Shown: one piece after another, positions 1-64,000 of the stretch | Numbering within the stretch: the stretch's first letter is position 1 | Layout: every line of letters begins with the position of its first letter | DNA from: Candidatus Methanoperedenaceae archaeon | GTDB lineage: Archaea; Halobacteriota; Methanosarcinia; Methanosarcinales; Methanoperedenaceae | Reading direction: 5' to 3' | Assembly (NCBI GenBank): GCA_963753595.1 | Contig: CAVWCX010000014.1 | Coordinates: forward strand, 39,196-103,195 | DNA length: 64,000 nucleotides | The notes under the pieces: generated by a model | The model's database searches: none | What the model was told of the DNA's origin: nothing | Seen by the model: the letters and a program-made list of their open reading frames with translations, nothing else | Program-made: the position numbers and the translations under genes

Positions 1-88
1 GTTCAAACGAAAACTGGTAGGCTGGTCGCCAGAACTAAAAAGAAGCGTCTATATCGGGAGTGAGGAGGAAAAAGCAAAGCTAAAAAGA

Positions 89-334
89 GTGAGGGAGGTA
101 AACTTGATGATAGCGATAAATCACCTGTCAGGGAAATTGTCTTCTATCGAACTTAATGATGAGGAAAAAGCACAGTTTGAAGATGTATATAGTTCATTCC
201 TTAAAAATGGAGGCCAACTGATGTACACCCGGAAAAAAACAGGCGTGAAAAATATTGCGTTTTTTGAGCTTAAGGATATTGAAAAAAAAGTACGGGATAA
301 ATCTGAAAAAAATCTGTTGTCTGATATGTTTTAG
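89..334 (+). CDS. hypothetical protein
   Basis: 81-aa ORF convergent with mch; no family recognised. Confidence 0.5.
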   Translation: MREVNLMIAINHLSGKLSSIELNDEEKAQFEDVYSSFLKNGGQLMYTRKKTGVKNIAFFELKDIEKKVRDKSEKNLLSDMF

Positions 335-358
335 GTAAATGAAGAAATTAAACGGGAA

Positions 359-1309
359 TTATATCCCGGTTATACCGTAAGACTCCAGAATAACTTCACT
401 ATTCAGGTGGCCGGAATGGTATGTCTTACCAGTTTCAAGGTCATTTACTGTAATTTCAGCCGGGGCGAACACATTTGCATCGATCTTGAAGAAATCATAT
501 CCCGCATCCTTGAATGTCTTGTAGAATGGTTTGCCGTAATCCTTTGAGGTACTTGACGGTACCATTTTGAATTTATCCTCTTCAAATCCCCGGACAATCA
601 GGAATACCGAACCATAATATATCACGCTGTCATTGGTGCTTCCCATGGCCTTCAGGTCATCCTTGACGACAGGCGCAATTGGCGCGCATCCTGTGCCGCT
701 TATTATTTTTGTGGTATCATATCCCAGTTCATTAAGCTTGAATATCGCTGTCTCGACAACGCGTCCTGAAACCTGGACCGAACCGACAATGCTGGCTGTG
801 GGCGCAACGAGTGCGATCACATTCTCAGATTCAACATGGCATGCTTCTGCTATTGTGTCAATTACCTTTTCATCAGGAAGCTGGTTTGATTCAAGAGCGA
901 TAACAGCATACTCATAATCATCTTCATATTTTATCCGCTCATAGGTTTTCTTGGGTTTTAGAGCAAGAGCCCTTGCAGGACCTGAACCCATAGCGAAATA
1001 TTTATCCACACTAATTCTCCACCCGGCTTTTTGTGCTCCGAGGCATGACATCGCAGGATGATCCGTTGTAACATCTATGAACGCAAGCGGTATATCACTT
1101 ATTTTATGTACTGATACTGAACAACCTCCGAATCCCCCCATACAGATCTCTGTGAACAAAAGACCGGCTTCATATCCACCTGGTACGTTTATTCCGCAAT
1201 CTATGACTTTGCCGCCGTTTTTCAGTTCCATGGCCTTGATTTTTAACTCCTCAGACCAATCCATCATTTCTTCTGCAATTTCCATCGCTTTTTCATTAAC
1301 ACTTAACAA
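359..1309 (-). CDS. mch: methenyltetrahydromethanopterin cyclohydrolase
   Basis: 316 aa; MLSVNE start, [46 protein letters not shown] motifs. Confidence 0.96.
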
Positions 1310-1470
1310 AATAATTCACCGCCTATTAGTACACCTAGTTAGTAGGAAAAACATGTTTATAAGGTTTTTGAATTATTATTTTTTGCAGGCAATTATTGAT
1401 AACGATTGTTCACATTGGAGTATCTAATTATATATGGTCGGACTTCCTTAATTGTCCGGGAGACATAATT

Positions 1471-2085
1471 ATGAAATATGATACATTAGCTTCAAAAGAA
1501 GTAATAAAAAGAGCAATGGAAGCCTTGAAAGCACGTAATATCAAAGTCGAGCTTGTAAATACTAAAGAAGACGCACTTGGGAAAATTACTACTCTGATAC
1601 CGCCGGGGAAAGAGGTAATGACCGGCGGCTCAACAACACTTGATCAAATCGGTTTTACTGATATGCTTAAATCCGGGAAACACCCCTGGGAAAACCTGAA
1701 AGGCCAGATTCTTGCGGAAAAAGATCCTGGTAAACAGATGGAGCTTCGTAAGAAAAGTGTCACATCGGAATATTTCCTTGGAAGTGTTCATGCGGTTGTG
1801 GAAACAGGGGAAATTCTCATCGTGAATGCGACAGGAAGCTCGATTCCATCCGATGCTTTCTCATCGGACAATGTTATATGGATCGTGGGGACACAAAAAA
1901 TTGTTCCAACACTGGAAGAAGGATTTAAACGTATTCGTGAATATTGCGTTCCACTTGAAGATAAGCGAATGAAAAGCATCGGTTATCCGGGCACTACGAT
2001 CGGGAAATACCTTCTCTTTGAAAGAGAAATAAATGAGAACAGGAAAATAAATCTTATTTTCGTAAATGAAAAGCTGGGTTTCTGA
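1471..2085 (+). CDS. LUD-domain (LutC-like) protein
   Basis: GGSTTLDQIG, GSVHAV, VGTQKIV motifs; ATG at 1471 preferred. Confidence 0.8.
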   Translation: MKYDTLASKEVIKRAMEALKARNIKVELVNTKEDALGKITTLIPPGKEVMTGGSTTLDQIGFTDMLKSGKHPWENLKGQILAEKDPGKQMELRKKSVTSEYFLGSVHAVVETGEILIVNATGSSIPSDAFSSDNVIWIVGTQKIVPTLEEGFKRIREYCVPLEDKRMKSIGYPGTTIGKYLLFEREINENRKINLIFVNEKLGF

Positions 2086-2107
2086 CCCGCTTTTATTTCT
2101 TTTTTGC

Positions 2108-2671
2108 CTAAAATCCTGCTATAAACAATATCCCGAACAGGATAAACAACGCGCCTGCGCCCAGCTTTATTTTTGCCAGCGGTACAATTTCGCAGAGTTT
2201 TTTGCCGGCAAGTATCCCCAGAAGGCTTATTGCCGCAAGGGCGAGAACCGCGCCTGTAAAGACCAGATATGGCGAATTATATTTCGCCGAAAGTGTGATC
2301 GCTGATAGCTGGGTCTTATCTCCCATTTCTGCAAGTGCTATCATGCTGAAAGTGGAAATAAAAGGGTTGACTACCGGCGAATTATTATCCCCATCGCATT
2401 CTTCTTTCGATCTTAGCATCATTATCCCGAAAATAATGAACATGAGGCCGGCTATTATCTTAATAATATTTTCGGGGATCAATCGTAATAGTCCTTCCCC
2501 GACAAGAACGCCAAGGCCGGTCACAACAATAAAGGCAAGTACGACACCTGAAAAGACCTTCTTGCGGTCATATCTTGCAGATAATGCGATCACTGTAAGC
2601 TGGGTTTTATCGCCAAGTTCGGCAAGGGCAATAAGGCCAAATGTTGTTAAAAGGGGTGTAAGTTCTTCCAT
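2108..2671 (-). CDS. TMEM165/GDT1 (UPF0016) Mn/Ca transporter
   Basis: two E(L/M)GDKTQL repeats; hydrophobic. Confidence 0.93.
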   Translation of the reverse strand: MEELTPLLTTFGLIALAELGDKTQLTVIALSARYDRKKVFSGVVLAFIVVTGLGVLVGEGLLRLIPENIIKIIAGLMFIIFGIMMLRSKEECDGDNNSPVVNPFISTFSMIALAEMGDKTQLSAITLSAKYNSPYLVFTGAVLALAAISLLGILAGKKLCEIVPLAKIKLGAGALFILFGILFIAGF

Positions 2672-2841
2672 AATTATATACTCTTATCTTATACGTTTTT
2701 TAATCTATTTTTTAAACTTCTTCTTGCTGCTATTCGCAGTGAACTAACAAATATTTTTGCATGCATTGGTTTTTCTCTGAAGCTTGAATAATAATGCTTA
2801 TATCCATAAACATCATTATGGTAATCATTATGATAAAAAAA

Positions 2842-2961
2842 ATGATCGAATATGAGTGTTTGGTATGCGGACACCATATCAAGAGTGATTCTTCAGAGAG
2901 AAAAATGTGTTCTGAATGTGAAAATGGTATCTATGCACCAGTTACTACTATCCTTTTATGA
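2842..2961 (+). CDS. small zinc-finger microprotein (39 aa)
   Basis: manual translation MIEYECLVCGHHIKSDSSERKMCSECENGIYAPVTTILL; two CxxC; below the ORF-track cutoff. Confidence 0.65.
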   Translation: MIEYECLVCGHHIKSDSSERKMCSECENGIYAPVTTILL

Positions 2962-3228
2962 ATGCAAAAAAACCAAAGTTACCTGATAACTCAAGAGGAC
3001 TTCAGAATATCCAGCATATCGTTGGTGGAACATATAACATTTTGTTAGTTCTTGTAGGCGTCTCTTTCGGAAAAAACGATACTTCACTTGGTATCGTGAT
3101 GTCCGTTCTCACATTTGTTGTAGCAAGATTATCATCTGAAATATCTTTTCAAACATCAATAAAAGTGGTAAGAGAATATTCCAATTCCAAAGAGAATTAG
3201 GAAAAAAATTCCAGGAACTGGAAAAATA

Positions 3229-3612
3229 CTACTTTCGCCTCTCAAACACCAGCATATACAGGTCAGGTCTTGGCATTTTCCCCGCGCCTCTTGCAAATTC
3301 CGGATAGCATCGCGGGCACAGCGTGCGCCAGTTAAGCGATGCAACGATGGAGCTTCCGGGTACAAGACGCGCAAATGTCACTGTTGGATTGACACCGAGG
3401 TTTGCGGCCATTTCTTTGACCAATGGCAGGATTTGCGGTCCAAAAACCTCAAGGTCATCAACTTCAAGACCTCTCATATTTGCTGTAATACCCGAACATC
3501 CGCAGGGCAGGGCAAACATATCAAGTTCTATTAAAAGTACCGGCCTGCCTATCAGTTTTCTTAACTTTTCTTCAAATCCTGCCCTGTTTTTTAAAATCTC
3601 TTCTAAAATCAT
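3229..3612 (-). CDS. conserved Cys-containing protein (DUF5402-like)
   Basis: LPCGC and CPRCYP motifs; ATG at 3612 overlaps the U32 stop by 4 nt. Confidence 0.6.
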   Translation of the reverse strand: MILEEILKNRAGFEEKLRKLIGRPVLLIELDMFALPCGCSGITANMRGLEVDDLEVFGPQILPLVKEMAANLGVNPTVTFARLVPGSSIVASLNWRTLCPRCYPEFARGAGKMPRPDLYMLVFERRK

Positions 3613-4649
3613 GTTTTCACCGCTATTGTATCCCATGGCACACACATCTGGTGCTGGGTTCCCCCATTTGAATAAACCTGAGTGACCTTCTTTGTAAGTG
3701 TCTTGCAATAACCGCATTTGTTGCATACTTTTTTGCAGCTGGTCCATTGTTTCTCAAGGACTCCATCAAGGCTTTTATTGGGAATATTATACAGGTCTTT
3801 TAAATCCTTAGGACAGTCCAGGATGTCCATGAGATTCCCGTCATAACTTTCATTATAGTATGCATTCACACAATTCAATGTCCACTCAACAAAATGCGTC
3901 CTGCCCCCGATCTTATAAACATCAGTGATATCTTTGTAGAGCTTTATATCCTCAGGTCTTATCCACGGGGATTTTATGATCAATTCCGGATTTTCGATCC
4001 TTAATTCAAGACATTTCAAGTAATAATAATCATCAAGAACATTTGGTCTTGGTTCAGGCCCGAAAGCATGAGAGAAGAAGTTAAAATGCGCATTCCTGAA
4101 CGCACAGCGATACAGGCATCCTTCATTCACAAGGAGCTTTAATTCACAATCCACAGAATCCCTGATGGCATGAAGAACATCGAAATGCCGGTTTACATTT
4201 GAATCGATAACTATTGATTTTGCGCCAAGGTCCTCGAAGAACTCAGCTTTTTGCGGGGAATCCACAAAAGCAAGCACTGATACTACAACATCCACATCAA
4301 ACTCCCTTGAAATGGTCTCAACAAGATAAGGATCGGCAACAACTATGGAATCGACCCCAATATCCACAAGTTTTTCAACATACCAGTGGTTTGTCCTGTA
4401 CCCTTCTGGTGTAAGCTGGCGTCCTCCCATGCAGCTTGAATTCAGCACAAGTTCCATCTTTACCCCGTTATTGTGGGCGAACTCAGTCTGTTCCTTTATA
4501 TCCTCAAGCTGGGGAGATGCAAGATTACTCCTTCCCGTGCCTATATAATCAGGGGAACCTGCCATGAAAATAGAGTATATTTTCTCTTTCCGGGTCAATA
4601 ATTCCTTGAGGCTGTCGATATGTCCGGGGGATGGGACGAAAAGCTTCAT
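3609..4649 (-). CDS. U32 peptidase family Fe-S protein
   Basis: LNSSCMG, NEGCLYRC, WIRPED, KIGGR, CxxxCxxCxxC C-terminus. Confidence 0.88.
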   Translation of the reverse strand: MKLFVPSPGHIDSLKELLTRKEKIYSIFMAGSPDYIGTGRSNLASPQLEDIKEQTEFAHNNGVKMELVLNSSCMGGRQLTPEGYRTNHWYVEKLVDIGVDSIVVADPYLVETISREFDVDVVVSVLAFVDSPQKAEFFEDLGAKSIVIDSNVNRHFDVLHAIRDSVDCELKLLVNEGCLYRCAFRNAHFNFFSHAFGPEPRPNVLDDYYYLKCLELRIENPELIIKSPWIRPEDIKLYKDITDVYKIGGRTHFVEWTLNCVNAYYNESYDGNLMDILDCPKDLKDLYNIPNKSLDGVLEKQWTSCKKVCNKCGYCKTLTKKVTQVYSNGGTQHQMCVPWDTIAVKT

Positions 4650-4742
4650 GATTTTCCCTCTTGGTTCCAATTATGATAAATGTTTTGCAGGATTATGTTG
4701 AAAACAGAAAGAGCTTAATACTGAAAAGTAATTTAAATAAAT

Positions 4743-4970
4743 ATGGGTATTATAATTGCTGTCTCAAATATAAAAACATCCTTTCCTTTAGATGTTAATA
4801 TTGAAGCGCTCGCGGTTGTTTCCCTCATTGTTTCGGTTTTTATCGCATTGTTGGTTTTAGATTCCAGATATTGGAACAGATGGGCTTCAAGCACTCTTGA
4901 TGCGATCACAATTCCTATGCTAATTGGTTTTGCGGGGATCGTTGTTTATAAAATCACTTTAATAGTATAG
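4743..4970 (+). CDS. small membrane protein
   Basis: 75 aa with two hydrophobic helices. Confidence 0.55.
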   Translation: MGIIIAVSNIKTSFPLDVNIEALAVVSLIVSVFIALLVLDSRYWNRWASSTLDAITIPMLIGFAGIVVYKITLIV

Positions 4971-5724
4971 GCAATATGCCAAAAAGAAGTATATTTGAAG
5001 TACCGTTGATAGCCAGGATAAAGGGAAAACTCCTTGTTTTCTGAAATATATAACCTATAACAATTCCAAAAATGCTTGCTAATAATATCTCGTTGATCTG
5101 CCCATAAACAGAATGCATTATTCCAAACAAAATACCGGTTACGATAAGTCCATTCTTTAAGCCAATAACTTTTTCAAGCCTTGTCTGGAGTATTGATCTG
5201 AAAACAAGCTCTTCCCCTACCCCTATGAAAACAAACATCACAATTGCAATTTTTACAAGGTTAGAAAGCTGGATATTTTCGATCAGGGCCAAAGGGTCAA
5301 GAATACGGTACTCAAGTGCTGCAAATGCCATACCGATAATAAGAGCAATGGGGATGTAAATGCGGAGATGTTTGAAATTTATTCCGAGTTCACTTAACGA
5401 AATTTCCTGGTTTTTTATTATAATATAAATTGGTATGAACATGACCCCATTTATCAAGACATACCAGAGCAGTGTAACTGTAAAGAATTGGGGCATTATG
5501 AGACTTATAATCCGCATAAGGATCAATAATATCATACTTTGATGGACTTTTTTAACATCTGATTGGAAATTGCTGAAAATTAAGGCAAAGCTTATTAATT
5601 GAAGGTTTATTATATGTATTGGCAGGCCGATATTCACCTGACCAAAAAACATCATTAGTTCACCGGACACTATTCCCAGTGCAGGCAGATAGATTTCTCT
5701 TTTCATTTTGTTACATTCTCCCAC
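4954..5724 (-). CDS. CPBP (CAAX/Abi) intramembrane protease family protein
   Basis: EELVFRS and FGIMH motifs; last conserved His appears as N (AINGTSN). Confidence 0.85.
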   Translation of the reverse strand: MGECNKMKREIYLPALGIVSGELMMFFGQVNIGLPIHIINLQLISFALIFSNFQSDVKKVHQSMILLILMRIISLIMPQFFTVTLLWYVLINGVMFIPIYIIIKNQEISLSELGINFKHLRIYIPIALIIGMAFAALEYRILDPLALIENIQLSNLVKIAIVMFVFIGVGEELVFRSILQTRLEKVIGLKNGLIVTGILFGIMHSVYGQINEILLASIFGIVIGYIFQKTRSFPFILAINGTSNILLFGILPILLK

Positions 5725-5987
5725 TTATTTATTCAGTCGTTAGATTATCTTATTTAAATAACCATAGTGATGGGTATAAAGGTTATGTTTTGTTCTGACA
5801 CTCTCCATATGTCTTTATTTAGTTTTTATTTATAGTAATACCCATAAGTGGCGAAGGTAAGTTTAGACAACCATAATCTATTTCAATCTAATATATCAAT
5901 ACTATATTGCCTGTTGGAAAATTTACATTTTTTCCATTTATGAGTTGTTTAGGGGTAGAAGTTTAGAAAAACTGTTAAGGGGAAATA

Positions 5988-7166
5988 ATGAAAATAAGGG
6001 AAATAAATCGTGTTGATGAATTCAAATCTATTAGAGGAACATGGAATGACCTTCTTGGAAAGAGCCGAGATAGAAACATATTTTTAACATGGGAATGGCT
6101 TTTCAAGTGGTGGGAACACTTTGGTACTAACAAAAAGCTGCAAATATTGATAATTGAAGATCAGGGTGATACAATTGGTATTATGCCAATGCTTTGTTCA
6201 ACTTATCATACTTTCCTATTTAGCTATAATATTGTCGAAAATATTGGAATGAATCTATCTGATTATGGAGGTATTATTTATTCAGATATGGATGATGGTC
6301 AACTCAACAAGATGTTTGACCTGATAAAAGATTACCTTAGCTATAATAAACTTACTCTTCGCTTCGACCAGGTGCCTGATGATTCGAAGTTCCTTAACAT
6401 ATTGCATAAACAATCTTTCCATCAGGATTCATTGTTCATAGGAGAGAAAAAAACAGGTGTCTCCTCATATATACCCATTCAATCGTCATTGGATAATCAC
6501 TTAAATAAATTGAGTAAAAATTTTAGGAAAAATTTGCGCAGAGGAGAGCAAAATATTGAGAAAAAATATGGTAAAATAAAATTTAATAAAATATTAACAC
6601 TAAATTCCTTAGATAATAATTTAAAAGACTTTTGGGATTTGAATCAAAAAAAAATGAATAACCAAAATTTACCATGTTTTAATAAAATCCAAATGGAATT
6701 TTTGACCGAAGTATCAAAAGAATTTGCAAACAACGGATGGTTAAGCCTGTCCTTTCTGGATGTAAATGGACAACATGCATCTGTTGTTTTGGGTTTTGAA
6801 TATGAGGATAGATATTATTTTTATCAGACAGGATCTGACCCAAATTATTCATCATATTCCATTGGTAACATTCATATATTATATATATTAGAAGATTTAA
6901 TTGTAAGAGGTTTAAAAAAATTTGATTTCTTAAGGGGAGGTGAAGGATATAAACTTAGATGGCAGTCGCTGCCAAAAAGCAATAATCGGATAGTTATTAT
7001 GCCAAAAAGTTACATTTCTAAGTTTCAATTCAAGATACTAAATTTGATTTTTCTATATGATGAAATCAAAAAACACAACCTAATAGAAAATTACAAATTA
7101 TTTAATTATAAAATTAAACAAATAAATGAAATCGAAAAAATAAAACTAAAAAATAAGATGCAATAA
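5988..7166 (+). CDS. CelD/BcsL-like GNAT acetyltransferase
   Basis: IFLTWEW, SDYGG, FDFLRGGEGYK motifs. Confidence 0.85.
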   Translation: MKIREINRVDEFKSIRGTWNDLLGKSRDRNIFLTWEWLFKWWEHFGTNKKLQILIIEDQGDTIGIMPMLCSTYHTFLFSYNIVENIGMNLSDYGGIIYSDMDDGQLNKMFDLIKDYLSYNKLTLRFDQVPDDSKFLNILHKQSFHQDSLFIGEKKTGVSSYIPIQSSLDNHLNKLSKNFRKNLRRGEQNIEKKYGKIKFNKILTLNSLDNNLKDFWDLNQKKMNNQNLPCFNKIQMEFLTEVSKEFANNGWLSLSFLDVNGQHASVVLGFEYEDRYYFYQTGSDPNYSSYSIGNIHILYILEDLIVRGLKKFDFLRGGEGYKLRWQSLPKSNNRIVIMPKSYISKFQFKILNLIFLYDEIKKHNLIENYKLFNYKIKQINEIEKIKLKNKMQ

Positions 7167-7198
7167 TATATTCACACATTTGGAACCAAGGTTAAATT

Positions 7199-8470
7199 AT
7201 GCGTTTTCTCTGGAAAATCTACAACGACTCACTCGTTAAAAATTTTCTTTACCTTATGGCGACTAATTTCTTAAATCTTATCCTCGGTTTCTTTTTCTGG
7301 ATTATAGTTGCCAGATACTACACTCCAGATGAAGTTGGAACAACTTCGGCATTATTATCAAGCATGTCCCTGATTTCAATGATAAGTACCTTAGGTTTCC
7401 AGACATCTTTTATATTCTACCTGCCAAGAGACCGGATAAACGCCAGCAGAATTATAAACTCATGCATGACTTCAAGTATCGTTGCTTCGCTTTTTTTTTC
7501 ATTTATTTTTATTTCAGGACTCAACATCTGGGCGCCGCCATTGAAATCTATTCTTGATGATTTAGAATTCGTCATGCTTTTTGTTACAGTTACGACTGTT
7601 ACTACTATATCCGGTCATATCAGCAGCGCTTTCATAGCGGGAAGGAGATCTTCATTTCACATGACAAATCAAATCCTGTTTGGTTTTTTTAAGATTGTCC
7701 CCCTCCAGGTGTTTTCAGTCTTCGGGGCTATGGGCATATTTATGGCGTGGGGTTTAGGAGTAATGATTGCCGTAGCCATTGGATTTTTTTTGTTATCATT
7801 GGTATGGAAAGGTTATTTTCCCACCCTAATGCTTGATCCCATAATTAAAAGGATGGCAGGATATTCGGTAGGGAACTATCTTGCTGAGATTTTTTCTACT
7901 CTTCCGAAACTTGTCCTACCTATAATGATAGTTAATTTGGTTTCTGCAGAATCTACAGGTTTCTTCTATATCGCAATGATGATAGGGGGTCTTCTCTATG
8001 GGATTCCACAATCAATATCAAACTCACTTCTTGCAGAATCCTCAGATGGCGGGGAATTATTGCTCAAAGTGAAAAAATCAATAAAATTAAATGCCGCTAT
8101 TCTTATTCCAGGAGTTCTGTTTTTTTTGTTTTTCGGTAAATTTGTACTTAATCTTTTCAATCCGCTCTATGCCGAGAATGCATCCATTACTCTATTAATA
8201 CTTACAATTGCGAGTTTTCCAGTTTCCATTAATACCCTGTTTACAGCTGTCAGAAACGCTCAAAAAAGAGTTTCCAGCGTTGTAAAGATTAACGCTGCAA
8301 TTGCTGCAATTACTCTTGCTTTCGCCTTGCCTTTTGTAAGAAGTGCAGGTATCGAGGGGGCAGCTTTTGCATTTCTTGCAGCAAATTCTCTTGCTGCGAT
8401 TGTTGTGGCCTATAAGATGAGAAACCTGAACGGATTTGTTTTAGAATCGGCAATATCAAAAATAAAGTGA
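7199..8470 (+). CDS. oligosaccharide flippase (Wzx-like)
   Basis: 423 aa, about 12 TM segments, LGFFFWIIVARYY. Confidence 0.85.
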   Translation: MRFLWKIYNDSLVKNFLYLMATNFLNLILGFFFWIIVARYYTPDEVGTTSALLSSMSLISMISTLGFQTSFIFYLPRDRINASRIINSCMTSSIVASLFFSFIFISGLNIWAPPLKSILDDLEFVMLFVTVTTVTTISGHISSAFIAGRRSSFHMTNQILFGFFKIVPLQVFSVFGAMGIFMAWGLGVMIAVAIGFFLLSLVWKGYFPTLMLDPIIKRMAGYSVGNYLAEIFSTLPKLVLPIMIVNLVSAESTGFFYIAMMIGGLLYGIPQSISNSLLAESSDGGELLLKVKKSIKLNAAILIPGVLFFLFFGKFVLNLFNPLYAENASITLLILTIASFPVSINTLFTAVRNAQKRVSSVVKINAAIAAITLAFALPFVRSAGIEGAAFAFLAANSLAAIVVAYKMRNLNGFVLESAISKIK

Positions 8471-8476
8471 TGAATA

Positions 8477-9001
8477 ATGACCTCTCCTTTAGACCATATC
8501 TTTATCCCGGTTGCCATACTTCTATTATTTTCAAAGAAGCTCAAATTGAATCAAAGAGAAGTAATTGCTCTTAGTTTTTTTGCAGTGCTTCCGGATATAG
8601 ACGGCATTTTTCTTGGCTCAAATAGTATCCCGTTCCACAGGGTACTATTTCATAATATTTTTATAGTAATCATTCCTCTCCTGTTTTTTATGTTTGCAAA
8701 GAGTAACAGGGGAGTGTTCGGCATAATATGCTTCTACCTTATGTCCCATCTAATTCTCGACCTGTTCACTGGAGGTATATTCCTGTTTTATCCATTTTAT
8801 AACAACGTATTTTTTGCCAATGTAGAACTTTTGTTGAACATTGATAGTTTCATACCAGTGCTAGAATATGGCATTAGCAATAAAATTATGAACAATGGAA
8901 TAGGAGAGCCAGTAATCTCAAGTGAGAATGTCGCATTGGCCATATTATTAATTATTTGTGCAGCAATTTCAGCTATTGTCATCCATAGAAAAACAGAGTA
9001 A
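8477..9001 (+). CDS. membrane metal-dependent hydrolase (YdjM-like)
   Basis: LPDID, HRVLFH, SHLILD motifs. Confidence 0.8.
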   Translation: MTSPLDHIFIPVAILLLFSKKLKLNQREVIALSFFAVLPDIDGIFLGSNSIPFHRVLFHNIFIVIIPLLFFMFAKSNRGVFGIICFYLMSHLILDLFTGGIFLFYPFYNNVFFANVELLLNIDSFIPVLEYGISNKIMNNGIGEPVISSENVALAILLIICAAISAIVIHRKTE

Positions 9002-9026
9002 AGTAATACTTATACGAGATTCGATC

Positions 9027-10070
9027 TTAAGAATTTGGTTTTAATTCATTTTTTATCTCTAAACAAATATCCGCAGCTTCCGTATTTACTGGAATTATTT
9101 CAATATCATCTGACTTTGAAACTCCAAGGCCCAGTTCCACTGCTCTCGCTATTTGCTCATCTTCAAAAATACTGCCTATTGAAACTTCGGATGTCGTGCC
9201 ATATATCCGAAGAACTGCTACTCCTACGGCATCAAGTGCAACCCTGTCCCTGCTAGCAATCATTATTCCCGGTTCTATCAATGTCCCCGTAGCAGGGCCC
9301 CCTTTTGAGAATCCCTTGATTCCATCCATAATAATAAATTCAGGTTCATATGCGGTATTGATCTCTGCTATCATCTGCCCCCTGTAGCTTGATGAGTGTA
9401 GCTCATCCATATAATTATACCCGTCCTGGCCTCCTGCTGCCACCATTCCTACGCTATTCTTAAGTGACATTGTGAAGCCACTAAACCCATGTGTTTTAAG
9501 GCAACATGTCTGTACTATTGCATCAGCATCCTCAAAGATCTTTGGAAACAGAAAACCCTTTTTCCAGTGTGCCCTTTCCGGTTGTATCCTTATCCAATCG
9601 CTACTCTTCAGTTCATTAAGAATTACAATATCCACTCCCTTCTTATTAGCAAGCTCTAATACCCCTGTTTCTTTAAGGACTTCTCTTGTATCCCCCGCAC
9701 CACTTCTCTCCGCAAGAACAAGGCTAGCACCTTTTTCTTTGAGCGCATCGACTAATGTCCCGAAAGTATCAATATGTGTTGACGCCGGAAATGGGTCTTG
9801 ACTATTATAGTTTGCTTTAAGTGCGACTCTCTTGCCAGATAAGCTCTTAATATCAAAATATTTCAACAATTCCTTAATTCCATTCTCACGATCATCGGAT
9901 TTTATCACATATACTTGCGACTTCGTGTATTTTTTCAATGGTACCTTCTTCTTTATTGAGATGTTTTTCTCCTCAAAAGTTTCACGCGTATCACTTTTAC
10001 TTAAACAACCCGAAAAAAGTATAGAAAATAATGTAGCTAACCTTCTAAGAAACTCCCTTCTTTTTATCAT
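9027..10070 (-). CDS. DUF362 protein with Tat lipoprotein signal
   Basis: RREFL twin arginine followed by SGC lipobox; LKTH, SLKN, DRVALDA. Confidence 0.85.
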   Translation of the reverse strand: MIKRREFLRRLATLFSILFSGCLSKSDTRETFEEKNISIKKKVPLKKYTKSQVYVIKSDDRENGIKELLKYFDIKSLSGKRVALKANYNSQDPFPASTHIDTFGTLVDALKEKGASLVLAERSGAGDTREVLKETGVLELANKKGVDIVILNELKSSDWIRIQPERAHWKKGFLFPKIFEDADAIVQTCCLKTHGFSGFTMSLKNSVGMVAAGGQDGYNYMDELHSSSYRGQMIAEINTAYEPEFIIMDGIKGFSKGGPATGTLIEPGIMIASRDRVALDAVGVAVLRIYGTTSEVSIGSIFEDEQIARAVELGLGVSKSDDIEIIPVNTEAADICLEIKNELKPNS

Positions 10071-10376
10071 AGACTTTTGTTATATTAAGCTTAATTCACG
10101 ATAACTATTTCTCCTAATCTACTCGGTTCCAATTTTTTGGTTACAGCACTTGTGCAATACCCCAAAATAACGATTGATACTATTTTCTACCTCTCCTGAA
10201 GTCATTACACATTTGTTTTAGTTCGTTATAAAATCAAGGCTTCAAACCGTTTTCCCCATAAACAATAATATAGTTGGGCATATTAATAAATGTTATTAGC
10301 GGTGGTTACCAAGACACCCTTGAAACCATTGGTATTTATTAATTAACAGAAAAAAACAAACTAAGCTACCAGTGTT

Positions 10377-11378
10377 CTACTTTTTCGCAGACTGTAAAGA
10401 TTATAATAAATAGGATATACTATTTTAAATAAATATGATGTAGGAATGATATTGAATATTCTTTTTCATATTGGCATCTAAATTTTCTTTTAATTTGTAA
10501 TGAATATCTTTTGGATAAGGAAGTGTTCTACCAAGACATTTTTGCGATATCCCATTTCAGATGCTCTTTTAATGATATCCTATCGATATATAATGTAGGA
10601 TGATATCGAGTTGGTAAATTTCTATTCAGTGATAGATATCTAAATAGATTTTTTTACTGGACTCATCTAAGAGAGATAAGTGTCCACCAGCAGAGATTTC
10701 GTTTTGGTATAATAAAGTTCGTAACATCTCTTTTGAAGAATATGTATTTAATAATACTTCAATATGAGAAAATGGGTAAGGAATAGCATTTATATATTCA
10801 AGATTTGTCTTATAATATTTATAAAGTATTTTGAGATCATCTATTGAATTGACTTCTTTAACTCTAAATCCATCCTTTTCAAATCTCCTTATATATTTCC
10901 TATCCTGGTTTGATAAGATCTCGTTCCAGATCTTGTCCGGGCAATGCTCATCTAAATTAAGCACCATATTCCCACCTATTGGGTATCGAAGAGAGTTATA
11001 TCCGTTAAAATGCTCTATTGTTAATTCGCTTAAAGTAGTGATCAGTACGAAGAATAACCTATTATTCTTTGCGATTTTTTTTCACCTCCTATGTGAGATA
11101 TGCAACCGAAGAGTCAGATTTATCAGTAATTATTATATGATTATAATCTGAGCGTGGTAGCGGCACAAGACCCCGAATTCCGGATGAATCTGCAATCGTG
11201 CAAATGCTACTGCCAGCATGGCATATACTAAAAAATAGTGGGATATGCAATTGAAGGATTGTTCTAAGGTTCTTTTCCACTCTAGAGTGTGAAAAAAAGT
11301 TCCTTCTTTGCTTTCGTCACATAATCTTTTCCAGTCTATTGAATTATTATTATTCAATTCCTCTATAATATAACCCAT
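10377..11378 (-). pseudogene. fragmented FemAB/GNAT-like acyltransferase
   Basis: fragments GTFFHTLEWK, PLPRSDY, NQDRKYIRRFEK spread over several frames. Confidence 0.6.
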
Positions 11379-12003
11379 AACCTTAGTTGATATTATACTT
11401 TTATTTACTAATAGTCTTCTTCCAGATTGTACCAACATGTAATTAAACGTCGCGATTTGTTCCAACGCTTTATTGCATTAAAACCAGACTAACATTCAAA
11501 CATTACTACAAGAAATAAGAAAAAAGTATTCCCAATACATTTTTACAAAAGGCCAGCAATAGGCAAAAATATATAAAAAAGTTGTATAATATTTAATATT
11601 ACTTTAAAAACAAAAAAAAAGTATATTGAAGAATTAAACATATAACAAAAATATAATAAATCTTTAAAAACTTTAAAAACCGTGTAAAACTATCGATTTA
11701 CTTTTATGTTATAAAATTATGAGGATGAGTCGGCGATTTCAATGAATATATTAAATTACTACATAATAAATAAGTGTGTTTCAACGAAACAATTACTATT
11801 GAAATTAATAATAAATGTGGCATACTAAGAATATCCCAATTTTATCGTGGAATATGTCAGGATGTTACATACAAAAACAATTTAGAGCTGCACGAATTTT
11901 AATTATACTGATTATAATCATGAGCATAAAGTTTAAGTATATGGAGAAATATCATTCAAATATACACATCATTATTGTCATGATAATGATGAACACATAA
12001 ACT

Positions 12004-15000
12004 ATGAACAATCAAACGATGGGAACAAATATGAACAAAAAAAAGAAAGAATTAAAAATAATTAGATATATAAAATCAGGATTTATTATATTTAATGTAC
12101 TAATGGTTTTGATGACAATATCTTCAGCAGCTGCCAGCCAGACGCCTTATAGCGGAACTGCTTTGAAAGTGCCAGGCATTATCCAGGCAGAATATTTTGA
12201 CAAGGGGGGCGAAGGTATTGCATATCATGATTCAGGCACCAAAAATAATGGCGGAGCATACAGAACAGGTGAAGGTATTGATATTGAACAAACTACAGAT
12301 TCTGGTTTAGGTTACGATATCGGCTGGATCAAGGCCGGAGAGTGGATGGAATATACAACAAATATCACTTCCTCAGGCACTTATGATATTGAAGTCAGAG
12401 TAGCAAGGGGTGGAACTGGGGGAAACTTCCATATTTTGTTCAATGGCTTGGACAAAACGGGTACTCTCACTATTCCCGATACTGGCGGATGGCAGAACTG
12501 GACCACTATAAAGAAGACAGGTGTCATCTTGAGTAAAGGAATTCAGATCATGAAAATTGTGTTTGACACTAATTCTCCAACTGGGGAAGATGCTGGAAAT
12601 ATCAATTATTTAAAAATATCTAAGAATAATCCACCATCTATATCGTCTAGCCATTCACCGTCAAACCCGACAACTTTGGACAATGTTATAATAACAGCAT
12701 CAGCAACAGATGACAAAGGTCTTTCTGAGATACAAATATATGTCGACAACAACCTGAAGAATACATGCATTCTATCACTAAGATCAGGATATTGTTCATA
12801 CGCTTTACCATTCACGGAATGTACCTCAATTATTTGCAACCGTGAAAGACACGGCAGGGCAAAGAAGCATTTCCGGGACAAAGCAGTTCGTTGCAAGCAA
12901 CATCCAGACGTCTTTTAGCGGGGTTGCTTTGAAAGTGCCAGGCATTATTCAGGTAGAAGATTATGACATTGGAAGTGAAGGTATTGCATATCATGATTCA
13001 GATACCCAAAATAATGGCGAGTCATACAGGACAGGTGAAGGTGTTGATATTGAACAAACTACAGATTCTGGTTTAGGTTACGATATCGGCTGGATCAAGG
13101 CCGGAGAATGGGTGGAATATACAACAAATATCACTTCCTCAGGCACTTATGATATTGAAGTAAGAGTAGCAAGGGGTGGAACTGGCGGAAACTTCCATAT
13201 TTTGTTCAATGGCTTGGACAAGACGGGTACTCTCACTATTCCCGATACCGGCGGATGGCAGAACTGGACCACAATAAAGAAGACAGGTGTCAGCTTGAGT
13301 GCAGGACCTCAGATCATGAAAATTGTGTTTGACACTAATTCTCCAACTGGGGAAGATGCTGGAAATATCAATTATATAAAAATAGCTCCTACACCAACAA
13401 CCACAGCTCCAGCAAATATTATCACGAATCCAGGATTTGAAATTGGAAGCACAACTCCTGTAAAATGGAGTTATATCACAAATAATGGAAACACACCTGT
13501 ATGGGAAAGTACAACAGCTCATACTGGAACTAAGTCCGTTAAGATATCAGTATCAGGTACGACCGATGTAAATTCAGGAGAACTATGGTATGATAATATT
13601 CCTTCAACAAGCGGAACAACCTACATGTTATCTGCATGGGGCAAATCCCAAGGAATTAGTGGTACTAACAATCCTGGTGTTTGGATGGTTGAGTTCGATA
13701 AAGATAATAAATGGTTACGACAGAAGGTCGATACTTTCCGAAAGGAACTATTGATTGGAATCAACAGCAAACAATTATTACTACAGGTGCTAATACTGCC
13801 TATATCAGCGTTGCTGTCAGTATCTGGAATGGATATGGAACTTTTTACGTAGATGATTTTTCATTGACCATGAAAGATTCACCAAAAGCAACACCGACAG
13901 CAACACCAATACCAATAATACCAATCACAACACCGGCTCCTACGCCTACGCCAACTGCAACACCAGCTCCTACGAGCACGCCTGCTCCTGTTTCAAATGG
14001 CCCTACATATTATGTAGCCACTACTGGTTATGATGGCAATTCCGGCTCATCCTCGTCTCCATGGAGATCTATTCAACACGCAGCAGACATGGTGTCAGCA
14101 GGAGATACTGTTTATGTCATGGGCGGAACATACAATGAGAAGGTTGCTATAACGAAATCGGGAAGTCCAGGAAATTATATCACATTTGCAGCATATCCAG
14201 GACAAAGTGTTTCGATTGATGGAACAGGTATATCATTGGGTTCATGGGATGGACTGATTCGTATAAATGGCGCAAGCTATATAAAAATATCAGGATTCAG
14301 GGTGCTAAAATCCTCATTCGTAGGGATCATGGTATCAGGTGGAAATCCCTCAAATATTATTATCCAAGATAATTATATTAATGGCGCATATTCTTCTGGA
14401 ATTTATGCAGAAAGAGCATCAAGCATTACTATAGACCATAATGAGATTACTGGATCACATATTGCAGAAGCAGGATATCATAACGAGATCATGAGTTTAG
14501 TTATAGTTAATGGGTTTGAAATAATGAATAATTATGTTCATGATAATATCAATACTGAGAGCATTACTGTAAAAATGGATTCGAGTAACGGGCGCATTCA
14601 TCATAATAACATAAAGCCAACTTCAAGCGCAGGTATTTATGTATGTGCTTGGGCAGACATGCAACAGAATATCGAGGTATATGATAATATAGTTCATGAT
14701 GGGCCTGGAAGTTCTCGAGGAATAGCTGTTGCTGTTGAAGGAGGCGGCACTATTAAAAACGTCAAGATATATAACAATCTAGTATATAGAAACAGCGCAA
14801 GTGGTATAGTCGTAGATTATTATTCTGACTGTGGCAGTGACCCTGGTACTCTCTGCCTCAGCGGAACTATAGATAACATATTGATAGAAGGAAACACTGT
14901 ATACCAAAACAACGCAATAGGATGGGAAGGCGGTATTGTAAATAAATATAGTAAAGCTACTAATGTAGTTATAAGTAATAACATAATCAGCCAGAACTAC

Positions 15001-15252
15001 GGCACTCAAATATGGGTTGTAGGAAGCAACACAATTCAAAACAATCTTATCGACGGCTCAACTGGTACGACTGGAGACAGTTACAGAACAGGAAATCCAC
15101 AATTCGTCAATCCTTCATCGGGGGATTTCCACATCCAATCCACCTCTCCTGCAATAGATAAAGGAACGACTCCCAAGATAGCTATTGTGGACTTTGATGG
15201 AAAATCGAGACCACAGGGAGGAGGTTATGATATCGGTGCATATGAGTATTAA
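12004..15252 (+). CDS. secreted protein: 2x CBM6, Ig-like, CBM4/9-like, Pro/Thr linker, beta-helix; frameshifts near 12820 and 13735
   Basis: signal peptide; IQAEYFD..GEWMEY..TGGWQNW twice; NPGFE; PTPT linker; YYVATTG; DFH..SPAIDKG..YDIGAYEY. Confidence 0.8.
12151..13384 (+). repeat. near-identical direct duplication of the CBM6 module (12151-12618 and 12917-13384)
   Basis: long identical runs, e.g. gaacaaactacagattctggtttaggttacgatatcggctggatcaaggccggaga in both copies. Confidence 0.92.
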
Positions 15253-15707
15253 CCATGCCTCTTTAGAATAGAAAAAAAGGAATCGGATATGCCGGGAGTA
15301 TTAGATTATCCCCCCGGCTCCGGCTTCCATTAAAGCAAATTTTTATTTTTTATTCAATTCGACTCTATAAAATGATTAAATAATCCTTTTTTTTAAGGTT
15401 CTAACAACAACATAGATAAACTCCACATCAGATAGAAATAATTGGCTTTTATCTGGCAATTTTTTTATTTTTACTTTCGTTTCATTTTTGAAAAGAATGG
15501 TTACTAATTCAAAGGTTCACAATTTAAACTTAACTGTTTTCCACCGTTGCAGTGAACTATTGTAACATTTACAATACTTATGGAAAAATTACTCCAACAA
15601 ACTTTTAATCTATTGTAACTTGTTACAAGTGTGAACTAAGTTACCAATGGTTTTGGGAATGCCTTGGTAACCTCCCTTTAAAGACGACCAAACAGTTAAG
15701 AAAGAAT

Positions 15708-17103
15708 ATGAATAAATACAGAATGGAAATGAACTTTAAAATAATGATATTAATAATACTTCTAATTTTTATTGGATTTGTTACTTTTATTTTATTATTG
15801 GATCCTATAGGAAGTAATTATTATGTGGCTATGAATGGTGACGACAATAACTCCGGTACAGAAGCTCATCCATGGAGAACTATCTCGAAAGCGGCAAATG
15901 CAGTGGTTGCTGGAGATATAGTTTATGTATGCAAAGGGATTTACAATGAGAAAATTACAATAAAGAACTCAGGAAGTCCAGGAAAGTATATTACTTTTGC
16001 TGCTTATCCTGAGCATAGCGTTACTATTGATGGTACGGGCATATCTCTACCCAAATGGTTAGGATTAATCAATATCCGCGGGAAAAATTACATCAGGATT
16101 TCTGGCTTCAGGATTGTCAATTCACAATGGGCCGGAATATTCGTTGCTGATTTATCTTCATATGATAACAGTTGAAAATAATTACATCTATAATAGTCGT
16201 TCGTCCGGTATCCTCATGAGTAATGGGAGCCATTATCTTGTAGATGGAAATGAGATAGAAAAGGGTGACAGCGATACTACAGGAGACACTTCGATCCAGG
16301 AAATACTTTCGATACAACATAATGTCGACACATTTGAGATCAAGAACAATTATATTCAGGACGGAGGTAATCCTGTATGGGGCGGCGAAGGTATAGTTGC
16401 AAAACAAAATTCATATAATGGGTTAATCCATAACAATGTAGTATCAAATGTCAAGAGCACTGGTATATATGTAGATGCATACGCTTTAAATGTAGATAAT
16501 ATATCAGTTTACAATAATAGACTCTACAATACTGGTAATAATGGGATCGGCATATCCGCAGAAGCTGGTGGAACTGCCAATGATATCCACATCTATAATA
16601 ATATAGTGTCTGGAGCCCAGGTTGGAATAAGAATCCCTGAGTATAACGATGGAACTAAATCAGATATAAAAAATATTGAAGTAATTAATAACAATATTTA
16701 CAATAATGGAGGGTCTAATCTCGGAGGAGGCGGAGGCATATGGATTGGTCAGTATCCTAACAGTTATATCAATGGTTTAGTTGTGAGGAACAATATTGTA
16801 AGTCAGAATTATCAATATCAGATAATGCAAACTCCCAATGCAAATAATGCCAACATCGTTATAGATAATAATTTGATTGATGGATATAATGGATATACAA
16901 ATGAAATTCTTGGCACAAGTAATATAACAGGAAATCCATTATTTGTGAATACCAATGGTGGAGATTTCCATCTGCAAAGTACTTCTCCAGCTATAGACAA
17001 AGGTTCACCTGTTAATGCTCCCAACATTGATTTCGATGGGAAATATAGACCTTCTGGTTCTGGATATGATATCGGAGCTTTTGAATATAGTCGAGATAAC
17101 TAG
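15708..17103 (+). CDS. membrane-anchored right-handed beta-helix protein (DUF1565-like); frameshift near 16165
   Basis: N-terminal TM segment, YYVAMNG..PWRTI, GYDIGAFEY; paralogue of the 14000-15252 region. Confidence 0.8.
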
Positions 17104-17120
17104 TAGAATTTATGCAAAGG

Positions 17121-18611
17121 CTATCTCAATATATAACGTTGAGCTAGAGCCCACAAAGCCTTTGGTTTGTAATGACCTCCTTTAATAATTCGTTTTGTAA
17201 TATATATAGGGTCTGATATTAACAATCCTCTGAGCTTTTTCCTATTATGTTCTTCAAACAAAAGTTCTGTCTCTTTAATTATTCTATTGCATTCGTCTCT
17301 TTTAAGATTCTTATTTAAATACATATCAGGACTTTGATGGAAAAATGTGCTCCAATCTATCTTCTCTGGTAATAACCCCTCAAATTTACAAATATCGTAT
17401 AATTCTGTCCCAGGATATGGTGTCGCAACACTAAAAAAAGCCTGTTGAGGATCTAATTCTTTCATTAATAATGTGGTTTTATCAATCTCTGTTTTAGTCT
17501 CCCAAGGAAAACCAATTAAAAAGAACGCGCTAAAAATCATATGATTTTTTTTAAGAATCTCAGACGAATTTTTTATTTGCTCGATTGTAATTCCCTTTTT
17601 TATTTTTTTAAGGGTTTCTTCATCACCAGATTCGGCGCCTATAGTAATTTCATCACAGCCTGCTTGCTTCATTTTTTTAATTAGCTCCTCAGTGACAAGG
17701 TTTGCTCGGGTCTCACACCACCACTGAATGTCAAATTTCTCTTGGATTAACAAATCACAAATATTATTAATAATTTTTTTATTTAGGGTGAAACTATCAT
17801 CTTCAAATCTAAAATGTTGCGTTTTAAAGAACTTATTAATTTGCTTAATCTCACTAATTACATTCTGTGGGGACCTATACCTTACTTTTTCGGTCCAAAT
17901 CAAGTGTGATGCACAGAATATACAATTATATGGACAACCTCTGCTTGCAAATATGTTTCCAAAGGCTTCTGGAGGGTATTTTTCTTTATCCAATATCAAA
18001 TGCCTTGCTGGAAAAGGTATTTCATCTAAGTTTTCGATTAAAGGTCTATTCGGATTATGAATAATTCTGTTATTTTCTTTATAAGTGATACCTAATACAT
18101 TTTCCAATTTTCCTATATTTTGGATAATATCTAAAAAAGTGTATTCCCCTTCACCTCTTACAACAATATCGACATCATTATTTTTTATAGTTTCCTCTGG
18201 AAGTATCGTAGGATGAAGACCTCCCCATATGACTGGAATATCTGAATTAAATTTTTTAACCAATTTGCTAACATTTAGTGCGGATCCATATTTTGCTGTC
18301 GTTACAGATATTCCAACAATATCAGGGGACTGATTATGAATAACAATCTCAATCTCTTTCCATATCTCGTGGTTTATATCTTTTAAATTGTGCAAATACT
18401 GACTATACTTTTCGGTAGTTTTTCCAGCTGATGGAAACTCTCTTCCGGAATTGAAATCTGCGTTATAGATTGATACGTTAAAACCATGTTTTTCAAGAAC
18501 TCCACCTATATAGCATAGTCCTAAAGGAGACTGGAACCCCTCCGCCCCGAAAAGCCTATACCACGGTGGACTAATGAGCAAAACTTTGTTTATATTAGTA
18601 TTTGGTTTCAT
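17121..18611 (-). CDS. B12-binding radical SAM protein
   Basis: PLGLCY, GGLHPT, RGEGE, SRGCPYNCIFC. Confidence 0.92.
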   Translation of the reverse strand: MKPNTNINKVLLISPPWYRLFGAEGFQSPLGLCYIGGVLEKHGFNVSIYNADFNSGREFPSAGKTTEKYSQYLHNLKDINHEIWKEIEIVIHNQSPDIVGISVTTAKYGSALNVSKLVKKFNSDIPVIWGGLHPTILPEETIKNNDVDIVVRGEGEYTFLDIIQNIGKLENVLGITYKENNRIIHNPNRPLIENLDEIPFPARHLILDKEKYPPEAFGNIFASRGCPYNCIFCASHLIWTEKVRYRSPQNVISEIKQINKFFKTQHFRFEDDSFTLNKKIINNICDLLIQEKFDIQWWCETRANLVTEELIKKMKQAGCDEITIGAESGDEETLKKIKKGITIEQIKNSSEILKKNHMIFSAFFLIGFPWETKTEIDKTTLLMKELDPQQAFFSVATPYPGTELYDICKFEGLLPEKIDWSTFFHQSPDMYLNKNLKRDECNRIIKETELLFEEHNRKKLRGLLISDPIYITKRIIKGGHYKPKALWALAQRYILR

Positions 18612-18852
18612 AATGCCCCCTTTTATTAAATTGAGATCATCTATTAAATAGTTATCGGGAAATGATACATGGAAAAAAAACCGTAATCTATTTTAATCAT
18701 GCCAAATAATATTAAATTTGAATATTGGAGAAATTACAATTTAAACTTTGTTTTTGATTAAACATTTAAGTTTATATATTTTCCTTTTAAAGGCTATGGG
18801 GGTTAAATTATGGGATTCAATCAAAAGGATCATTTTAAAAAAGGGGGATCGT

Positions 18853-19017
18853 ATGAGAATAAGAGAAATAATTAGAGTTGATGATTTCAAATCTATGAAG
18901 GGGACATGGAATGATGTGCTGGCATTGGAGAATTATAGATTATATTGTTACAGGATAAAACAAATGGGGGAAAGTAAAAAAATAAAATTTAAAACTGTAA
19001 CTCATCATATTTATTAA
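18853..19017 (+). pseudogene. internally deleted paralogue of the 5988-7166 GNAT
   Basis: MRIREIIRVDDFKSMKGTWNDVL fused to ENYRLYCYRIKQ, matching both termini of that GNAT. Confidence 0.7.
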
Positions 19018-19051
19018 TATAGTCATTTCTAACGAATGTGGACGGTATGAA

Positions 19052-20126
19052 ATGCAATTTAAATGGATTAGATATATTAGAAATAAATCAAAATACTATA
19101 CACTATTTATTTCGGCGTTAAAACGTGGTGAAATATATAAAAGTATTAATTTAGTTGGTATAATAGTTGCTTACTTTTTCAGGTTCATGAAATACCCTTT
19201 TTGCCAGCAATTGCATTTATATTAACCTAACAACAATTGTAATTTAAGATGTGAGCACTGTCAAGTGAGCCATTGGACAAAAGACATAAGGTATTTAGAT
19301 ATAAAATCTTATCAATACATCTTAAACCAATTTCCGTATCTGTTATCTGCTAAATTACAGGGGATGGGAGAACCTTTTCTTAACAAACAATTACCTTTTA
19401 TGTTGAAAGAAGGAGAAGAGCGTGGAATTTCAATGCTAGTTTTTACTAATGGAACTATTTATGATGAACACTTAGCTAAAAAATTGATTCAATTAAAATA
19501 CACTCATATTTGTTTTAGTATTGATGGGGCAACCTCGGAAACCCATGAAAAGATTAGAATAGGGAGTAATTTTGAAAAAATCCTTAGGAATATTGGAGAT
19601 TTGACTAATCATAGAGGTTTGAATATATATCCTCGGTTTTCAATATGGTCTGTAATTACTAAAAACAACATTCATGAAACCACCCAAATAGTCAAACTGT
19701 CAAAATTATTAAACGTAGATTCCATTTATTTACAAACTACTCTTGTAAATTGGGGAAAAAACAATATTGACCGATATAATAAAACCATTAGAATAGATTC
19801 AAAATCCAAAGAATTTGACTATATATTGCTGGAAGCAAAAAATGCTTGCTGAAAAAGAAAAAATAAATATGGAAATAATGAGCACAGGTTTTTCAAGAAA
19901 GAATAAATGTTTTTGGCCTTGGACTAGTGCTTATATAGCAGTGAATGGTGACGTCATTCCATGCTGCAATATTGCTGACTCCTCTACGTTAAAAATGGGA
20001 AATCTTTTTGAAACAAGTTTTAGTGATATTTGGAATTCAAGAGAATATATGGTACTACGTGAGAGCATTAGAACCCATAATATACCTGAATTTTGTAAAA
20101 GCTGTTATTTTGAATTTATCTCATGA
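19052..20126 (+). CDS. radical SAM/SPASM(twitch) protein; frameshifted
   Basis: CNLRCEHC near 19238, GMGEP, CFWPW..GDVIPCC..CKSC. Confidence 0.8.
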
Positions 20127-20143
20127 CTGATTTTCGATTTTGA

Positions 20144-21846
20144 TCATTTATTATTTCTGTATATCTGATAGTAACCATTATCGTAACAAAAATTTAAAGT
20201 GTGATTATTCACCTGTATCCATTCTTCAAGTGGGTCTAAACCAAAAGAATAATATATAAAATTATGACTTCCAATACTATTTATTATATAAGTTGCATTA
20301 CCGATCCTTGAGGGATCTGGTTTGTCTGATACTGGCAATGTCCAGTATAATACTTTTATCATCTCAGGGTTATAGTAATCTATAAACGTATCCCACATAG
20401 AAAAATATGTTTCCCTGCCAGCAAATACCGCATTTGTGGTAAAGAACTTCGTACCGCTTAGTTCAGTTGTTCGTATCGAATCAAAACTTTCAGTCCCGTA
20501 ATGCGCTGGCATGTGGAAAAGTATTAGCAAAATTGCCAACCCGGCAATGATTTTCCTATCAAATGCAAAGGATATGATAAAAACCATTGGTACTAATGAA
20601 AATAGGAAAATCCTATCATCTATTTCATTTCGACCATACCTTAATGCAAAAAGGGCTAAAATACCAATGAGCCAAAAAAAACAAATTTTAGTCGATTCCA
20701 TATTTTTTTCTTTGATTCGGCGGCTCAGGTAGAGAAAAGCTGCGGCGATCATAGCAATAGCATATGCTACTAAGTAAAAAAGACGACTATAATGCACTAT
20801 CCATCGTGTCAAAAACGCCCCTGGACTGTACTTTTCAGTATTGAAAAAGCCAAGAAAATCAAACTCAGTAACTATTCTCATGAACTCTACTAAGCCGGTT
20901 TTAAACATAACAGGTGCAAAGTATATATGCCAGACAATAAAGATTAGAAGAAAAAATATTATGAATTTAACACGTTGTTTATTGAGTGCTCTAATAAATG
21001 ATGATGAAAAAATAAACCCCAGTATTACCGCAATTGGAGTCAATATATGTGTTATTACCAATGATGCAGAAGTCATACTTATCTATTATATTTTGAATCT
21101 TGCCAATTTTTTCTATCCTTGCGGGGTTCTATCAAATTCGAATTAGGATTAATTCTGGTGAATCCAACGATAAACAGAAATAACAAAAGATATAGCAAAT
21201 ATGCGAGAGACGGAGGTCCATAGTAGTAAAGACCTGTCCAGAAAGATGCCAGGAAAAGAAGAGATGATGCAAAAGATTGGTTAGATGACAAACCAAGACG
21301 TTTTCCGATACTGAAAGTAATTAAGATTACTGAGAAAACCCAAAATAAAGGCATATATTTTAATAAATCAGATATTTTAATATTCATCAAATATAAAATG
21401 CTTGCGGAAGTAAAATGCATAGATGGCCAGGAACGATACGTCATAAGAGGATAATTTGATGTAATGTTCACATGGTTTGTATCTAAAACTGTCTGAACTT
21501 CTCCTGCGGGATAATAAGACCAAGGGAATCGCGGATTTTCTTCCGCAAATATCGGCACTCCAAAAAGGAATAATCCAATAGCAATCAGAAATAGTAAATA
21601 TATACTATCATGTTTTATTTTCTTGTCTAAAAACAGTCTGATGGAGAACACCAACACCAGGACATATCCTGTCCAATATGCTAAGGTTAAGTGAGATAAC
21701 AATCCGAGAAAATCTCCTATATCAACTATAACAGGTTTTATTTCCAAGATACTATAAAATAAAAACAAGAAACTGAAAAGTGCAATATATATATATGTTT
21801 TTGAATTGGGGGGGGAAGAAAACCATTCTCTTATATATGCAGGCAT
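20144..21846 (-). CDS. polytopic membrane protein, putative GT-C/polymerase; split near 21078
   Basis: two abutting hydrophobic ORFs; YRSWP, ITH, YDNG motifs; located in the glycan cluster. Confidence 0.55.
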
Positions 21847-21922
21847 ATTTCCTTTCAGCGGAGTAGATATAGGTTTTTCATTAATTTCACCTTTGTTCGT
21901 ATTTTATATTTTCTCTCCAAAA

Positions 21923-23163
21923 TCACAAATACTTAAAAGAAGGGCTGCCCGAAGCTTTTGCCTGTTCTTCATTATCATTCTTAATAAGTGATACATACTC
22001 TCTCATAAATCCCTCCAGAGAATAATATCTGGCATATGTTTGCTTGATTTTTTCCTTGGAATAAATTTTTTTATGTTGCAAAAATAGTCTAATCTCCTCT
22101 ATCCCCTCCCCTTTAAAAATGATATCTTTATCCACTTTTTCAATAATTTCCCCAATCCCCCCAAAATTCCTTCCGGTTACAGGAGTGCCCACTGACATTG
22201 CCTCCATTGCAACAAGAGGATTATTTTCAAGGCAGGTTGAAGGCACTATCAACGCCAAGGCATCATTATAAAGCGACCAGAGCTCATGATGGCTTAACCA
22301 CCCCAAAACAATAATTTTTTTCTCTAATTTTTTTCTGGTTATGTATTCCGTGATTTTTTCCTTGAGAGTGCCTTCTCCAACGATAATAAGCTTTGCATCT
22401 ATCTCCCTCTGGTGTTCTATGAATACTTTGAGCAGATTGCAGATTCCCTTTAACTTTTCAAGCACTCCAACGAATAAAAAATAGTTTGAATAACCGGAAT
22501 CTTTTATGTCGTTGGGCGGAGGAGGAGCAAAGTTCGGTATATGTACTATATTAGCCTTTACAGGCAGCCATTTAGAAAGTTTGTTTTTCATAAAGTTACT
22601 TGGAGAAATAATAGTATCAATATCTCCAATTGCCTGAATGAATTTTTTGCTTCCTCGCCATGTCTGAGGTAATCTTTTTGAAAGCAAGGTGCATGAAAGA
22701 CAGCTTTTATTTTCACATTCTTTTTGGCCATATTTCATCAAACTGAATCTCTGGCATATCAGCCAATAATCATGGGCAGTGTAAAGATTGTCATAATTTC
22801 CCTGCTTTTTCAGGATATTGTATCCAAGAAAGAAGATGTTATGATGGTGGACGACATCAGGTTTGATTTCACGTAACAGACTATCGAATGTCTTCTTAAC
22901 ATACGTTGATTTTCTTGTGAGATATTGAGATACAAGTCTGATTGACATAAAGCCCATTTCAACATGAGCAAAAACAATTACTTTATGTTTCTTTAAAACC
23001 CCCATCGAATCAAGTCTCTTAACCATATTCATCCCGGCAAGATACATGCACTTATGTCCAAGTTTCAGCATTTCTTCGAGAGATATTTAACATGTGAAGC
23101 GTCTCCTCCTATATGGTATGGCGGATAGTAGGAAGAAGTCATAAGAAATATTTTTTTCTCCAT
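21923..23163 (-). CDS. GT4 glycosyltransferase; frameshift near 23078
   Basis: YYPPYHIGG N-terminus in another frame; HDYW; ENNPLVAMEAM. Confidence 0.85.
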
Positions 23164-23185
23164 TAATATTCATCCTTTGGTTTAT

Positions 23186-24604
23186 TTAATGTGGTAAAGT
23201 TAATTTGAATACGTTGATACAATACTTATAAGCAAGATTAAAATCATTTGGATTCCTGATAACATATCCGATATTCTGAATCCACCATTTGGGATTGAGA
23301 ATTAGCGCTTGATATGCTTTATCTCGGGCTTTGTCTATCTCCTGTGTAGTTAATTCATCCGTTCTCATTATCGATTTATTCTGATTCATACTTCTGAAAT
23401 CTATTTGTTTTGTTATCCACCCTTTTTCCAGAGCAATATCATACAGTTTTGTTCCTGGATAGGGAGATGCAACATTGACCTCACCTCCTGTGGGAAGTGT
23501 CTTCTTGATAAACCGGATTGTTTCTTTAACAGTAGTTTTATTTTCACCTGGTAATCCCATAATAAAACTGCAATAGGCTTTAATTCCTGCATCTTTGACC
23601 ATTTGTATTGCTTTAGCTGATTCTTCAACAGATATTCTCTTATTTGACCCACCTATGATCTTTTGACTCCCGGATTCTATACCCATGCTAACTGCTGTGC
23701 ATCCGGCCTGCTTCATTTTTTCAAGAAGGGCTTTATCTATAAGATCGACCCTGGAATTACAATACCATTTGATATTCAACTTCTCATCTATGATTCCCCT
23801 GGTAATCTTTTCAACCCGTTTTTTATCTATAGTGAAGACTTCATCAAAAAACATTATAGTTTTGATATTGTAATTCTGCTTAAGATATCTCAGTTCCTCA
23901 AGGACGCTCTGGGCTGACCTTGCTTTCCATTTAGTTTGTGCCATTGTACAATAGATACAAGAGTTGGGACAGCCCTTACTTGTATACATTATCGTGAAAG
24001 GTTGACCGTGTTTAGTGTCCGCATAATAAAACTCAAAGGATTTCAATAAATCATAAGCAGGGATAGGTATGTCGTCATAATTATTTATAGGATCAGAATC
24101 CCTGTTGACTTTGATAAGACCATCAAAACGGTATGCAATCCCGGCCACGCCTGAAAGCTCAGAGCCTGCAGCTAACCTGTCAATAAGATCTGGCGCTACC
24201 ACCTCATATTCATGTCTTATGTAAATATCAAGATATTTTGCCTCATCCAGAACAGTACTGGCAAAATTTCCAAGAGTCCAGCAAATGCCAATTGTGGTGG
24301 CATCGGAGTACTTTTTTGAAATTGATGCAACTTTCATATCCCAGTCAAAAGTTGAAGGAGTGAACTTGATTATGACTGCTTCATAATCCTTCTCAGAAAG
24401 CATTTTTTCAAAATCCTGGTACTTGATATTCTCCCCGTTCGCTTCAATAAGACTAACTTCATGCCCATTTCTTCGTAAAAGAGAAGCAATCTGGAGCAGA
24501 CTGTACGGAGGCAAGACTGAATTCTTTTCAATAATCTCACACCGCTCTTCCCTGATAACTGACATTTTTTTAAATCTTGGTGGGTTCACCAGTAAAACTT
24601 TCAT
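23186..24604 (-). CDS. B12-binding radical SAM protein
   Basis: LLVNPP, TSKGCPNSCIYC, GIESGSQ, PYPGT. Confidence 0.9.
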   Translation of the reverse strand: MKVLLVNPPRFKKMSVIREERCEIIEKNSVLPPYSLLQIASLLRRNGHEVSLIEANGENIKYQDFEKMLSEKDYEAVIIKFTPSTFDWDMKVASISKKYSDATTIGICWTLGNFASTVLDEAKYLDIYIRHEYEVVAPDLIDRLAAGSELSGVAGIAYRFDGLIKVNRDSDPINNYDDIPIPAYDLLKSFEFYYADTKHGQPFTIMYTSKGCPNSCIYCTMAQTKWKARSAQSVLEELRYLKQNYNIKTIMFFDEVFTIDKKRVEKITRGIIDEKLNIKWYCNSRVDLIDKALLEKMKQAGCTAVSMGIESGSQKIIGGSNKRISVEESAKAIQMVKDAGIKAYCSFIMGLPGENKTTVKETIRFIKKTLPTGGEVNVASPYPGTKLYDIALEKGWITKQIDFRSMNQNKSIMRTDELTTQEIDKARDKAYQALILNPKWWIQNIGYVIRNPNDFNLAYKYCINVFKLTLPH

Positions 24605-25419
24605 ATCGAATCTCCTTTTCCACCATTTTCACAATACCATATGCGTTCGTATAATGGAATGTTCACTCTTTTATTGGTAAATAAAAATAATAAATATTTA
24701 TATAAGTTATCTGGTCCTAATATATCTTTCAGGCTTTTATTTTCAATACCAAGACGAAGAGCATGTGATTTGATCATTGTAAAGAAAGCCCTTCGTGCTT
24801 GTGTCTTATAATATTTCATATTTTCAATTTTATCATTAAATATAGGACTAATATTTATTTTAGAATATTTAAGATTTGGATTAATAGAGTTTGCCCTGAC
24901 TTTTATTTGTTTTAAAGATAACATCGATGCATACTGAAGATCTTCATAAAAAACAATTCTTATATTATTTTCTTGCGCAATTCTGCTGCAAATATGACAT
25001 AAAATTATATGGTCTATATGATTCCCAAGACCCATTGGCGACACTATCAAATTACATGGATACGATTTTATTAATTTTAATAAAGTATTATGAACCTCAG
25101 AATAAATCGGATCTGAAGTAGGATTATTATTTGCGAATATATCCAGGCGTGAGTACCCTCTAAGTGGCGGTTCATTGAAGTTCAAACTCTGATAGTTAAT
25201 TTGTAATTTATTTGCAAATTCAATATCTTCCAAAGACCTTATTTTTGATATTATTTCAGAGTCAGATATTTTAATACATGGTGAATAATTAGATTTTGTG
25301 AAAATAGTCACCATTAAAATAGGTCCATTAAAAAAATTTTGCAACAAAGTTCCACCAAGTGAATATGCAATATCATCTGAATGTGGAGAGACTAATATTG
25401 TTTTAATTTCATTATCCAT
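24601..25419 (-). CDS. PIG-L/LmbE family deacetylase
   Basis: SPHSDD, R..ED, HIDH, YED. Confidence 0.88.
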   Translation of the reverse strand: MDNEIKTILVSPHSDDIAYSLGGTLLQNFFNGPILMVTIFTKSNYSPCIKISDSEIISKIRSLEDIEFANKLQINYQSLNFNEPPLRGYSRLDIFANNNPTSDPIYSEVHNTLLKLIKSYPCNLIVSPMGLGNHIDHIILCHICSRIAQENNIRIVFYEDLQYASMLSLKQIKVRANSINPNLKYSKINISPIFNDKIENMKYYKTQARRAFFTMIKSHALRLGIENKSLKDILGPDNLYKYLLFLFTNKRVNIPLYERIWYCENGGKGDSI

Positions 25420-25438
25420 GATTTCGTCCTTACCTCTT

Positions 25439-26876
25439 TTAATGTGTAAAATCCATTGTATTAATTAAATAATTACTTAGTGTTTTGATAGTGTGAGTAC
25501 TGGCAAGAACCAAATCATCTGGATTCTTAATAACATGTGTAATATTCTGAATCCACCATCTGGGGTAAAAATATATTGACTTATATGCTTTTTTTCTTGC
25601 ACTTTCCAGTTCGTCTGTCGTTAATTCATCTGTCCTCATGATCGATTCATGCTGAAACATGCCCCTGAAATCTGTCTGTTTCGTTATCCATCCCTTTTCC
25701 ATAGCATTATCATACAATTTTGTTCCAGGATAAGGCGCCACGACATTAAACTGGGCGCCCGTGGGAAGAGTCTGCCTGACAAAATCAATCGTTTCATTGA
25801 CCGTCTCCCAATTCTCACCGGGTAATACAAAAATAAAGTTGCATTATACCTGAATCCCGGCATCTTTTACCATTTTAATTGCATTGCCCGCCTTTTCAAC
25901 AGATGCCCTCTTATTCGTTCCATCCATAATCTTCTGACTACCAGATTCTATTCCCAGGCTAACGGCTCCACACCCAGCTCGCTTCATTTTTTCGAGAAGC
26001 TCACTGTTTATAAGATCAACCCTGGAATTACAATACCATTTGATATTCAACTTTTCATCTATAATTGCCTGAGTGATATTTTCAACCGGTTTTCTATCAA
26101 TAGTGAAAGTTTCATCAAAAAACGTTACAGTTTTAATATTGTAATTCTGTTTAAGATGCATGAGCTCCCCAATTATACTCCTCATCAGACCTTGTGTTCC
26201 ATTTTGTTTCAGCAACAGTACAGTAAATGCAAGAATATGTGCATCCTTTGCTAGTGTACATTATTGTAAAGGGTTGCCCATGTTTTGTATTCTCATAGTA
26301 GAATTGAAAGGACTTTAACAAATCATAAGCTGGTAAAGGTATATCATCATAATTTTTAATTGGCTGAGCATCTTTGTTGACTTGTATTTCACCATCACAG
26401 TGATATGCAATTCCCGCCAAATTTGAGATATTTCCACCAGTAGAGAGCTGGTCAATAAGCTCTGGCACCACAACCTCATATTCATGCCATATGAAAAAAT
26501 CGAGATCTTTCGCTTCGTTAAGTACAGTCCTGGCAAAATTGCCAAGAGTATAACAGATTCCAATTGTTGAAGCATTGAAGTACTTTTTTGAAATTGTGGC
26601 AACCAACATGTCCCAATCGAAAGTTGTGGGTGTGAACCTGAAAATAACCGCATCATAATCTTTTTCAGAAAGCAGTTTTTCAAAAGCCGGATATTTAATA
26701 TCCTCGCCGTTTGCATCAATAAGATCAACTTTATGCCCATTTTTTCGAAGAAGGGAAGCAATCTGGAGAAGACTATATGGGGGTAAAACCGAGTTCCGTT
26801 CGATAATCTCACACCTCTCTTCCCTGATAACAGACATATTTTTAAACCTGGGTGGGTTGACCAATAGCACGTTCAT
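25439..26876 (-). CDS. B12-binding radical SAM protein, paralogue of 23186-24604; frameshifted
   Basis: three ORF fragments collinear with the neighbouring gene; TSKGCTYSCIYC. Confidence 0.85.
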
Positions 26877-26879
26877 TTA

Positions 26880-28090
26880 GCACTCCCTTTTACTATTTGT
26901 TCATAAATTTTATTGTTTCATTTTTCATTATTTCAGACTAAATTTCTCTAATATCTTTGCACGAGCTTTCTTTGATATTTTCTTTCTCTCAGTCATTTCT
27001 AATAAAAATAATAATTTTTTTGCTAATATTTCCGGATTTCCGGGAGGGACCAACAACCCATCAACCCCATCTTCTATTATTTCAGGAACTCCACCAACAT
27101 TTGATGCAATTACCGGGACCTCTGAACTCATTGCTTCAAGAATACAAAACGGAAAGCTTTCTATTAAACTTGGAAGAACAAAAATCGATGAGTTTGAAAT
27201 ATTTCAGGCATCCTGAAATGTGGAATATACCCTAAGAAAGAATAGTAATGCGGTGGAATACCTTCATTTTCAAACATGCTTATCCACTTTCTATTTGCTT
27301 CCGGCCCGGCAAAAGCAAAATGAACATCTTTTGTTTCACTAATCACATCCCGCATAGCTTTTACCAGAATATTGATCCCCTTTAATGCAATGAACCTTCC
27401 TGAAAATAGCACTATTGGTTTATTTGTTTTGAGTCCTTCTGCCATATTTTTTCCATTTGGTGAAAATTGCTCATGATCTACTCCATTATGGATCACATTC
27501 ACACCCTTAATTCCATAGTTCTGCTCCAGTAGTCCCTTCATCCAATTTGAAACCGCTATAATTGTCGGGGATCTTTTCAAATAAAGTCTCTGGATAAGTT
27601 TTAGCATGGGATATAGCTCAAGTGTATACCTCTCAGAGGACTCCATTTGATTGAAATCAAGACCAGAAGCCAGAATCCCCTTTTTATGCCCTTCAATAAT
27701 AGTATGTACTGTTGTCACCATGTTCTTATTTGATTTTAATAATCTCAATATCACATCAGACATATGGGGAACATCAGCATGAACGATATCTATTTTATTT
27801 TCTTTGCAGATAATGGGGAGTTGCCTAAAACAAGAATACTGGAAGGCAGCATTATAAAGAAAGGTATCATTAGCATTTGAAATTGTATGGAGTTGGATTT
27901 TATTATCAAAAAAATCAAGGATTTTTTCATCGGTATAAGCAGAACCTTTATCAATTTTTCTTCTTACTGTCACAACATGGACATTATGTTTTTTTGACAG
28001 ATTTTTAGCAAGTCCAATTATATACGTTCCCGCTCCCCCCCAGTTTGGCATGAACTCAGGTGCTAAAAGTGCTATGTTCATCCTGACCAC
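26880..28090 (-). CDS. GT4 glycosyltransferase; frameshifted
   Basis: PEFMPNWGG, HNGVD, GRF..KG, ESFPFCILEAM..GGVPE. Confidence 0.85.
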
Positions 28091-28326
28091 CTATAATTAT
28101 GTACCAAGATACTTTCAAATAGCGGTTTAGAAATATTCACTTTGCCCCCCTTTCCACTACTATTATTAGATATGAACTTCTTATTATTATCTTTTTCGGT
28201 TTCTGGTTTCTGCGGTTGTTAAGAAATATATTGATTCAAGACAGGATGTGGGATCAGTTGCAATGCCGGATACAGAATGGAAGGCATGCGAAAGATAGAA
28301 AAAGGTTTGATACCATATTAGTTCCT

Positions 28327-30027
28327 ATGGCGAGTGGGAAGGATATTCAAATTATTACAATTTTTGTAATTTTGACATTTTTATTTGTGGTTATTTATCC
28401 CCTGAATACCACACCTTTGCGAACTATACTTGGAATTATCATGGTATTGTTTATACCTGGATATGCTCTAATTGCGGCTCTGTTCCCGGGAAAAAATGAT
28501 CTGGATAGCATAGAAAGGCTCGCATTAAGTTTGGGCCTTAGCATTGCAGTTGTTCCGCTCATTGGTCTGGGATTAAACCTTACACCATTTGGAATAAGAC
28601 TTTTTCCCATTCTGTCCAGTCTTTCAATATTCACTTTAGTTATGTGTTCAATCGCATATTTGCGAAGGTTGAAGTTACCCGAAAATGAAAGATTTGAAGT
28701 TTATTTTTCAGATATTTACTCTTCAGGAAAAGGATTATTAAATAATAAGTCTCGATTTGATAAAGTTCTCACAATATTACTTTTTTTCCTTATCATTGTT
28801 TTGACAATTATGTTGATCTATATCTTCGCGACCCCTGGCCAGGGAGAAAAGTTCACAGAATTCTATATCCTGGGAGATAATGGGAAAGCAGAAAATTATT
28901 CGACCCTTTTAAAGTGGGGGAGCAATAGTAGTGTAATCATAGGAATCACAAATCATGAATACATTCTAACAAACTACACTCTTAAAGTATTGCTTGAGAA
29001 CAATACATTGAGCACATTACATATTCAAATAAATCACAACTCAACATGGCAAGAAAAAGTATTTTTCACTCCCGAAATAACTGGTGAGAATCTCAAACTT
29101 GAATTCCTGCTTTATAAAGAAGAAAATTTCACCGCACCTTACAGGAATCTTCATTTATGGGTAAAAAGTTCTGGATTAACTACCAATTCTACAAAGGCAG
29201 CAACTCTTGAGGTCGGGCGGGGCAAGACCTATGCAACTATTCAATCAGCTATTGATGCTGCAAAAACCGGCGATACAATTCTTGCCGATGAGGGCACATA
29301 CAATGAAAACCCCCTTATCAAAACGAACGGGATTTCAATAATAGGAAAAAACAGGGAAAAGACTATTATTGAAGGCAGAAAGACCAGCAGCGGGGTCAGG
29401 ATAAATGAAGTGAACAACGTAGTAATAAGTGGATTTACCATAAAGAACAGCAGCGGTGGAGCACGGGAAGATTCCGGGGTTTCGATTTATAAAGGGAATG
29501 GAAATATCGTTTCTAACTTGATCATCACTGGTAATTCAGTCGGTATTTCGATATACCAGGAAAGCAACAACAACACCGTTTCAGGAAATATTATAGAATC
29601 AAATTCGTATGGTATTAATCTCTATGCTTCAAAAGATAATAAGATTTTCAATAACAATATTAAAAATAATAAAAAAATTGGGATTTATGCATATTCTTCA
29701 AAAACAAATAGCATATACTCAAATAATTTTATAGATAACAATGACCAGGCATATGATAATAGCGGCCTGAATTCATGGGATCTGGACAAAACGGGAAATT
29801 ATTGGAGTGATAATAAAGGAAACGGGGAGTATATAATTAGTCCGGGTGGATCAAAAGCAAAGGACAATTTTCCCCTGGCTATGGCTTTTTCAAAAGAGTC
29901 TGAGCTGATTCCCACACATACAGCGCAAAAAAATGCACAACCAGAAAAATCAACACCAGGATTTAATGTCTTTATATCCATTATTTCGTTAATTTCAGCA
30001 GGGATATTAAAGAGAATTTATCATTAG
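28327..30027 (+). CDS. DUF1616 membrane domain fused to NosD-type beta-helix with PGF-CTERM
   Basis: FIPGYALIAALFP, FTEFYIL, YRNLHLWV; TIQSAID, GNYWSD; C-terminal TPGF-TM-KR. Confidence 0.85.
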   Translation: MASGKDIQIITIFVILTFLFVVIYPLNTTPLRTILGIIMVLFIPGYALIAALFPGKNDLDSIERLALSLGLSIAVVPLIGLGLNLTPFGIRLFPILSSLSIFTLVMCSIAYLRRLKLPENERFEVYFSDIYSSGKGLLNNKSRFDKVLTILLFFLIIVLTIMLIYIFATPGQGEKFTEFYILGDNGKAENYSTLLKWGSNSSVIIGITNHEYILTNYTLKVLLENNTLSTLHIQINHNSTWQEKVFFTPEITGENLKLEFLLYKEENFTAPYRNLHLWVKSSGLTTNSTKAATLEVGRGKTYATIQSAIDAAKTGDTILADEGTYNENPLIKTNGISIIGKNREKTIIEGRKTSSGVRINEVNNVVISGFTIKNSSGGAREDSGVSIYKGNGNIVSNLIITGNSVGISIYQESNNNTVSGNIIESNSYGINLYASKDNKIFNNNIKNNKKIGIYAYSSKTNSIYSNNFIDNNDQAYDNSGLNSWDLDKTGNYWSDNKGNGEYIISPGGSKAKDNFPLAMAFSKESELIPTHTAQKNAQPEKSTPGFNVFISIISLISAGILKRIYH

Positions 30028-30071
30028 ATAAAAAAATATTCTTCTCTCTGCGGTGAGGTGAAATCATTTAA

Positions 30072-30881
30072 CTATTTGGAATTCAAGAGTGATGGCCCAA
30101 GCGCGGGTATTCGTCGTCTGGGATCACTGTCAGCCTTATTCGCATAACTAATAGCATGCTGGTCATTTTTATTTGTTGTATGGAATGTTTTCAAATACTC
30201 ATTCACTATAACATTAAGAATCTTGAATCCATCTCTTACAGAATTAAGATTCGAATTCCCGTTCTTCCTTTTTGCTTCAAAGGAGGGCACTTCTTTGATT
30301 TTCAGTCCGGCTTTTTTCATAAGTATCGATTGTTCAGTCTCGATTTCAAATCCCATTGAACTGCAATATATCTTGTCCAATGCTTCCCTCTTGAAAGCAC
30401 GGTAACCGTAGCAGAGGTCTGTGTAGTTTGAACCATAAAGAGTGTTAACCATTGACACAAATATTTTATTTCCCAGTCTCCTGAATGGCGTGAAATCCGC
30501 AGATCCTCCTCCTGGCATCATACGTGAACCTTTTGCTACATCGAATCCATCGAGAATGGGGTCAAGAAGGGATGGAATTTCCGCCGGATCATGACTACCA
30601 TCCGCATCCATCATAATTATTAAATCGCCTGTTGCCTTTTCAAAACCTGTTTTCATTGCAGCGCCTTTTCCAGATGGTTTTTCTATTATGATGTTCGTAT
30701 CATTCCTGTATTTTTTAATTTCTTCTCTTGTTCCATCGGTTGAGTTCCCATCTACAACAACAATTTCATCAACAAAATCAGGAATATTTGGAAATACTTC
30801 CTTGATGTTTTCAGATTCATTCATTGTTGGTATCACCACACTTATTTTTTTCATGTGGTTTTTCTTATCCATCATACTCAT
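30072..30881 (-). CDS. GT2 glycosyltransferase (DPM1-like)
   Basis: VIPTMNE, VDGNSTDGT, MDADGSH, FEIETE. Confidence 0.92.
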   Translation of the reverse strand: MSMMDKKNHMKKISVVIPTMNESENIKEVFPNIPDFVDEIVVVDGNSTDGTREEIKKYRNDTNIIIEKPSGKGAAMKTGFEKATGDLIIMMDADGSHDPAEIPSLLDPILDGFDVAKGSRMMPGGGSADFTPFRRLGNKIFVSMVNTLYGSNYTDLCYGYRAFKREALDKIYCSSMGFEIETEQSILMKKAGLKIKEVPSFEAKRKNGNSNLNSVRDGFKILNVIVNEYLKTFHTTNKNDQHAISYANKADSDPRRRIPALGPSLLNSK

Positions 30882-31370
30882 TTCTATACCCCCATTGAAA
30901 GAGTAGGAAAACCCAGCATCTATGCAAGATCATTTAGATGAAATACTAACGTATTTACCCCATTCTATAACCTATTAAAATTCCATTTAAATGAAATCCT
31001 ATTCAGGCTTACGCCCGAGCTATTTCTCTACTCCCATTTAGTATATATCTTAGTTTCAATACATAAGCCTTTCTAATGCATTATAAAAATGTATATAGAG
31101 TCTCGATATTTTTTCGTTTGTCTTCTTCGGCGCCATGAGAATAATTCAAAGAAGAGACAATTGAACCACAAGAATTAAGGTACAAGTGAATTTTGAAAAG
31201 TATCTTGTATCTTAAGTTCATAAAGCATATTCCTTCAGGGAGTGAATTACATAAAAAAAATGATACAAAGCGAAATAATAATCGTACTTAATACAACTTA
31301 ATACAGTTATTTTGGGAGGTATTTGAATGGTTGGTAATGTTTATATTTCTTCATCGATAAGAGGGATATT

Positions 31371-32033
31371 ATGGCAGAGCTTGGGAAAATAGAAAAACCG
31401 GAAGCATCAACCTTTTCGGCAAAAAGGAAATTATATCTTGTCCCCACACTTCCTTTTGAAGACCTGGCTTCACAATATGATATTGACATGGTTAAAGTGG
31501 AGCGGTTCTGGGGAGAGGTAAGGGAAAAGATAAATTATTTCCTCTCAACTTATGGAAAGATCAGTACCATATATATGGAAGGAATAAATGAGGACGAAAA
31601 AGCAGGAATTGAATATTTCGAGAAAAATGGAAAAGATAATAATCACCACAAGTTAATAAAAACCCTCCTGGATAGTGGCGCAGTTGTGAAGGGCATTGAA
31701 AAACCCGGCCAGATGGAACGATCAAAGCTGCTTTTTGAGGAATACTCAAAATCTTTTTATCCGCAAGTACAGGAAATCCACAAAGGTTATTATGGCAAAG
31801 ATATCAATTTTGACAAATGGCGGGAATACCTGGTAGAAAAGATAAAGGAAATACAGGATGAGATGGGAAAATCGGCAACCAGGATACTTGGAGAATTACC
31901 TGCAGATTCATGTGGTGTCCTTCTGGTCACTGATGGAAGACCAATAGAATTCCCTGAAGGCATTGATATTTTCCAGATCAGGCCGCCAGCTTTTGATGAG
32001 ATAGAACGCAATATCCGGGAAAAGGTAAAATAA
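31371..32033 (+). CDS. hypothetical protein
   Basis: 220-aa ORF with an RBS-like gaggg upstream. Confidence 0.65.
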   Translation: MAELGKIEKPEASTFSAKRKLYLVPTLPFEDLASQYDIDMVKVERFWGEVREKINYFLSTYGKISTIYMEGINEDEKAGIEYFEKNGKDNNHHKLIKTLLDSGAVVKGIEKPGQMERSKLLFEEYSKSFYPQVQEIHKGYYGKDINFDKWREYLVEKIKEIQDEMGKSATRILGELPADSCGVLLVTDGRPIEFPEGIDIFQIRPPAFDEIERNIREKVK

Positions 32034-32043
32034 GGTGATCCAA

Positions 32044-32760
32044 TCAATCGGATGGCTCAACCGGAGTTGTAATAATTATCCCGCCTGTGGAAATCTCATA
32101 GGACAATAACTGGACAGGTGTCTTTGTATTTCTCATTTTCACAATATCCATCACCCTTTCCCTGCGGCCTGTATAAGGATTATCTCGTTTCATAAGCTGG
32201 ATAGCTCCGTAAGCTGAGTAAAGCGCAAGTTCAACGAATTCCCTGGAAACAACTCCTCCAAGAAGTACGAATGTAGTAATCCCTTTTTGTGCCATATTAT
32301 AAACAAGAAGATTGAACCTGTCACGGAACTCGGACGAAGTGAGATTTGATACATGGCTGCCAAGGCTGTCAATAATGAGAATATTTGTATCAACAGGCAA
32401 ATTCTCCGAAAATTGTATAAAATCACCTTTAACAGCCTCCATGCTGATACTTAATGCTTCTTTAATTTCCATCGCCCTGTATCCTGCGAGCTCAACAAAT
32501 TTCAAAAAACCCTTTTTTTCAAACTTCTCAAAGTCCCATCCAAATGATTTTCCCTGCTGCTTGAGCTCTGGCGCATCCTCCTCCGTGGAAACATATAAAA
32601 TCTTCATGCCTTCAAGGCAATTTGTGTATGCGAATTGAAGCCCGAAAATAGTCTTTCCACTTCCCGGATCACCCGTGATAATAATAGTTTTTCCCTTTGG
32701 GAATCCTCCTATTATCTCATCCAGTTCCGAAATACCTGTCTTGATCCTTTCCATGTTCAT
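32044..32760 (-). CDS. single-domain KaiC/RAD55-like ATPase
   Basis: KTGISELD, GDPGSGKT, STEE, IIDSL, KMR. Confidence 0.9.
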   Translation of the reverse strand: MNMERIKTGISELDEIIGGFPKGKTIIITGDPGSGKTIFGLQFAYTNCLEGMKILYVSTEEDAPELKQQGKSFGWDFEKFEKKGFLKFVELAGYRAMEIKEALSISMEAVKGDFIQFSENLPVDTNILIIDSLGSHVSNLTSSEFRDRFNLLVYNMAQKGITTFVLLGGVVSREFVELALYSAYGAIQLMKRDNPYTGRRERVMDIVKMRNTKTPVQLLSYEISTGGIIITTPVEPSD

Positions 32761-35258
32761 TTCTCCTTTATCTTTTCGTTCCTGAGTTGAATTTCAAATC
32801 TGCAAATTTTTGAACCGTTGGCAATACTTGATTTTTGTTCCACATTACCTTTAAGTCCGGTCCATGTGAAACTCCGTTTTGCAAGACTCCTGCAGATAAA
32901 ACAAAATATCGGATTGCCGCGAGCTTCATTTTTCCAGGGACAATTAATGAACTCCAGCACCTCTTTTTTCTCATCTCTTGTCACTCCATTTTCAATCCCG
33001 AAATTTGAAAACAATCCTGAGAGCCATGACATATAAAAAGTAAGCAATTGCGCAGGTTCATGATTAACATCCTTTTGTTTCATTTCTTCTTTAAACCTGG
33101 GCCTGACATTCATCTCAAATCTTTCAGAAAAATTTTTAATGAGGATATCTCTTACATGGGAAGGGACACCAGATGCAAAAACAGGCAGTGCGCTCACGAT
33201 AAAGCCATGTAATTCTGCCTTTGCTTTTTCTTTTTGCAGCTTTTCAGCTTCCTTACGTTCTGTGATATCTCTTGCTACATGTACAACATTGCTAATTTCT
33301 CCATTCTTATTTTTGATAGGATATGCACAAACTTCTACAAATTGAATAACGCCATTTTTTAAATGATGCACATGTTCGCATATTGAAGGAGCCCCGGTCT
33401 TCACGGTTATCTGAAGCGGGCATATATCGGGTGGACAGGGATTATCACTTTTATGTCCAATTTCATGACATTTCTTTCCGATAGCCTGTTCTTTCGAAAG
33501 ACCATAGACTTTCAGGAAAGACTTATTAGTGTCTATTATCGAGAAATTCTTTACATCAATTATAGTAATTGAATCATTGATACTATTAAGCACAGTCTCA
33601 GAAAATTCCTTTGACTGGCGAAGTAGTTCCTCAGCGCGCTTACGTTCGGTTATATCACGAACAACTGCCAGAATGTAACTTTTCTTCCCCGTGTCTAAAA
33701 TGTTGAGATTTACTTCAACAGGAAACACACTTCCATCTTTGCGTTTATGGAGGCCTTCCATTGTCACATTCTGTTTTTTTAAGATGTCTTTCACATGATT
33801 GCCCCATGAAGATTTATTAGGAATTGTTTCTTCAAAATCAAAAACGTGCATATTATGGAGTTCTTCCATTGAATATCCAAGGTTCATGCATGCTGTTTCA
33901 TTGCAGTCAATGATAATTCCTGTTTCCGGATCGTTAATAAAAACTGCATCTGTTGAGTTCGCAAAAAGCATCCTGAACAAACGAAGCTTTTCTTCTGCCT
34001 TGCGACTATCGGTTATGTCCTTAAGCGTCCCCATGGTCGCAACCCTTCCACCTAAATTTATAAGCGCCACAGTCATATTCATGATCAAACGTGTTTTCCT
34101 GTCCCGGTGAAGGGCATTGAACTCATATTCATGGGGAACATTTTCACCAGCCTGTCTGCGTGTATAATGATCAAAAACTTTCGCCATATCCTCTGGCGAG
34201 ATAAATTCCCTGAAATCTTTCCCTATTATTTCTTCCACTTCGTATCCGGCCAAATTCGCAAAAGCTTCATTTACGAATTGGAATTTCTGATCCTGGATAA
34301 TGAAAACACCATCCTGGATATTTTCGATCAAGGTCCGGTATTTTTCCTCTGAGTTCTGGAGCTTTTCTTCAGCTTCCTTTCGTTCAGTGATGTCCTCGAT
34401 CATACCGATCGCAAATTGCGGATCACCGTTTGCATCACGGACAAGGGAAACGGTTAGCCTTGCCCAGAATATGGTCTTATTCTTACGTATGTAGCGTTTT
34501 TTTATCATGTACTGGTTTTTCTTTCCCAGGATCAAATCATTGAACTGGCTCATATCCAGTTCTGAATCATCAGGATGAGTGAACTCTGTGAACACCTTTC
34601 CCTTGAGTTTTTCTTCCGTAAACCCGAGCATCTGCTGCAGTATATGGTTTGTTTCCAGGATTCGCCTTTGTGTGTCCACGCTGAACATACCAATGGGAGC
34701 TTCTTCAAAAGTAGCTTTGAATTGCGCCTCGCTTCTTCGAAGCTCTTCTTCGATCCGTTTTCGCTCTTCAATTTCCTTTTCAAGCTGGATTATGTTCTCC
34801 TCCAGCTTCTTGAAAATACGACGGCTGTACCGTTCAAGATACTCTTCTTCTTTTATTGGAGCGGGTTCTCTTATTTTCAGTTTGCCACTGGAAATATCAA
34901 GCAGAGCCTGTGTAATTTCTTTCACAAGTTCCCTGGGCTCAAGAGGTTTAATTATAAATCGAGAGACTCCGAGGGCATTGGCCAGTTCCCTATCTTTCTC
35001 AGTTACATAAGATGCGCTGTAGAATATAAATGGTAATTCTTTCGGGGATCTGCTTTTCCTGATCTCACGAAGCAGCATGAACCCATCCATCACAGGCATC
35101 ATGATATCTGAAACAACCATGTCAGGTTTTTGAGATGAAATGAGTTCCAATGCCTCGACCCCATTCCCGGCTTCGATTACCTCATAATTATTTGAGGAGA
35201 GCATTTTAGACAGCATCAATCTGTCAAGCCTGTTATCATCCACTACCAGCACTTTCAT
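32757..35258 (-). CDS. response regulator: REC, 4 PAS, V4R-like methanogen output domain (MetOD1-like)
   Basis: VVDD..SDIMMPVMDG; DITERK PAC ends; C-terminal CPW..NPIFCFICR..SIANG..CRF. Confidence 0.85.
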   Translation of the reverse strand: MKVLVVDDNRLDRLMLSKMLSSNNYEVIEAGNGVEALELISSQKPDMVVSDIMMPVMDGFMLLREIRKSRSPKELPFIFYSASYVTEKDRELANALGVSRFIIKPLEPRELVKEITQALLDISSGKLKIREPAPIKEEEYLERYSRRIFKKLEENIIQLEKEIEERKRIEEELRRSEAQFKATFEEAPIGMFSVDTQRRILETNHILQQMLGFTEEKLKGKVFTEFTHPDDSELDMSQFNDLILGKKNQYMIKKRYIRKNKTIFWARLTVSLVRDANGDPQFAIGMIEDITERKEAEEKLQNSEEKYRTLIENIQDGVFIIQDQKFQFVNEAFANLAGYEVEEIIGKDFREFISPEDMAKVFDHYTRRQAGENVPHEYEFNALHRDRKTRLIMNMTVALINLGGRVATMGTLKDITDSRKAEEKLRLFRMLFANSTDAVFINDPETGIIIDCNETACMNLGYSMEELHNMHVFDFEETIPNKSSWGNHVKDILKKQNVTMEGLHKRKDGSVFPVEVNLNILDTGKKSYILAVVRDITERKRAEELLRQSKEFSETVLNSINDSITIIDVKNFSIIDTNKSFLKVYGLSKEQAIGKKCHEIGHKSDNPCPPDICPLQITVKTGAPSICEHVHHLKNGVIQFVEVCAYPIKNKNGEISNVVHVARDITERKEAEKLQKEKAKAELHGFIVSALPVFASGVPSHVRDILIKNFSERFEMNVRPRFKEEMKQKDVNHEPAQLLTFYMSWLSGLFSNFGIENGVTRDEKKEVLEFINCPWKNEARGNPIFCFICRSLAKRSFTWTGLKGNVEQKSSIANGSKICRFEIQLRNEKIKEK

Positions 35259-36466
35259 TCCTTATCCCCCGCAGGAATCGAAAAACAGAATGTACTTCCT
35301 TCTCCGACCGTGCTTTTTACCCATATTCGTCCTCTGTGTGACTCAATTAAATATCTGGCAATTGCAAGACCAACCCCTACTCCACCATATCGCCGTGTGC
35401 TTTCTGAATCCACCTGGTATATTTTATCAAATACCTTTTGCAGTTTATCTGCTGGAATTCCTATTCCGGTATCCTTGAAACAGACCTGGATATATCTATC
35501 CTTTCTGCCTGCTGCTATTTCTACTTTCCCTCCTTTCCTGTTAAATTTGATAGCATTATCAAGAAGATTATTGAACACATGTTTCATCTGGTTCTTATCT
35601 GCGTTAACTAAAAGCCCATTTTCTATCGATTTACTGATCTCGATCTGAAACGCTTCTGATTTTGGCTTTAAATCCTCTGCTGTGGATTCGATCAGTTCTC
35701 CAATATCGACCTCTTCTATAACATGTGATAAAAGTCCTTTTTCGGCATAGGATATTTCTATAAGGCCTGAGACGACCGTATTTTCGCGCTCCAATGCGGC
35801 CATGCATTTTTCCAGCAGTTCCCTGCGCTTTGATGTGTTGTTTTCATCCATCGCAAGTTCAAGGTAGCCCGAAGCATGAATTAATGGGGTTTTGAGTTCA
35901 TGCGTCACATTGGAAATTATGTTATCTTTAAGGCGGTCAACGGTTTTTAATTCCGAAAGCGCGATCTCAAGCTTCTTGTTTGCATTTTCAAGTTCAAGCA
36001 CTTTATCTTCAAGCTTTTTAAATAATGTATGGCTGTATTTTGAAAGATATTCTGTTTCATCGGTTATTACAGGTTCTACCGGTCTTTTCCTGCCATAGTG
36101 ATAATCTTCAATTACTTTATTTATTTTCCTGATTAATATTTTAGGATCCTCAGGTTTGCGTATATAAGCGTTCGCCCCTACATCAAGGGCAAGTTTTTCG
36201 TCTTCTTCATCCTTGTAAATTGCGGTATAAAAAATCAGGGGAATATCTTTTAACGTTTCATTTTTCCTGAGTTCCCTGCAAAACTGGAATCCATCCATTT
36301 CAGGCATCATGATATCTGAAATTATAATGTCGGGTCTTGACATCTGGATTTTCTTCAGGGCTTCAATTCCATTTGAGGCCTCAAGAACTTTATAACCATT
36401 AGCTGCAAGTATTTTTGAAAGAAGCATTCTGCTATTTATTTCATCTTCCACTACCAGCACAATCAT
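35255..36466 (-). CDS. REC-HisKA-HATPase hybrid kinase
   Basis: DIMMPEMDG; THELKTPL; NLLDNAIKF; DTGIGI; GVGLAI. Confidence 0.92.
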   Translation of the reverse strand: MIVLVVEDEINSRMLLSKILAANGYKVLEASNGIEALKKIQMSRPDIIISDIMMPEMDGFQFCRELRKNETLKDIPLIFYTAIYKDEEDEKLALDVGANAYIRKPEDPKILIRKINKVIEDYHYGRKRPVEPVITDETEYLSKYSHTLFKKLEDKVLELENANKKLEIALSELKTVDRLKDNIISNVTHELKTPLIHASGYLELAMDENNTSKRRELLEKCMAALERENTVVSGLIEISYAEKGLLSHVIEEVDIGELIESTAEDLKPKSEAFQIEISKSIENGLLVNADKNQMKHVFNNLLDNAIKFNRKGGKVEIAAGRKDRYIQVCFKDTGIGIPADKLQKVFDKIYQVDSESTRRYGGVGVGLAIARYLIESHRGRIWVKSTVGEGSTFCFSIPAGDKE

Positions 36467-36828
36467 GGTTTTTTCGCCTCAAGGACTTTTTCAATATCTT
36501 TCATAATTACAAGAGGATTTATGGGTTTTTCAAAATATCCATCGCATCCGGCACTTATTACTTTTTCGCGGTCTCCTGCCATTGCGTATGAAGTAATTGC
36601 TATTATCGGGGTCTTCTGTCCGGATTCGCGGATCCTCTTTGTGGCCTCAAGCCCATCGATATCGGGAAGCTGTATATCCATCAGAATAAGTTCCGGGTGC
36701 AAATTATTTGCTTTTTCCACACCCTCAAGACCGCAAAAAGCCTCAATAACATCATGACCATACTTTTTCAAGACAAAGGTTAATAACTTCATGTTCTGTG
36801 GATTGTCTTCAATTACCAGTATCTTCAA
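36463..36828 (-). CDS. stand-alone receiver protein (DivK/CheY-like)
   Basis: IEDN, MDIQLP, ITSYAM, KP. Confidence 0.92.
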   Translation of the reverse strand: MKILVIEDNPQNMKLLTFVLKKYGHDVIEAFCGLEGVEKANNLHPELILMDIQLPDIDGLEATKRIRESGQKTPIIAITSYAMAGDREKVISAGCDGYFEKPINPLVIMKDIEKVLEAKKP

Positions 36829-39800
36829 ATTCTAACCTCCCGTGGTATGCGCAGGGAAAATATACTACCCTTATGGTACTCACTTTCCACACTTATCGTA
36901 CCTCCAAGCACTTCCCGGGTGAGCTTCATGGTAAGATATAAACCAAGTCCGGTTCCGGATGTTTTGGCCGTGAGTGATGACTCAAGCCTTGTAAATGCGG
37001 TAAAGAGTTTTGGAATATCTTCTTTCTTTATCCCGATCCCTGGATCTTTAATAGATATTTCTATTTCTTTATTAATAGACTTTGCTATTATTTTGATCTC
37101 ACCTTTTTCTGTGAATTTCACTGCATTTGAAAAAAGATTAATTAAGCACTGAAGCAGGCGCCTGCGGTCAGTGTTCAACTCCACATCTATAAAATCAATA
37201 TTCACCGAAAGCCCCTTTCCATTGAGCTCTTGTTTCAAAGTAGAAACTACTTCATCAATTACTCCTTTCAAATTGAACCTGGAAACATTGACCTCAAGTT
37301 TTCCTGCTTCTATCTTTGAAATATCGATAACATCGTTTATCAATGACAAAAGATGCTTTCCTGATGTGTTGACTATCTGGACCTGTTCTCTTTGCTCAGG
37401 TGTGAGTTCTCCCGACCAGCCTTCAAGAAGAATGCTGGTGAAACCGATTATGGAATTAAGGGGCGTCCTGAGTTCATGACTTGTACTGGCTATGAACATG
37501 GATTTCATGCGATCAAGTTCAATAAGTCGCTTGTTCGCTTTTTCAAGTTCATCAGCCGTATTATTCATATCCTCCATTAGATTAAGGAGACCTGACTGGC
37601 TCTCTTTTAGAGCAATTGTCCTTTCTTCCACTTTTGTTTCAAGTGTTTTTGCATATTCTTTTGTTTCTTCGTAAAGCTGAACGTTCTGGATTGAAAGCGC
37701 AACCTGCGAGGAAATAAGTTCAATGATCTTCAATTTTTTCTTGTCAGGTTTCTTATCCGTGCGGGTGAATATACATAGTACTCCCAGGCACTTTCCTCCT
37801 GTGATAAGGGGGAATGCTGCATGATACCGTATGTCCTCTTTGCGTGTAGCTTCCCTTGTGGCAAATTTGATCACAGCTTCGCGGTCAGGAAGGATAAGGG
37901 GCCGAAGGTCGCGAGCTGCTGCCCCGCACAGGCAATCACCTATTTTGACCTTATTTGTGGTAAGGTCAGCAATAGTCTCTTCTGATGTGGCCCTGTGTGC
38001 AGCTAACTGTAAATGATCATCCGGTTTTACAAGGCAAATAGTTCCTCCTTCAAGCCCCATTATCTTGATGCACTCGTCAAGGACAGTTTCAAATATCTGA
38101 TTTATATCAAGCAACCCGGTCGCGGTTGAGATTATTTTATTGATGATCCTGAGTTCCTCATTTGCTAATTGCATTTCATCTTTGGCAAGTTTTAGCTCTG
38201 TAATATCATTAAACGTAGTATAAACCTGATATGGTTTTATTTCTGCATACCTGGTTTGAGGTATTGCATTTATTTGTATCCATCGGTATTCTTTAACTTC
38301 AGGATTGAATACACCCATGACAACATCTTTTACTTCCTTCCGGGTCTGAAGTGTCACCATTGCCGGATGTTTCTGCGCCGGGAAGTCAGAACCATCCTCA
38401 TGGATCGCTTTCCACATCGGATCAATGGATGTCCGTCCTATCAAGTGGCCCGGTGATAAACCAAGTATCTTTTGCGCTGCGGGGTTTGCCGAAATTATTT
38501 TTCCGGATTCATCGTGATATATTACTCCCTGCGCCATTGTTTCATATAGTGTTCGATATTTCTCTTCTGAAAAGCTTAGTGCTTTTTCAACGCGCTTTCT
38601 CTCGGTGATATCAACGACAAATGCAAGGAAAAGCCTGCGTTGTGCCTGCTCTATCAATTGCAGATGGACCTCAACTGGATAAAGACTACCGTTTGCCCTT
38701 CTATTATCAGTGTAGAATAAGAGTTTCTTTTTTTCATGCCGGATAAGTGGCTTAATAAGTTTAAGGAATGATTCTTTATCATATTCGGATTTGATGTCAG
38801 GAGCTGTCATCGATCGCAGTTCTTCCAGAGTAAACCCAAGGTTCTTGCATGCCCCTGAATTCGCATAAGTGAACCTGAGGGTTTCAGGATCAAACATATA
38901 AATTTCATTAAGGCTTTTTTCAAGAATGGAAGAGAGGCTCATCTTTTCTTCTTCCCCTTTCCTTATATCTTCCACCAGGCGTGCATTTTCAAGCGCGATC
39001 GCTGCACTTGAAGCAAGCCCCTGCAGCATCTCGATATCCAGTTCATCGAACGGGCGGTGTTCTTTTGTGTTATGGATCTGGAATGAGCCCAACATCTCAC
39101 CTTTCCTGTCCAGAATAGGAACATTGGCAAGATTATTAAAACCAAGCGTTTTCCGGATATCCTGGATCACATAAGGGTCATTTTGGGCATCATTGGATAT
39201 ATAAGGTGATTTAGTCTCCATGACATGCCCGGGAACACCGTAACCCTTCTTGAAAACATAATCTATGGGAAAAAGCTTGCCATGCTCATTATATTCCGAA
39301 AACGTTATTTTTTCGTTAACGATCAAACCTGCAGTTCCGGCTGTCGAATCTGTAATTTCCATTGCCGAAACTATAAGATTTTGCAGGATGACAGGAATTT
39401 CAAGAACGGTATTTATCGTCTGTGCCGCCTTTGACAGGATGCGAAGCTGGTTATTCCGCCGGGATGCGAATTCTTCAGCACGCTTGCTTTGGGTGATGTC
39501 GCGTGCTGTGGCATAGGTAATTCCTTCATCTTTATTATAGTTTGCACGCCATGAAAGCCACAGCAATCTGCCATCTTTGCAAATATAACGATTTTCAAAG
39601 TTAAGCGAAGAACCTGTCTTGATTTGCCTTGCAATTTCATCAAGAGTAGACTGTTTGTCATCCGGATGGACGAAATCCACGAACGGTTTTGACAGGAGTT
39701 CTGTTTCTGAATATCCAAGAAGATCTGAGGAGGCCGGATTCACTTTCTTGAAAGCGCCATTTGGATCGGCGATTACCATCATATCCGAAGATATCTGGAA

Positions 39801-41828
39801 GAATTTGAAAAATTGTTCCCGTTCCAGTTCTGCCTTCTTGCGCTCGGTGATGTCCAGTACATGCACAAGATAACCAGATATGGATTTATTTTCGTTCCAT
39901 ATTGGTAATATACGGAGGTCAAGATAACATTGGCCCGATCTTGTTGTTTTGTATAAATTTAATTTCTTGACAAGATCAAAATTGAAAGTTAATTCAAATT
40001 CAATCGTTTCCCGATTTGAAAGCCTGTTTTTTGCATCCACTGGAAGATTTGGATCATCAAAAAGATTGAAATTCTTCACTTCTTCAATATTTTCAATACC
40101 AAAAAGGTCAAGACATTTCCTGTTAGCATCAATTAAATGACCGGTCTGATCATATATTTCAATTGCGACCGGGGATTGCTCAAAGATCCCCCTGAACCTC
40201 TCTTCACTTTCTTTTAGCGTTTCTTTTGCTTTCTTTTGCTCGGTGATATCCCTGACGATACATATATGCCCATTGTAATTTCCGTTCTCATCCCAGAGAG
40301 CCGTAGCTATGACATCCGTAGGGACTATACTGCCATCTTTCATGAGGCCTGGGACTTCTCCTTTGAAAAGCCCCGTATCCTTATTATGCAACGTTACATC
40401 CAGGCCCTTTTCGACTCCGGGTATCATCTCAGATGGAGTAATTTTCCGCCAGGTCTTACTGATCAAATCTTCCTGGGAATAACCGAATATTTTTGCATAT
40501 GCTGCATTTACGTAGATATACCGGTCTTTTTCATTGCATATGGTAACGCCATCAGTACTACTGGCTATTGCTTTAAGAAGGCGGTTCTTTTCATCATCAG
40601 CACGCTTGCGCTCGGTGATATCGGTGTGAACACCTACGATAACGCGGCCATATTGAGGGTGGTCAAATAAAGAAACGTTAGCATAAGACCAGAAAAGAGT
40701 TCCATCTTTCTTAATATTATTGACCTCTCCGTGCCATTCTCCGGTTTTTCTGAGGAGACCCAAAATCTCTTCTTTTGTTTCCTGCGGCGTCTTATCTGTT
40801 GGGGCATTTAATATGCTGACATCCTTTCCTATCATTTCACCTGGCTCGTAACCAAACATTTGTTCAAATTTGGAATTAGTATGTTTGATCAAACCATCTT
40901 CCATTCCCAAAAGATAGATCCCCTCTGAGACATTCTTAAAAATTTCACTGTTAAGGCGCGCTTCTTCTTCCGCATGTTTGCGTTGTGTGATGTCCCGGAT
41001 ATTTGTAAGAAATCCTTCGATTTTTCCATCTTTTTTCAGGATTGTTGTACTTGTTTCTACTAAAATCAATTCTCCGCTTTTTGATCTCAGGCTTAACTCC
41101 AATTTATTAAGGAGACTGCCTGCATTAGGATTGATCCTCCCTTCTAAAACGGCATTTTTGAACTGTTTAACGATACCTGGAAGCTCTTTGATCTCCAAAA
41201 TTCCGAGCTTGAAAAAATATTTCCCAATTACTTCTTCGGGCGTGAAACCCAGAGTTTCTTTAATTTTATTGTTGATTGTCAATATTTTTCCAAAACTATC
41301 CACTTGTAGAATTATATCATTTGAATACTCGAAAAGCCTGCGATATTTTCTCTCGCTTTCCTGAAGCTCCTCAGTTCTCTCAATTACACGCACCTCCAGA
41401 TCATCATGTGCCTTCAAAAGTGCCTCTTGTGCTACTTTGCGCTCGGTATCATCCCGCCAGATACTGATTATAAGACCTTCTTCTTCAATATCGATCTTAT
41501 CAAGAAGGGAGGAGTTGACCGAAAAGTATCTCATCCCTTCTGTGGTCTTCATAGCAAAATCAACATTTATTGCCATGCCATTTTGGCTGGTCTGGCCTTC
41601 GAGTCTTAGCCATGTATCCCTGGCATTGGGGTCCATCTTTCCAAGCCATATGAAAAGGTTCGTTTCGATAACATCATGGATCTTACTGGAGAAGAATTTA
41701 CAGAATTTTTCATTGACAAAAATGATGTTCTTAGCCGAATCTGTGATCACTATGCCATCAGCCGATGCACGCAGAAGTTTCTCGAAAAATTTAACGGTCT
41801 GCTGTAAATTCTGTGCTTTTTCCATCAT
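36825..41828 (-). CDS. cytoplasmic multi-PAS, 2x GAF histidine kinase
   Basis: 1667 aa; repeated DITE/QRK; ALENARL and SIQNVQL GAF ends; SHELRTPL; GTGLGL; no TM segments. Confidence 0.93.
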   Translation of the reverse strand: MMEKAQNLQQTVKFFEKLLRASADGIVITDSAKNIIFVNEKFCKFFSSKIHDVIETNLFIWLGKMDPNARDTWLRLEGQTSQNGMAINVDFAMKTTEGMRYFSVNSSLLDKIDIEEEGLIISIWRDDTERKVAQEALLKAHDDLEVRVIERTEELQESERKYRRLFEYSNDIILQVDSFGKILTINNKIKETLGFTPEEVIGKYFFKLGILEIKELPGIVKQFKNAVLEGRINPNAGSLLNKLELSLRSKSGELILVETSTTILKKDGKIEGFLTNIRDITQRKHAEEEARLNSEIFKNVSEGIYLLGMEDGLIKHTNSKFEQMFGYEPGEMIGKDVSILNAPTDKTPQETKEEILGLLRKTGEWHGEVNNIKKDGTLFWSYANVSLFDHPQYGRVIVGVHTDITERKRADDEKNRLLKAIASSTDGVTICNEKDRYIYVNAAYAKIFGYSQEDLISKTWRKITPSEMIPGVEKGLDVTLHNKDTGLFKGEVPGLMKDGSIVPTDVIATALWDENGNYNGHICIVRDITEQKKAKETLKESEERFRGIFEQSPVAIEIYDQTGHLIDANRKCLDLFGIENIEEVKNFNLFDDPNLPVDAKNRLSNRETIEFELTFNFDLVKKLNLYKTTRSGQCYLDLRILPIWNENKSISGYLVHVLDITERKKAELEREQFFKFFQISSDMMVIADPNGAFKKVNPASSDLLGYSETELLSKPFVDFVHPDDKQSTLDEIARQIKTGSSLNFENRYICKDGRLLWLSWRANYNKDEGITYATARDITQSKRAEEFASRRNNQLRILSKAAQTINTVLEIPVILQNLIVSAMEITDSTAGTAGLIVNEKITFSEYNEHGKLFPIDYVFKKGYGVPGHVMETKSPYISNDAQNDPYVIQDIRKTLGFNNLANVPILDRKGEMLGSFQIHNTKEHRPFDELDIEMLQGLASSAAIALENARLVEDIRKGEEEKMSLSSILEKSLNEIYMFDPETLRFTYANSGACKNLGFTLEELRSMTAPDIKSEYDKESFLKLIKPLIRHEKKKLLFYTDNRRANGSLYPVEVHLQLIEQAQRRLFLAFVVDITERKRVEKALSFSEEKYRTLYETMAQGVIYHDESGKIISANPAAQKILGLSPGHLIGRTSIDPMWKAIHEDGSDFPAQKHPAMVTLQTRKEVKDVVMGVFNPEVKEYRWIQINAIPQTRYAEIKPYQVYTTFNDITELKLAKDEMQLANEELRIINKIISTATGLLDINQIFETVLDECIKIMGLEGGTICLVKPDDHLQLAAHRATSEETIADLTTNKVKIGDCLCGAAARDLRPLILPDREAVIKFATREATRKEDIRYHAAFPLITGGKCLGVLCIFTRTDKKPDKKKLKIIELISSQVALSIQNVQLYEETKEYAKTLETKVEERTIALKESQSGLLNLMEDMNNTADELEKANKRLIELDRMKSMFIASTSHELRTPLNSIIGFTSILLEGWSGELTPEQREQVQIVNTSGKHLLSLINDVIDISKIEAGKLEVNVSRFNLKGVIDEVVSTLKQELNGKGLSVNIDFIDVELNTDRRRLLQCLINLFSNAVKFTEKGEIKIIAKSINKEIEISIKDPGIGIKKEDIPKLFTAFTRLESSLTAKTSGTGLGLYLTMKLTREVLGGTISVESEYHKGSIFSLRIPREVRI

Positions 41829-43963
41829 TTTAATTCATCCTTTTGCGCAGAAACCGGCTTTATTTCCACAGCACTGAATTTATACTCAGGTTGCTTTGAG
41901 TGGATATCATAAACAGGATTTGTAACAAGATTTGCAGCCATATCATCACTTGAGCAAAGCGCTTTACCAAAATGGAAGGGCATGAAAACCGTACCTTTCT
42001 GGACACTGTCAGTTATCCGGGCATTCCCTCTTGCAGTACCCCTTCGTGATGTGACCTCGACCAGATCTCCCTCGTTTATGCCAATCATTTGTGCATCATG
42101 CGGGTGAATATTTACGATATTATCAGGTGCTGCATTATTTAGATACGGGACTCTCCCGGTACGTGTACGGGTATTGAAATGCCCTTCCAGTCGTCCGGTT
42201 ATGAGTATGAATGGATAATCCTTGTCCGGATTTTCAGCCGGCCCGACATAATCACGGAAAAGCAATGCAGCCCTGCCATCAGGCCTGGGAAAATGCATAT
42301 CTGTGAAAAGGCGCATCGTACCCGGATGGTTTTCTTCAGGACAGGGAAGCTGAAGACCCACAACTCCACGAAGCCGTTCATAGGTCACACCATTCATATC
42401 ACATATGCGTCCGCGGGTCAGGCCTTTCCATTCTTCGAACACCTCCTGCGGCGATGTATATGGAAATTCTTTTTCAAAACCCATAGCCCTGGCTATGAGC
42501 CATATTATTTCATAATCAGGTTTTGCAACACCTGGAGGTTCAACTATTTTTTCGACCAGTTCTATTCGCCGTTCAGAAGAAATGAATGTCCCCGTCTTTT
42601 CACACCACTGGGCTGCCGGAAGTATTACATTTCCCAGCAGAGTTGTCTCCGTGGGATGGAATATATCCTGTACCACAAGCAGTTCAGCCTTTGCCAGTCC
42701 TTCTTCTACCCACCTGGTATTCGGAAGTGAAGCTGCAGGATTAGTTGTTGTGATCCACAGGGCGCGAATATCGCCGCTATGGAGACCTTCGATGATCTCC
42801 ATGATTGAACGCCCCGGAGTGGATTTGATATTAGTCTGCGGAACACCCCAATACTTTGCCACTTCTTTTCGATGCTGCTCGTTAGTAATTTGCCGCATCC
42901 CCACAAGTAAATGTGAGAGTGCGCCAACCCAGCGGTTTCCCATTGCATTTGCCTCGCCTGTGATCGACAGCGGTCCTGCTCCGGGTTTACATAGATTTCC
43001 CGTGAGAATGGAGAGGTTTTGCAGGGTATTGTTTTTAAAGACAGCCTGTGTCGAATGGTTGTATCCCTGGAACCAGAATGTGAGCATCGCTTTTGAATTG
43101 CCTATCATTCGCGCCGCTTCAATGATCTGTTTTTCCGGTAATCCGGTTATTACGGCCGCTTTTTCGGGTGAATATCCTTCCACCAGTTTTTTTAGGTCAG
43201 ATAGGCCGCTTGCATATTTTTCAACATTTTCCTCATCAACAAATCCCTCTTTAAGAAGTACGTAAGCCAGGGAATTATTCAGGGCAACATCAGTGCCTGG
43301 CCTGATCCGCAGGTGCAGGTCCGCCAGTCCTGATGTTTTTGTTCTCCGGGGATCAACGACGATCACCTTTGTTCCATTTTTCTTCTTTGCCATACTTAAG
43401 CGGTGAAACATTACTGGTGTTGATATTGCCATGTTGCTTCCGGCTATGAAGAAAAGGTCTGCTTCTTCTATGTCTGCATAACAGGTCAAAGGGGCGTCTG
43501 CGCCAATTGTTGATAAAAACCCGGCTGCCGTACTTGCCATACAAAGCCTGGTACTGCATTCGATATTATTAGTGCCTATCAAGCCCCTCATTAATTTGTT
43601 CATGAGATAGTATTCTTCTGTCAGGTTAGCTGCGCCACCATAAAAGGCAACTGAATCCGGCCCATATTTTTTGATAATTCGGTTAAATTCGTTAGCTGTA
43701 TGACTGATTGCTTCGTCCCAGCTAACAGGAACAAAATCATCTCCCCGGTGTATCATGGGTTGAGTCAGCCGTCCATGGGCAGTGAACATGGGCGGGATGT
43801 TGGCAGCCAATGTGCATATATGTCCATCATTAACCGGATGCCCTTTCATGCCCTTGATCTCAATGACCTTTCCATTTACGACGCCAACCATAAGCCCGCA
43901 GCCAAATCCACAGTAGGGACATGTTGATTTGCTCCATTTTATATTCAATAGGCTGCCATTCAT
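41825..43963 (-). CDS. molybdopterin oxidoreductase, NasA/NarB nitrate-reductase-like, divergent
   Basis: TCPYCGFGC..C 4Fe-4S motif, RLCMAS Mo ligand, SKQPEYK; ATG at 43963 after ggtggag; no Tat signal. Confidence 0.88.
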   Translation of the reverse strand: MNGSLLNIKWSKSTCPYCGFGCGLMVGVVNGKVIEIKGMKGHPVNDGHICTLAANIPPMFTAHGRLTQPMIHRGDDFVPVSWDEAISHTANEFNRIIKKYGPDSVAFYGGAANLTEEYYLMNKLMRGLIGTNNIECSTRLCMASTAAGFLSTIGADAPLTCYADIEEADLFFIAGSNMAISTPVMFHRLSMAKKKNGTKVIVVDPRRTKTSGLADLHLRIRPGTDVALNNSLAYVLLKEGFVDEENVEKYASGLSDLKKLVEGYSPEKAAVITGLPEKQIIEAARMIGNSKAMLTFWFQGYNHSTQAVFKNNTLQNLSILTGNLCKPGAGPLSITGEANAMGNRWVGALSHLLVGMRQITNEQHRKEVAKYWGVPQTNIKSTPGRSIMEIIEGLHSGDIRALWITTTNPAASLPNTRWVEEGLAKAELLVVQDIFHPTETTLLGNVILPAAQWCEKTGTFISSERRIELVEKIVEPPGVAKPDYEIIWLIARAMGFEKEFPYTSPQEVFEEWKGLTRGRICDMNGVTYERLRGVVGLQLPCPEENHPGTMRLFTDMHFPRPDGRAALLFRDYVGPAENPDKDYPFILITGRLEGHFNTRTRTGRVPYLNNAAPDNIVNIHPHDAQMIGINEGDLVEVTSRRGTARGNARITDSVQKGTVFMPFHFGKALCSSDDMAANLVTNPVYDIHSKQPEYKFSAVEIKPVSAQKDELK

Positions 43964-44222
43964 GAATCTTTCTCCACCAACCCCTGCACCTGCAAAGGTC
44001 ACGTTTTTTGTGACGTTTTTTGCAATACTTATGATTATGTAATATCCCTTATATTAAAATGATGTTTTTTTCTGTGGTAATGTTTGGAAATAATCTTTTG
44101 AAATACAGGGGAAATTATCACACAAAAAAATCCAAAATACACACAAAATCATTCCGACGGATAACCTTAAATATTACATAACACAATATGATTTATATGA
44201 TTATGATGATTGAATAATCGGT

Positions 44223-44292
44223 GTCCGAGCCCGACCTCCTAACGGGTGCTCCTCTGTTCGCTATATGGGGGTGTGAATCCCCCCTCGGACCA
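44223..44292 (+). ncRNA. candidate tRNA-like small RNA
   Basis: GTCCGAG/CTCGGAC 7-bp stem, GGGGG-TGTGAAT-CCCCC T-arm, CCCG/CGGG hairpin; upstream TTTATAT and downstream T-rich tract. Confidence 0.5.
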
Positions 44293-44358
44293 ACTTTCTT
44301 CTATTTAAATTCCACGCGAACTCAAAATATTTATGTAATCCCGCTATTGAACGAAAAA

Positions 44359-44712
44359 ATGGAAAAAACCAGGTTTGTATATATTTTGATCGGGGGTTTT
44401 TTTGGTTCGGCATTAAGAGAGTTTCTTTCGTTATTGATTCCCGGTGTTTTCGGCATTTTATTTGTAAATATAATCGGATGTTTTGTCCTGGGCTACCTTA
44501 TGTACGCAACTGAACTTGGTTTTTTCAGTGAAAAAGACCGATATCTCATAGGTATCGGTTTTTGCGGCGGCCTGACAACATTTTCAACGTTCATAGTTCA
44601 GACCATGCAATTTCCAGTCTCGATTGCCTTATTGAATGTTACAGCTAACATTGGTTTTTGTCTCGTTGGCGTTTTCCTTGGAAGAATATTTGCAAAGGGG
44701 CTAAGAGCATGA
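44359..44712 (+). CDS. crcB: fluoride channel Fluc/CrcB
   Basis: GGFFGSALR, VNIIG, GFCGGLTTFSTF. Confidence 0.92.
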   Translation: MEKTRFVYILIGGFFGSALREFLSLLIPGVFGILFVNIIGCFVLGYLMYATELGFFSEKDRYLIGIGFCGGLTTFSTFIVQTMQFPVSIALLNVTANIGFCLVGVFLGRIFAKGLRA

Positions 44713-45056
44713 ACTTGATTCCTATACTATTAGCAGGCTTCGGGGGAGCGCTTGGCGCATTGCTGCGCTATCTTGTATCAGGGATCTATCCTGTGTGGAG
44801 GGATATTCCAACCGGGACGCTGCTTGTGAATTTTCTTGGTTCGACGGCACTTTCTGTGATCACATTTGGCACAAATCCCCTTCCTTACTTTGCAGATGCG
44901 GGACTTCTCGGTGGATTTACAACATTCTCCACTTTCAGTTACGAAAGTTTCCAGCTTCTTGAACGCAGGGAGTTTAGAATTTTTGCAGCTAATGTTTTTT
45001 TGAGCCTGCTTCTTTGCGCGGGAGGTGTTGTTTTAGGAAAATGGATCGTATCATAA
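44709..45056 (+). CDS. crcB: fluoride channel Fluc/CrcB, second subunit
   Basis: GGALGALLRY, GTLLVN, GGFTTFSTF; ATGA overlap with the first copy. Confidence 0.92.
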   Translation: MNLIPILLAGFGGALGALLRYLVSGIYPVWRDIPTGTLLVNFLGSTALSVITFGTNPLPYFADAGLLGGFTTFSTFSYESFQLLERREFRIFAANVFLSLLLCAGGVVLGKWIVS

Positions 45057-45110
45057 CCAGGTACAGTTTGATAATCCAGTTTTGAACAATAAAGTAATAT
45101 CATCACAATA

Positions 45111-45238
45111 AATATTTATCCGCATCGTCGCCAGACCAGCTCATTTCCCTCCCGCGATGAGATTGAAGCCTACTTTCTGCGATCACAGGCAGGCAGCGAG
45201 AAGCTGATGGAAGCGGTTGCGGGGAGGATGCTGGCGGG
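45111..45238 (+). repeat. hsdS 3'-end-like repeat, copy 1
   Basis: gcatcgtcgccaga..cagctcat..gcgatga..ttgaagc..gcgagaagctgatgga shared with the other copies. Confidence 0.8.
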
Positions 45239-45314
45239 TGGAGGTTCCGAAAAGTGAGTTCCTATCCAACAAACACCGTAAGTATAATCTATTCGAAGAA
45301 TGTAATTTATACTT

Positions 45315-45503
45315 ATGCAAACTGCAAAACAAGAAGTTAAAGAGATTCTCGCCCATTTACCAGAAGACTGCACGCTGGAGGATATTCAGTATCATCTATA
45401 TGTTTTACAAAAAATCCAACGCGGTCTGGATGATGCCAGAAATGGTCGAGTTTTTTCACAGGAAGAAATTGAAACACGTATGTCAAAATGGCTCGGAAAA
45501 TAG
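45315..45503 (+). CDS. antitoxin-like protein upstream of a RelE/ParE toxin
   Basis: LPEDCTLEDIQYHLYV..GRVFSQEE; overlaps the toxin start. Confidence 0.75.
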   Translation: MQTAKQEVKEILAHLPEDCTLEDIQYHLYVLQKIQRGLDDARNGRVFSQEEIETRMSKWLGK

Positions 45504-45747
45504 TCTGGTCTTATGAAGCGTCTACAGATATTGAAGCGCTTGCTAATTATATTTCCAGAGATTCGATTTTTTATTTTCTGAAAGAGGACGCGTAGTCCCT
45601 GAATTTGGAGATCCAAATATTCGCGAGCTTTTTGTAAGAGATTATCGGCTAATTTACAGCATTGAAGAAGACCGTATCGTATTATTGGGTCTTGTACATG
45701 GAAAGCGTGACCTTAAAACCCTATGGGGAAAAGAGAAAAAAAGATGA
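45488..45747 (+). pseudogene. RelE/ParE toxin with internal deletion
   Basis: MARKIVWS..YISRDSIFY, then shifted SERGRVVPE..RELFVRDYRLIY..VHGKRDL; central helix missing. Confidence 0.8.
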
Positions 45748-45878
45748 AGTTCTGCATCGTCGCCAGAGTCGATCAGCTCATGTCCCTCTGCGATGAACTT
45801 GAAGCTGGGCTCATGCGCTCGCAGGCGGACTGCGAGAAGCTGATGGAGGCGGTTGTGGGGAGGATGCTGGCGGAGTAA
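45744..45878 (+). repeat. hsdS 3'-end-like repeat, copy 2 (open 44-codon frame)
   Basis: MKFCIVARVDQLMSLCDELEAGLMRSQADCEKLMEAVVGRMLAE resembles the type I HsdS C-terminal helix. Confidence 0.8.
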
Positions 45879-46065
45879 CGAGAAAAGGATTTAAATAATA
45901 TGAATCTTTATACTTGACCTGCAAGGATAATAATGAAACCGCATCAAAAGAAGAATACTGAACCTGTTGTATTAAAAAACAAAAATATCGATAGAGAGTT
46001 CGAGTTAAAAGCAATAAATCGTATTCTTGATCGTAGATATGAAGTTTTAATAGAGTTAAGTTAAT

Positions 46066-46530
46066 CTATTTGACATGTGCCTTGACGAACTTCAGGCATA
46101 ATGTAAATACACTATTCTCTGCCTGGTTATCATCCTCTTTTAAGACTCTTATGGACATTTCTTCATATGTTTTATAGACCATTAATCTACAGTTATAGAG
46201 TTCTTTTCTAAAATCAAAAGCTTCCACAGGTGTATAATCTAAATTTAGACCATTATCTTCCAGAAACATTTCTATTGCGGTTAATGCGGTTCTATGGTTT
46301 GCATCAGGGAAAGCCTGCAGAAGTATTATATTTTTTAAATAATACGCAGCTACTTCAAGGATATCTCGGTTCTTCGGGGCATATTCGATTAGTTTTCTTA
46401 TTTCATGCATCTTAATGGGATAATCTTCACTTCCAGAATATTCTATCCGGGGGTATTTTGAGGCACGGATTTTTATTTGCTCATTGATATCCAGTAATAT
46501 TTCCAACGTAAGAAGAATGATCTGACTCAA
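46066..46530 (-). CDS. Fic/Doc family protein
   Basis: LQAFPDANHRTA, a variant of the Fic motif. Confidence 0.82.
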   Translation of the reverse strand: MSQIILLTLEILLDINEQIKIRASKYPRIEYSGSEDYPIKMHEIRKLIEYAPKNRDILEVAAYYLKNIILLQAFPDANHRTALTAIEMFLEDNGLNLDYTPVEAFDFRKELYNCRLMVYKTYEEMSIRVLKEDDNQAENSVFTLCLKFVKAHVK

Positions 46531-46568
46531 TGTTTTCTACCAGCCTACATAAAGCGATCCATGGTTAT

Positions 46569-46675
46569 AATATTTATCCGCATCGTCGCCAGACCAGCTC
46601 ATTTCCCCCCGCGATGAGCTTGAAGCCAAACTCCAGCGATCGCAGGCGGACAGCGAGAGGCTGATATGGGCGGTT
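46569..46675 (+). repeat. hsdS 3'-end-like repeat, copy 3
   Basis: aatatttatccgcatcgtcgccagaccagctcatttccc identical to the start of copy 1. Confidence 0.8.
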
Positions 46676-46793
46676 TTAACAATAGTTCCAGAAGTAGACT
46701 TGTTCCTTGACACGAAAATCGATGATTTTGAACAGGGGGAGCGCTGTTATTCTATCCAAAATACTTAACTGATGAACAATATATAGATATTGT

Positions 46794-47138
46794 TTGATGA
46801 AAGCAAAATTACTCAGGATTTACATCGGGGAATCAGGACGGTATGAAGGAAAGCCTGCGTATCACGCTATTGTTGAACACTTAAGAAGCAAAGGAATTGC
46901 GGGTGCTACTGTATTTCGTGGTTTTGAAGGGTATGGCGTTCACAGTATCCTTCATACGGCAAGCATCCTGCGCCTGAGTGAAGACCTTCCGGTAATTATT
47001 GAGGTAGTGGATACAGAGGAGCGCCTGGAGCCGGTTATTCCCCAGATCAGGAAAATGGCAAAGGACAAGTTGATGACGATACAGGATGTTGATATTTTGG
47101 CCGGGCATGAATATGAAGCGATTTCAAAAAACATATAA
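46794..47138 (+). CDS. DUF190 (PII-like, CrcB-associated) protein
   Basis: LLRIYIGE, GATVFRG, LSEDLPVIIEVVD. Confidence 0.9.
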   Translation: MMKAKLLRIYIGESGRYEGKPAYHAIVEHLRSKGIAGATVFRGFEGYGVHSILHTASILRLSEDLPVIIEVVDTEERLEPVIPQIRKMAKDKLMTIQDVDILAGHEYEAISKNI

Positions 47139-47154
47139 TCCTTCAGGATAATCC

Positions 47155-47769
47155 TTGATCATGCTTACAAAATCAGAGGGAGAGACAGCCATACGCCTGG
47201 CAAGAACGGCAATAAAAGAATGCCTCACAAAGGGAAAAAAGATCACAGCGGAAAATCTTCCGGATGTTTTTAAAGAAATGCGCGGTGTTTTTGTAACATT
47301 GAATAAGAAAATATCCTCAAAAGAGCTTCGCGGCTGTATTGGAAGACCGTATCCCGTCCTGCCTCTTGGGGAAGCTATAATAGTATCAGCCATTAATGCC
47401 GCGCGGGAAGATCCGCGATTCTATCCCGTAGAGCTGCAAGAGCTTAATGAAATTGTTATTGAAGTCACTGTACTCACTGTCCCTAAACGAATTAATGCAA
47501 AACCCAAAGACATTCCGGGTAAGATAAAGGTCGGACGGGATGGACTTATTATTTGTTCTGGAAGGAGTTCGGGGCTTCTTCTTCCGCAGGTCGCAGTCGA
47601 ACATGGATTTGATAGCACTGAATTCCTGTCCCAGACATGCATGAAAGCAGGACTCATGCCTGATTCATGGCTTGAGGGGGCAGAAGTTTATTCCTTTGAA
47701 GGACAGATATTCGAGGAAATAGAACCCGGCGGAGAAATTAGGGAAAAAGATATTAGGCGCAACGAATGA
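47155..47769 (+). CDS. AMMECR1 domain protein
   Basis: GVFVTL, LRGCIG, DPRF, GLLLPQV, CMKAG. Confidence 0.93.
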
Positions 47770-47781
47770 TTATTAAATGGA

Positions 47782-48195
47782 GTGTTAATACCAGAGGAGA
47801 AGAATAAAATGTCTGAATTGCGTATATCCGAGAATTCTTCAAGCGAAGAGATACTTCCGTTTGCAAAAATGGTACATGAACTTTTTTCATTGCCAGTGAC
47901 AATGCGCAGTAAAAATAAAAAAGGTGTCAGGCTTGAAAATGGAAACATAGTTGATAAAGACTATACGGGACCAGTTCTTGAAGAAGTAATGCAAAAAAAC
48001 ATTGTGATCCATACCATACCAACCAGTGGCGCATATAAGGGAATACCCGTTGTTGTAACCCCCGTCATGGACAAAGAAGGTAAATCCATAGCAGCTGTGG
48101 GTATAGTTGATGTTGTTTGTACGATCGACCTTGCCTCAGTATTCGGGAATTATCCGCAGATAGTACGGCAGGTTGAGGAAAGCAAGAAGCGTTAA
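47782..48195 (+). CDS. DUF2111-like methanogen protein
   Basis: LPVTMRS, YTGPVLE, GAYKGIPVVV. Confidence 0.7.
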   Translation: MLIPEEKNKMSELRISENSSSEEILPFAKMVHELFSLPVTMRSKNKKGVRLENGNIVDKDYTGPVLEEVMQKNIVIHTIPTSGAYKGIPVVVTPVMDKEGKSIAAVGIVDVVCTIDLASVFGNYPQIVRQVEESKKR

Positions 48196-48210
48196 AAAAA
48201 GAATAAAAAA

Positions 48211-48504
48211 TTAACAGCCTCTCTGCGCTTTAAGCAGGGTATACATTATTCCCTTCTCCTTCATAAAATCAATTATGTTCTCTATCCATATTTTCATTGC
48301 CAATTTAGTCTTGGCATAACTCAACAAGCTATTTTTTACTCCACCATGCCAGCGTACACCCTTATATTTTTTCTGGAACTCCTCTAAATGCGACTTTTCA
48401 GCCGTGTTCTCAAAGAGACTGGCTAATATTTGTAACGTATATTGAAGATTTTCTTTTTTCATAAATCCCCTCGCACATAAATTATCAATGCAATAGGTAT
48501 ACAC
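48211..48504 (-). CDS. hypothetical protein
   Basis: 97-aa ORF; start uncertain. Confidence 0.5.
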   Translation of the reverse strand: MYTYCIDNLCARGFMKKENLQYTLQILASLFENTAEKSHLEEFQKKYKGVRWHGGVKNSLLSYAKTKLAMKIWIENIIDFMKEKGIMYTLLKAQRGC

Positions 48505-48675
48505 AATATGTTATATATATTTTTCCATGTAGATGATAATACTCATCATTTATATTATTGGAAGAAAGTATCTTTTTATTATAACCTAAAATCGGGGTTG
48601 GAAATTTTTATACAAAGTACTTACAAAGTATTAAATGTCTTAACAATCAAGTAAGCAGTCCACCAGAGGTGAACT

Positions 48676-48825
48676 ATGGCAAGATTTCCAGAAGCGGAAA
48701 AAGTATTATTACACATGAAAATTTGCATGAAATGTAATGCAAGGAATTCAGTACGCGCAACGCGATGCAGAAAATGCGGATATAAAAATCTTAGAATGAA
48801 ATCAAAGGAACTTAAGGGAACGTAA
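48676..48825 (+). CDS. rpl40e: 50S ribosomal protein L40e
   Basis: manual translation [49 protein letters not shown]; gaggtga RBS. Confidence 0.96.
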
Positions 48826-48829
48826 CTTG

Positions 48830-49576
48830 ATGTCAGTTGAGGAACGTCTCAACCAGATAGTTGAAAAAGAAGGTGCTGTTCACCTTACCCTTTTAGACCC
48901 CGATTCGCAATCGCCTGAAATGGCCGGGAATATCGCAAAAGAAGCGTATCTTGGCGGTACGGATGCAATTATGGTCGGCGGTTCTACAGGGGCCACCGGA
49001 AGTACTGTTGAGCAGACCGTGCAGGCTATAAAATCTGCCTGTGATCTTCCGGTCATTCTTTTCCCGGGAAATGCCGCAGGGCTTGTACCAGGAGCTGATG
49101 CGGTTTTTTTCATGAGCCTTCTTAATTCAAGGGATGTCAATTACATTACAACGAACCAGGCAATCGGGGCTCCGATAGTTTATAAATATAACATCGAACC
49201 GATCTCCATGGCATATATTGTAATAGAACCGGGAGGCATTGCCGGATGGGTGGGAGATGCCCGCCTTATACCGAGGAACAGGCCGAAGCTGGCCGTGGCT
49301 TATTCTCTTGCGGCAAAATATCTTGGGATGCATTACATATATCTTGAAGCAGGTTCAGGGGCAGATAAACCCGTGCCTGTTGAAATGATCCAGGCTGTGA
49401 AAAAAGTGGTTGGAAAATCCACAAAAGTAATCGTTGGAGGCGGAATACGTGACGGGAACACCGCAAAAGAAAGAGTAAAAGCAGGAGCTGACATGATAGT
49501 TACCGGCACGATCGTAGAACAGGTCGATGATGTCAAAAGCAAGATAGAAGAACTTGTGAAAGCTGTAAAGTCGTAA
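48830..49576 (+). CDS. geranylgeranylglyceryl phosphate synthase
   Basis: LLDPD, MVGGS, SLLNS, YLEAGSGA, VGGGIR. Confidence 0.95.
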   Translation: MSVEERLNQIVEKEGAVHLTLLDPDSQSPEMAGNIAKEAYLGGTDAIMVGGSTGATGSTVEQTVQAIKSACDLPVILFPGNAAGLVPGADAVFFMSLLNSRDVNYITTNQAIGAPIVYKYNIEPISMAYIVIEPGGIAGWVGDARLIPRNRPKLAVAYSLAAKYLGMHYIYLEAGSGADKPVPVEMIQAVKKVVGKSTKVIVGGGIRDGNTAKERVKAGADMIVTGTIVEQVDDVKSKIEELVKAVKS

Positions 49577-49845
49577 TAAAAAGCTTTCATTATGATACTC
49601 AAGATACACGACAGAATCGATAACTTTAAATTCTTATAAGCAATCATTTCTCATGGAGACTGTCATCTGGACTGGTGACATTGGTATAAATGAATAACAA
49701 AATATCAGAAATCCAACAAAAACGCCCTGCATTGATGAAAAATATGGGAAAAAAACAACCTGTAGCGCTTGAATCATGGATGATAGAGGAATATTATGTC
49801 CCATATCAAGCTTCTTAATTTTTAATATTTAGCAGAGGGAGTATA

Positions 49846-49998
49846 ATGGAAGTAACGGGAGTTTGCAGTATCTGCGGACATCCGGGAAAGCTGCATACGT
49901 GTATGCTGTGCGGAAGTTTAGTCTGTTCCCGATGTGTCACAGGAGAAGGTGCATGTATTCGCTGTTCTCATGGCAGGTCATTTTCCGGGCAAAAATAG
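49846..49998 (+). CDS. 50-aa microprotein with four CxxC motifs
   Basis: manual translation MEVTGVCSICGHPGKLHTCMLCGSLVCSRCVTGEGACIRCSHGRSFSGQK; gaggga RBS. Confidence 0.8.
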   Translation: MEVTGVCSICGHPGKLHTCMLCGSLVCSRCVTGEGACIRCSHGRSFSGQK

Positions 49999-50092
49999 TT
50001 CATTTGATCAAAATGACAATGCATTTTAATACAAGCTGCTTAATATAGAGCGTAAGGCAGGAGGCTTTCATATCGAGGAGAACTCAACTGAA

Positions 50093-51535
50093 TTGAAACC
50101 CATCAAAGCAATATATGCGGTTCTTGGCAGCGGAGGTATTGGACTTGCTCTTGCAAAAGAGCTTGAGACCAGGACTAAAAATATCATCCTTGTGGATAAT
50201 GATTCTGCAAAGATCGAGACATTAAAAGAACAAAACCTCAATGCTGTACTGGGAAATATCGGTGATTCCGAGCTTCTCCTGAGTCTGGATCTCCAGAATA
50301 TAGAATCTGTTTTTATAATGAGTTCTGACATCGAAGCAAATCAGAAGGCTTTAAATTTTATCCGGAAAAAAGCTCCTGATGTCCAGATAGTTACAAGGGT
50401 CAATAATTACCAGCAGAAAGAAGAAATGGAAGCTGCTGGCGCTGACCTTGTGGTCCTTCCTTCGAACCTGCCGATAAAAGCGATAGCATCCGCCATTGTC
50501 CAGTATATAGAAAAAATGAAATCTGTAAAACTTGCCCAGGACCTGAAAAAATTAATCAATACAGTAGGTGAAGGAAAACTAGCGATCATAGTCCATGACA
50601 ATCCTGATCCCGATGCCATCTCAAGCGCTATGGGCCTGAAGGAAATCGCAAACAGCGTAGGGGTCAAAGCGGATATTCTTTATAAAGGCATCATTGGGCA
50701 TCATGAAAACAAAGCATTTGTAAACCTTCTTGATATAGAGATGGACCAGTCAAAAGACTTCAAGGCGTCAGATTATAAAAAAATAGCGCTCATTGAATCA
50801 TCTGCGCCAGGTGTAAATAATTTACTTCCCCCTGGCACGAAGGTCAGCATTGTTATTGATCACCACCAGGCCAATATGGAAGAATTGGAAGCAGAATACA
50901 TAGACATCAGATCCAACATTGGCGCGACAGCTACCATAATGACAAAATATCTCCAGGAACTTGAAATACCGATAAAGACCGAGCTTGCTACAGCATTATT
51001 ATATGGTATAAAAGTGGACACGGATGACTTCAGGAGAAATACCGATCCTGCTGACATGACAGCTGCAGCTTTTCTCTTTCCTCTTGCAAACCACGATATA
51101 TTGAACCGGATCGAGACCCCATCAAAATCCACTGAATCGATCGATATTCTTGGTGAAGCTATTAAAAACCGTCAGATAAAAGGCAGTTACCTCATATCCA
51201 ATGTGGGAACGATCCGCGACAGGGATACGCTGGCTCAGGCTGCAGATTACCTGCTGACGCTTGAAGGAATAACAACAACGCTGGTTTTTGGTCTTGGTGA
51301 AGACACTATATATATTTCAGGAAGATCCCGGGATGACAGGATAAATATCGGAAAGATCCTGGCTGATGCATTCGGCGCTGATAAGGCCGGAGGGCATGCA
51401 ATGCTGGCAGGGGCGCAAATACCTCTTGGGGTTTTTAGCGGTACAAAAGATAAGCAGACGCTTCTGAAACTGGCTGAAGAAGCTGTCGTGAAACGATTCC
51501 TGACTGTTGTAGGTATGAAGAAAGAACCAAATTGA
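50093..51535 (+). CDS. TrkA-N plus DHH/DHHA1 phosphoesterase
   Basis: GSGGIG, HDNPDPD, IDHH, AGGH. Confidence 0.9.
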   Translation: MKPIKAIYAVLGSGGIGLALAKELETRTKNIILVDNDSAKIETLKEQNLNAVLGNIGDSELLLSLDLQNIESVFIMSSDIEANQKALNFIRKKAPDVQIVTRVNNYQQKEEMEAAGADLVVLPSNLPIKAIASAIVQYIEKMKSVKLAQDLKKLINTVGEGKLAIIVHDNPDPDAISSAMGLKEIANSVGVKADILYKGIIGHHENKAFVNLLDIEMDQSKDFKASDYKKIALIESSAPGVNNLLPPGTKVSIVIDHHQANMEELEAEYIDIRSNIGATATIMTKYLQELEIPIKTELATALLYGIKVDTDDFRRNTDPADMTAAAFLFPLANHDILNRIETPSKSTESIDILGEAIKNRQIKGSYLISNVGTIRDRDTLAQAADYLLTLEGITTTLVFGLGEDTIYISGRSRDDRINIGKILADAFGADKAGGHAMLAGAQIPLGVFSGTKDKQTLLKLAEEAVVKRFLTVVGMKKEPN

Positions 51536-51624
51536 TTTTCCGGTATAATTCTTTAGAATAATTTAGTAGATCATTTTTCCAGAATAGTTATCTATTCCCT
51601 TTACAATAAATACCCCCAGATATT

Positions 51625-54367
51625 ATGGACGAGTACCAGCTTGATTATTTCAAAGAGAACGGATTTGTGCGAAAACAGTGCCCCAAATGCGGCAAGAATT
51701 TCTGGACGAGGGATTCCGAAACTGAATTTTGCGGAGACCCGCCCTGCGTTTCATATTCATTTATAGGAAAACCCGTTTTCAAGAAAGAATACGATATATC
51801 CTCTATGCGGGAGGCATATCTTTCATTTTTCGAGAAAGAGGGGCATACCCGTGTTAACCGTTATCCTGTTATCGCACGCTGGCGTGATGATATTTATCTC
51901 ACGATTGCTTCAATTGCGGATTTCCAGCCCTTCGTTACATCCGGCCTTGTTCCGCCGCCTGCTAATCCTCTCACTATATCGCAGCCCTGCATCCGTCTTG
52001 ATGACCTTGACGCAGTAGGCAGGAGCGGCCGCCACCTTACAACATTTGAGATGATGGCGCATCACTGCTTTAACAAACGAGGGCAGGAAATATACTGGAA
52101 GGACAGGACTGTTGAGTTGTGTGATTCTCTGCTTGCCAGTCTTGGCCTTGATCTGAACGCGGTGACATATAAGGAAGCGCCCTGGGCAGGCGGGGGAAAT
52201 GCAGGCCCCAGCGTTGAAGTGCTGGTTGGCGGACTTGAACTTGCAACTCTTGTCTTTATGGACCTGAAGCAGACAAAAGGCGGCTCAATAAATATAAAAG
52301 GTGAGACCTATGAAAAGATGGACAATTATATTGTTGATACAGGTTATGGTCTTGAGAGGTTCGTGTGGGCATCAAAAGGCTCGCCCACGATATACGATGC
52401 CGTGTTCCCTAAAATTGTGAATGAACTCATGGATCTTGCAGGTATTGAGCATTCTATTGAAAATCCTGAATATGCAGAGATTTTCTCGCAAAATGCAAGG
52501 TTAGCAGGTGTAATGGATATCAGCGGGCAGGCCAACCTTCTCCAGCTCAGGAAGAAAGTGGCAGACAGCATCGGAACGACCGTTGAAAAACTCCAGAGGA
52601 TCATGGTCCCGGTCGAGACCGTTTATTCTATCACCGACCATACAAGATGCCTTGCCTTCATGCTGGGTGACGGCATAATCCCGTCGAACGTGAAAGCGGG
52701 TTATCTCACAAGACTTGTGCTTCGCCGGACGCTTCGGCTTATGAAAGAACTGGATATCAGGGAACCCATGATTGAAATTATCGAGATGCAGATACGGAAT
52801 TTCCCTGAATATCCGGAATTCAGGGAGCGGCTTGAAACGATAAGGGAAATTGTTGCACTTGAAGAGGAAAAGTACGCTGATACCATTGAGCGCGGAACGA
52901 AACTTGTAAAGAAGACGGCTTTGCATTTCAAGGAGAAAAAACAGGCAATTCCGCTTGGTGAAATCATACAGTTATACGATACGCACGGTATCCCGCCTGA
53001 AATAACCCGTGAAGTCGCAAAAGAAGCAGGTGTCGTAGTGGAACTCCCGGATACGTTCTATTCACTTGTGGCGCAATCGCACAGCAAGGCGCAAACAGAA
53101 GAAGAAGAGACATCTTGCGCTTGATTTACCGCTAACACAAAAGCTTTATTATGAAGATCCCGAACAAATAGAGTTTGAGGCAACGGTTCTTGATGTTATT
53201 GAAAACAATGTGATCCTTGACAGGACTGTGTTCTACCCTGAAGGCGGAGGCCAGCCTGCTGATCACGGGACGCTTTCAGTCAATGATTATGTTGCAAACG
53301 TAACGGATGTACAGAACCTAAATGGAGTTATAGTCCATGAGACCGATTCTGATTTTGGCTTTAAGAAAGGCGATACTGTAAAAGGGAAAATTGACTGGGA
53401 GCGCCGGTTAGCCCATATGCGCCACCATACTGCCACACATATTGTGAACGAAGCGGCTAAATCCGTGTTAGGAAAGCATATCTGGCAAACAGGCGCCCAG
53501 AAATCCACGGACAGGGCAAGGCTTGACCTGACGCATTTTAAACGTATTACTGATGAAGAGTTCAAAGAGATAGAACTTCTTGCTAATAAAGCCGTAATGA
53601 AGAACCAGCCTGTATTCATCGACTGGATGGACAGGATCGAGGCAGAACAGCGTTACGGTTTTGTGCTTTACCAGGGCGGTGTGCCGCCGGGAAAGGATAT
53701 CCGTATCCTCCGGGTGGGTAATGATGTGGAAGCCTGCGGCGGGACGCATGTTTCAAATACAGGATTGATAGGGCCTATCAAGCTCATTAAGACAGAGAGG
53801 ATCCAGGATGGTGTTGAGCGAATCGAGTTCTCAGCAGGTGAAGCTGCGGTTAAACGCATGCAGGAAAGGGATGAACTGTTAAACAGTGCCTCGGAAGCGC
53901 TTCGTGTTTCCCCTGACCAGCTTCCTGTTACCGTGAACCGGTTCTTTGATGAATGGAAGGAATTCAAGAAGGAGAACGAGCGGCTGAAGGCAGAACTTGC
54001 GGAAGTGAGAGTGAAAGCGATGATGAGCGATGCTGTTGATATCAATGGCCTGAAAGTTCTCGCCAGGAAGATCCCCCATGCTGACGTTGAAGAGCTTATC
54101 AAGGCTGCCACAGAATTCAGCAAGAACGACGATGTTGTAGCGATCCTTGCAAGTGATAAAAGCGGGGTCAAGATCGTTGTGTCGGCGGGGGCGCGCGCGC
54201 AGAAAATGGGGGTGAACTCAGGCGCAATTGTGCGCGAGATGTCAAAGTTCCTGGGCGGAGGCGGTGGAGGGAAGCCGGGAATAGCGCAGGGCGGAGGGAC
54301 GGATGCTTCGAAGATAGGGGAGGCGCTGGAGAAGGGCGTGGAGATGGTGAGGGAGAAAGTGAAGTAA
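51625..54367 (+). CDS. alaS: alanyl-tRNA synthetase (archaeal type); apparent frameshift near 53110
   Basis: ASIADFQP, HLTTFEMMAHH, DTGYGLER, HHTATH, ACGGTH, GGGGGG C-Ala domain. Confidence 0.95.
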
Positions 54368-54398
54368 GTGGTGCAATAAAACAAACACCAATAACTCC

Positions 54399-54662
54399 CT
54401 AAGGGAGCTTGGTGCTTGTTGTTATTCGATCAAATTCTTTTTCATTTAGGGTTTTAAAGCTTATTTCTATCTCTGGAAGCTTATTTTTTACAACATCCCA
54501 GACTATATCCCAGCTAATTCCGAAATATGCATGGATCAATTTATCTCTCATACCTGCAATTTTCTTCCATTCAATATCAGGGTATTTTTCCTTTAAAGGA
54601 TCGGAAATGTTTTTGGCTGCCTCGCCGATAATCTCTATGCTTCTTGGAAAAGCCCTTTTCAA
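54399..54662 (-). pseudogene. HEPN (DUF86/HepT) toxin, N-terminally truncated
   Basis: IEIIGEA, RDKLIHAYFG; first helix absent. Confidence 0.75.
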
Positions 54663-54665
54663 TCG

Positions 54666-54956
54666 TCACTTTTCACACCAGACAACCTCCCTCTCCACAT
54701 AGGGGCGAACATACTTGTCCAACCCGCTGGTGGTGATTAAATCAACCTTTTTTGCAAAAAGGTCTTCAAGGAAGAAGCTCAGTTCCATAAAGTTGTCAAA
54801 GCTTTTTTTGGTGTTCTCAAACTCCACCAGAACGTCAACATCACTTTCCTCATTAGCCTCTCCCCTCACCATTGAGCCGAAAACTCCAATTTTTTTGACT
54901 CCGAACCTTTCTTTCAGGAAAGTCTTATTTTTCTTAACGATAGCAAGAACATCCAT
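54666..54956 (-). CDS. MNT nucleotidyltransferase antitoxin
   Basis: FGSMVRGE..SDVDVLVEF, KVDLIT. Confidence 0.9.
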   Translation of the reverse strand: MDVLAIVKKNKTFLKERFGVKKIGVFGSMVRGEANEESDVDVLVEFENTKKSFDNFMELSFFLEDLFAKKVDLITTSGLDKYVRPYVEREVVWCEK

Positions 54957-55044
54957 AATTAGTTTCTATCTTAATATTGACCATATAGCACATCAAGCTT
55001 TTCAATAGTTTTATAAATCTTTGAGACTGTTCTAATTCGTTGAC

Positions 55045-56750
55045 ATGAAGAAATATGATTCTTACAAGCCGATATTAAAAAACTGGTTGTATGGCATAGC
55101 GTTCTACTTCATTCCTTTCATCATTGGATATTTGGCCTTTAATTTTGTCCTTTCTGATAGTGTTATGCACACCGACGTTGACAGCGCCAGGTACATGCTC
55201 AGCGCCTTGATTCAGAGCGAGGCTGCAATCGTGGCGCTCGTTGTTACTTTGAGCCTTGTGGCGGTGCAGCTTGCGGCGCAGTCGTATTCGGCGAGGGTGA
55301 TCGAGGTGTTCAAGAAGACGCCGGATTTGTGGATTCTGATGGGGATTTACGGGATTGCTATTTTTTATGGGTTGGGTGTACTGAAGATGATTGAAAATCC
55401 TCTGGTGGGAAGGCAGTCGAATCTTGAAGGGCATATAGCGTTTTCTTATTATCTTGGTGTTTTTGCGTTTGTGGCGCTGGTGCCGTATATGTGGAAGATG
55501 TTTGAGATGCTGAAGCCTTCGACTGTAATCGATATGCTAGCGGAGCGCATAACAAAGAATAATATCTTAGCTGCTGTTGGAGAAGGTAGAGGAAAAATCG
55601 TGGGGAGAAGAGCTTCTCTGTGAGAGGGCGAGGATTGTTGAAAAAGATCCCATTCAACCGATTATTGATATTGTGCGTGGCTCTTTGATGAAATACGATT
55701 ACGAAACATTAAAAGATGGATTGAGAGCAATCGGAGAAAAAGCTGAGACTATTATTAAAAATGGAGAGGGGGAAGATAAACGAAAAGTATTAATACCTAT
55801 TTTTGTTCACTTAACCAGATTTGGAGAGCTGGCTGCAAATAGGAAAGATGGAGAATCTACCTTGGAAGTAACAGTATATTTGAAAAAAATTGGATTGACC
55901 TCAACAAACCAAAAATTTGGGGGCGCCGCAATTCATATCGTTTTTTCACTCCAAGGAATAGGAAAAGCTGCAGCTGAACAAAAACTGGACGAAGTTATTA
56001 TTGATATAGTACGCTTCTTCAAGAGATTGGGATAACTGCCGTTAAACAAGGACTCAAAGAAACAACACAGGTAGTAGCAGATTCTTTGGGGGAAATTGGA
56101 GAAGTTGCGGCCAAACAGAAACTCGAAGAGGTTCTAGTTAAATTAGTGCGCTCCTTAGAAGAGGTAGGAAAAGCAGCCGCAGAGCAAGAATTTAAGAAGT
56201 TCGCAACATTAAAGGCTGTAGATTCCCTCAGAACGATTGGGGAAGCTGTAGCTGAACAGAAACTTGAGAGTGTTATGGTTATGGTAATGCTTTCCATTGA
56301 GGAAGTTGGAAAAGCTGCTGCTGAGAAAAAACTTGACTATAAGTCGCGAAAGATAGAATCCTATCGACAAAGAATGAGGTATCAATTGGAAAGATTAGAG
56401 CTCAGAAGTGCAACGCAAGAGGCAATTTTTTCTCTCGGAAGCTTGGAAAAGTGCTTCAACACATAATTGAGGAAGCAATACAACGCAGTATTATGTCTCG
56501 GATATATCGAAGAGCGACATCTAGGACAAATTTGAGTTCGAACCAATGCAGGCTGCAAAATCAGTCGGAATATCTAGGAAAGGCTGCAGCGAACAAAAAT
56601 TAAATGATGAAGCACGAAAATCGACTTTCTCGAAGAAATTGCAAAAATTGTAAGAAGACAAGAACATTCATATTCTTTGAACAGTGTAGAAATGGCAATA
56701 AGAGAAATAAACGATCTCTCAGCAAAATAGAGAAAAATTGACTTTGATGA
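55045..56750 (+). CDS. DUF2254-like membrane protein with helical repeats; several frame breaks
   Basis: SLVAVQLAAQSYS; repeated (I/V)G(K/E)AAAEQKL units across three ORFs. Confidence 0.6.
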
Positions 56751-56826
56751 ATCAGAAGAGAACAAGCTGAAGAAAAACCCATATAAATCTATATAACATC
56801 TCAAATCTAATGAGATATTGTATAAT

Positions 56827-57075
56827 ATGACCGAATTAGTTGTTAACATTCCAAACGATATCGCAAAAAAAATGAAGAAATTTCGGTTTATGAACTGGAA
56901 TGAAAAGTTGGTCAAGGATATTCTCTTCTTCATGAACGAACGGGAAATAGTGGAATACATTCTGAAAAGAAGTAAACTAAAAGAAAATGATGGAGAAAAA
57001 ATCGATAAATCATCAAGCGTGGTTTATTTGAAAAGTACTACAAAACTAAAGTTAGTTCTTAATATAAATAGGTGA
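56827..57075 (+). CDS. small antitoxin-like protein, probably frameshifted
   Basis: MTELVVNIP..KRSKL, an RHH-like pattern. Confidence 0.4.
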   Translation: MTELVVNIPNDIAKKMKKFRFMNWNEKLVKDILFFMNEREIVEYILKRSKLKENDGEKIDKSSSVVYLKSTTKLKLVLNINR

Positions 57076-57082
57076 TAAAATT

Positions 57083-57394
57083 ATGCCAGTCTCGGTAAAA
57101 CTTCCCTCCGAATTCCAATATATCTACCAAAATCTCTTAAAAAAAGAACCTGATGAGGGTACGATCCAGCTTGTAATTAACGAATTGCGCAGGCGTCTTG
57201 CCGAATATAAGTTGATGGATAAGACTTTTCATGAACGATATAAAATGGATTTTGATGAACTCAAGATGAAACAGGTTATCAAAGAAGCTGGTCATTCTTT
57301 CAGGGTTGAAGAAGATTACTGCGATTGGGAACTCGCACTTGATGGGATCAAGACGATCACAAAAGAACTAAAGAAGCTTGCCAAATATTCATGA
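57083..57394 (+). CDS. putative antitoxin
   Basis: ERYKMDFDE..EEDYCDW; coupled to the next ORF. Confidence 0.55.
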   Translation: MPVSVKLPSEFQYIYQNLLKKEPDEGTIQLVINELRRRLAEYKLMDKTFHERYKMDFDELKMKQVIKEAGHSFRVEEDYCDWELALDGIKTITKELKKLAKYS

Positions 57395-57738
57395 AGCTGA
57401 CAGAATTTATTGAAGAGCTTGAAAAGGCAGCTTCAAAATATATGTCCCGATTGCGAATTCTAGCAAAAACTGAAAACGCTGTAAAAGCCAGAATTGAGAT
57501 TTCAGAGAATATTTATGTCCAATTCTATTTTCATCAAGAATCTGGAACAACAAATTATGTATTAGTGGGATGGGAGAACAGATTATATGGCAGGGATTGT
57601 GTGGGTGGAGATTGGCATAAACATCCTTTTGATAATCCCGAAGCCCATGATAGAACTGGTGACGGGGCAAATCATGTAACTCCGGAGGAGTTCCTTGATG
57701 AGACATTTGAGATATTATTGAAAGAAAAATTGATTTAA
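57391..57738 (+). CDS. putative toxin (TumE/DUF6516-like)
   Basis: ATGA overlap; RD....WHKHP. Confidence 0.5.
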   Translation: MKLTEFIEELEKAASKYMSRLRILAKTENAVKARIEISENIYVQFYFHQESGTTNYVLVGWENRLYGRDCVGGDWHKHPFDNPEAHDRTGDGANHVTPEEFLDETFEILLKEKLI

Positions 57739-57794
57739 TTCACCGAAGCTTTTAAGTCTCATTCCATCCTTACGAGCGAAAGCTTTTCCTTAAA

Positions 57795-57868
57795 GCCTCG
57801 GTGGCTCAGCTTGGCAGAGCGAGAGATTTGTAATCTCTAGGTCGAGGGTTCAAATCCCTCCCGGGGCT
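57795..57868 (+). tRNA. tRNA-Thr (anticodon UGU), no intron, CCA not encoded
   Basis: GCCTCGG/CCGGGGC acceptor stem; AGAGA-TTTGTAA-TCTCT anticodon arm; GAGGG-TTCAAAT-CCCTC T-arm. Confidence 0.96.
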
Positions 57869-57958
57869 TAAAACTTCAAGTTCAATTCTCTCTTTTTTAG
57901 GATTACTTTCACCTTGCTCTCACAGGGCTTAAGAGAATAGAAAGGAGTGTAAGTAAGA

Positions 57959-59122
57959 ATGTTATATAACCATGAACTGAACCTAGGAACAACCGAGGAG
58001 AGAATAAAAAACTCGACGATCTGTGAGGCTAATAAACAGCAAATATTTGAGTATGAGAACTGCTGTTTTGCTGAAGGAATAAAAATAGCCCGGGTTTTGA
58101 AGCATCTTTACGAGCTTAAGAAACTGGCCGAGCTATTTGGAAAGGAGTTCAATATGGCTTCCAAACAGGATGTCATGCGGGTTGTAGGATTAATAGAGCG
58201 TATGGACCGGGCAGAAAGCACGAAAAGAGATTATAAGATCCTGATCAGGAAGTTCTTCAGGTGGATGAACAAGGATGATGTTATAGCTTGGATGAAAATA
58301 CCAACCAGAAATGATACCAGGAAACTACCAGAAGATATACTCAGCGAGGAAGAGATCGAGAAAATGATCAGTGCCTGCGAACATCCCAGGGACAGGGCAA
58401 TGATAGCCTGCCTTTATGAAAGCGGTACCAGGATAAGCGAGCTTGGAGATCTGAAGATCAAGCATGTGAAATTCGACCAGTATGGAGCAGCGCTTATGGT
58501 GGATGGAAAGACTGGCATGCGAAGAGTGAGGATAATCTTTTCATCGCCATACCTTGCAACATGGCTTGAGAATCATCCTTTCAGGCAGAATCCTGAGGCT
58601 TTTGTCTGGGTCGGGATAGGTACGGTTGGCAGGAATATACCCCTGCAATACGGTGCTATCAGGATGCACCTTAAGAGAATAGCTGAAAAGGCAGGAATCA
58701 AAAAGAGAATCCATCCTCACTTATTCAGGCACAGCAGGAGCACCCATTTAGCAAAGCACTTAACAGAGGCACAAATGAAGCAGTATCTTGGATGGGTTCA
58801 GGGTAGCGATATGGCAGCCATTTATGTCCACCTCTCAGGCAGGGACGTTGATAACGCTCTACTCAAAATGCACGGGATAGTCACCGAAGATACAAAAGAT
58901 GTTCAAATGAGTCCAAAGAAATGCACCCGATGCAGTGTAATGAATTCTCCCACAACGAAGTTCTGCTCCAAGTGCGGTCTGGCCCTTGACATCAAAGCTG
59001 CTTTAGAAATGGAAGAGAAGAGTTCCGAGATTACAATGGACTTTATGCAGGTTGCAAGGAATGATCCAAAGATTATGGATTTCATGAAGATGCTTATGCA
59101 ATCGGTACCAACCAAAGCATAG
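57959..59122 (+). CDS. tyrosine integrase with C-terminal zinc ribbon
   Basis: SGTRISE, GKTG, HLFRH, IYVH; CTRC..CSKC. Confidence 0.95.
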   Translation: MLYNHELNLGTTEERIKNSTICEANKQQIFEYENCCFAEGIKIARVLKHLYELKKLAELFGKEFNMASKQDVMRVVGLIERMDRAESTKRDYKILIRKFFRWMNKDDVIAWMKIPTRNDTRKLPEDILSEEEIEKMISACEHPRDRAMIACLYESGTRISELGDLKIKHVKFDQYGAALMVDGKTGMRRVRIIFSSPYLATWLENHPFRQNPEAFVWVGIGTVGRNIPLQYGAIRMHLKRIAEKAGIKKRIHPHLFRHSRSTHLAKHLTEAQMKQYLGWVQGSDMAAIYVHLSGRDVDNALLKMHGIVTEDTKDVQMSPKKCTRCSVMNSPTTKFCSKCGLALDIKAALEMEEKSSEITMDFMQVARNDPKIMDFMKMLMQSVPTKA

Positions 59123-59295
59123 TCCACTTTTCCTTTTTTCATTCTTTTGACATATTTTTCCAGTCTGTATTATATTATTTTTCATCTCTTCACATGCCAA
59201 GTTGACTATGTAGTGTATTATGTAGAAAAATTATTTAACCTTTTAAGTTAGTAGTTGGTTACATCATACACAACAGCGAAGCGAGATGAAAAAGT

Positions 59296-59460
59296 ATGCA
59301 GCAAATGAGTATTCAAAAAAATCAGAAAACAAATTCGACATACATACACATACCACACTGGATTACTAACGAATTGGGACTGATAAAAGGCGAAAAAGTC
59401 TGGATGAAACTTGAAAGTAAGAGGATAATCATCCAGAGAAAAACCAGACATAGATTCTGA
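59296..59460 (+). CDS. AbrB/MazE-like DNA-binding protein (54 aa)
   Basis: manual translation ..STYIHIPHWITNELGLIKGEKVWMKLESKRIIIQR.. Confidence 0.75.
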   Translation: MQQMSIQKNQKTNSTYIHIPHWITNELGLIKGEKVWMKLESKRIIIQRKTRHRF

Positions 59461-59523
59461 GCGGGGATAGAATCATGAAATTGTCTGAGAATACACCAGA
59501 CGCTTAGAACGAAGGGGAATAAA

Positions 59524-59820
59524 ATGACAAAACAATTAACTGAGCGGACGCTTTCGAATATCTCTACTTCGTCGTGTTTAAACCTTACGTTTGCTGAGCA
59601 TCCTGAAGATCAGATACTTCACATCGTCCAGCAAAAAGAACAGGTGTTCTGGACAGACCTGCCCAAAAACTTGAAGCGAACCTGCAGGTGGACGATAAAT
59701 CTCGAAAAGCAGGGATTGATCGAACGAGTGAAAGTGAAGGGAAGAAATGGCGTCAACAGATTGCTGCTTAGAACTGCAATGCGTGATGCCCTTCCAGGGG
59801 GGATTCAATGTACCAGATAA
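59524..59820 (+). CDS. viral hypothetical protein, possible winged helix
   Basis: LEKQGLIER motif. Confidence 0.5.
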   Translation: MTKQLTERTLSNISTSSCLNLTFAEHPEDQILHIVQQKEQVFWTDLPKNLKRTCRWTINLEKQGLIERVKVKGRNGVNRLLLRTAMRDALPGGIQCTR

Positions 59821-60203
59821 CCGAACTCCCTGCATGGGATTCTAAATGTGAGCCACAGCTTCTATCCACCAAATGCACCTCTTTGAGGTTATTCGAGGAG
59901 AATGACCGGCTGAGGATAACATCCAATTATCCAACTGGGAATAATATCAGTCTTTACCTCTCGAAGAGCGCTTTCAATGAGTTCTTCGAGAAGCTGCCAA
60001 TGAAGTTCAGGTCATCGTCAATAGAAGGGCTTGTTCCAACCAAGCGCAAACTGCTCATTGCATTTTTGACCGCTGATAAACGATATGGCTGCTGCGTAAT
60101 GAGGCGAGGCGGATACACATACGTCTTGAAGCCAGACCATCCTCAGCATGTCAGATGCATCTCAACAAAGATTTTCGGAGCAGATGGATGCTATATCCAG
60201 TGA
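59808..60203 (+). CDS. viral hypothetical protein
   Basis: overlaps the upstream ORF in an operon. Confidence 0.55.
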   Translation: MYQITELPAWDSKCEPQLLSTKCTSLRLFEENDRLRITSNYPTGNNISLYLSKSAFNEFFEKLPMKFRSSSIEGLVPTKRKLLIAFLTADKRYGCCVMRRGGYTYVLKPDHPQHVRCISTKIFGADGCYIQ

Positions 60204-60208
60204 TATTC

Positions 60209-60499
60209 ATGGACTTACTTAATACGCTATCTCAGTTTTCTCTCACAGATTGGCTCTTATGGGGTTTGACAATTCTGTCTCTGATAGGAACGGTGATGAA
60301 TGTCAGGAAGATGCACTACTGCTTCTATATCTGGGCATTTACCAACGCAATATGGTTAATACACGATTATAGTTTAAAAGAATACCAGCAAGCATCACTG
60401 TTTTTCATTTATTTCATTCTAGCCCTGTGGGGCATCTATGAATGGAGAGCCAGGAAATATGTTCTGGTAAAAGAGGGTATCAATGACAGAGACAAATGA
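60209..60499 (+). CDS. PnuC-like three-helix membrane protein
   Basis: SLIGTVMN..WAFTN..WGIYEW. Confidence 0.55.
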   Translation: MDLLNTLSQFSLTDWLLWGLTILSLIGTVMNVRKMHYCFYIWAFTNAIWLIHDYSLKEYQQASLFFIYFILALWGIYEWRARKYVLVKEGINDRDK

Positions 60500-60836
60500 T
60501 CGAAGGATCAAACGCCGCAGTGTAGATGAGACCTGCATCAGGGCATTTGTAAGTTCCAGCGACAGGATATACACCCTCGTTGAAGAACTTGGGATCGCTT
60601 TCAGACAAAAAGCTCATGACCATAATGTCAGGATATTACGCGGTTCAAAGGGAACGCATCCCAATTCGATCCATGTGGTTGAGATGTTAGTCAGGGTATG
60701 GGATACATTAGCGTTGGATAAGGAATGGAAGGACAGGATCCTGTCCGATTACGCTGATGATTATATCAACCGGATCAAAGAAAAGAAACCTGAGTTGGTA
60801 ATGCGGTCCAGTCAGAAGCAGCCCGACATGCAATGA
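60483..60836 (+). CDS. viral hypothetical protein
   Basis: 117-aa ORF in the operon. Confidence 0.55.
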   Translation: MTETNDRRIKRRSVDETCIRAFVSSSDRIYTLVEELGIAFRQKAHDHNVRILRGSKGTHPNSIHVVEMLVRVWDTLALDKEWKDRILSDYADDYINRIKEKKPELVMRSSQKQPDMQ

Positions 60837-60839
60837 TCA

Positions 60840-62933
60840 TTGCGGTATTCAGAAACACCTGAAGTTAGCAACATGCCTGCAAATCATGGTTCAGCGGCAG
60901 TTACTCCACCGGGATGGGCGGTTGATCTTATAACCAAGAAATATTATGATAATCTTCTTTCCCTGGGAATGGATCTTCCTGACAGGACTGGCTTGAGGAT
61001 CTCGATGAACGATGTTCATGATATTGATGTGATAAGTGCGATTTACGATTATCCCGATGATGCTTTAAAGCATCTGAAGAATGCTGCGAAGGAGTTCTTA
61101 TCGGATTTTTATGTTGATCATGAGTATCTGGACAGGATCAGGATCGAGATAATTGATGTTTCTGATACTGAGCTAATTCGTATAAGTCAGATCAGAAAAG
61201 AGCATGTGAACAGGCTTGTAAAGATCAAGTGTTATACGATGGGGATGACGCCCACCACGCCCAGGATACTGGTTGCAGCGTATGAGTGCAAAAGATGCGG
61301 CCATTATAACTATATCTTGCAGGAGCATGACAAGTTAATAGAACCATTTGAGTGCGAGAATGATGTATGCGGAAGGCGCAGCGCCTTTAAACTCGATGAG
61401 CGTAAAACAACACAGCAGGACTTTCAGGTGCTGAGGTTCCAGGAGCGTCAGGAGGATATCGGGGGTGGGGAAAAGCCTCAGACGGCTAAAGCTGAGATCA
61501 CCGAGGGACATTGCGGGACGATACTTCCGGGAAACAGGGTAACGATCGCAGCGATAATGAGGGAAAGGCTGAAGGTGAAATCCACCGGGAAGACGAATCA
61601 GTTCAGCATAATTCTTGATGTTGTCAGTATCACGCCCGATGAGACTGAATCCAGGATCACATATACGAAGGAGGATACTGACAGGTTCAACAAGTATGTT
61701 CTTGAGATCAGGGATTTTGATGAATGGGTAATTGACAGCTACGCGCCGAATATCTACGGTCTGCGTGAGATAAAGGAGTCTCTTTTACTTCAGCAGGTCA
61801 GCAACGGGTATTCTCGAAGTAAGATAGATAATACTGTGATACGGGATTTCATTCACGTTGCTTTGATCGGCGATCCCGGAGTTGCGAAGTCCTCACTTAA
61901 ATATGCGATGAAAGCATACGACCCTGGCATTGTGTTATCTAGCGGCACAGGCGCAAGCGTTGCCGGACTGACAGCCGCTGTGGTAAAGGATGATCTTACA
62001 GAAGGTTATACTTTTGAAGCTGGAGTGCTTCCGCTTGCTGACGGCAGGGGCGCTATTCTTGACGAATTTGATAAACTGATACAGGCTGACATGAAGCATC
62101 TCAATGATGCACTGGATGAGTGCAGGTTCACGGTACATAAGGCAAGCATACACATGGATCTCTGGGCACGCTGCTGGATGACAGCAATGTTGAACCCCGT
62201 TGACGGCCGGATCAATAATTACGAGCCGCTGTATAAACAGGTAGGCATTCCCCCGGATACTCTGAGCAGATTTGACCTGGTGTTTGTCATACCGGATATA
62301 AGGGAGGAAGCGAAGGATTCCAATGTCGGGTATGCGATGCTCAACGCCAGAGGCATTCCTCATTCAGGAAGCGATGGCAATTCACCCACGCCTAAACGCA
62401 CGCTCATGCCGCTTGAAGATATGCAAAAACTCATCGCGTATGCAAAGACGATCAGTCCGGTTCTTAGCATGGAAGCCGGAGATGAGATACATAGACAGTG
62501 GATGAGGGGAAGAAGATCAAGCAGCGAGGATAAGATCGCTGTTACCTCAAGGTTCATGGGAGCATTGATCCGCCTTGCAAAAGCTGAGGCCCAGATACAC
62601 CTTTCAGGCTCAGTCAATTTATATCATGTAAAGAGGGCGATCAATCTGCTTGAAACCAGTCTCCTGCAGACCTGCCTGGACAAAGAAGGAGACATAGACT
62701 CGGATAAGATTTCCTCAGGATTTACAAAAGATATGCGCTCGACTCTCAAAAAGATTCGTGAAGTCATAAAGTCCTGCCAGAAAGAAGGAAGTCCGGCATT
62801 GATCGGAGATATCGCATTAGCTGTGGGGCAGTATAATATCACACGAGAAGAGCTTGATAGCCATCTTTCTCATTTGAAACAGAATGGCGAGATATTCGAG
62901 ACCGGGGAGGGAAAATGGAGGATCCCGTCATGA
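60840..62933 (+). CDS. mcm: MCM helicase (proviral)
   Basis: CKRC..CENDVC zinc finger, GDPGVAKS, GLTAAV, LDEFDK, LSRFD; alternative ATG at 60873. Confidence 0.95.
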   Translation: MRYSETPEVSNMPANHGSAAVTPPGWAVDLITKKYYDNLLSLGMDLPDRTGLRISMNDVHDIDVISAIYDYPDDALKHLKNAAKEFLSDFYVDHEYLDRIRIEIIDVSDTELIRISQIRKEHVNRLVKIKCYTMGMTPTTPRILVAAYECKRCGHYNYILQEHDKLIEPFECENDVCGRRSAFKLDERKTTQQDFQVLRFQERQEDIGGGEKPQTAKAEITEGHCGTILPGNRVTIAAIMRERLKVKSTGKTNQFSIILDVVSITPDETESRITYTKEDTDRFNKYVLEIRDFDEWVIDSYAPNIYGLREIKESLLLQQVSNGYSRSKIDNTVIRDFIHVALIGDPGVAKSSLKYAMKAYDPGIVLSSGTGASVAGLTAAVVKDDLTEGYTFEAGVLPLADGRGAILDEFDKLIQADMKHLNDALDECRFTVHKASIHMDLWARCWMTAMLNPVDGRINNYEPLYKQVGIPPDTLSRFDLVFVIPDIREEAKDSNVGYAMLNARGIPHSGSDGNSPTPKRTLMPLEDMQKLIAYAKTISPVLSMEAGDEIHRQWMRGRRSSSEDKIAVTSRFMGALIRLAKAEAQIHLSGSVNLYHVKRAINLLETSLLQTCLDKEGDIDSDKISSGFTKDMRSTLKKIREVIKSCQKEGSPALIGDIALAVGQYNITREELDSHLSHLKQNGEIFETGEGKWRIPS

Positions 62934-63085
62934 AACACAGCAGAAGATACACTCGAGCCCAGGTAAAGGCTTGCAGGAAATGCGGTGTGCTGTTGGGCAG
63001 GGAGTATCCCCATGACCTGTGTCCTTTGCATTTCAAGGAGGAATATGGGTATGAGCCGGAGGAGAGGTATGGCTTCAGTAGGTAA
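62930..63085 (+). CDS. 51-aa zinc-finger protein
   Basis: manual translation MKHSRRYTRAQVKACRKCGVLLGREYPHDLCPLHFKEEYGYEPEERYGFSR; ATGA overlap with mcm. Confidence 0.65.
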   Translation: MKHSRRYTRAQVKACRKCGVLLGREYPHDLCPLHFKEEYGYEPEERYGFSR

Positions 63086-64000
63086 GCGGCAGGAGAAACA
63101 GGCGAGAGAGACCATGAAACTTCGTGAGAAAGATTCAAAGAAGCAGGATAAGGAAAGAGAAAATTACAGGAAGCTCCAGGATGATGGAGTTCTCTTCTCC
63201 GAGAAGCTGTTCACTATGCGCGGGAAGCGGATGAGGTTTGAGGAATTTCCGTATGTGAAGCAGGTCTTTCATGACAATGCCAGGATAGTTGTGCTTCTCT
63301 GGGCAAGGAGTATGACCAAAACCACGACCATCGCCAGTATTCTCACACACAAGCTAATCACCAATGCCTATTCAGGAGCAATGGTCGCTGCGCCGCGAGA
63401 TAAGCAGGCATGGCGCGTTACGAAAGAACATATCCGTCCGAGATTCACAGAGAGCAGGGATAAGATTCTGCTGCCGTCATTTCTCAGGGTAAGAATACTG
63501 AATCTGAGATCGATATTGCTAACGGCTCAAAGTATCTAGCAAGCGGTGCCTGGGTTACAGGTAACAGCCTGAGAGGGCCTCATGTCAATTACGGTTTTGC
63601 AGATGAGATGCAGGACTGGACAAGAGAAGCATTTGAAGTATTCAAGGAAGTCGTGAACCTGCCGCCCGGTCAGATATTCTGCGCAGGTACTCCGAAGGAT
63701 AAGGGTTCGTTCTTTGAAGAGATCTGGCTTTCAAGTGATAAGAAAGAGTGGAATGGGACGGAATGGATATCTACAAATCCTGATGCTGATACCCAGATAA
63801 GCGGGTATCATATCACTCAGGAATTTTCAAGCTTTGTTACACCTGAGCAGCTGGAATACAAACGCAAGAATATGACCCCAAGGATGTTTACCAATGAGGT
63901 ACTCGCACAGTCTTTTGCAGCAGGCGGTGCTAAACCTGTTACTACTGACACATTGTTACAGATCCTTATACGAAGCCCTGAGGAACTCAGCAACACAGTG
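63069..64000 (+). CDS. terminase large subunit, partial; frameshift near 63490
   Basis: WARSMTKT Walker A, VAAP, then NGS..SLRGPHVNYGFADEMQD Walker B and AGTP motif III. Confidence 0.85.

Follow-up and report, generated by a model that had tools for sequence, protein, structure and literature searches.

A NapA-like molybdoprotein gene paired with a PAS histidine kinase gene in Candidatus Methanoperedens and several other phyla: a candidate enzyme-based sensory module

In the window (the whole 64,000-nucleotide stretch of DNA that was analysed), the gene for a molybdoprotein resembling nitrate reductases is translationally coupled to the gene for a soluble histidine kinase. This gene pair, which is also present in many anaerobic bacteria, is conserved and has been transferred jointly across phyla, the enzyme has retained its catalytic residues, and the kinases share one specific N-terminal PAS domain. 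Whether the pair is an enzyme-based input module, analogous to the hydrogenase-kinase pair HoxBC-HoxJ, is in our estimate evenly balanced. The evidence bearing on this reading and on its alternatives is given below.

Organization of the operon

The operon occupies positions 32044-43963 of the minus strand of the Candidatus Methanoperedens sequence. The six coupled minus-strand genes reported in the preliminary description are borne out by the open reading frames and domain assignments: each of the five junctions (5/5) is a 4-nt overlap of start and stop codon (ATGA four times and TTGA once), with a purine-rich stretch ahead of it. The first gene (41825..43963, in an ORF spanning 41825..44002) starts with the ATG at 43963 and encodes a Mo-bisPGD protein of 712 aa, identified with Pfam and NCBIfam, whose orthologues measure 711-712 aa. 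Its stop codon is overlapped by 4 nt by the start of the second gene (36825..41828), which was assigned from the ORF and domain scans to a soluble multi-PAS/GAF histidine kinase of 1667 aa. The kinase is composed of a module-specific N-terminal PAS domain (residues about 7-138, positions 41415..41810, from the alignment, an AF2 model and the co-fold), more PAS domains, 2 GAF domains, HisKA and HATPase_c. The remaining minus-strand genes encode a stand-alone REC protein of 121 aa (36463..36828), for which ATG was excluded and TTG is the start codon; a REC-HisKA-HATPase_c kinase of 403 aa, the second phosphorelay tier (35255..36466); a REC-4xPAS-MetOD1 output protein of 833 aa (32757..35258; MetOD1, E 9e-50); and, as the last overlapping gene, a single-domain KaiC-like ATPase of 238 aa (32044..32760; PF06745, E 3e-55). 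Genes 2-5 thus have the composition of a two-component phosphorelay, with HisKA and HATPase_c kinases and REC receivers. The products of the last two genes belong to the MetOD1 (PF18546) and archaeal KaiC-like (PF06745) signalling types, which are typical archaeal signalling outputs.

The sequence ahead of the operon (43964..44070, minus strand) reads as a putative 5' leader with promoter. An A/T-rich TATA-like box at about 44049-44059 and an inverted repeat, GTCAC-N7-GTGAC, at about 43998-44014 both lie 5' of the ATG at 43963. An Rfam scan of positions 43900-44500 gave no match, so that the divergent crcB leader showed no riboswitch. The flanks within about 10 kb hold genes for glycosyltransferases, DUF1616/NosD-like, radical SAM and PIG-L proteins, two CrcB proteins, Fic, AMMECR1, DUF2111, PcrB, a TrkA-N/DHH protein and AlaRS. 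The absence of metabolic partners from the neighbourhood, noted earlier, was confirmed in that no gene for a nitrite reductase, transporter, ferredoxin, flavoprotein or Moco synthesis lies within about 10 kb of the operon.

Family and active site of the molybdoprotein

The Mo protein, built of Molybdop_Fe4S4, Molybdopterin and Molydop_binding domains, matches PF04879 (55 bits), PF00384 (236 bits) and PF01568 (112 bits), all above the cut-offs, and belongs to the Nap/Nas/Fdh branch of the Mo/W-bisPGD (DMSO reductase) superfamily. The closest solved structure, that of the monomeric NapA of D. desulfuricans (2JIM/2NAP, 537 bits, full length), has the same four-domain Mo-bisPGD architecture and likewise the Fe-S cysteines (C15, C18, C22 and C50 in the Mo protein) and the cysteine ligand of Mo. 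Cys141 is aligned to the Mo ligand Cys140 of NapA, M142 to Met141 and R344 to Arg354; the Fe-S cysteines, Cys141 and R344 are invariant in an alignment of 31 Mo proteins (31/31 rows). Two changes near the active site are specific to the clade when compared with NapA: Met308 is replaced by Q299, and H688 stands in place of a Gly.

The Fe-S motif starts at residue 15 and leaves no space for a Tat or Sec signal, as the preliminary description had observed for Tat, and the Mo protein is, judged by its sequence, a cytoplasmic NapA/Nas-like enzyme. Unlike NapA, it lacks the Tat export signal, is paired with a PAS kinase, and has no NapC/NapG/NapH/NapM-type partner nearby; genes for NapB, NapC, NapG or NapH were found neither within about 10 kb nor as conserved neighbours. 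The scores against the NapA models lie far from the cut-offs (NF010055, 406 vs 904; TIGR01706, 391 vs 931). With NarB, NasA and NasC it has in common that it is a cytoplasmic, single-subunit Mo-bisPGD enzyme with an N-terminal 4Fe-4S cluster. In contrast to these enzymes, it stays below every curated equivalog cut-off, including those of NasC, its second-best NCBIfam match (NF047855, 516 vs 1100), and NasA_Halo (NF041323, 427 vs 1000). Nitrite reductase and nitrate transport genes are absent from the flanks in the window and from the conserved neighbour clusters, and no NasST/NtcB-type regulator is a conserved neighbour. Many members of the clade carry the name 'nitrate reductase' or 'narB' in the source records.

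In formate dehydrogenases, Sec or Cys is followed by His at the active site. Assignment to the formate dehydrogenase alpha subunit (TIGR01591/FdhF) was rejected, as the score was 637.4 vs a cut-off of 666.25 and the protein has the Cys-Met motif of NapA, not Sec/Cys-His.

The outgroup consists of enzymes with the features of exported nitrate reductases. In the next identity tier (48-50%, from 201 Desulfobacterales genomes) the proteins are Tat-exported NapA with NapG/NapH-like partners, and in the 40-42% tier, also from Desulfobacterales, the partner is NapC/NirT; SRR(D/E/S)F(I/L)K leaders are present in the outgroup proteins at 40-50% identity. The Mo clade is split from these tiers in the tree with an SH-aLRT of 100.

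Conservation of the enzyme-kinase gene pair

Scanning of genome contigs yielded 36 loci, 3 of them truncated at or within the Mo gene, so that 33 could be assessed. Of the 33, 30 have an intact Mo gene and, next to it in the same orientation, the gene for a soluble protein beginning with one and the same PAS subfamily; the gaps are mostly -38 to +99 nt (based on crude start calls). At L033 the pair is present and split by an inserted ORF on the opposite strand, L055 has a fragmentary Mo gene with the PAS kinase, and L045 is the sole assessable locus with a different kinase. The Mo proteins of related loci are 62-87% identical. The loci come from at least six phyla and are labelled as Nitrospirota, Thermodesulfobacteriota, anammox Planctomycetota, Nitrospinota, Chloroflexota, Asgard bins and Methanoperedens; the flanks outside the pair are otherwise unrelated. 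In Desulfobacterales, all 5 Mo-positive genomes among 201 also hold the PAS domain (5/5). With a recurrence of this kind across phyla, adjacency by chance or as a lineage-specific feature without functional link, in favour of which only the small number of Methanoperedens genomes with the gene (4/37) can be cited, is contradicted and has virtually no probability left. Had the homologues been located mainly in kinase-free nitrate-assimilation clusters, the sensor idea of the preliminary description would have failed; the 30 loci paired with the PAS protein are of the opposite kind.

The downstream partner varies in length from 253 to 1667 aa and is a kinase in every annotated case except L026. 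The minimal kinase form, PAS-HisKA-HATPase, measures 363-382 aa, and in L026 and L060 the partner is a PAS-only protein of 253 aa without a kinase core. Only the N-terminal PAS of the kinase is conserved together with the enzyme. Clustering of 454 crudely called ORFs showed that kinase and REC clusters are the only ones common to several phyla. The annotated outputs were REC, REC-REC, REC-PAS-GGDEF-EAL and MetOD1, and none of the scanned response regulators and outputs showed a DNA-binding domain. Of the 3 other Methanoperedens genomes with the Mo gene, only 1 has the full six-gene layout. MetOD1 and KaiC-like genes occur only in the window and in genome G032 and are missing from the bacterial modules; they are lineage-specific add-ons. 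The conserved unit is the first two genes and not the whole six-gene operon, and of the signalling operon proposed earlier it is the two-gene pair that holds across genomes.

Loss of the molybdoprotein gene and orphan kinases

Repeated deletions have removed the Mo gene and spared the kinase; at least two of them occurred within Methanoperedens, and Desulfobacteraceae show the same loss. In 3 of the 37 Methanoperedens genomes (97-99% complete), the PAS kinase follows the same leader and no more than remnants of the Mo ORF are left, and the leader, including the inverted repeat, is found 5' of orphan kinase genes in at least two Methanoperedens genomes other than that of the window. In relatives close to one Desulfobacteraceae genome, exactly the span of the Mo ORF is missing. 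A metagenome scan with an 8-row alignment as query gave 30 PAS loci, 15 of which are orphan; 10 of these 15 retain all 11 invariant PAS residues (13 of 18 for all orphan rows taken together). The dN/dS of the PAS domain is alike in deep orphan pairs (0.21-0.32) and Mo-linked pairs (0.19-0.28), L022 pairs being left out of the comparison, and is raised in one young orphan lineage only (0.45-0.73). Loss is asymmetric: the kinase without the enzyme is common, and the enzyme without this PAS partner was seen at 1 of 33 loci. The persistence of the kinase after repeated deletion of the Mo gene implies that the enzyme is not an obligatory input. The earlier proposal of the molybdoprotein as the input of the kinase has to be narrowed in this respect; the conserved pair and the co-fold (see below) agree with it, and the direction of information flow and nitrate as the signal are inferred.

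Predicted docking of the enzyme on the N-terminal PAS domain

The PAS subfamily is well defined, with 52% mean column identity and 11 invariant residues in a 29-row alignment, and each of the 5 bacterial genomes checked has a single copy. The AF2 model of the domain has a pLDDT of 90.7. No invariant Cys or His is present in the 29-row alignment, and thus no LOV-type conserved Cys; a fold search with the model returned only generic LOV, NifL and other PAS matches at 13-25% identity. Consequently, no cofactor or ligand can be named for this domain.

Co-folding of the enzyme with the N-terminal PAS of the kinase, as suggested in the preliminary description, gave ipSAE values of 0.64, 0.63 and 0.65, and the best control gave 0.00. 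The mark applied is attained by 58 of 80 solved complexes and by 2 of 110 mismatched pairs, counts that hold only roughly here because our own alignments were used in the co-fold. The pLDDT of the partners was at least 81 and contact agreement was 86% or more. The model, which supports physical binding of enzyme and PAS, places the interface on residues 150-152, 308-312, 358-364, 561-571 and 687-688 of the Mo protein, that is, on domains II-IV and away from the Fe-S domain. On the PAS side the lowest-error predicted contacts are those of E49, which is conserved in the window and in every Mo-linked row (43/43) and changed in 5 of 18 orphan rows from at least 3 lineages. Conservation of the predicted Mo-side interface is not above the average of the protein (0.74 vs 0.77).

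Alternative explanations

The alternative that survives best is an ordinary cytoplasmic, ferredoxin-dependent nitrate reductase of the NarB/NasA kind, used for assimilation or detoxification, with the kinase as a linked regulator whose own PAS senses nitrate, nitrite, NO or redox and which forms no complex with the enzyme. With all catalytic and Fe-S residues invariant, a working metabolic reductase fits equally well; like NarB and NasA the protein has no signal peptide, NasC is its second-best NCBIfam match, and a ferredoxin-dependent NarB-type enzyme requires no dedicated partner gene. Survival of the kinase without the enzyme would also be expected if the PAS senses alone. Regulators beside Mo-enzyme genes are known; PAS and kinase genes reportedly accompany perchlorate reductase (PMC3884062). 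We nevertheless regard this alternative as unlikely. The scores are far under the NasC and NasA cut-offs, nitrite reductase and transporter genes are not conserved neighbours in the clustered loci, and the scanned response regulators have no DNA-binding output. Moreover, on this reading a regulator should not outlive its target, as it does here, and the target is without its regulator at only 1 of 33 loci. Finally, the co-fold scored above all its controls, and every loss of E49 is in an orphan.

Neither a NarG-type enzyme nor a clear NrfA or assimilatory nitrite reductase was found in the host genome (92% complete); one small NIR_SIR protein is encoded by a 286-aa ORF on another contig. This inventory agrees with Leu et al. 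2020 (PMC7327174), who call the Methanoperedens copy NarB/NasA and describe its assimilatory role as unclear.

In a second alternative the flow is reversed: the N-terminal PAS of the kinase docks on the enzyme and gates or inhibits it, for instance by blocking substrate access, and the enzyme is a post-translational target. The predicted interface on domains II-IV rather than on the Fe-S side would suit this mechanism, as these domains are, by FdhF-type boundaries, what we take to be the side of the substrate funnel, a location that is itself an inference. The PAS-only partners in L026 and L060 indicate that binding alone may have a function. Against this, kinase and phosphorelay parts are kept in nearly all loci, and the loss asymmetry that speaks against a plain metabolic enzyme applies here as well. 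We consider the reversed flow quite improbable.

Comparison with known systems and proposed function

The kinases HoxJ and HupT contact their hydrogenase through an N-terminal PAS domain. In HoxBC-HoxJ of Ralstonia eutropha and HupUV-HupT of Rhodobacter, the regulatory [NiFe] hydrogenase is thought to signal via direct kinase contact, according to a review (PMC6978683). These systems resemble the present pair in that a cytoplasmic homologue of a metabolic redox enzyme has kept its active site and is co-encoded with a soluble kinase, an association that is conserved here at 30 of the 33 loci. The present pair differs from HoxBC-HoxJ in having Mo-bisPGD and not NiFe, in its presumed ligand, nitrate or another oxyanion and not H2, and in that binding is modelled. 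The module is also spread over many phyla, and the outputs seen are not transcription factors for cognate metabolic genes.

Nitrate availability is tied to two-component or antiterminator signalling in NreABC of staphylococci, NasS-NasT and NarX/NarQ, where the nitrate binders are GAF, NrtA-like or periplasmic four-helix domains and not enzymes. In NreABC, ligand binding falls to a separate protein, NreA, and this modulates the PAS kinase NreB; the PAS described here is without the four cysteines of NreB. In the open-access text, we found no published description of the enzyme-kinase pairing reported here.

We propose that the first two genes constitute a horizontally mobile sensory module, common to anammox bacteria, cable bacteria, magnetotactic Nitrospirota, Desulfobacterales and Methanoperedens. 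The Mo protein would be derived from a NapA-type nitrate reductase and have shed the export signal along with electron-transfer partners of the NapG/H/C type; it would be co-produced with the soluble histidine kinase and dock on the dedicated N-terminal PAS. Kinase activity would then depend on whether the molybdoenzyme has substrate bound or is turning over, or on its redox state, so that the enzyme would inform the kinase; the ligand is most likely nitrate. The signal would be relayed in Methanoperedens by the REC protein, the REC-kinase and the REC-PAS-MetOD1 protein with the KaiC-like ATPase, and in anammox bacteria by REC-REC and REC-PAS-GGDEF-EAL proteins. It is possible, and we put this forward tentatively, that the pair is the first molybdoenzyme-based sensor, in which a cytoplasmic NapA derivative serves as nitrate/oxyanion and redox subunit on a dedicated PAS, the mobile pair feeding c-di-GMP, phosphorelay and KaiC-like networks and not nitrate metabolism.

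The minimal kinase of 363-382 aa and the enzyme are small enough for direct biochemistry and structure determination. If the molybdoprotein is the input of the kinase, enzyme-based sensing would reach beyond hydrogenases and include the Mo-bisPGD superfamily. This would account for the orphan genes named 'NarB/NasA', a puzzle in genome papers, and metagenomic surveys would need caution before scoring such genes as a capacity for nitrate assimilation. A cytoplasmic sensor of nitrate and redox would also be at the disposal of the dominant organisms of the anoxic nitrogen cycle, namely anammox bacteria, cable bacteria and methane oxidisers that depend on nitrate or metals.

Gene organisation

ORF calling recovered the six minus-strand genes (32044-43963) in the layout of the preliminary description, and all five junctions between successive genes are the 4-nt start/stop overlaps it had reported (ATGA four times, TTGA once). 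The first gene (41825-43963, minus strand) encodes a NapA/Nas-like Mo-bisPGD protein (Mo protein). Its likeliest start is the ATG at 43963, giving 712 aa, because a GGTGGAG stretch precedes it and the orthologues measure 711-712 aa. The domain architectures, taken from Pfam and NCBIfam, were: (1) Molybdop_Fe4S4, Molybdopterin and Molydop_binding; (2) a 1667-aa multi-PAS/2xGAF/HisKA/HATPase_c kinase (36825-41828, minus strand); (3) REC; (4) REC-HisKA-HATPase_c; (5) REC-4xPAS-MetOD1; and (6) a single-domain KaiC-type ATPase. In the Mo protein the Fe-S motif starts already at residue 15, and the protein therefore has no export signal, in line with the lack of a Tat signal noted before. No nitrogen, ferredoxin, flavoprotein or Moco gene lies within ∼10 kb on either side of the series, so that the Mo gene indeed lacks an adjacent metabolic partner; the flanks over this distance contain glycosyltransferases, radical-SAM proteins, two CrcB, Fic, AMMECR1, PcrB and AlaRS.

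Upstream of the Mo start codon, a TATA-like A/T box is followed by an inverted repeat, GTCAC-N7-GTGAC (43998-44059, minus strand). Box and repeat, which may be an operator, are also kept ahead of kinase genes lacking the Mo gene in two other Methanoperedens genomes (L100, L101). Divergent from the series are two tandem paralogues of the fluoride channel CrcB (44221-44712 and 44658-45056, plus strand); the first has an N-terminal extension of ∼50 aa whose DNA is strongly conserved in other Methanoperedens genomes, and Rfam detected no riboswitch in this region. A 220-aa ORF without Pfam match (31371-32033, plus strand) is convergent with the KaiC-like gene, and a 217-aa homologue occupies the equivalent place in genome G032 (L025, cluster c24). 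The Fic/DOC match is weak (E 1e-6; 154-aa ORF, 46066-46530, minus strand). Alanyl-tRNA synthetase apparently occupies two overlapping plus-strand ORFs (51625-53124, 499 aa; 53066-54367, 433 aa), covering positions 2-435 and 455-552 of tRNA-synt_2c (Pfam), respectively; a frameshift, misassembly or a genuine split could be the cause.

The molybdoenzyme and its relatives

The best solved relative of the Mo protein is the monomeric NapA of Desulfovibrio desulfuricans (2JIM/2NAP; 537 bits, full length). In the alignment, Cys141 is the counterpart of the Mo ligand Cys140, while M142 and R344 correspond to Met141 and Arg354, respectively. All three are invariant in 31/31 clade members, as are the four Fe-S cysteines. 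We take the Cys-Met active-site motif to be of the nitrate-reductase rather than the formate-dehydrogenase type. All curated NCBIfam models scored below their cut-offs (Fdh-alpha, 637 against 666; NasC, 516 against 1100; NasA_Halo, 427 against 1000; NapA, 406 against 904). Besides the Mo protein, the host genome (92% complete) has a single PF00384 protein (433-aa ORF) and a single NIR_SIR ORF of 286 aa, and no convincing NrfA. A laterally acquired NarB/NasA, most similar to that of Ca. Magnetobacterium and of unclear role for want of a nitrite reductase, was already noted in one Methanoperedens MAG; the portions of that paper available to us mention no kinase beside it (Leu et al. 2020, PMC7327174).

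The clade (at least 69% identity) occurs in 5/201 Desulfobacterales genomes. Proteins of the next tier in this order (48-50% identity) carry Tat leaders and are accompanied by NapG/NapH-like Fe-S partners, by a binding protein resembling NrtA and by a membrane kinase of Cache-HAMP-GAF type; in the tier at 40-42% identity the partner is NapC/NirT. A quick ML tree set the clade apart from both tiers (SH-aLRT 100), with the Methanoperedens Mo proteins as a monophyletic group among bacteria.

Conservation of the gene pair

Mo orthologues at 81-100% identity were found in 4/37 Methanoperedens genomes; the remaining matches in the 61 genomes searched were at most 35% identical. In the three other positive Methanoperedens genomes a PAS kinase (816, 936 and 1171 aa) directly follows the Mo gene, but the six-gene layout as a whole is found again in G032 alone, so that of the arrangement proposed earlier it is the pair that is conserved. 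In G032 the module belongs to a larger signalling island, with further overlapping same-strand genes before the Mo gene (MEDS-PAS, REC-PAS, REC and HAMP-HisKA-HATPase; L019, 16301-19878).

When one genome per species was scanned, 36 loci with a Mo protein 62-87% identical were obtained. Of these, 33 were assessable (three were cut off) and were classed from crudely called, clustered ORFs, with Pfam applied to representatives. At 30 of the 33 an intact Mo gene is followed by a same-strand soluble protein beginning with the same module-specific PAS domain (special PAS), which answers the question whether the adjacent PAS kinase is conserved. Of the others, L033 has an inserted opposite-strand ORF between the two genes, L055 has the PAS kinase with a Mo gene in fragments, and L045 is the sole locus with a different kinase, a REC-first hybrid. 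The insertion in L033, from one Scalindua genome, comprises a 220-aa ORF (12201-12863) and ∼2.4 kb, and looks like a mobile element.

Partner length varies between 253 aa, for the PAS-only protein of L026, and 1667 aa; among the kinases the smallest form is PAS-HisKA-HATPase (363-382 aa). Their first ∼130 residues are alignable throughout (mean column identity 52%), with F8, E10, G19, N33, F36, E49, W55, W67, S101, S116 and W118 invariant and no invariant Cys or His. Among clustered neighbour ORFs, only REC proteins are common to several phyla besides the pair; outputs in the loci scanned were REC, REC-REC, REC-PAS-GGDEF-EAL and MetOD1. The PAS-only partner, lacking a kinase core and followed by opposite-strand genes, belongs to one Desulfobacterales lineage (L026, 12169-12930; L060). 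The module also occurs in records titled Heimdallarchaeota and Thorarchaeota (L052, L054), where the Mo proteins match the query at 63-71% identity; either transfer or contamination during binning could account for this.

The special PAS was found in 7/37 Methanoperedens genomes and in 0/24 genomes of other genera of the order; the two genes thus seem to have come into Methanoperedens as a pair, by lateral transfer.

Kinases without the enzyme

In the reverse direction, 30 metagenome loci with a full special-PAS match were inspected: the Mo gene lay upstream in 11, it was absent in 15 although the sequence there extended 700 nt or more upstream, and 4 were too short. The 201 Desulfobacterales genomes have the special PAS in 5/5 Mo-positive genomes and, alone, in three more. 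Three Methanoperedens genomes (G004, G030, G034; 97-99% complete) have the PAS kinase and no Mo orthologue, their kinase genes standing behind the same leader as the Mo gene of the window. What is left of the Mo gene is about the first seven codons in G030/G034 and a piece matching residues 27-49 in G004/L058, two different deletions. In relatives of Desulfobacteraceae Eth-SRB2 (∼90% nucleotide identity) precisely the span of the Mo ORF is missing and the upstream region is kept; L067, L081 and L107 hold further remnants. Loci without the Mo gene (orphans) are dispersed over the PAS tree, with at least five forced changes. From these counts, dependence is asymmetric: the enzyme is almost never without its PAS partner, the partner often without the enzyme.

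One genome, Desulfococcaceae HSG9 (G180), has three relevant loci (L106-L108): at one the Mo gene is intact and the next gene encodes a REC-first hybrid kinase that lacks the special PAS, at another Mo-gene remnants lie ahead of a special-PAS kinase, and the third encodes a special-PAS protein of ∼1500 aa.

Modelled binding

Co-folding of the Mo protein with the special PAS, a check proposed at the outset, used our alignments of each (31 and 29 rows) and predicted a complex that passed its controls (ipSAE 0.64, 0.63 and 0.65; best of three controls 0.00). The ipSAE mark is reached by 58/80 solved complexes and 2/110 mismatched pairs, counts that are only rough because the alignments were our own. 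Partner pLDDT was at least 81 and between-run contact agreement at least 86%. Predicted contacts involve residues 150-152, 256, 260, 308-312, 358-364, 381-383, 561-571 and 687-688 of the Mo protein and none in its Fe-S domain; three segments lie 9-15 residues past the active-site-lining C141, Q299 and R344. By the domain boundaries of FdhF-type enzymes this face is presumably the funnel side, where the model would place the special PAS.

The lowest-error predicted contacts of the PAS are those of E49, to Mo residues 566, 568, 151 and 152. As the rows are related, the E49 and dN/dS patterns represent few events, not many: E49 is retained in 43/43 Mo-linked rows (15 outside the co-fold input) and altered in 5/18 orphan rows (to Gly in one Methanoperedens lineage, to Lys in L070 and to Ala in L090) and at one further locus counted in neither group, and PAS dN/dS is 0.19-0.28 for Mo-linked pairs, 0.21-0.32 for deep orphan pairs and 0.45-0.73 within the E49-losing lineage. 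Held-out Mo-linked rows have other substitutions (S101T, S116T, S116G).

Role of the enzyme

We give an even chance to a module in which the enzyme serves the kinase. This reading is favoured because the pairing spans phyla, the PAS is dedicated, the genes are translationally coupled, Tat and Nap partners have been lost relative to the nearest relatives, the outputs are signalling rather than transcriptional, the co-fold passed and the losses are asymmetric. The sensor role proposed earlier thus gains from pairing, co-fold and loss asymmetry, but the kinase often persists without the enzyme. The main alternative, a functional reductase that depends on ferredoxin and has a linked regulator, is rather unlikely; the retained catalytic residues do not tell these readings apart, because regulatory hydrogenases keep theirs too. 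That the PAS gates the enzyme is improbable.

Enzyme-based kinase input is already known as a mechanism; a full-text literature search found no account of the Mo protein/PAS-kinase pairing, in agreement with the initial remark, which knew of no described system with such a layout. If the enzyme serves the kinase, it would be the input component of a two-gene module, of which HoxBC-HoxJ is the closest analogue (reviewed in PMC6978683).

Follow-up and report, generated by a model that had tools for sequence, protein, structure and literature searches.

In the OxyS-fhlA system of Escherichia coli, a small RNA (sRNA) makes two short contacts with its mRNA, one at the Shine-Dalgarno (SD) sequence and one in the coding region, and the resulting stable looped complex blocks initiation. 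The 12-bp acceptor/T module, composed of 7 bp and 5 bp closed by a 7-nt loop, is what RNase P, tRNase Z and the CCA-adding enzyme recognise. In engineered tRNA scaffold RNAs, a functional segment replaces the tRNA arms while the acceptor/T module provides folding, processing and stability. Methyl-coenzyme M reductase (Mcr) carries out the methane-forming or methane-activating step and is among the most abundant proteins of the archaea considered here. In Methanosarcina mazei, sRNA154 and sRNA41 are reported in a review to mask ribosome binding sites (RBS) with their loop sequences (PMC5867862).

Here, we describe an element of 70 nt in a window of 64,000 nucleotides, i.e. the whole stretch of DNA that was analysed. 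Like sRNA154 and sRNA41, the element is an intergenic archaeal sRNA restricted to a single lineage within the same order, and it exposes anti-RBS loops that are directed, in our case by prediction, at mRNAs of central metabolism (PMC5867862). In contrast to these two sRNAs, to which it has no sequence or model similarity (the covariance model R1, which was built from homologues of the element, finds nothing in sister family f4), it has a tRNA-like scaffold and a second site within a coding region, and its predicted target is mcrB, whereas theirs are nitrogen or acetyl-CoA decarbonylase/synthase genes. With OxyS-fhlA it shares the predicted arrangement of one sRNA contacting one mRNA at the SD and in the coding region; however, OxyS is bacterial and Hfq-dependent and uses hairpin loops for both contacts, whereas here one loop would act together with the long unpaired strand of a three-way junction, and we know of no chaperone for the element. 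Stacking of a 7-bp acceptor stem on a 5-bp arm that ends in a 7-nt loop is common to the element, to tRNA (RF00005) and to tRNA-like sRNAs such as mascRNA. Unlike tRNA, the element has no ARAGORN or Rfam match and lacks TTC, an anticodon arm and a U8/N9 linker, and its discriminator-like base varies. Compared with engineered tRNA scaffolds, it is natural and conserved within a family, and its scaffold may confer stability in the same way. Finally, the element resembles the fluoride riboswitch (crcB motif) in lying upstream of crcB in this window, but Rfam gives no such match at E ≤ 10, the element has a T-run terminator region of its own, and it adjoins crcB in only 3/42 loci, this window included. 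The element resembles the anti-RBS sRNAs and OxyS-fhlA in function and the tRNA-like sRNAs in shape, and it belongs to none of these groups. By comparison with these systems, base-pairing sRNAs are a known kind of regulator, while the scaffold appears to be unprecedented and the predicted target is biologically central.

Layout and fold of the element

The features of the element and of its immediate surroundings are as follows:

44223-44292, + strand: whole conserved small-RNA core, 70 nt (covariance model R1, 82.1 bits, E 5e-19)
44223-44229 with 44284-44290, + strand: acceptor-like stem, 7 bp, GTCCGAG and CTCGGAC
44230-44233 (CCCG), 44234-44242 (loop ACCTCCTAA, also written ACCUCCUAA) and 44243-44246 (CGGG), + strand: hairpin H1
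44247-44266, + strand: central single strand UGCUCCUCUGUUCGCUAUAU, beginning TGCTCCTCT, 20 nt, pyrimidine-rich
44267-44271 (GGGGG), 44272-44278 (loop TGTGAAT) and 44279-44283 (CCCCC), + strand: T-like arm
44284-44292, + strand: 3' acceptor-like strand, then two unpaired bases, which are CA here and AA in most homologues
44163-44222, + strand: promoter-like block, with AACCTTAAATA at 44163-44173, TTTATAT at 44192-44198 and ATGAT/ATCAT repeats at about 44186-44212
44293-44313, + strand: pyrimidine- and T-rich trailer, likely an archaeal oligo-T termination region

The original prediction, made from the letters of this DNA, had described a tRNA mimic with exposed anti-SD sequences, and each of its structural elements was found where it had been placed. 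TTTATAT, said to lie about 25 nt upstream, is 25 nt before G44223. The loop that had been matched to the anti-SD sequence proved to be identical to the 3' end of the 16S gene of the same genome together with two flanking bases (loop ACCTCCTAA; 16S ...GGATCACCTCCTAAAG...). The terminal GACCA did not hold up: across 33 distinct sequences the stem is followed by AA in 26, CA in 5, TA in 1 and AG in 1, and because these two positions vary, CCA is not encoded. The T-rich tract fared better among relatives than in the window itself, which has only TTT runs, whereas 30/42 homologues carry a run of at least four T within 2-13 nt.

Folded on its own, the sequence is no more stable than expected by chance (minimum free energy -24.8 kcal/mol, z = -0.64; 51 of 200 shuffles equal it). 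Because the fold of one sequence proves nothing, the case rests on comparison. A weak stem within the central strand is not conserved among the 33 distinct sequences. We also considered pairing of ACCUCCU with the G run of the T stem and rejected it, because the T arm of G006 has compensatory changes that the alternative pairing would not survive.

Homologues, covariation and relation to tRNA

Homologues were collected and their covariation was examined, as the original prediction had proposed, and covarying homologues were found. In a BLASTN comparison with 41 relatives, a core of ~72 nt was present in 20/24 genomes of the same genus at E ≤ 1e-12 and in 0/16 genomes of other families; between species, ~70 nt of core are 80-90% identical while the flanks cannot be aligned. 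R1 detected the element in 43/53 Methanoperedenaceae genomes and in 32/34 of those of high quality, these genomes being related and not independent observations. Each carrying genome has a single copy except G008, which has two. Three fairly complete genomes (G063, G104 and G135) have no copy detectable with R1; when they were queried with the sRNA region and its flanks (43600-45100), the flanks were not matched either, so this query is uninformative on absence. Among metagenome contigs chosen by a pattern for the 3' half, 34/64 carry the RNA.

Outside the family, an order-wide R1 search of 151 genomes gave three weak matches (E 0.016-0.09), all of them tRNA-Thr genes, and a class-wide search of 151 genomes gave two, one inside a coding region and the other in G180. 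Sister family f4 had no R1 match among 48 genomes in the order search or 67 in the class search. An R1 match on a viral contig was set aside as a phage tRNA-Leu(UAA) within an array of 18 tRNAs, unrelated to the element.

In a register-correct parse of the 33 distinct sequences, 527/528 stem cells are paired, and compensatory changes are present in all three helices. All 7/7 positions of the acceptor stem pair in every one of these sequences, with pair 2 changing once from U-A to C-G and pair 6 once from A-U to G-U. The closing pair of H1 is G-C in 26 of the 33, A-U in 6 and G-U in 1. In the T arm, pair 1 is G-C, A-U or U-A, pair 4 changes from G-C to A-U, and pair 3 shows one G-U. Double-sided compensation is thereby seen at four pairs (acceptor 2, H1 closing, T-arm 1 and T-arm 4). 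An automated count put pairing at 98.3% of cells and found 4 pairs in which both partners had changed, a level that 0/500 shuffles reached, and RNAalifold independently recovered the acceptor stem and the T arm. G-U wobbles at four pairs are compatible only with the + strand. The exposed anti-SD loop of the original prediction is borne out by the same alignment: ACCTCCT is invariant in 33/33 distinct sequences while the H1 loop varies in length from 7 to 11 nt, and in one of them the loop is CCTCCTA, the A of ACCTCCT being supplied by the closing stem base. As judged from sequence comparison, the element is well supported as a structured RNA family that Rfam 15 does not contain and that is confined, in the genomes searched, to a single family of archaea.

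The module formed by the acceptor-like stem and the T-like arm had been called tRNA-like, and the R1 cross-matches that were checked agree with this, all being tRNAs except for the one in a coding region: tRNA-Thr genes score 15-24 bits (the window's own 15), and the phage tRNA-Leu, which has acceptor and T-arm strings in common with the element, scores 35 bits. The minihelix geometry of 7 + 5 bp with a 7-nt loop occurs in 33/33 distinct sequences, with no intervening base between the 3' strands. Position 1 of the T-like loop is U in 31 of the 33, with A invariably at positions 5 and 6. None of these loops (TGAAAAT, TGTGAAT, TGAGAAT and similar) contains TTC or TTCRA. There is no anticodon arm; the central 18-21 nt hold no conserved stem, and a G-to-A change there leaves an uncompensated A-C. 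Nor is there a canonical D arm with a 2-nt (U8/N9) linker, H1 directly adjoining the acceptor stem. The discriminator-like base is A, C or U, and the acceptor/T module is invariant in sequence beyond the needs of pairing.

That the element is neither a canonical tRNA, nor a pylT-like gene, nor a fluoride riboswitch had already been stated in the original prediction and was upheld by ARAGORN and Rfam. The sole ARAGORN call in the window is a tRNA-Thr at 57794-57869, and Rfam 15 gave nothing, either at gathering thresholds or at E ≤ 10 over 44100-44420. In this same interval no snoRNA-type Rfam match rises above noise, and the C/D box features that were sought consist of AUGAUGA-like repeats outside the core, upstream of it, with no CUGA after the core. 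This does not fit an archaeal C/D box sRNA, in which a C box (RUGAUGA) near the 5' end and a D box (CUGA) near the 3' end flank the guide sequences. Descent from a particular tRNA, including tRNA-Thr, was considered and dropped, as the 44 ARAGORN genes include no clear parent. Replacement of a missing tRNA was likewise discarded, as the tRNA set has no gap, with 44 genes found in intron mode and an intron-bearing tRNA-Lys(UUU) found by pattern. The closest tRNA strings in the genome are those of Arg-CCT for the T arm and of Asp or Ser for the acceptor. We conclude that the element is tRNA-shaped, yet no tRNA.

The genes around the element differ from clade to clade: sucD upstream with an aldehyde dehydrogenase gene downstream, trpS downstream, or a TrmB-family gene on the opposite strand. 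A functional link to trpS was rejected; it is the ordinary TrpRS gene of one clade, is located elsewhere in G000, and its adjacency is incidental. Across 42 loci, the 60 nt upstream of the element contain on average 2.57 ATGAT/ATCAT motifs compared with 0.27 in shuffled sequence and 0.14 farther upstream, and TATA-like boxes were recognised by eye. A run of at least three T follows within 21 nt in 41/42 loci. Because the neighbours vary and an AT-rich block upstream and T runs downstream accompany the element, it looks like a stand-alone gene with its own transcription unit. The putative start falls between about -26 and +1; therefore, the RNA may have a short leader that RNase P removes.

Predicted pairing with the mcrB translation start

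A whole-genome search of G000 for sequence complementary to the central strand placed it within mcrB, at codons 7-13, on contig C8 at 1952-1972 and again on C34, corresponding to +19 to +39 of the gene. mcrB, which starts with GUG, opens the mcrBDGA operon that encodes Mcr. Its SD, UUAGGAGGU, is unusually long and is a 9-nt complement of the H1 loop. In G000 the central strand and mcrB form a predicted duplex of 10 + 9 bp with one bulged U (dG -31.4 kcal/mol). Over both strands of this genome, the mcrB site ranks first after the element's own antisense strand, and the next best site reaches -27.8 kcal/mol, a margin of only 3.6 kcal/mol.

The pairing was evaluated in 40 sRNA-mcrB pairs from the 38 genomes that have both sequences, G008 having two sRNA copies. 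In 40/40 pairs the central strand is complementary to the mcrB of its own genome over 12-19 bp, with dG between -23.5 and -34.0 and a mean of -29.3 kcal/mol, and the H1 loop forms 7-10 bp with the SD at a mean of -13.3 kcal/mol. None of 7800 shuffled central strands matched the observed energy, the best reaching -24.4 kcal/mol. The masking of ribosome binding sites that had been proposed for the element has thereby gained a concrete and conserved candidate target, the mcrB translation initiation region. The second anti-SD strand of the original prediction, which starts TGCTCCTCT, makes less sense as a generic anti-SD than as a specific antisense, predicted over 12-19 bp, to mcrB codons 7-13.

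A KaiC-like gene was considered as a second target, as it contains 18 nt of the mcrB site in G000 and pairs nearly equally well in some genomes (G093, -30.4 kcal/mol). It was rejected because its site drifts at synonymous positions and its mean dG over 22 genomes is -22.5 kcal/mol compared with -29.1 kcal/mol for mcrB.

The pattern of substitutions is consistent with retention of the pairing. Within core positions 2-15, the 25 distinct central strands carry 27 wobble-compatible changes (26 of C to U opposite G and 1 of A to G opposite U) versus 2 disruptive ones, and the five U positions opposite A account for one change in 125 cells. In G071 the mRNA has GCU-CAA for GCA-AAA and the sRNA GAGC for UUGC, restoring two pairs. 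The edges of the duplex often mismatch, and because seven UAGC-type sRNAs face GCAA, the compensation in G071 counts as a single case.

On the mRNA side, no other invariant run within the first 87 nt of mcrB in 46 genomes is as long as the paired stretch CUAUAUAGCGACAGAGGAGC of 20 nt, and the invariance extends to synonymous sites. The site is identical in 12/14 genomes of sister families f2 and f5, and the other two have one synonymous change; the stretch frozen in the sister families is +16 to +38. Neither R1 nor a wobble-tolerant antisense pattern found a partner RNA in these sister families; pattern matches in genus g10 and in several genomes of the family were dismissed as the antisense strand of the KaiC-like gene or other coding DNA. 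Because the mcrB site is equally frozen in sister families in which no such RNA was found, something else holds it constant, and the sRNA may have adapted to an mcrB site that was already fixed.

Our working hypothesis, which we consider on balance probable from the sequence comparisons, is that the element is a trans-acting small RNA of ~70 nt that uses a tRNA-like scaffold to clamp the translation start of mcrB. The scaffold would consist of the 7-bp acceptor-like stem coaxial with the 5-bp T-like arm, and the positions of the D arm and the anticodon arm would be taken by two antisense modules. One is the H1 loop ACCUCCUA(A), identical to the 3' end of 16S rRNA, which would pair with the mcrB SD UUAGGAGGU; the other is the 20-nt single strand, which would pair with mcrB codons 7-13 (+19 to +39). 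The two pairings follow the same 5'-to-3' order on both RNAs; therefore, they cannot form a continuous duplex and a looped, kissing-type complex is needed. With both sites bound, the GUG start would be looped out between the two helices and the 30S subunit excluded, so that Mcr synthesis would most likely be repressed or tuned. The model supposes transcription of the element, maturation of both ends by tRNA-processing enzymes and binding to the target in vivo; the tRNA-like module would provide folding, end-processing and stability.

More tentatively, and as something possible rather than probable, we suggest that this natural tRNA-scaffolded antisense RNA, by clamping the mcrB SD and codons 7-13, sets the level of Mcr post-transcriptionally, that an ATCATGA-type box common to its own promoter and the mcr promoter joins the two in one regulatory loop, and that the family carrying it probably consists of nitrate- or metal-dependent methane oxidisers.

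If the proposal is right, methane metabolism would have its first riboregulator dedicated to the key enzyme, and archaea their first base-pairing sRNA with the shape of a tRNA. In the literature searched, which was limited, we found no natural riboregulator of mcr, only a preprint on engineered silencing and unrelated work. The element would also offer a point at which post-transcriptional control of methane oxidation could be tested directly, in organisms without a pure culture, and a marker RNA, as the ratio of sRNA to mcr mRNA could be read in metatranscriptomes. Moreover, it would imply that evolution has used the tRNA fold to carry antisense modules. Should the target be wrong, the well-supported new structured RNA family remains.

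Alternative readings

The same two mcrB sites might be bound with the opposite outcome, in that the mcr message is protected or activated instead of repressed, through shielding of its 5' end from ribonucleases or through opening of a weak fold that occludes the SD. This reading draws on the same complementarity evidence as repression. The demand of methane-oxidising archaea for high Mcr levels counts in its favour, some of the SD region is taken up by pairing with GACCU of codons 6-7 in the predicted fold of the mcrB leader, and M. mazei sRNA154 is described as stabilising target mRNAs through loops (PMC5867862). However, the H1 loop would cover the SD over 7-10 bp, which is hard to square with activation, and the leader fold is no better than those of shuffled sequences (z = -1.47; 18/200 shuffles equal it), and we regard protection or activation as unlikely. 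A shade less likely again is that the element is a general mimic of the 16S 3' end, acting with no dedicated target, either as a sponge for many SD sequences or as a decoy that draws in a protein or nuclease specific for the anti-SD tail, and matching mcrB as a by-product because the two sequences are both related to SD or anti-SD. ACCUCCUA(A), which is the 16S 3' end with its flank, is invariant in a loop of variable size, and 8/42 loci have a third CCUCC in the 3' trailer, within 15 nt downstream of the element. Furthermore, AGGAGGT occurs 230 times in the genome with both strands counted, and therefore the loop alone is not specific. Against such a mimic, the central strand pairs far past an SD-like core, over 12-19 bp including GUCGCUAUAU, and its G and A positions are fixed, with changes only where wobble is allowed, which would be needless in a generic pyrimidine tract.

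We give still less weight to a tRNA-derived RNA with no regulatory role, be it the substrate or cofactor of an enzyme, a primer or a charged carrier, in which the mcrB match is a relic. The near-universal, single-copy and housekeeping-like occurrence of the element would suit such an RNA, as would the invariance of the acceptor/T module beyond pairing needs and the R1 cross-matches to tRNA-Thr (15-24 bits) and phage tRNA-Leu (35 bits), but a discriminator-like base that may be A, C or U argues against an aminoacylation identity, the anticodon arm is lacking, the tRNA set of the genome has no gap to fill, and a relic would not keep 27 wobble-compatible versus 2 disruptive changes. The original prediction had itself offered a structured leader for crcB as an alternative, and a decayed tRNA or integration-site remnant as an outcome that would overturn it. 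The crcB start at 44359 follows the element at a distance of 66 nt, and an ORF of 163 codons (44221-44712) joins the two; this ORF was rejected as an artefactual extension of crcB across the element, the real start being 44359. The leader option gave way once other loci were compared, as crcB is found within 1.5 kb downstream in only 2/41 of them, and Rfam has no match to a riboswitch at E ≤ 10. Given also that compensatory changes conserve the element in 43/53 genomes while its flanks diverge, a tRNA or integration-site remnant and a cis-acting crcB leader or riboswitch are effectively excluded.

Conservation of the mcrB start region

The predicted sRNA target spans the Shine-Dalgarno (SD) sequence and codons 7-13 of mcrB, the first gene of the mcrBDGA operon, and lies in the following region:

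Contig C8 of the window's own genome assembly (G000), 1917-1972, also on contig C34, and loci L070-L117 and L164-L177: mcrB start region with the SD AGGAGGU, a GUG start codon and codons 6-13

Across these loci the start region is nucleotide-invariant in three families, synonymous sites included, and in two of the three the sRNA was not detectable. A constraint other than the sRNA must act on the start region; candidates include mRNA structure, an internal SD-like GAGGAG and a different partner. The mcrB target site also has a match in another gene:

G000 contig C30, 43951-43975 (locus L118): KaiC-like ATPase gene, motif GIYIATEE, holding 18 nt identical to the mcrB site

The reading frame of this match differs from that of mcrB, and in other genomes the site in the KaiC-like gene drifts at synonymous positions.

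In G000 the mcrB 5' region occurs twice (C8 and C34), identical over 170 nt, and second matches are also present in six relatives (G116, G001, G005, G016, G020 and G008). In several relatives, the second copy differs in sequence upstream of about -22. The doubling could mean that there are two mcr operons, or it could be a duplication introduced by the assembly.

Upstream boxes, copies and variants of the sRNA

A set of repeats is found in every clade, downstream of the TATA-like box and ahead of the sRNA:

Window 44186-44212: ATGAT/ATCAT repeats

The mcr promoter region is highly conserved and carries a similar box, TATTATCATGAACGAT, directly after a TATA-like ATTTATTTTATAATG at about -245 to -215 upstream of mcrB (loci L070-L099). 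In some clades, e.g., at locus L046, the two boxes agree over ~15 nt. The common box may be a shared operator. Two further sRNA loci are of note:

Contig C13 of relative G008, 7170-7238 (locus L060): second sRNA copy, T arm AGGGG/CCUCU
Metagenome locus L215, 2459-2519, minus strand: sRNA variant whose central antisense strand is shorter by ~13 nt, loop GTCCTCCT

The T arm of the second G008 copy has diverged with pairing retained, and the upstream blocks AACCTTAAATA and ATGATGATGA are the same there. The L215 variant may be decaying, or it may have been retargeted.

Separately, a phage contig carries an 18-gene tRNA array (viral locus L213, 7099-12657), the tRNA-Leu(UAA) of which has acceptor (GTCCGAG/CTCGGAC) and T-stem (GGGGG/CCCCC) strings identical to those of the sRNA, presumably by coincidence. 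We also note that in tRNA-Lys(UUU) of G000 (minus strand of contig C35, at an offset of ~28,889 along its reverse complement) the anticodon loop is followed by an intron; ARAGORN in default mode missed this gene.

Genes flanking the sRNA

Window 36825-41828, minus strand: ORF of 1667 residues, the C-terminal part of which, judged from the translation, looks like a histidine kinase
Window 41825-44002, minus strand: formate-dehydrogenase-like molybdopterin oxidoreductase (Pfam PF00384, PF01568 and PF04879)
Window 44359-45056: tandem pair of crcB paralogues, the first at 44359-44712 and the second an ORF that overlaps it and extends to 45056

The listed 163-codon ORF from 44221, which crosses the sRNA, is artefactual. 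The oxidoreductase gene comes after the 1667-residue ORF and its transcription points away from the sRNA.
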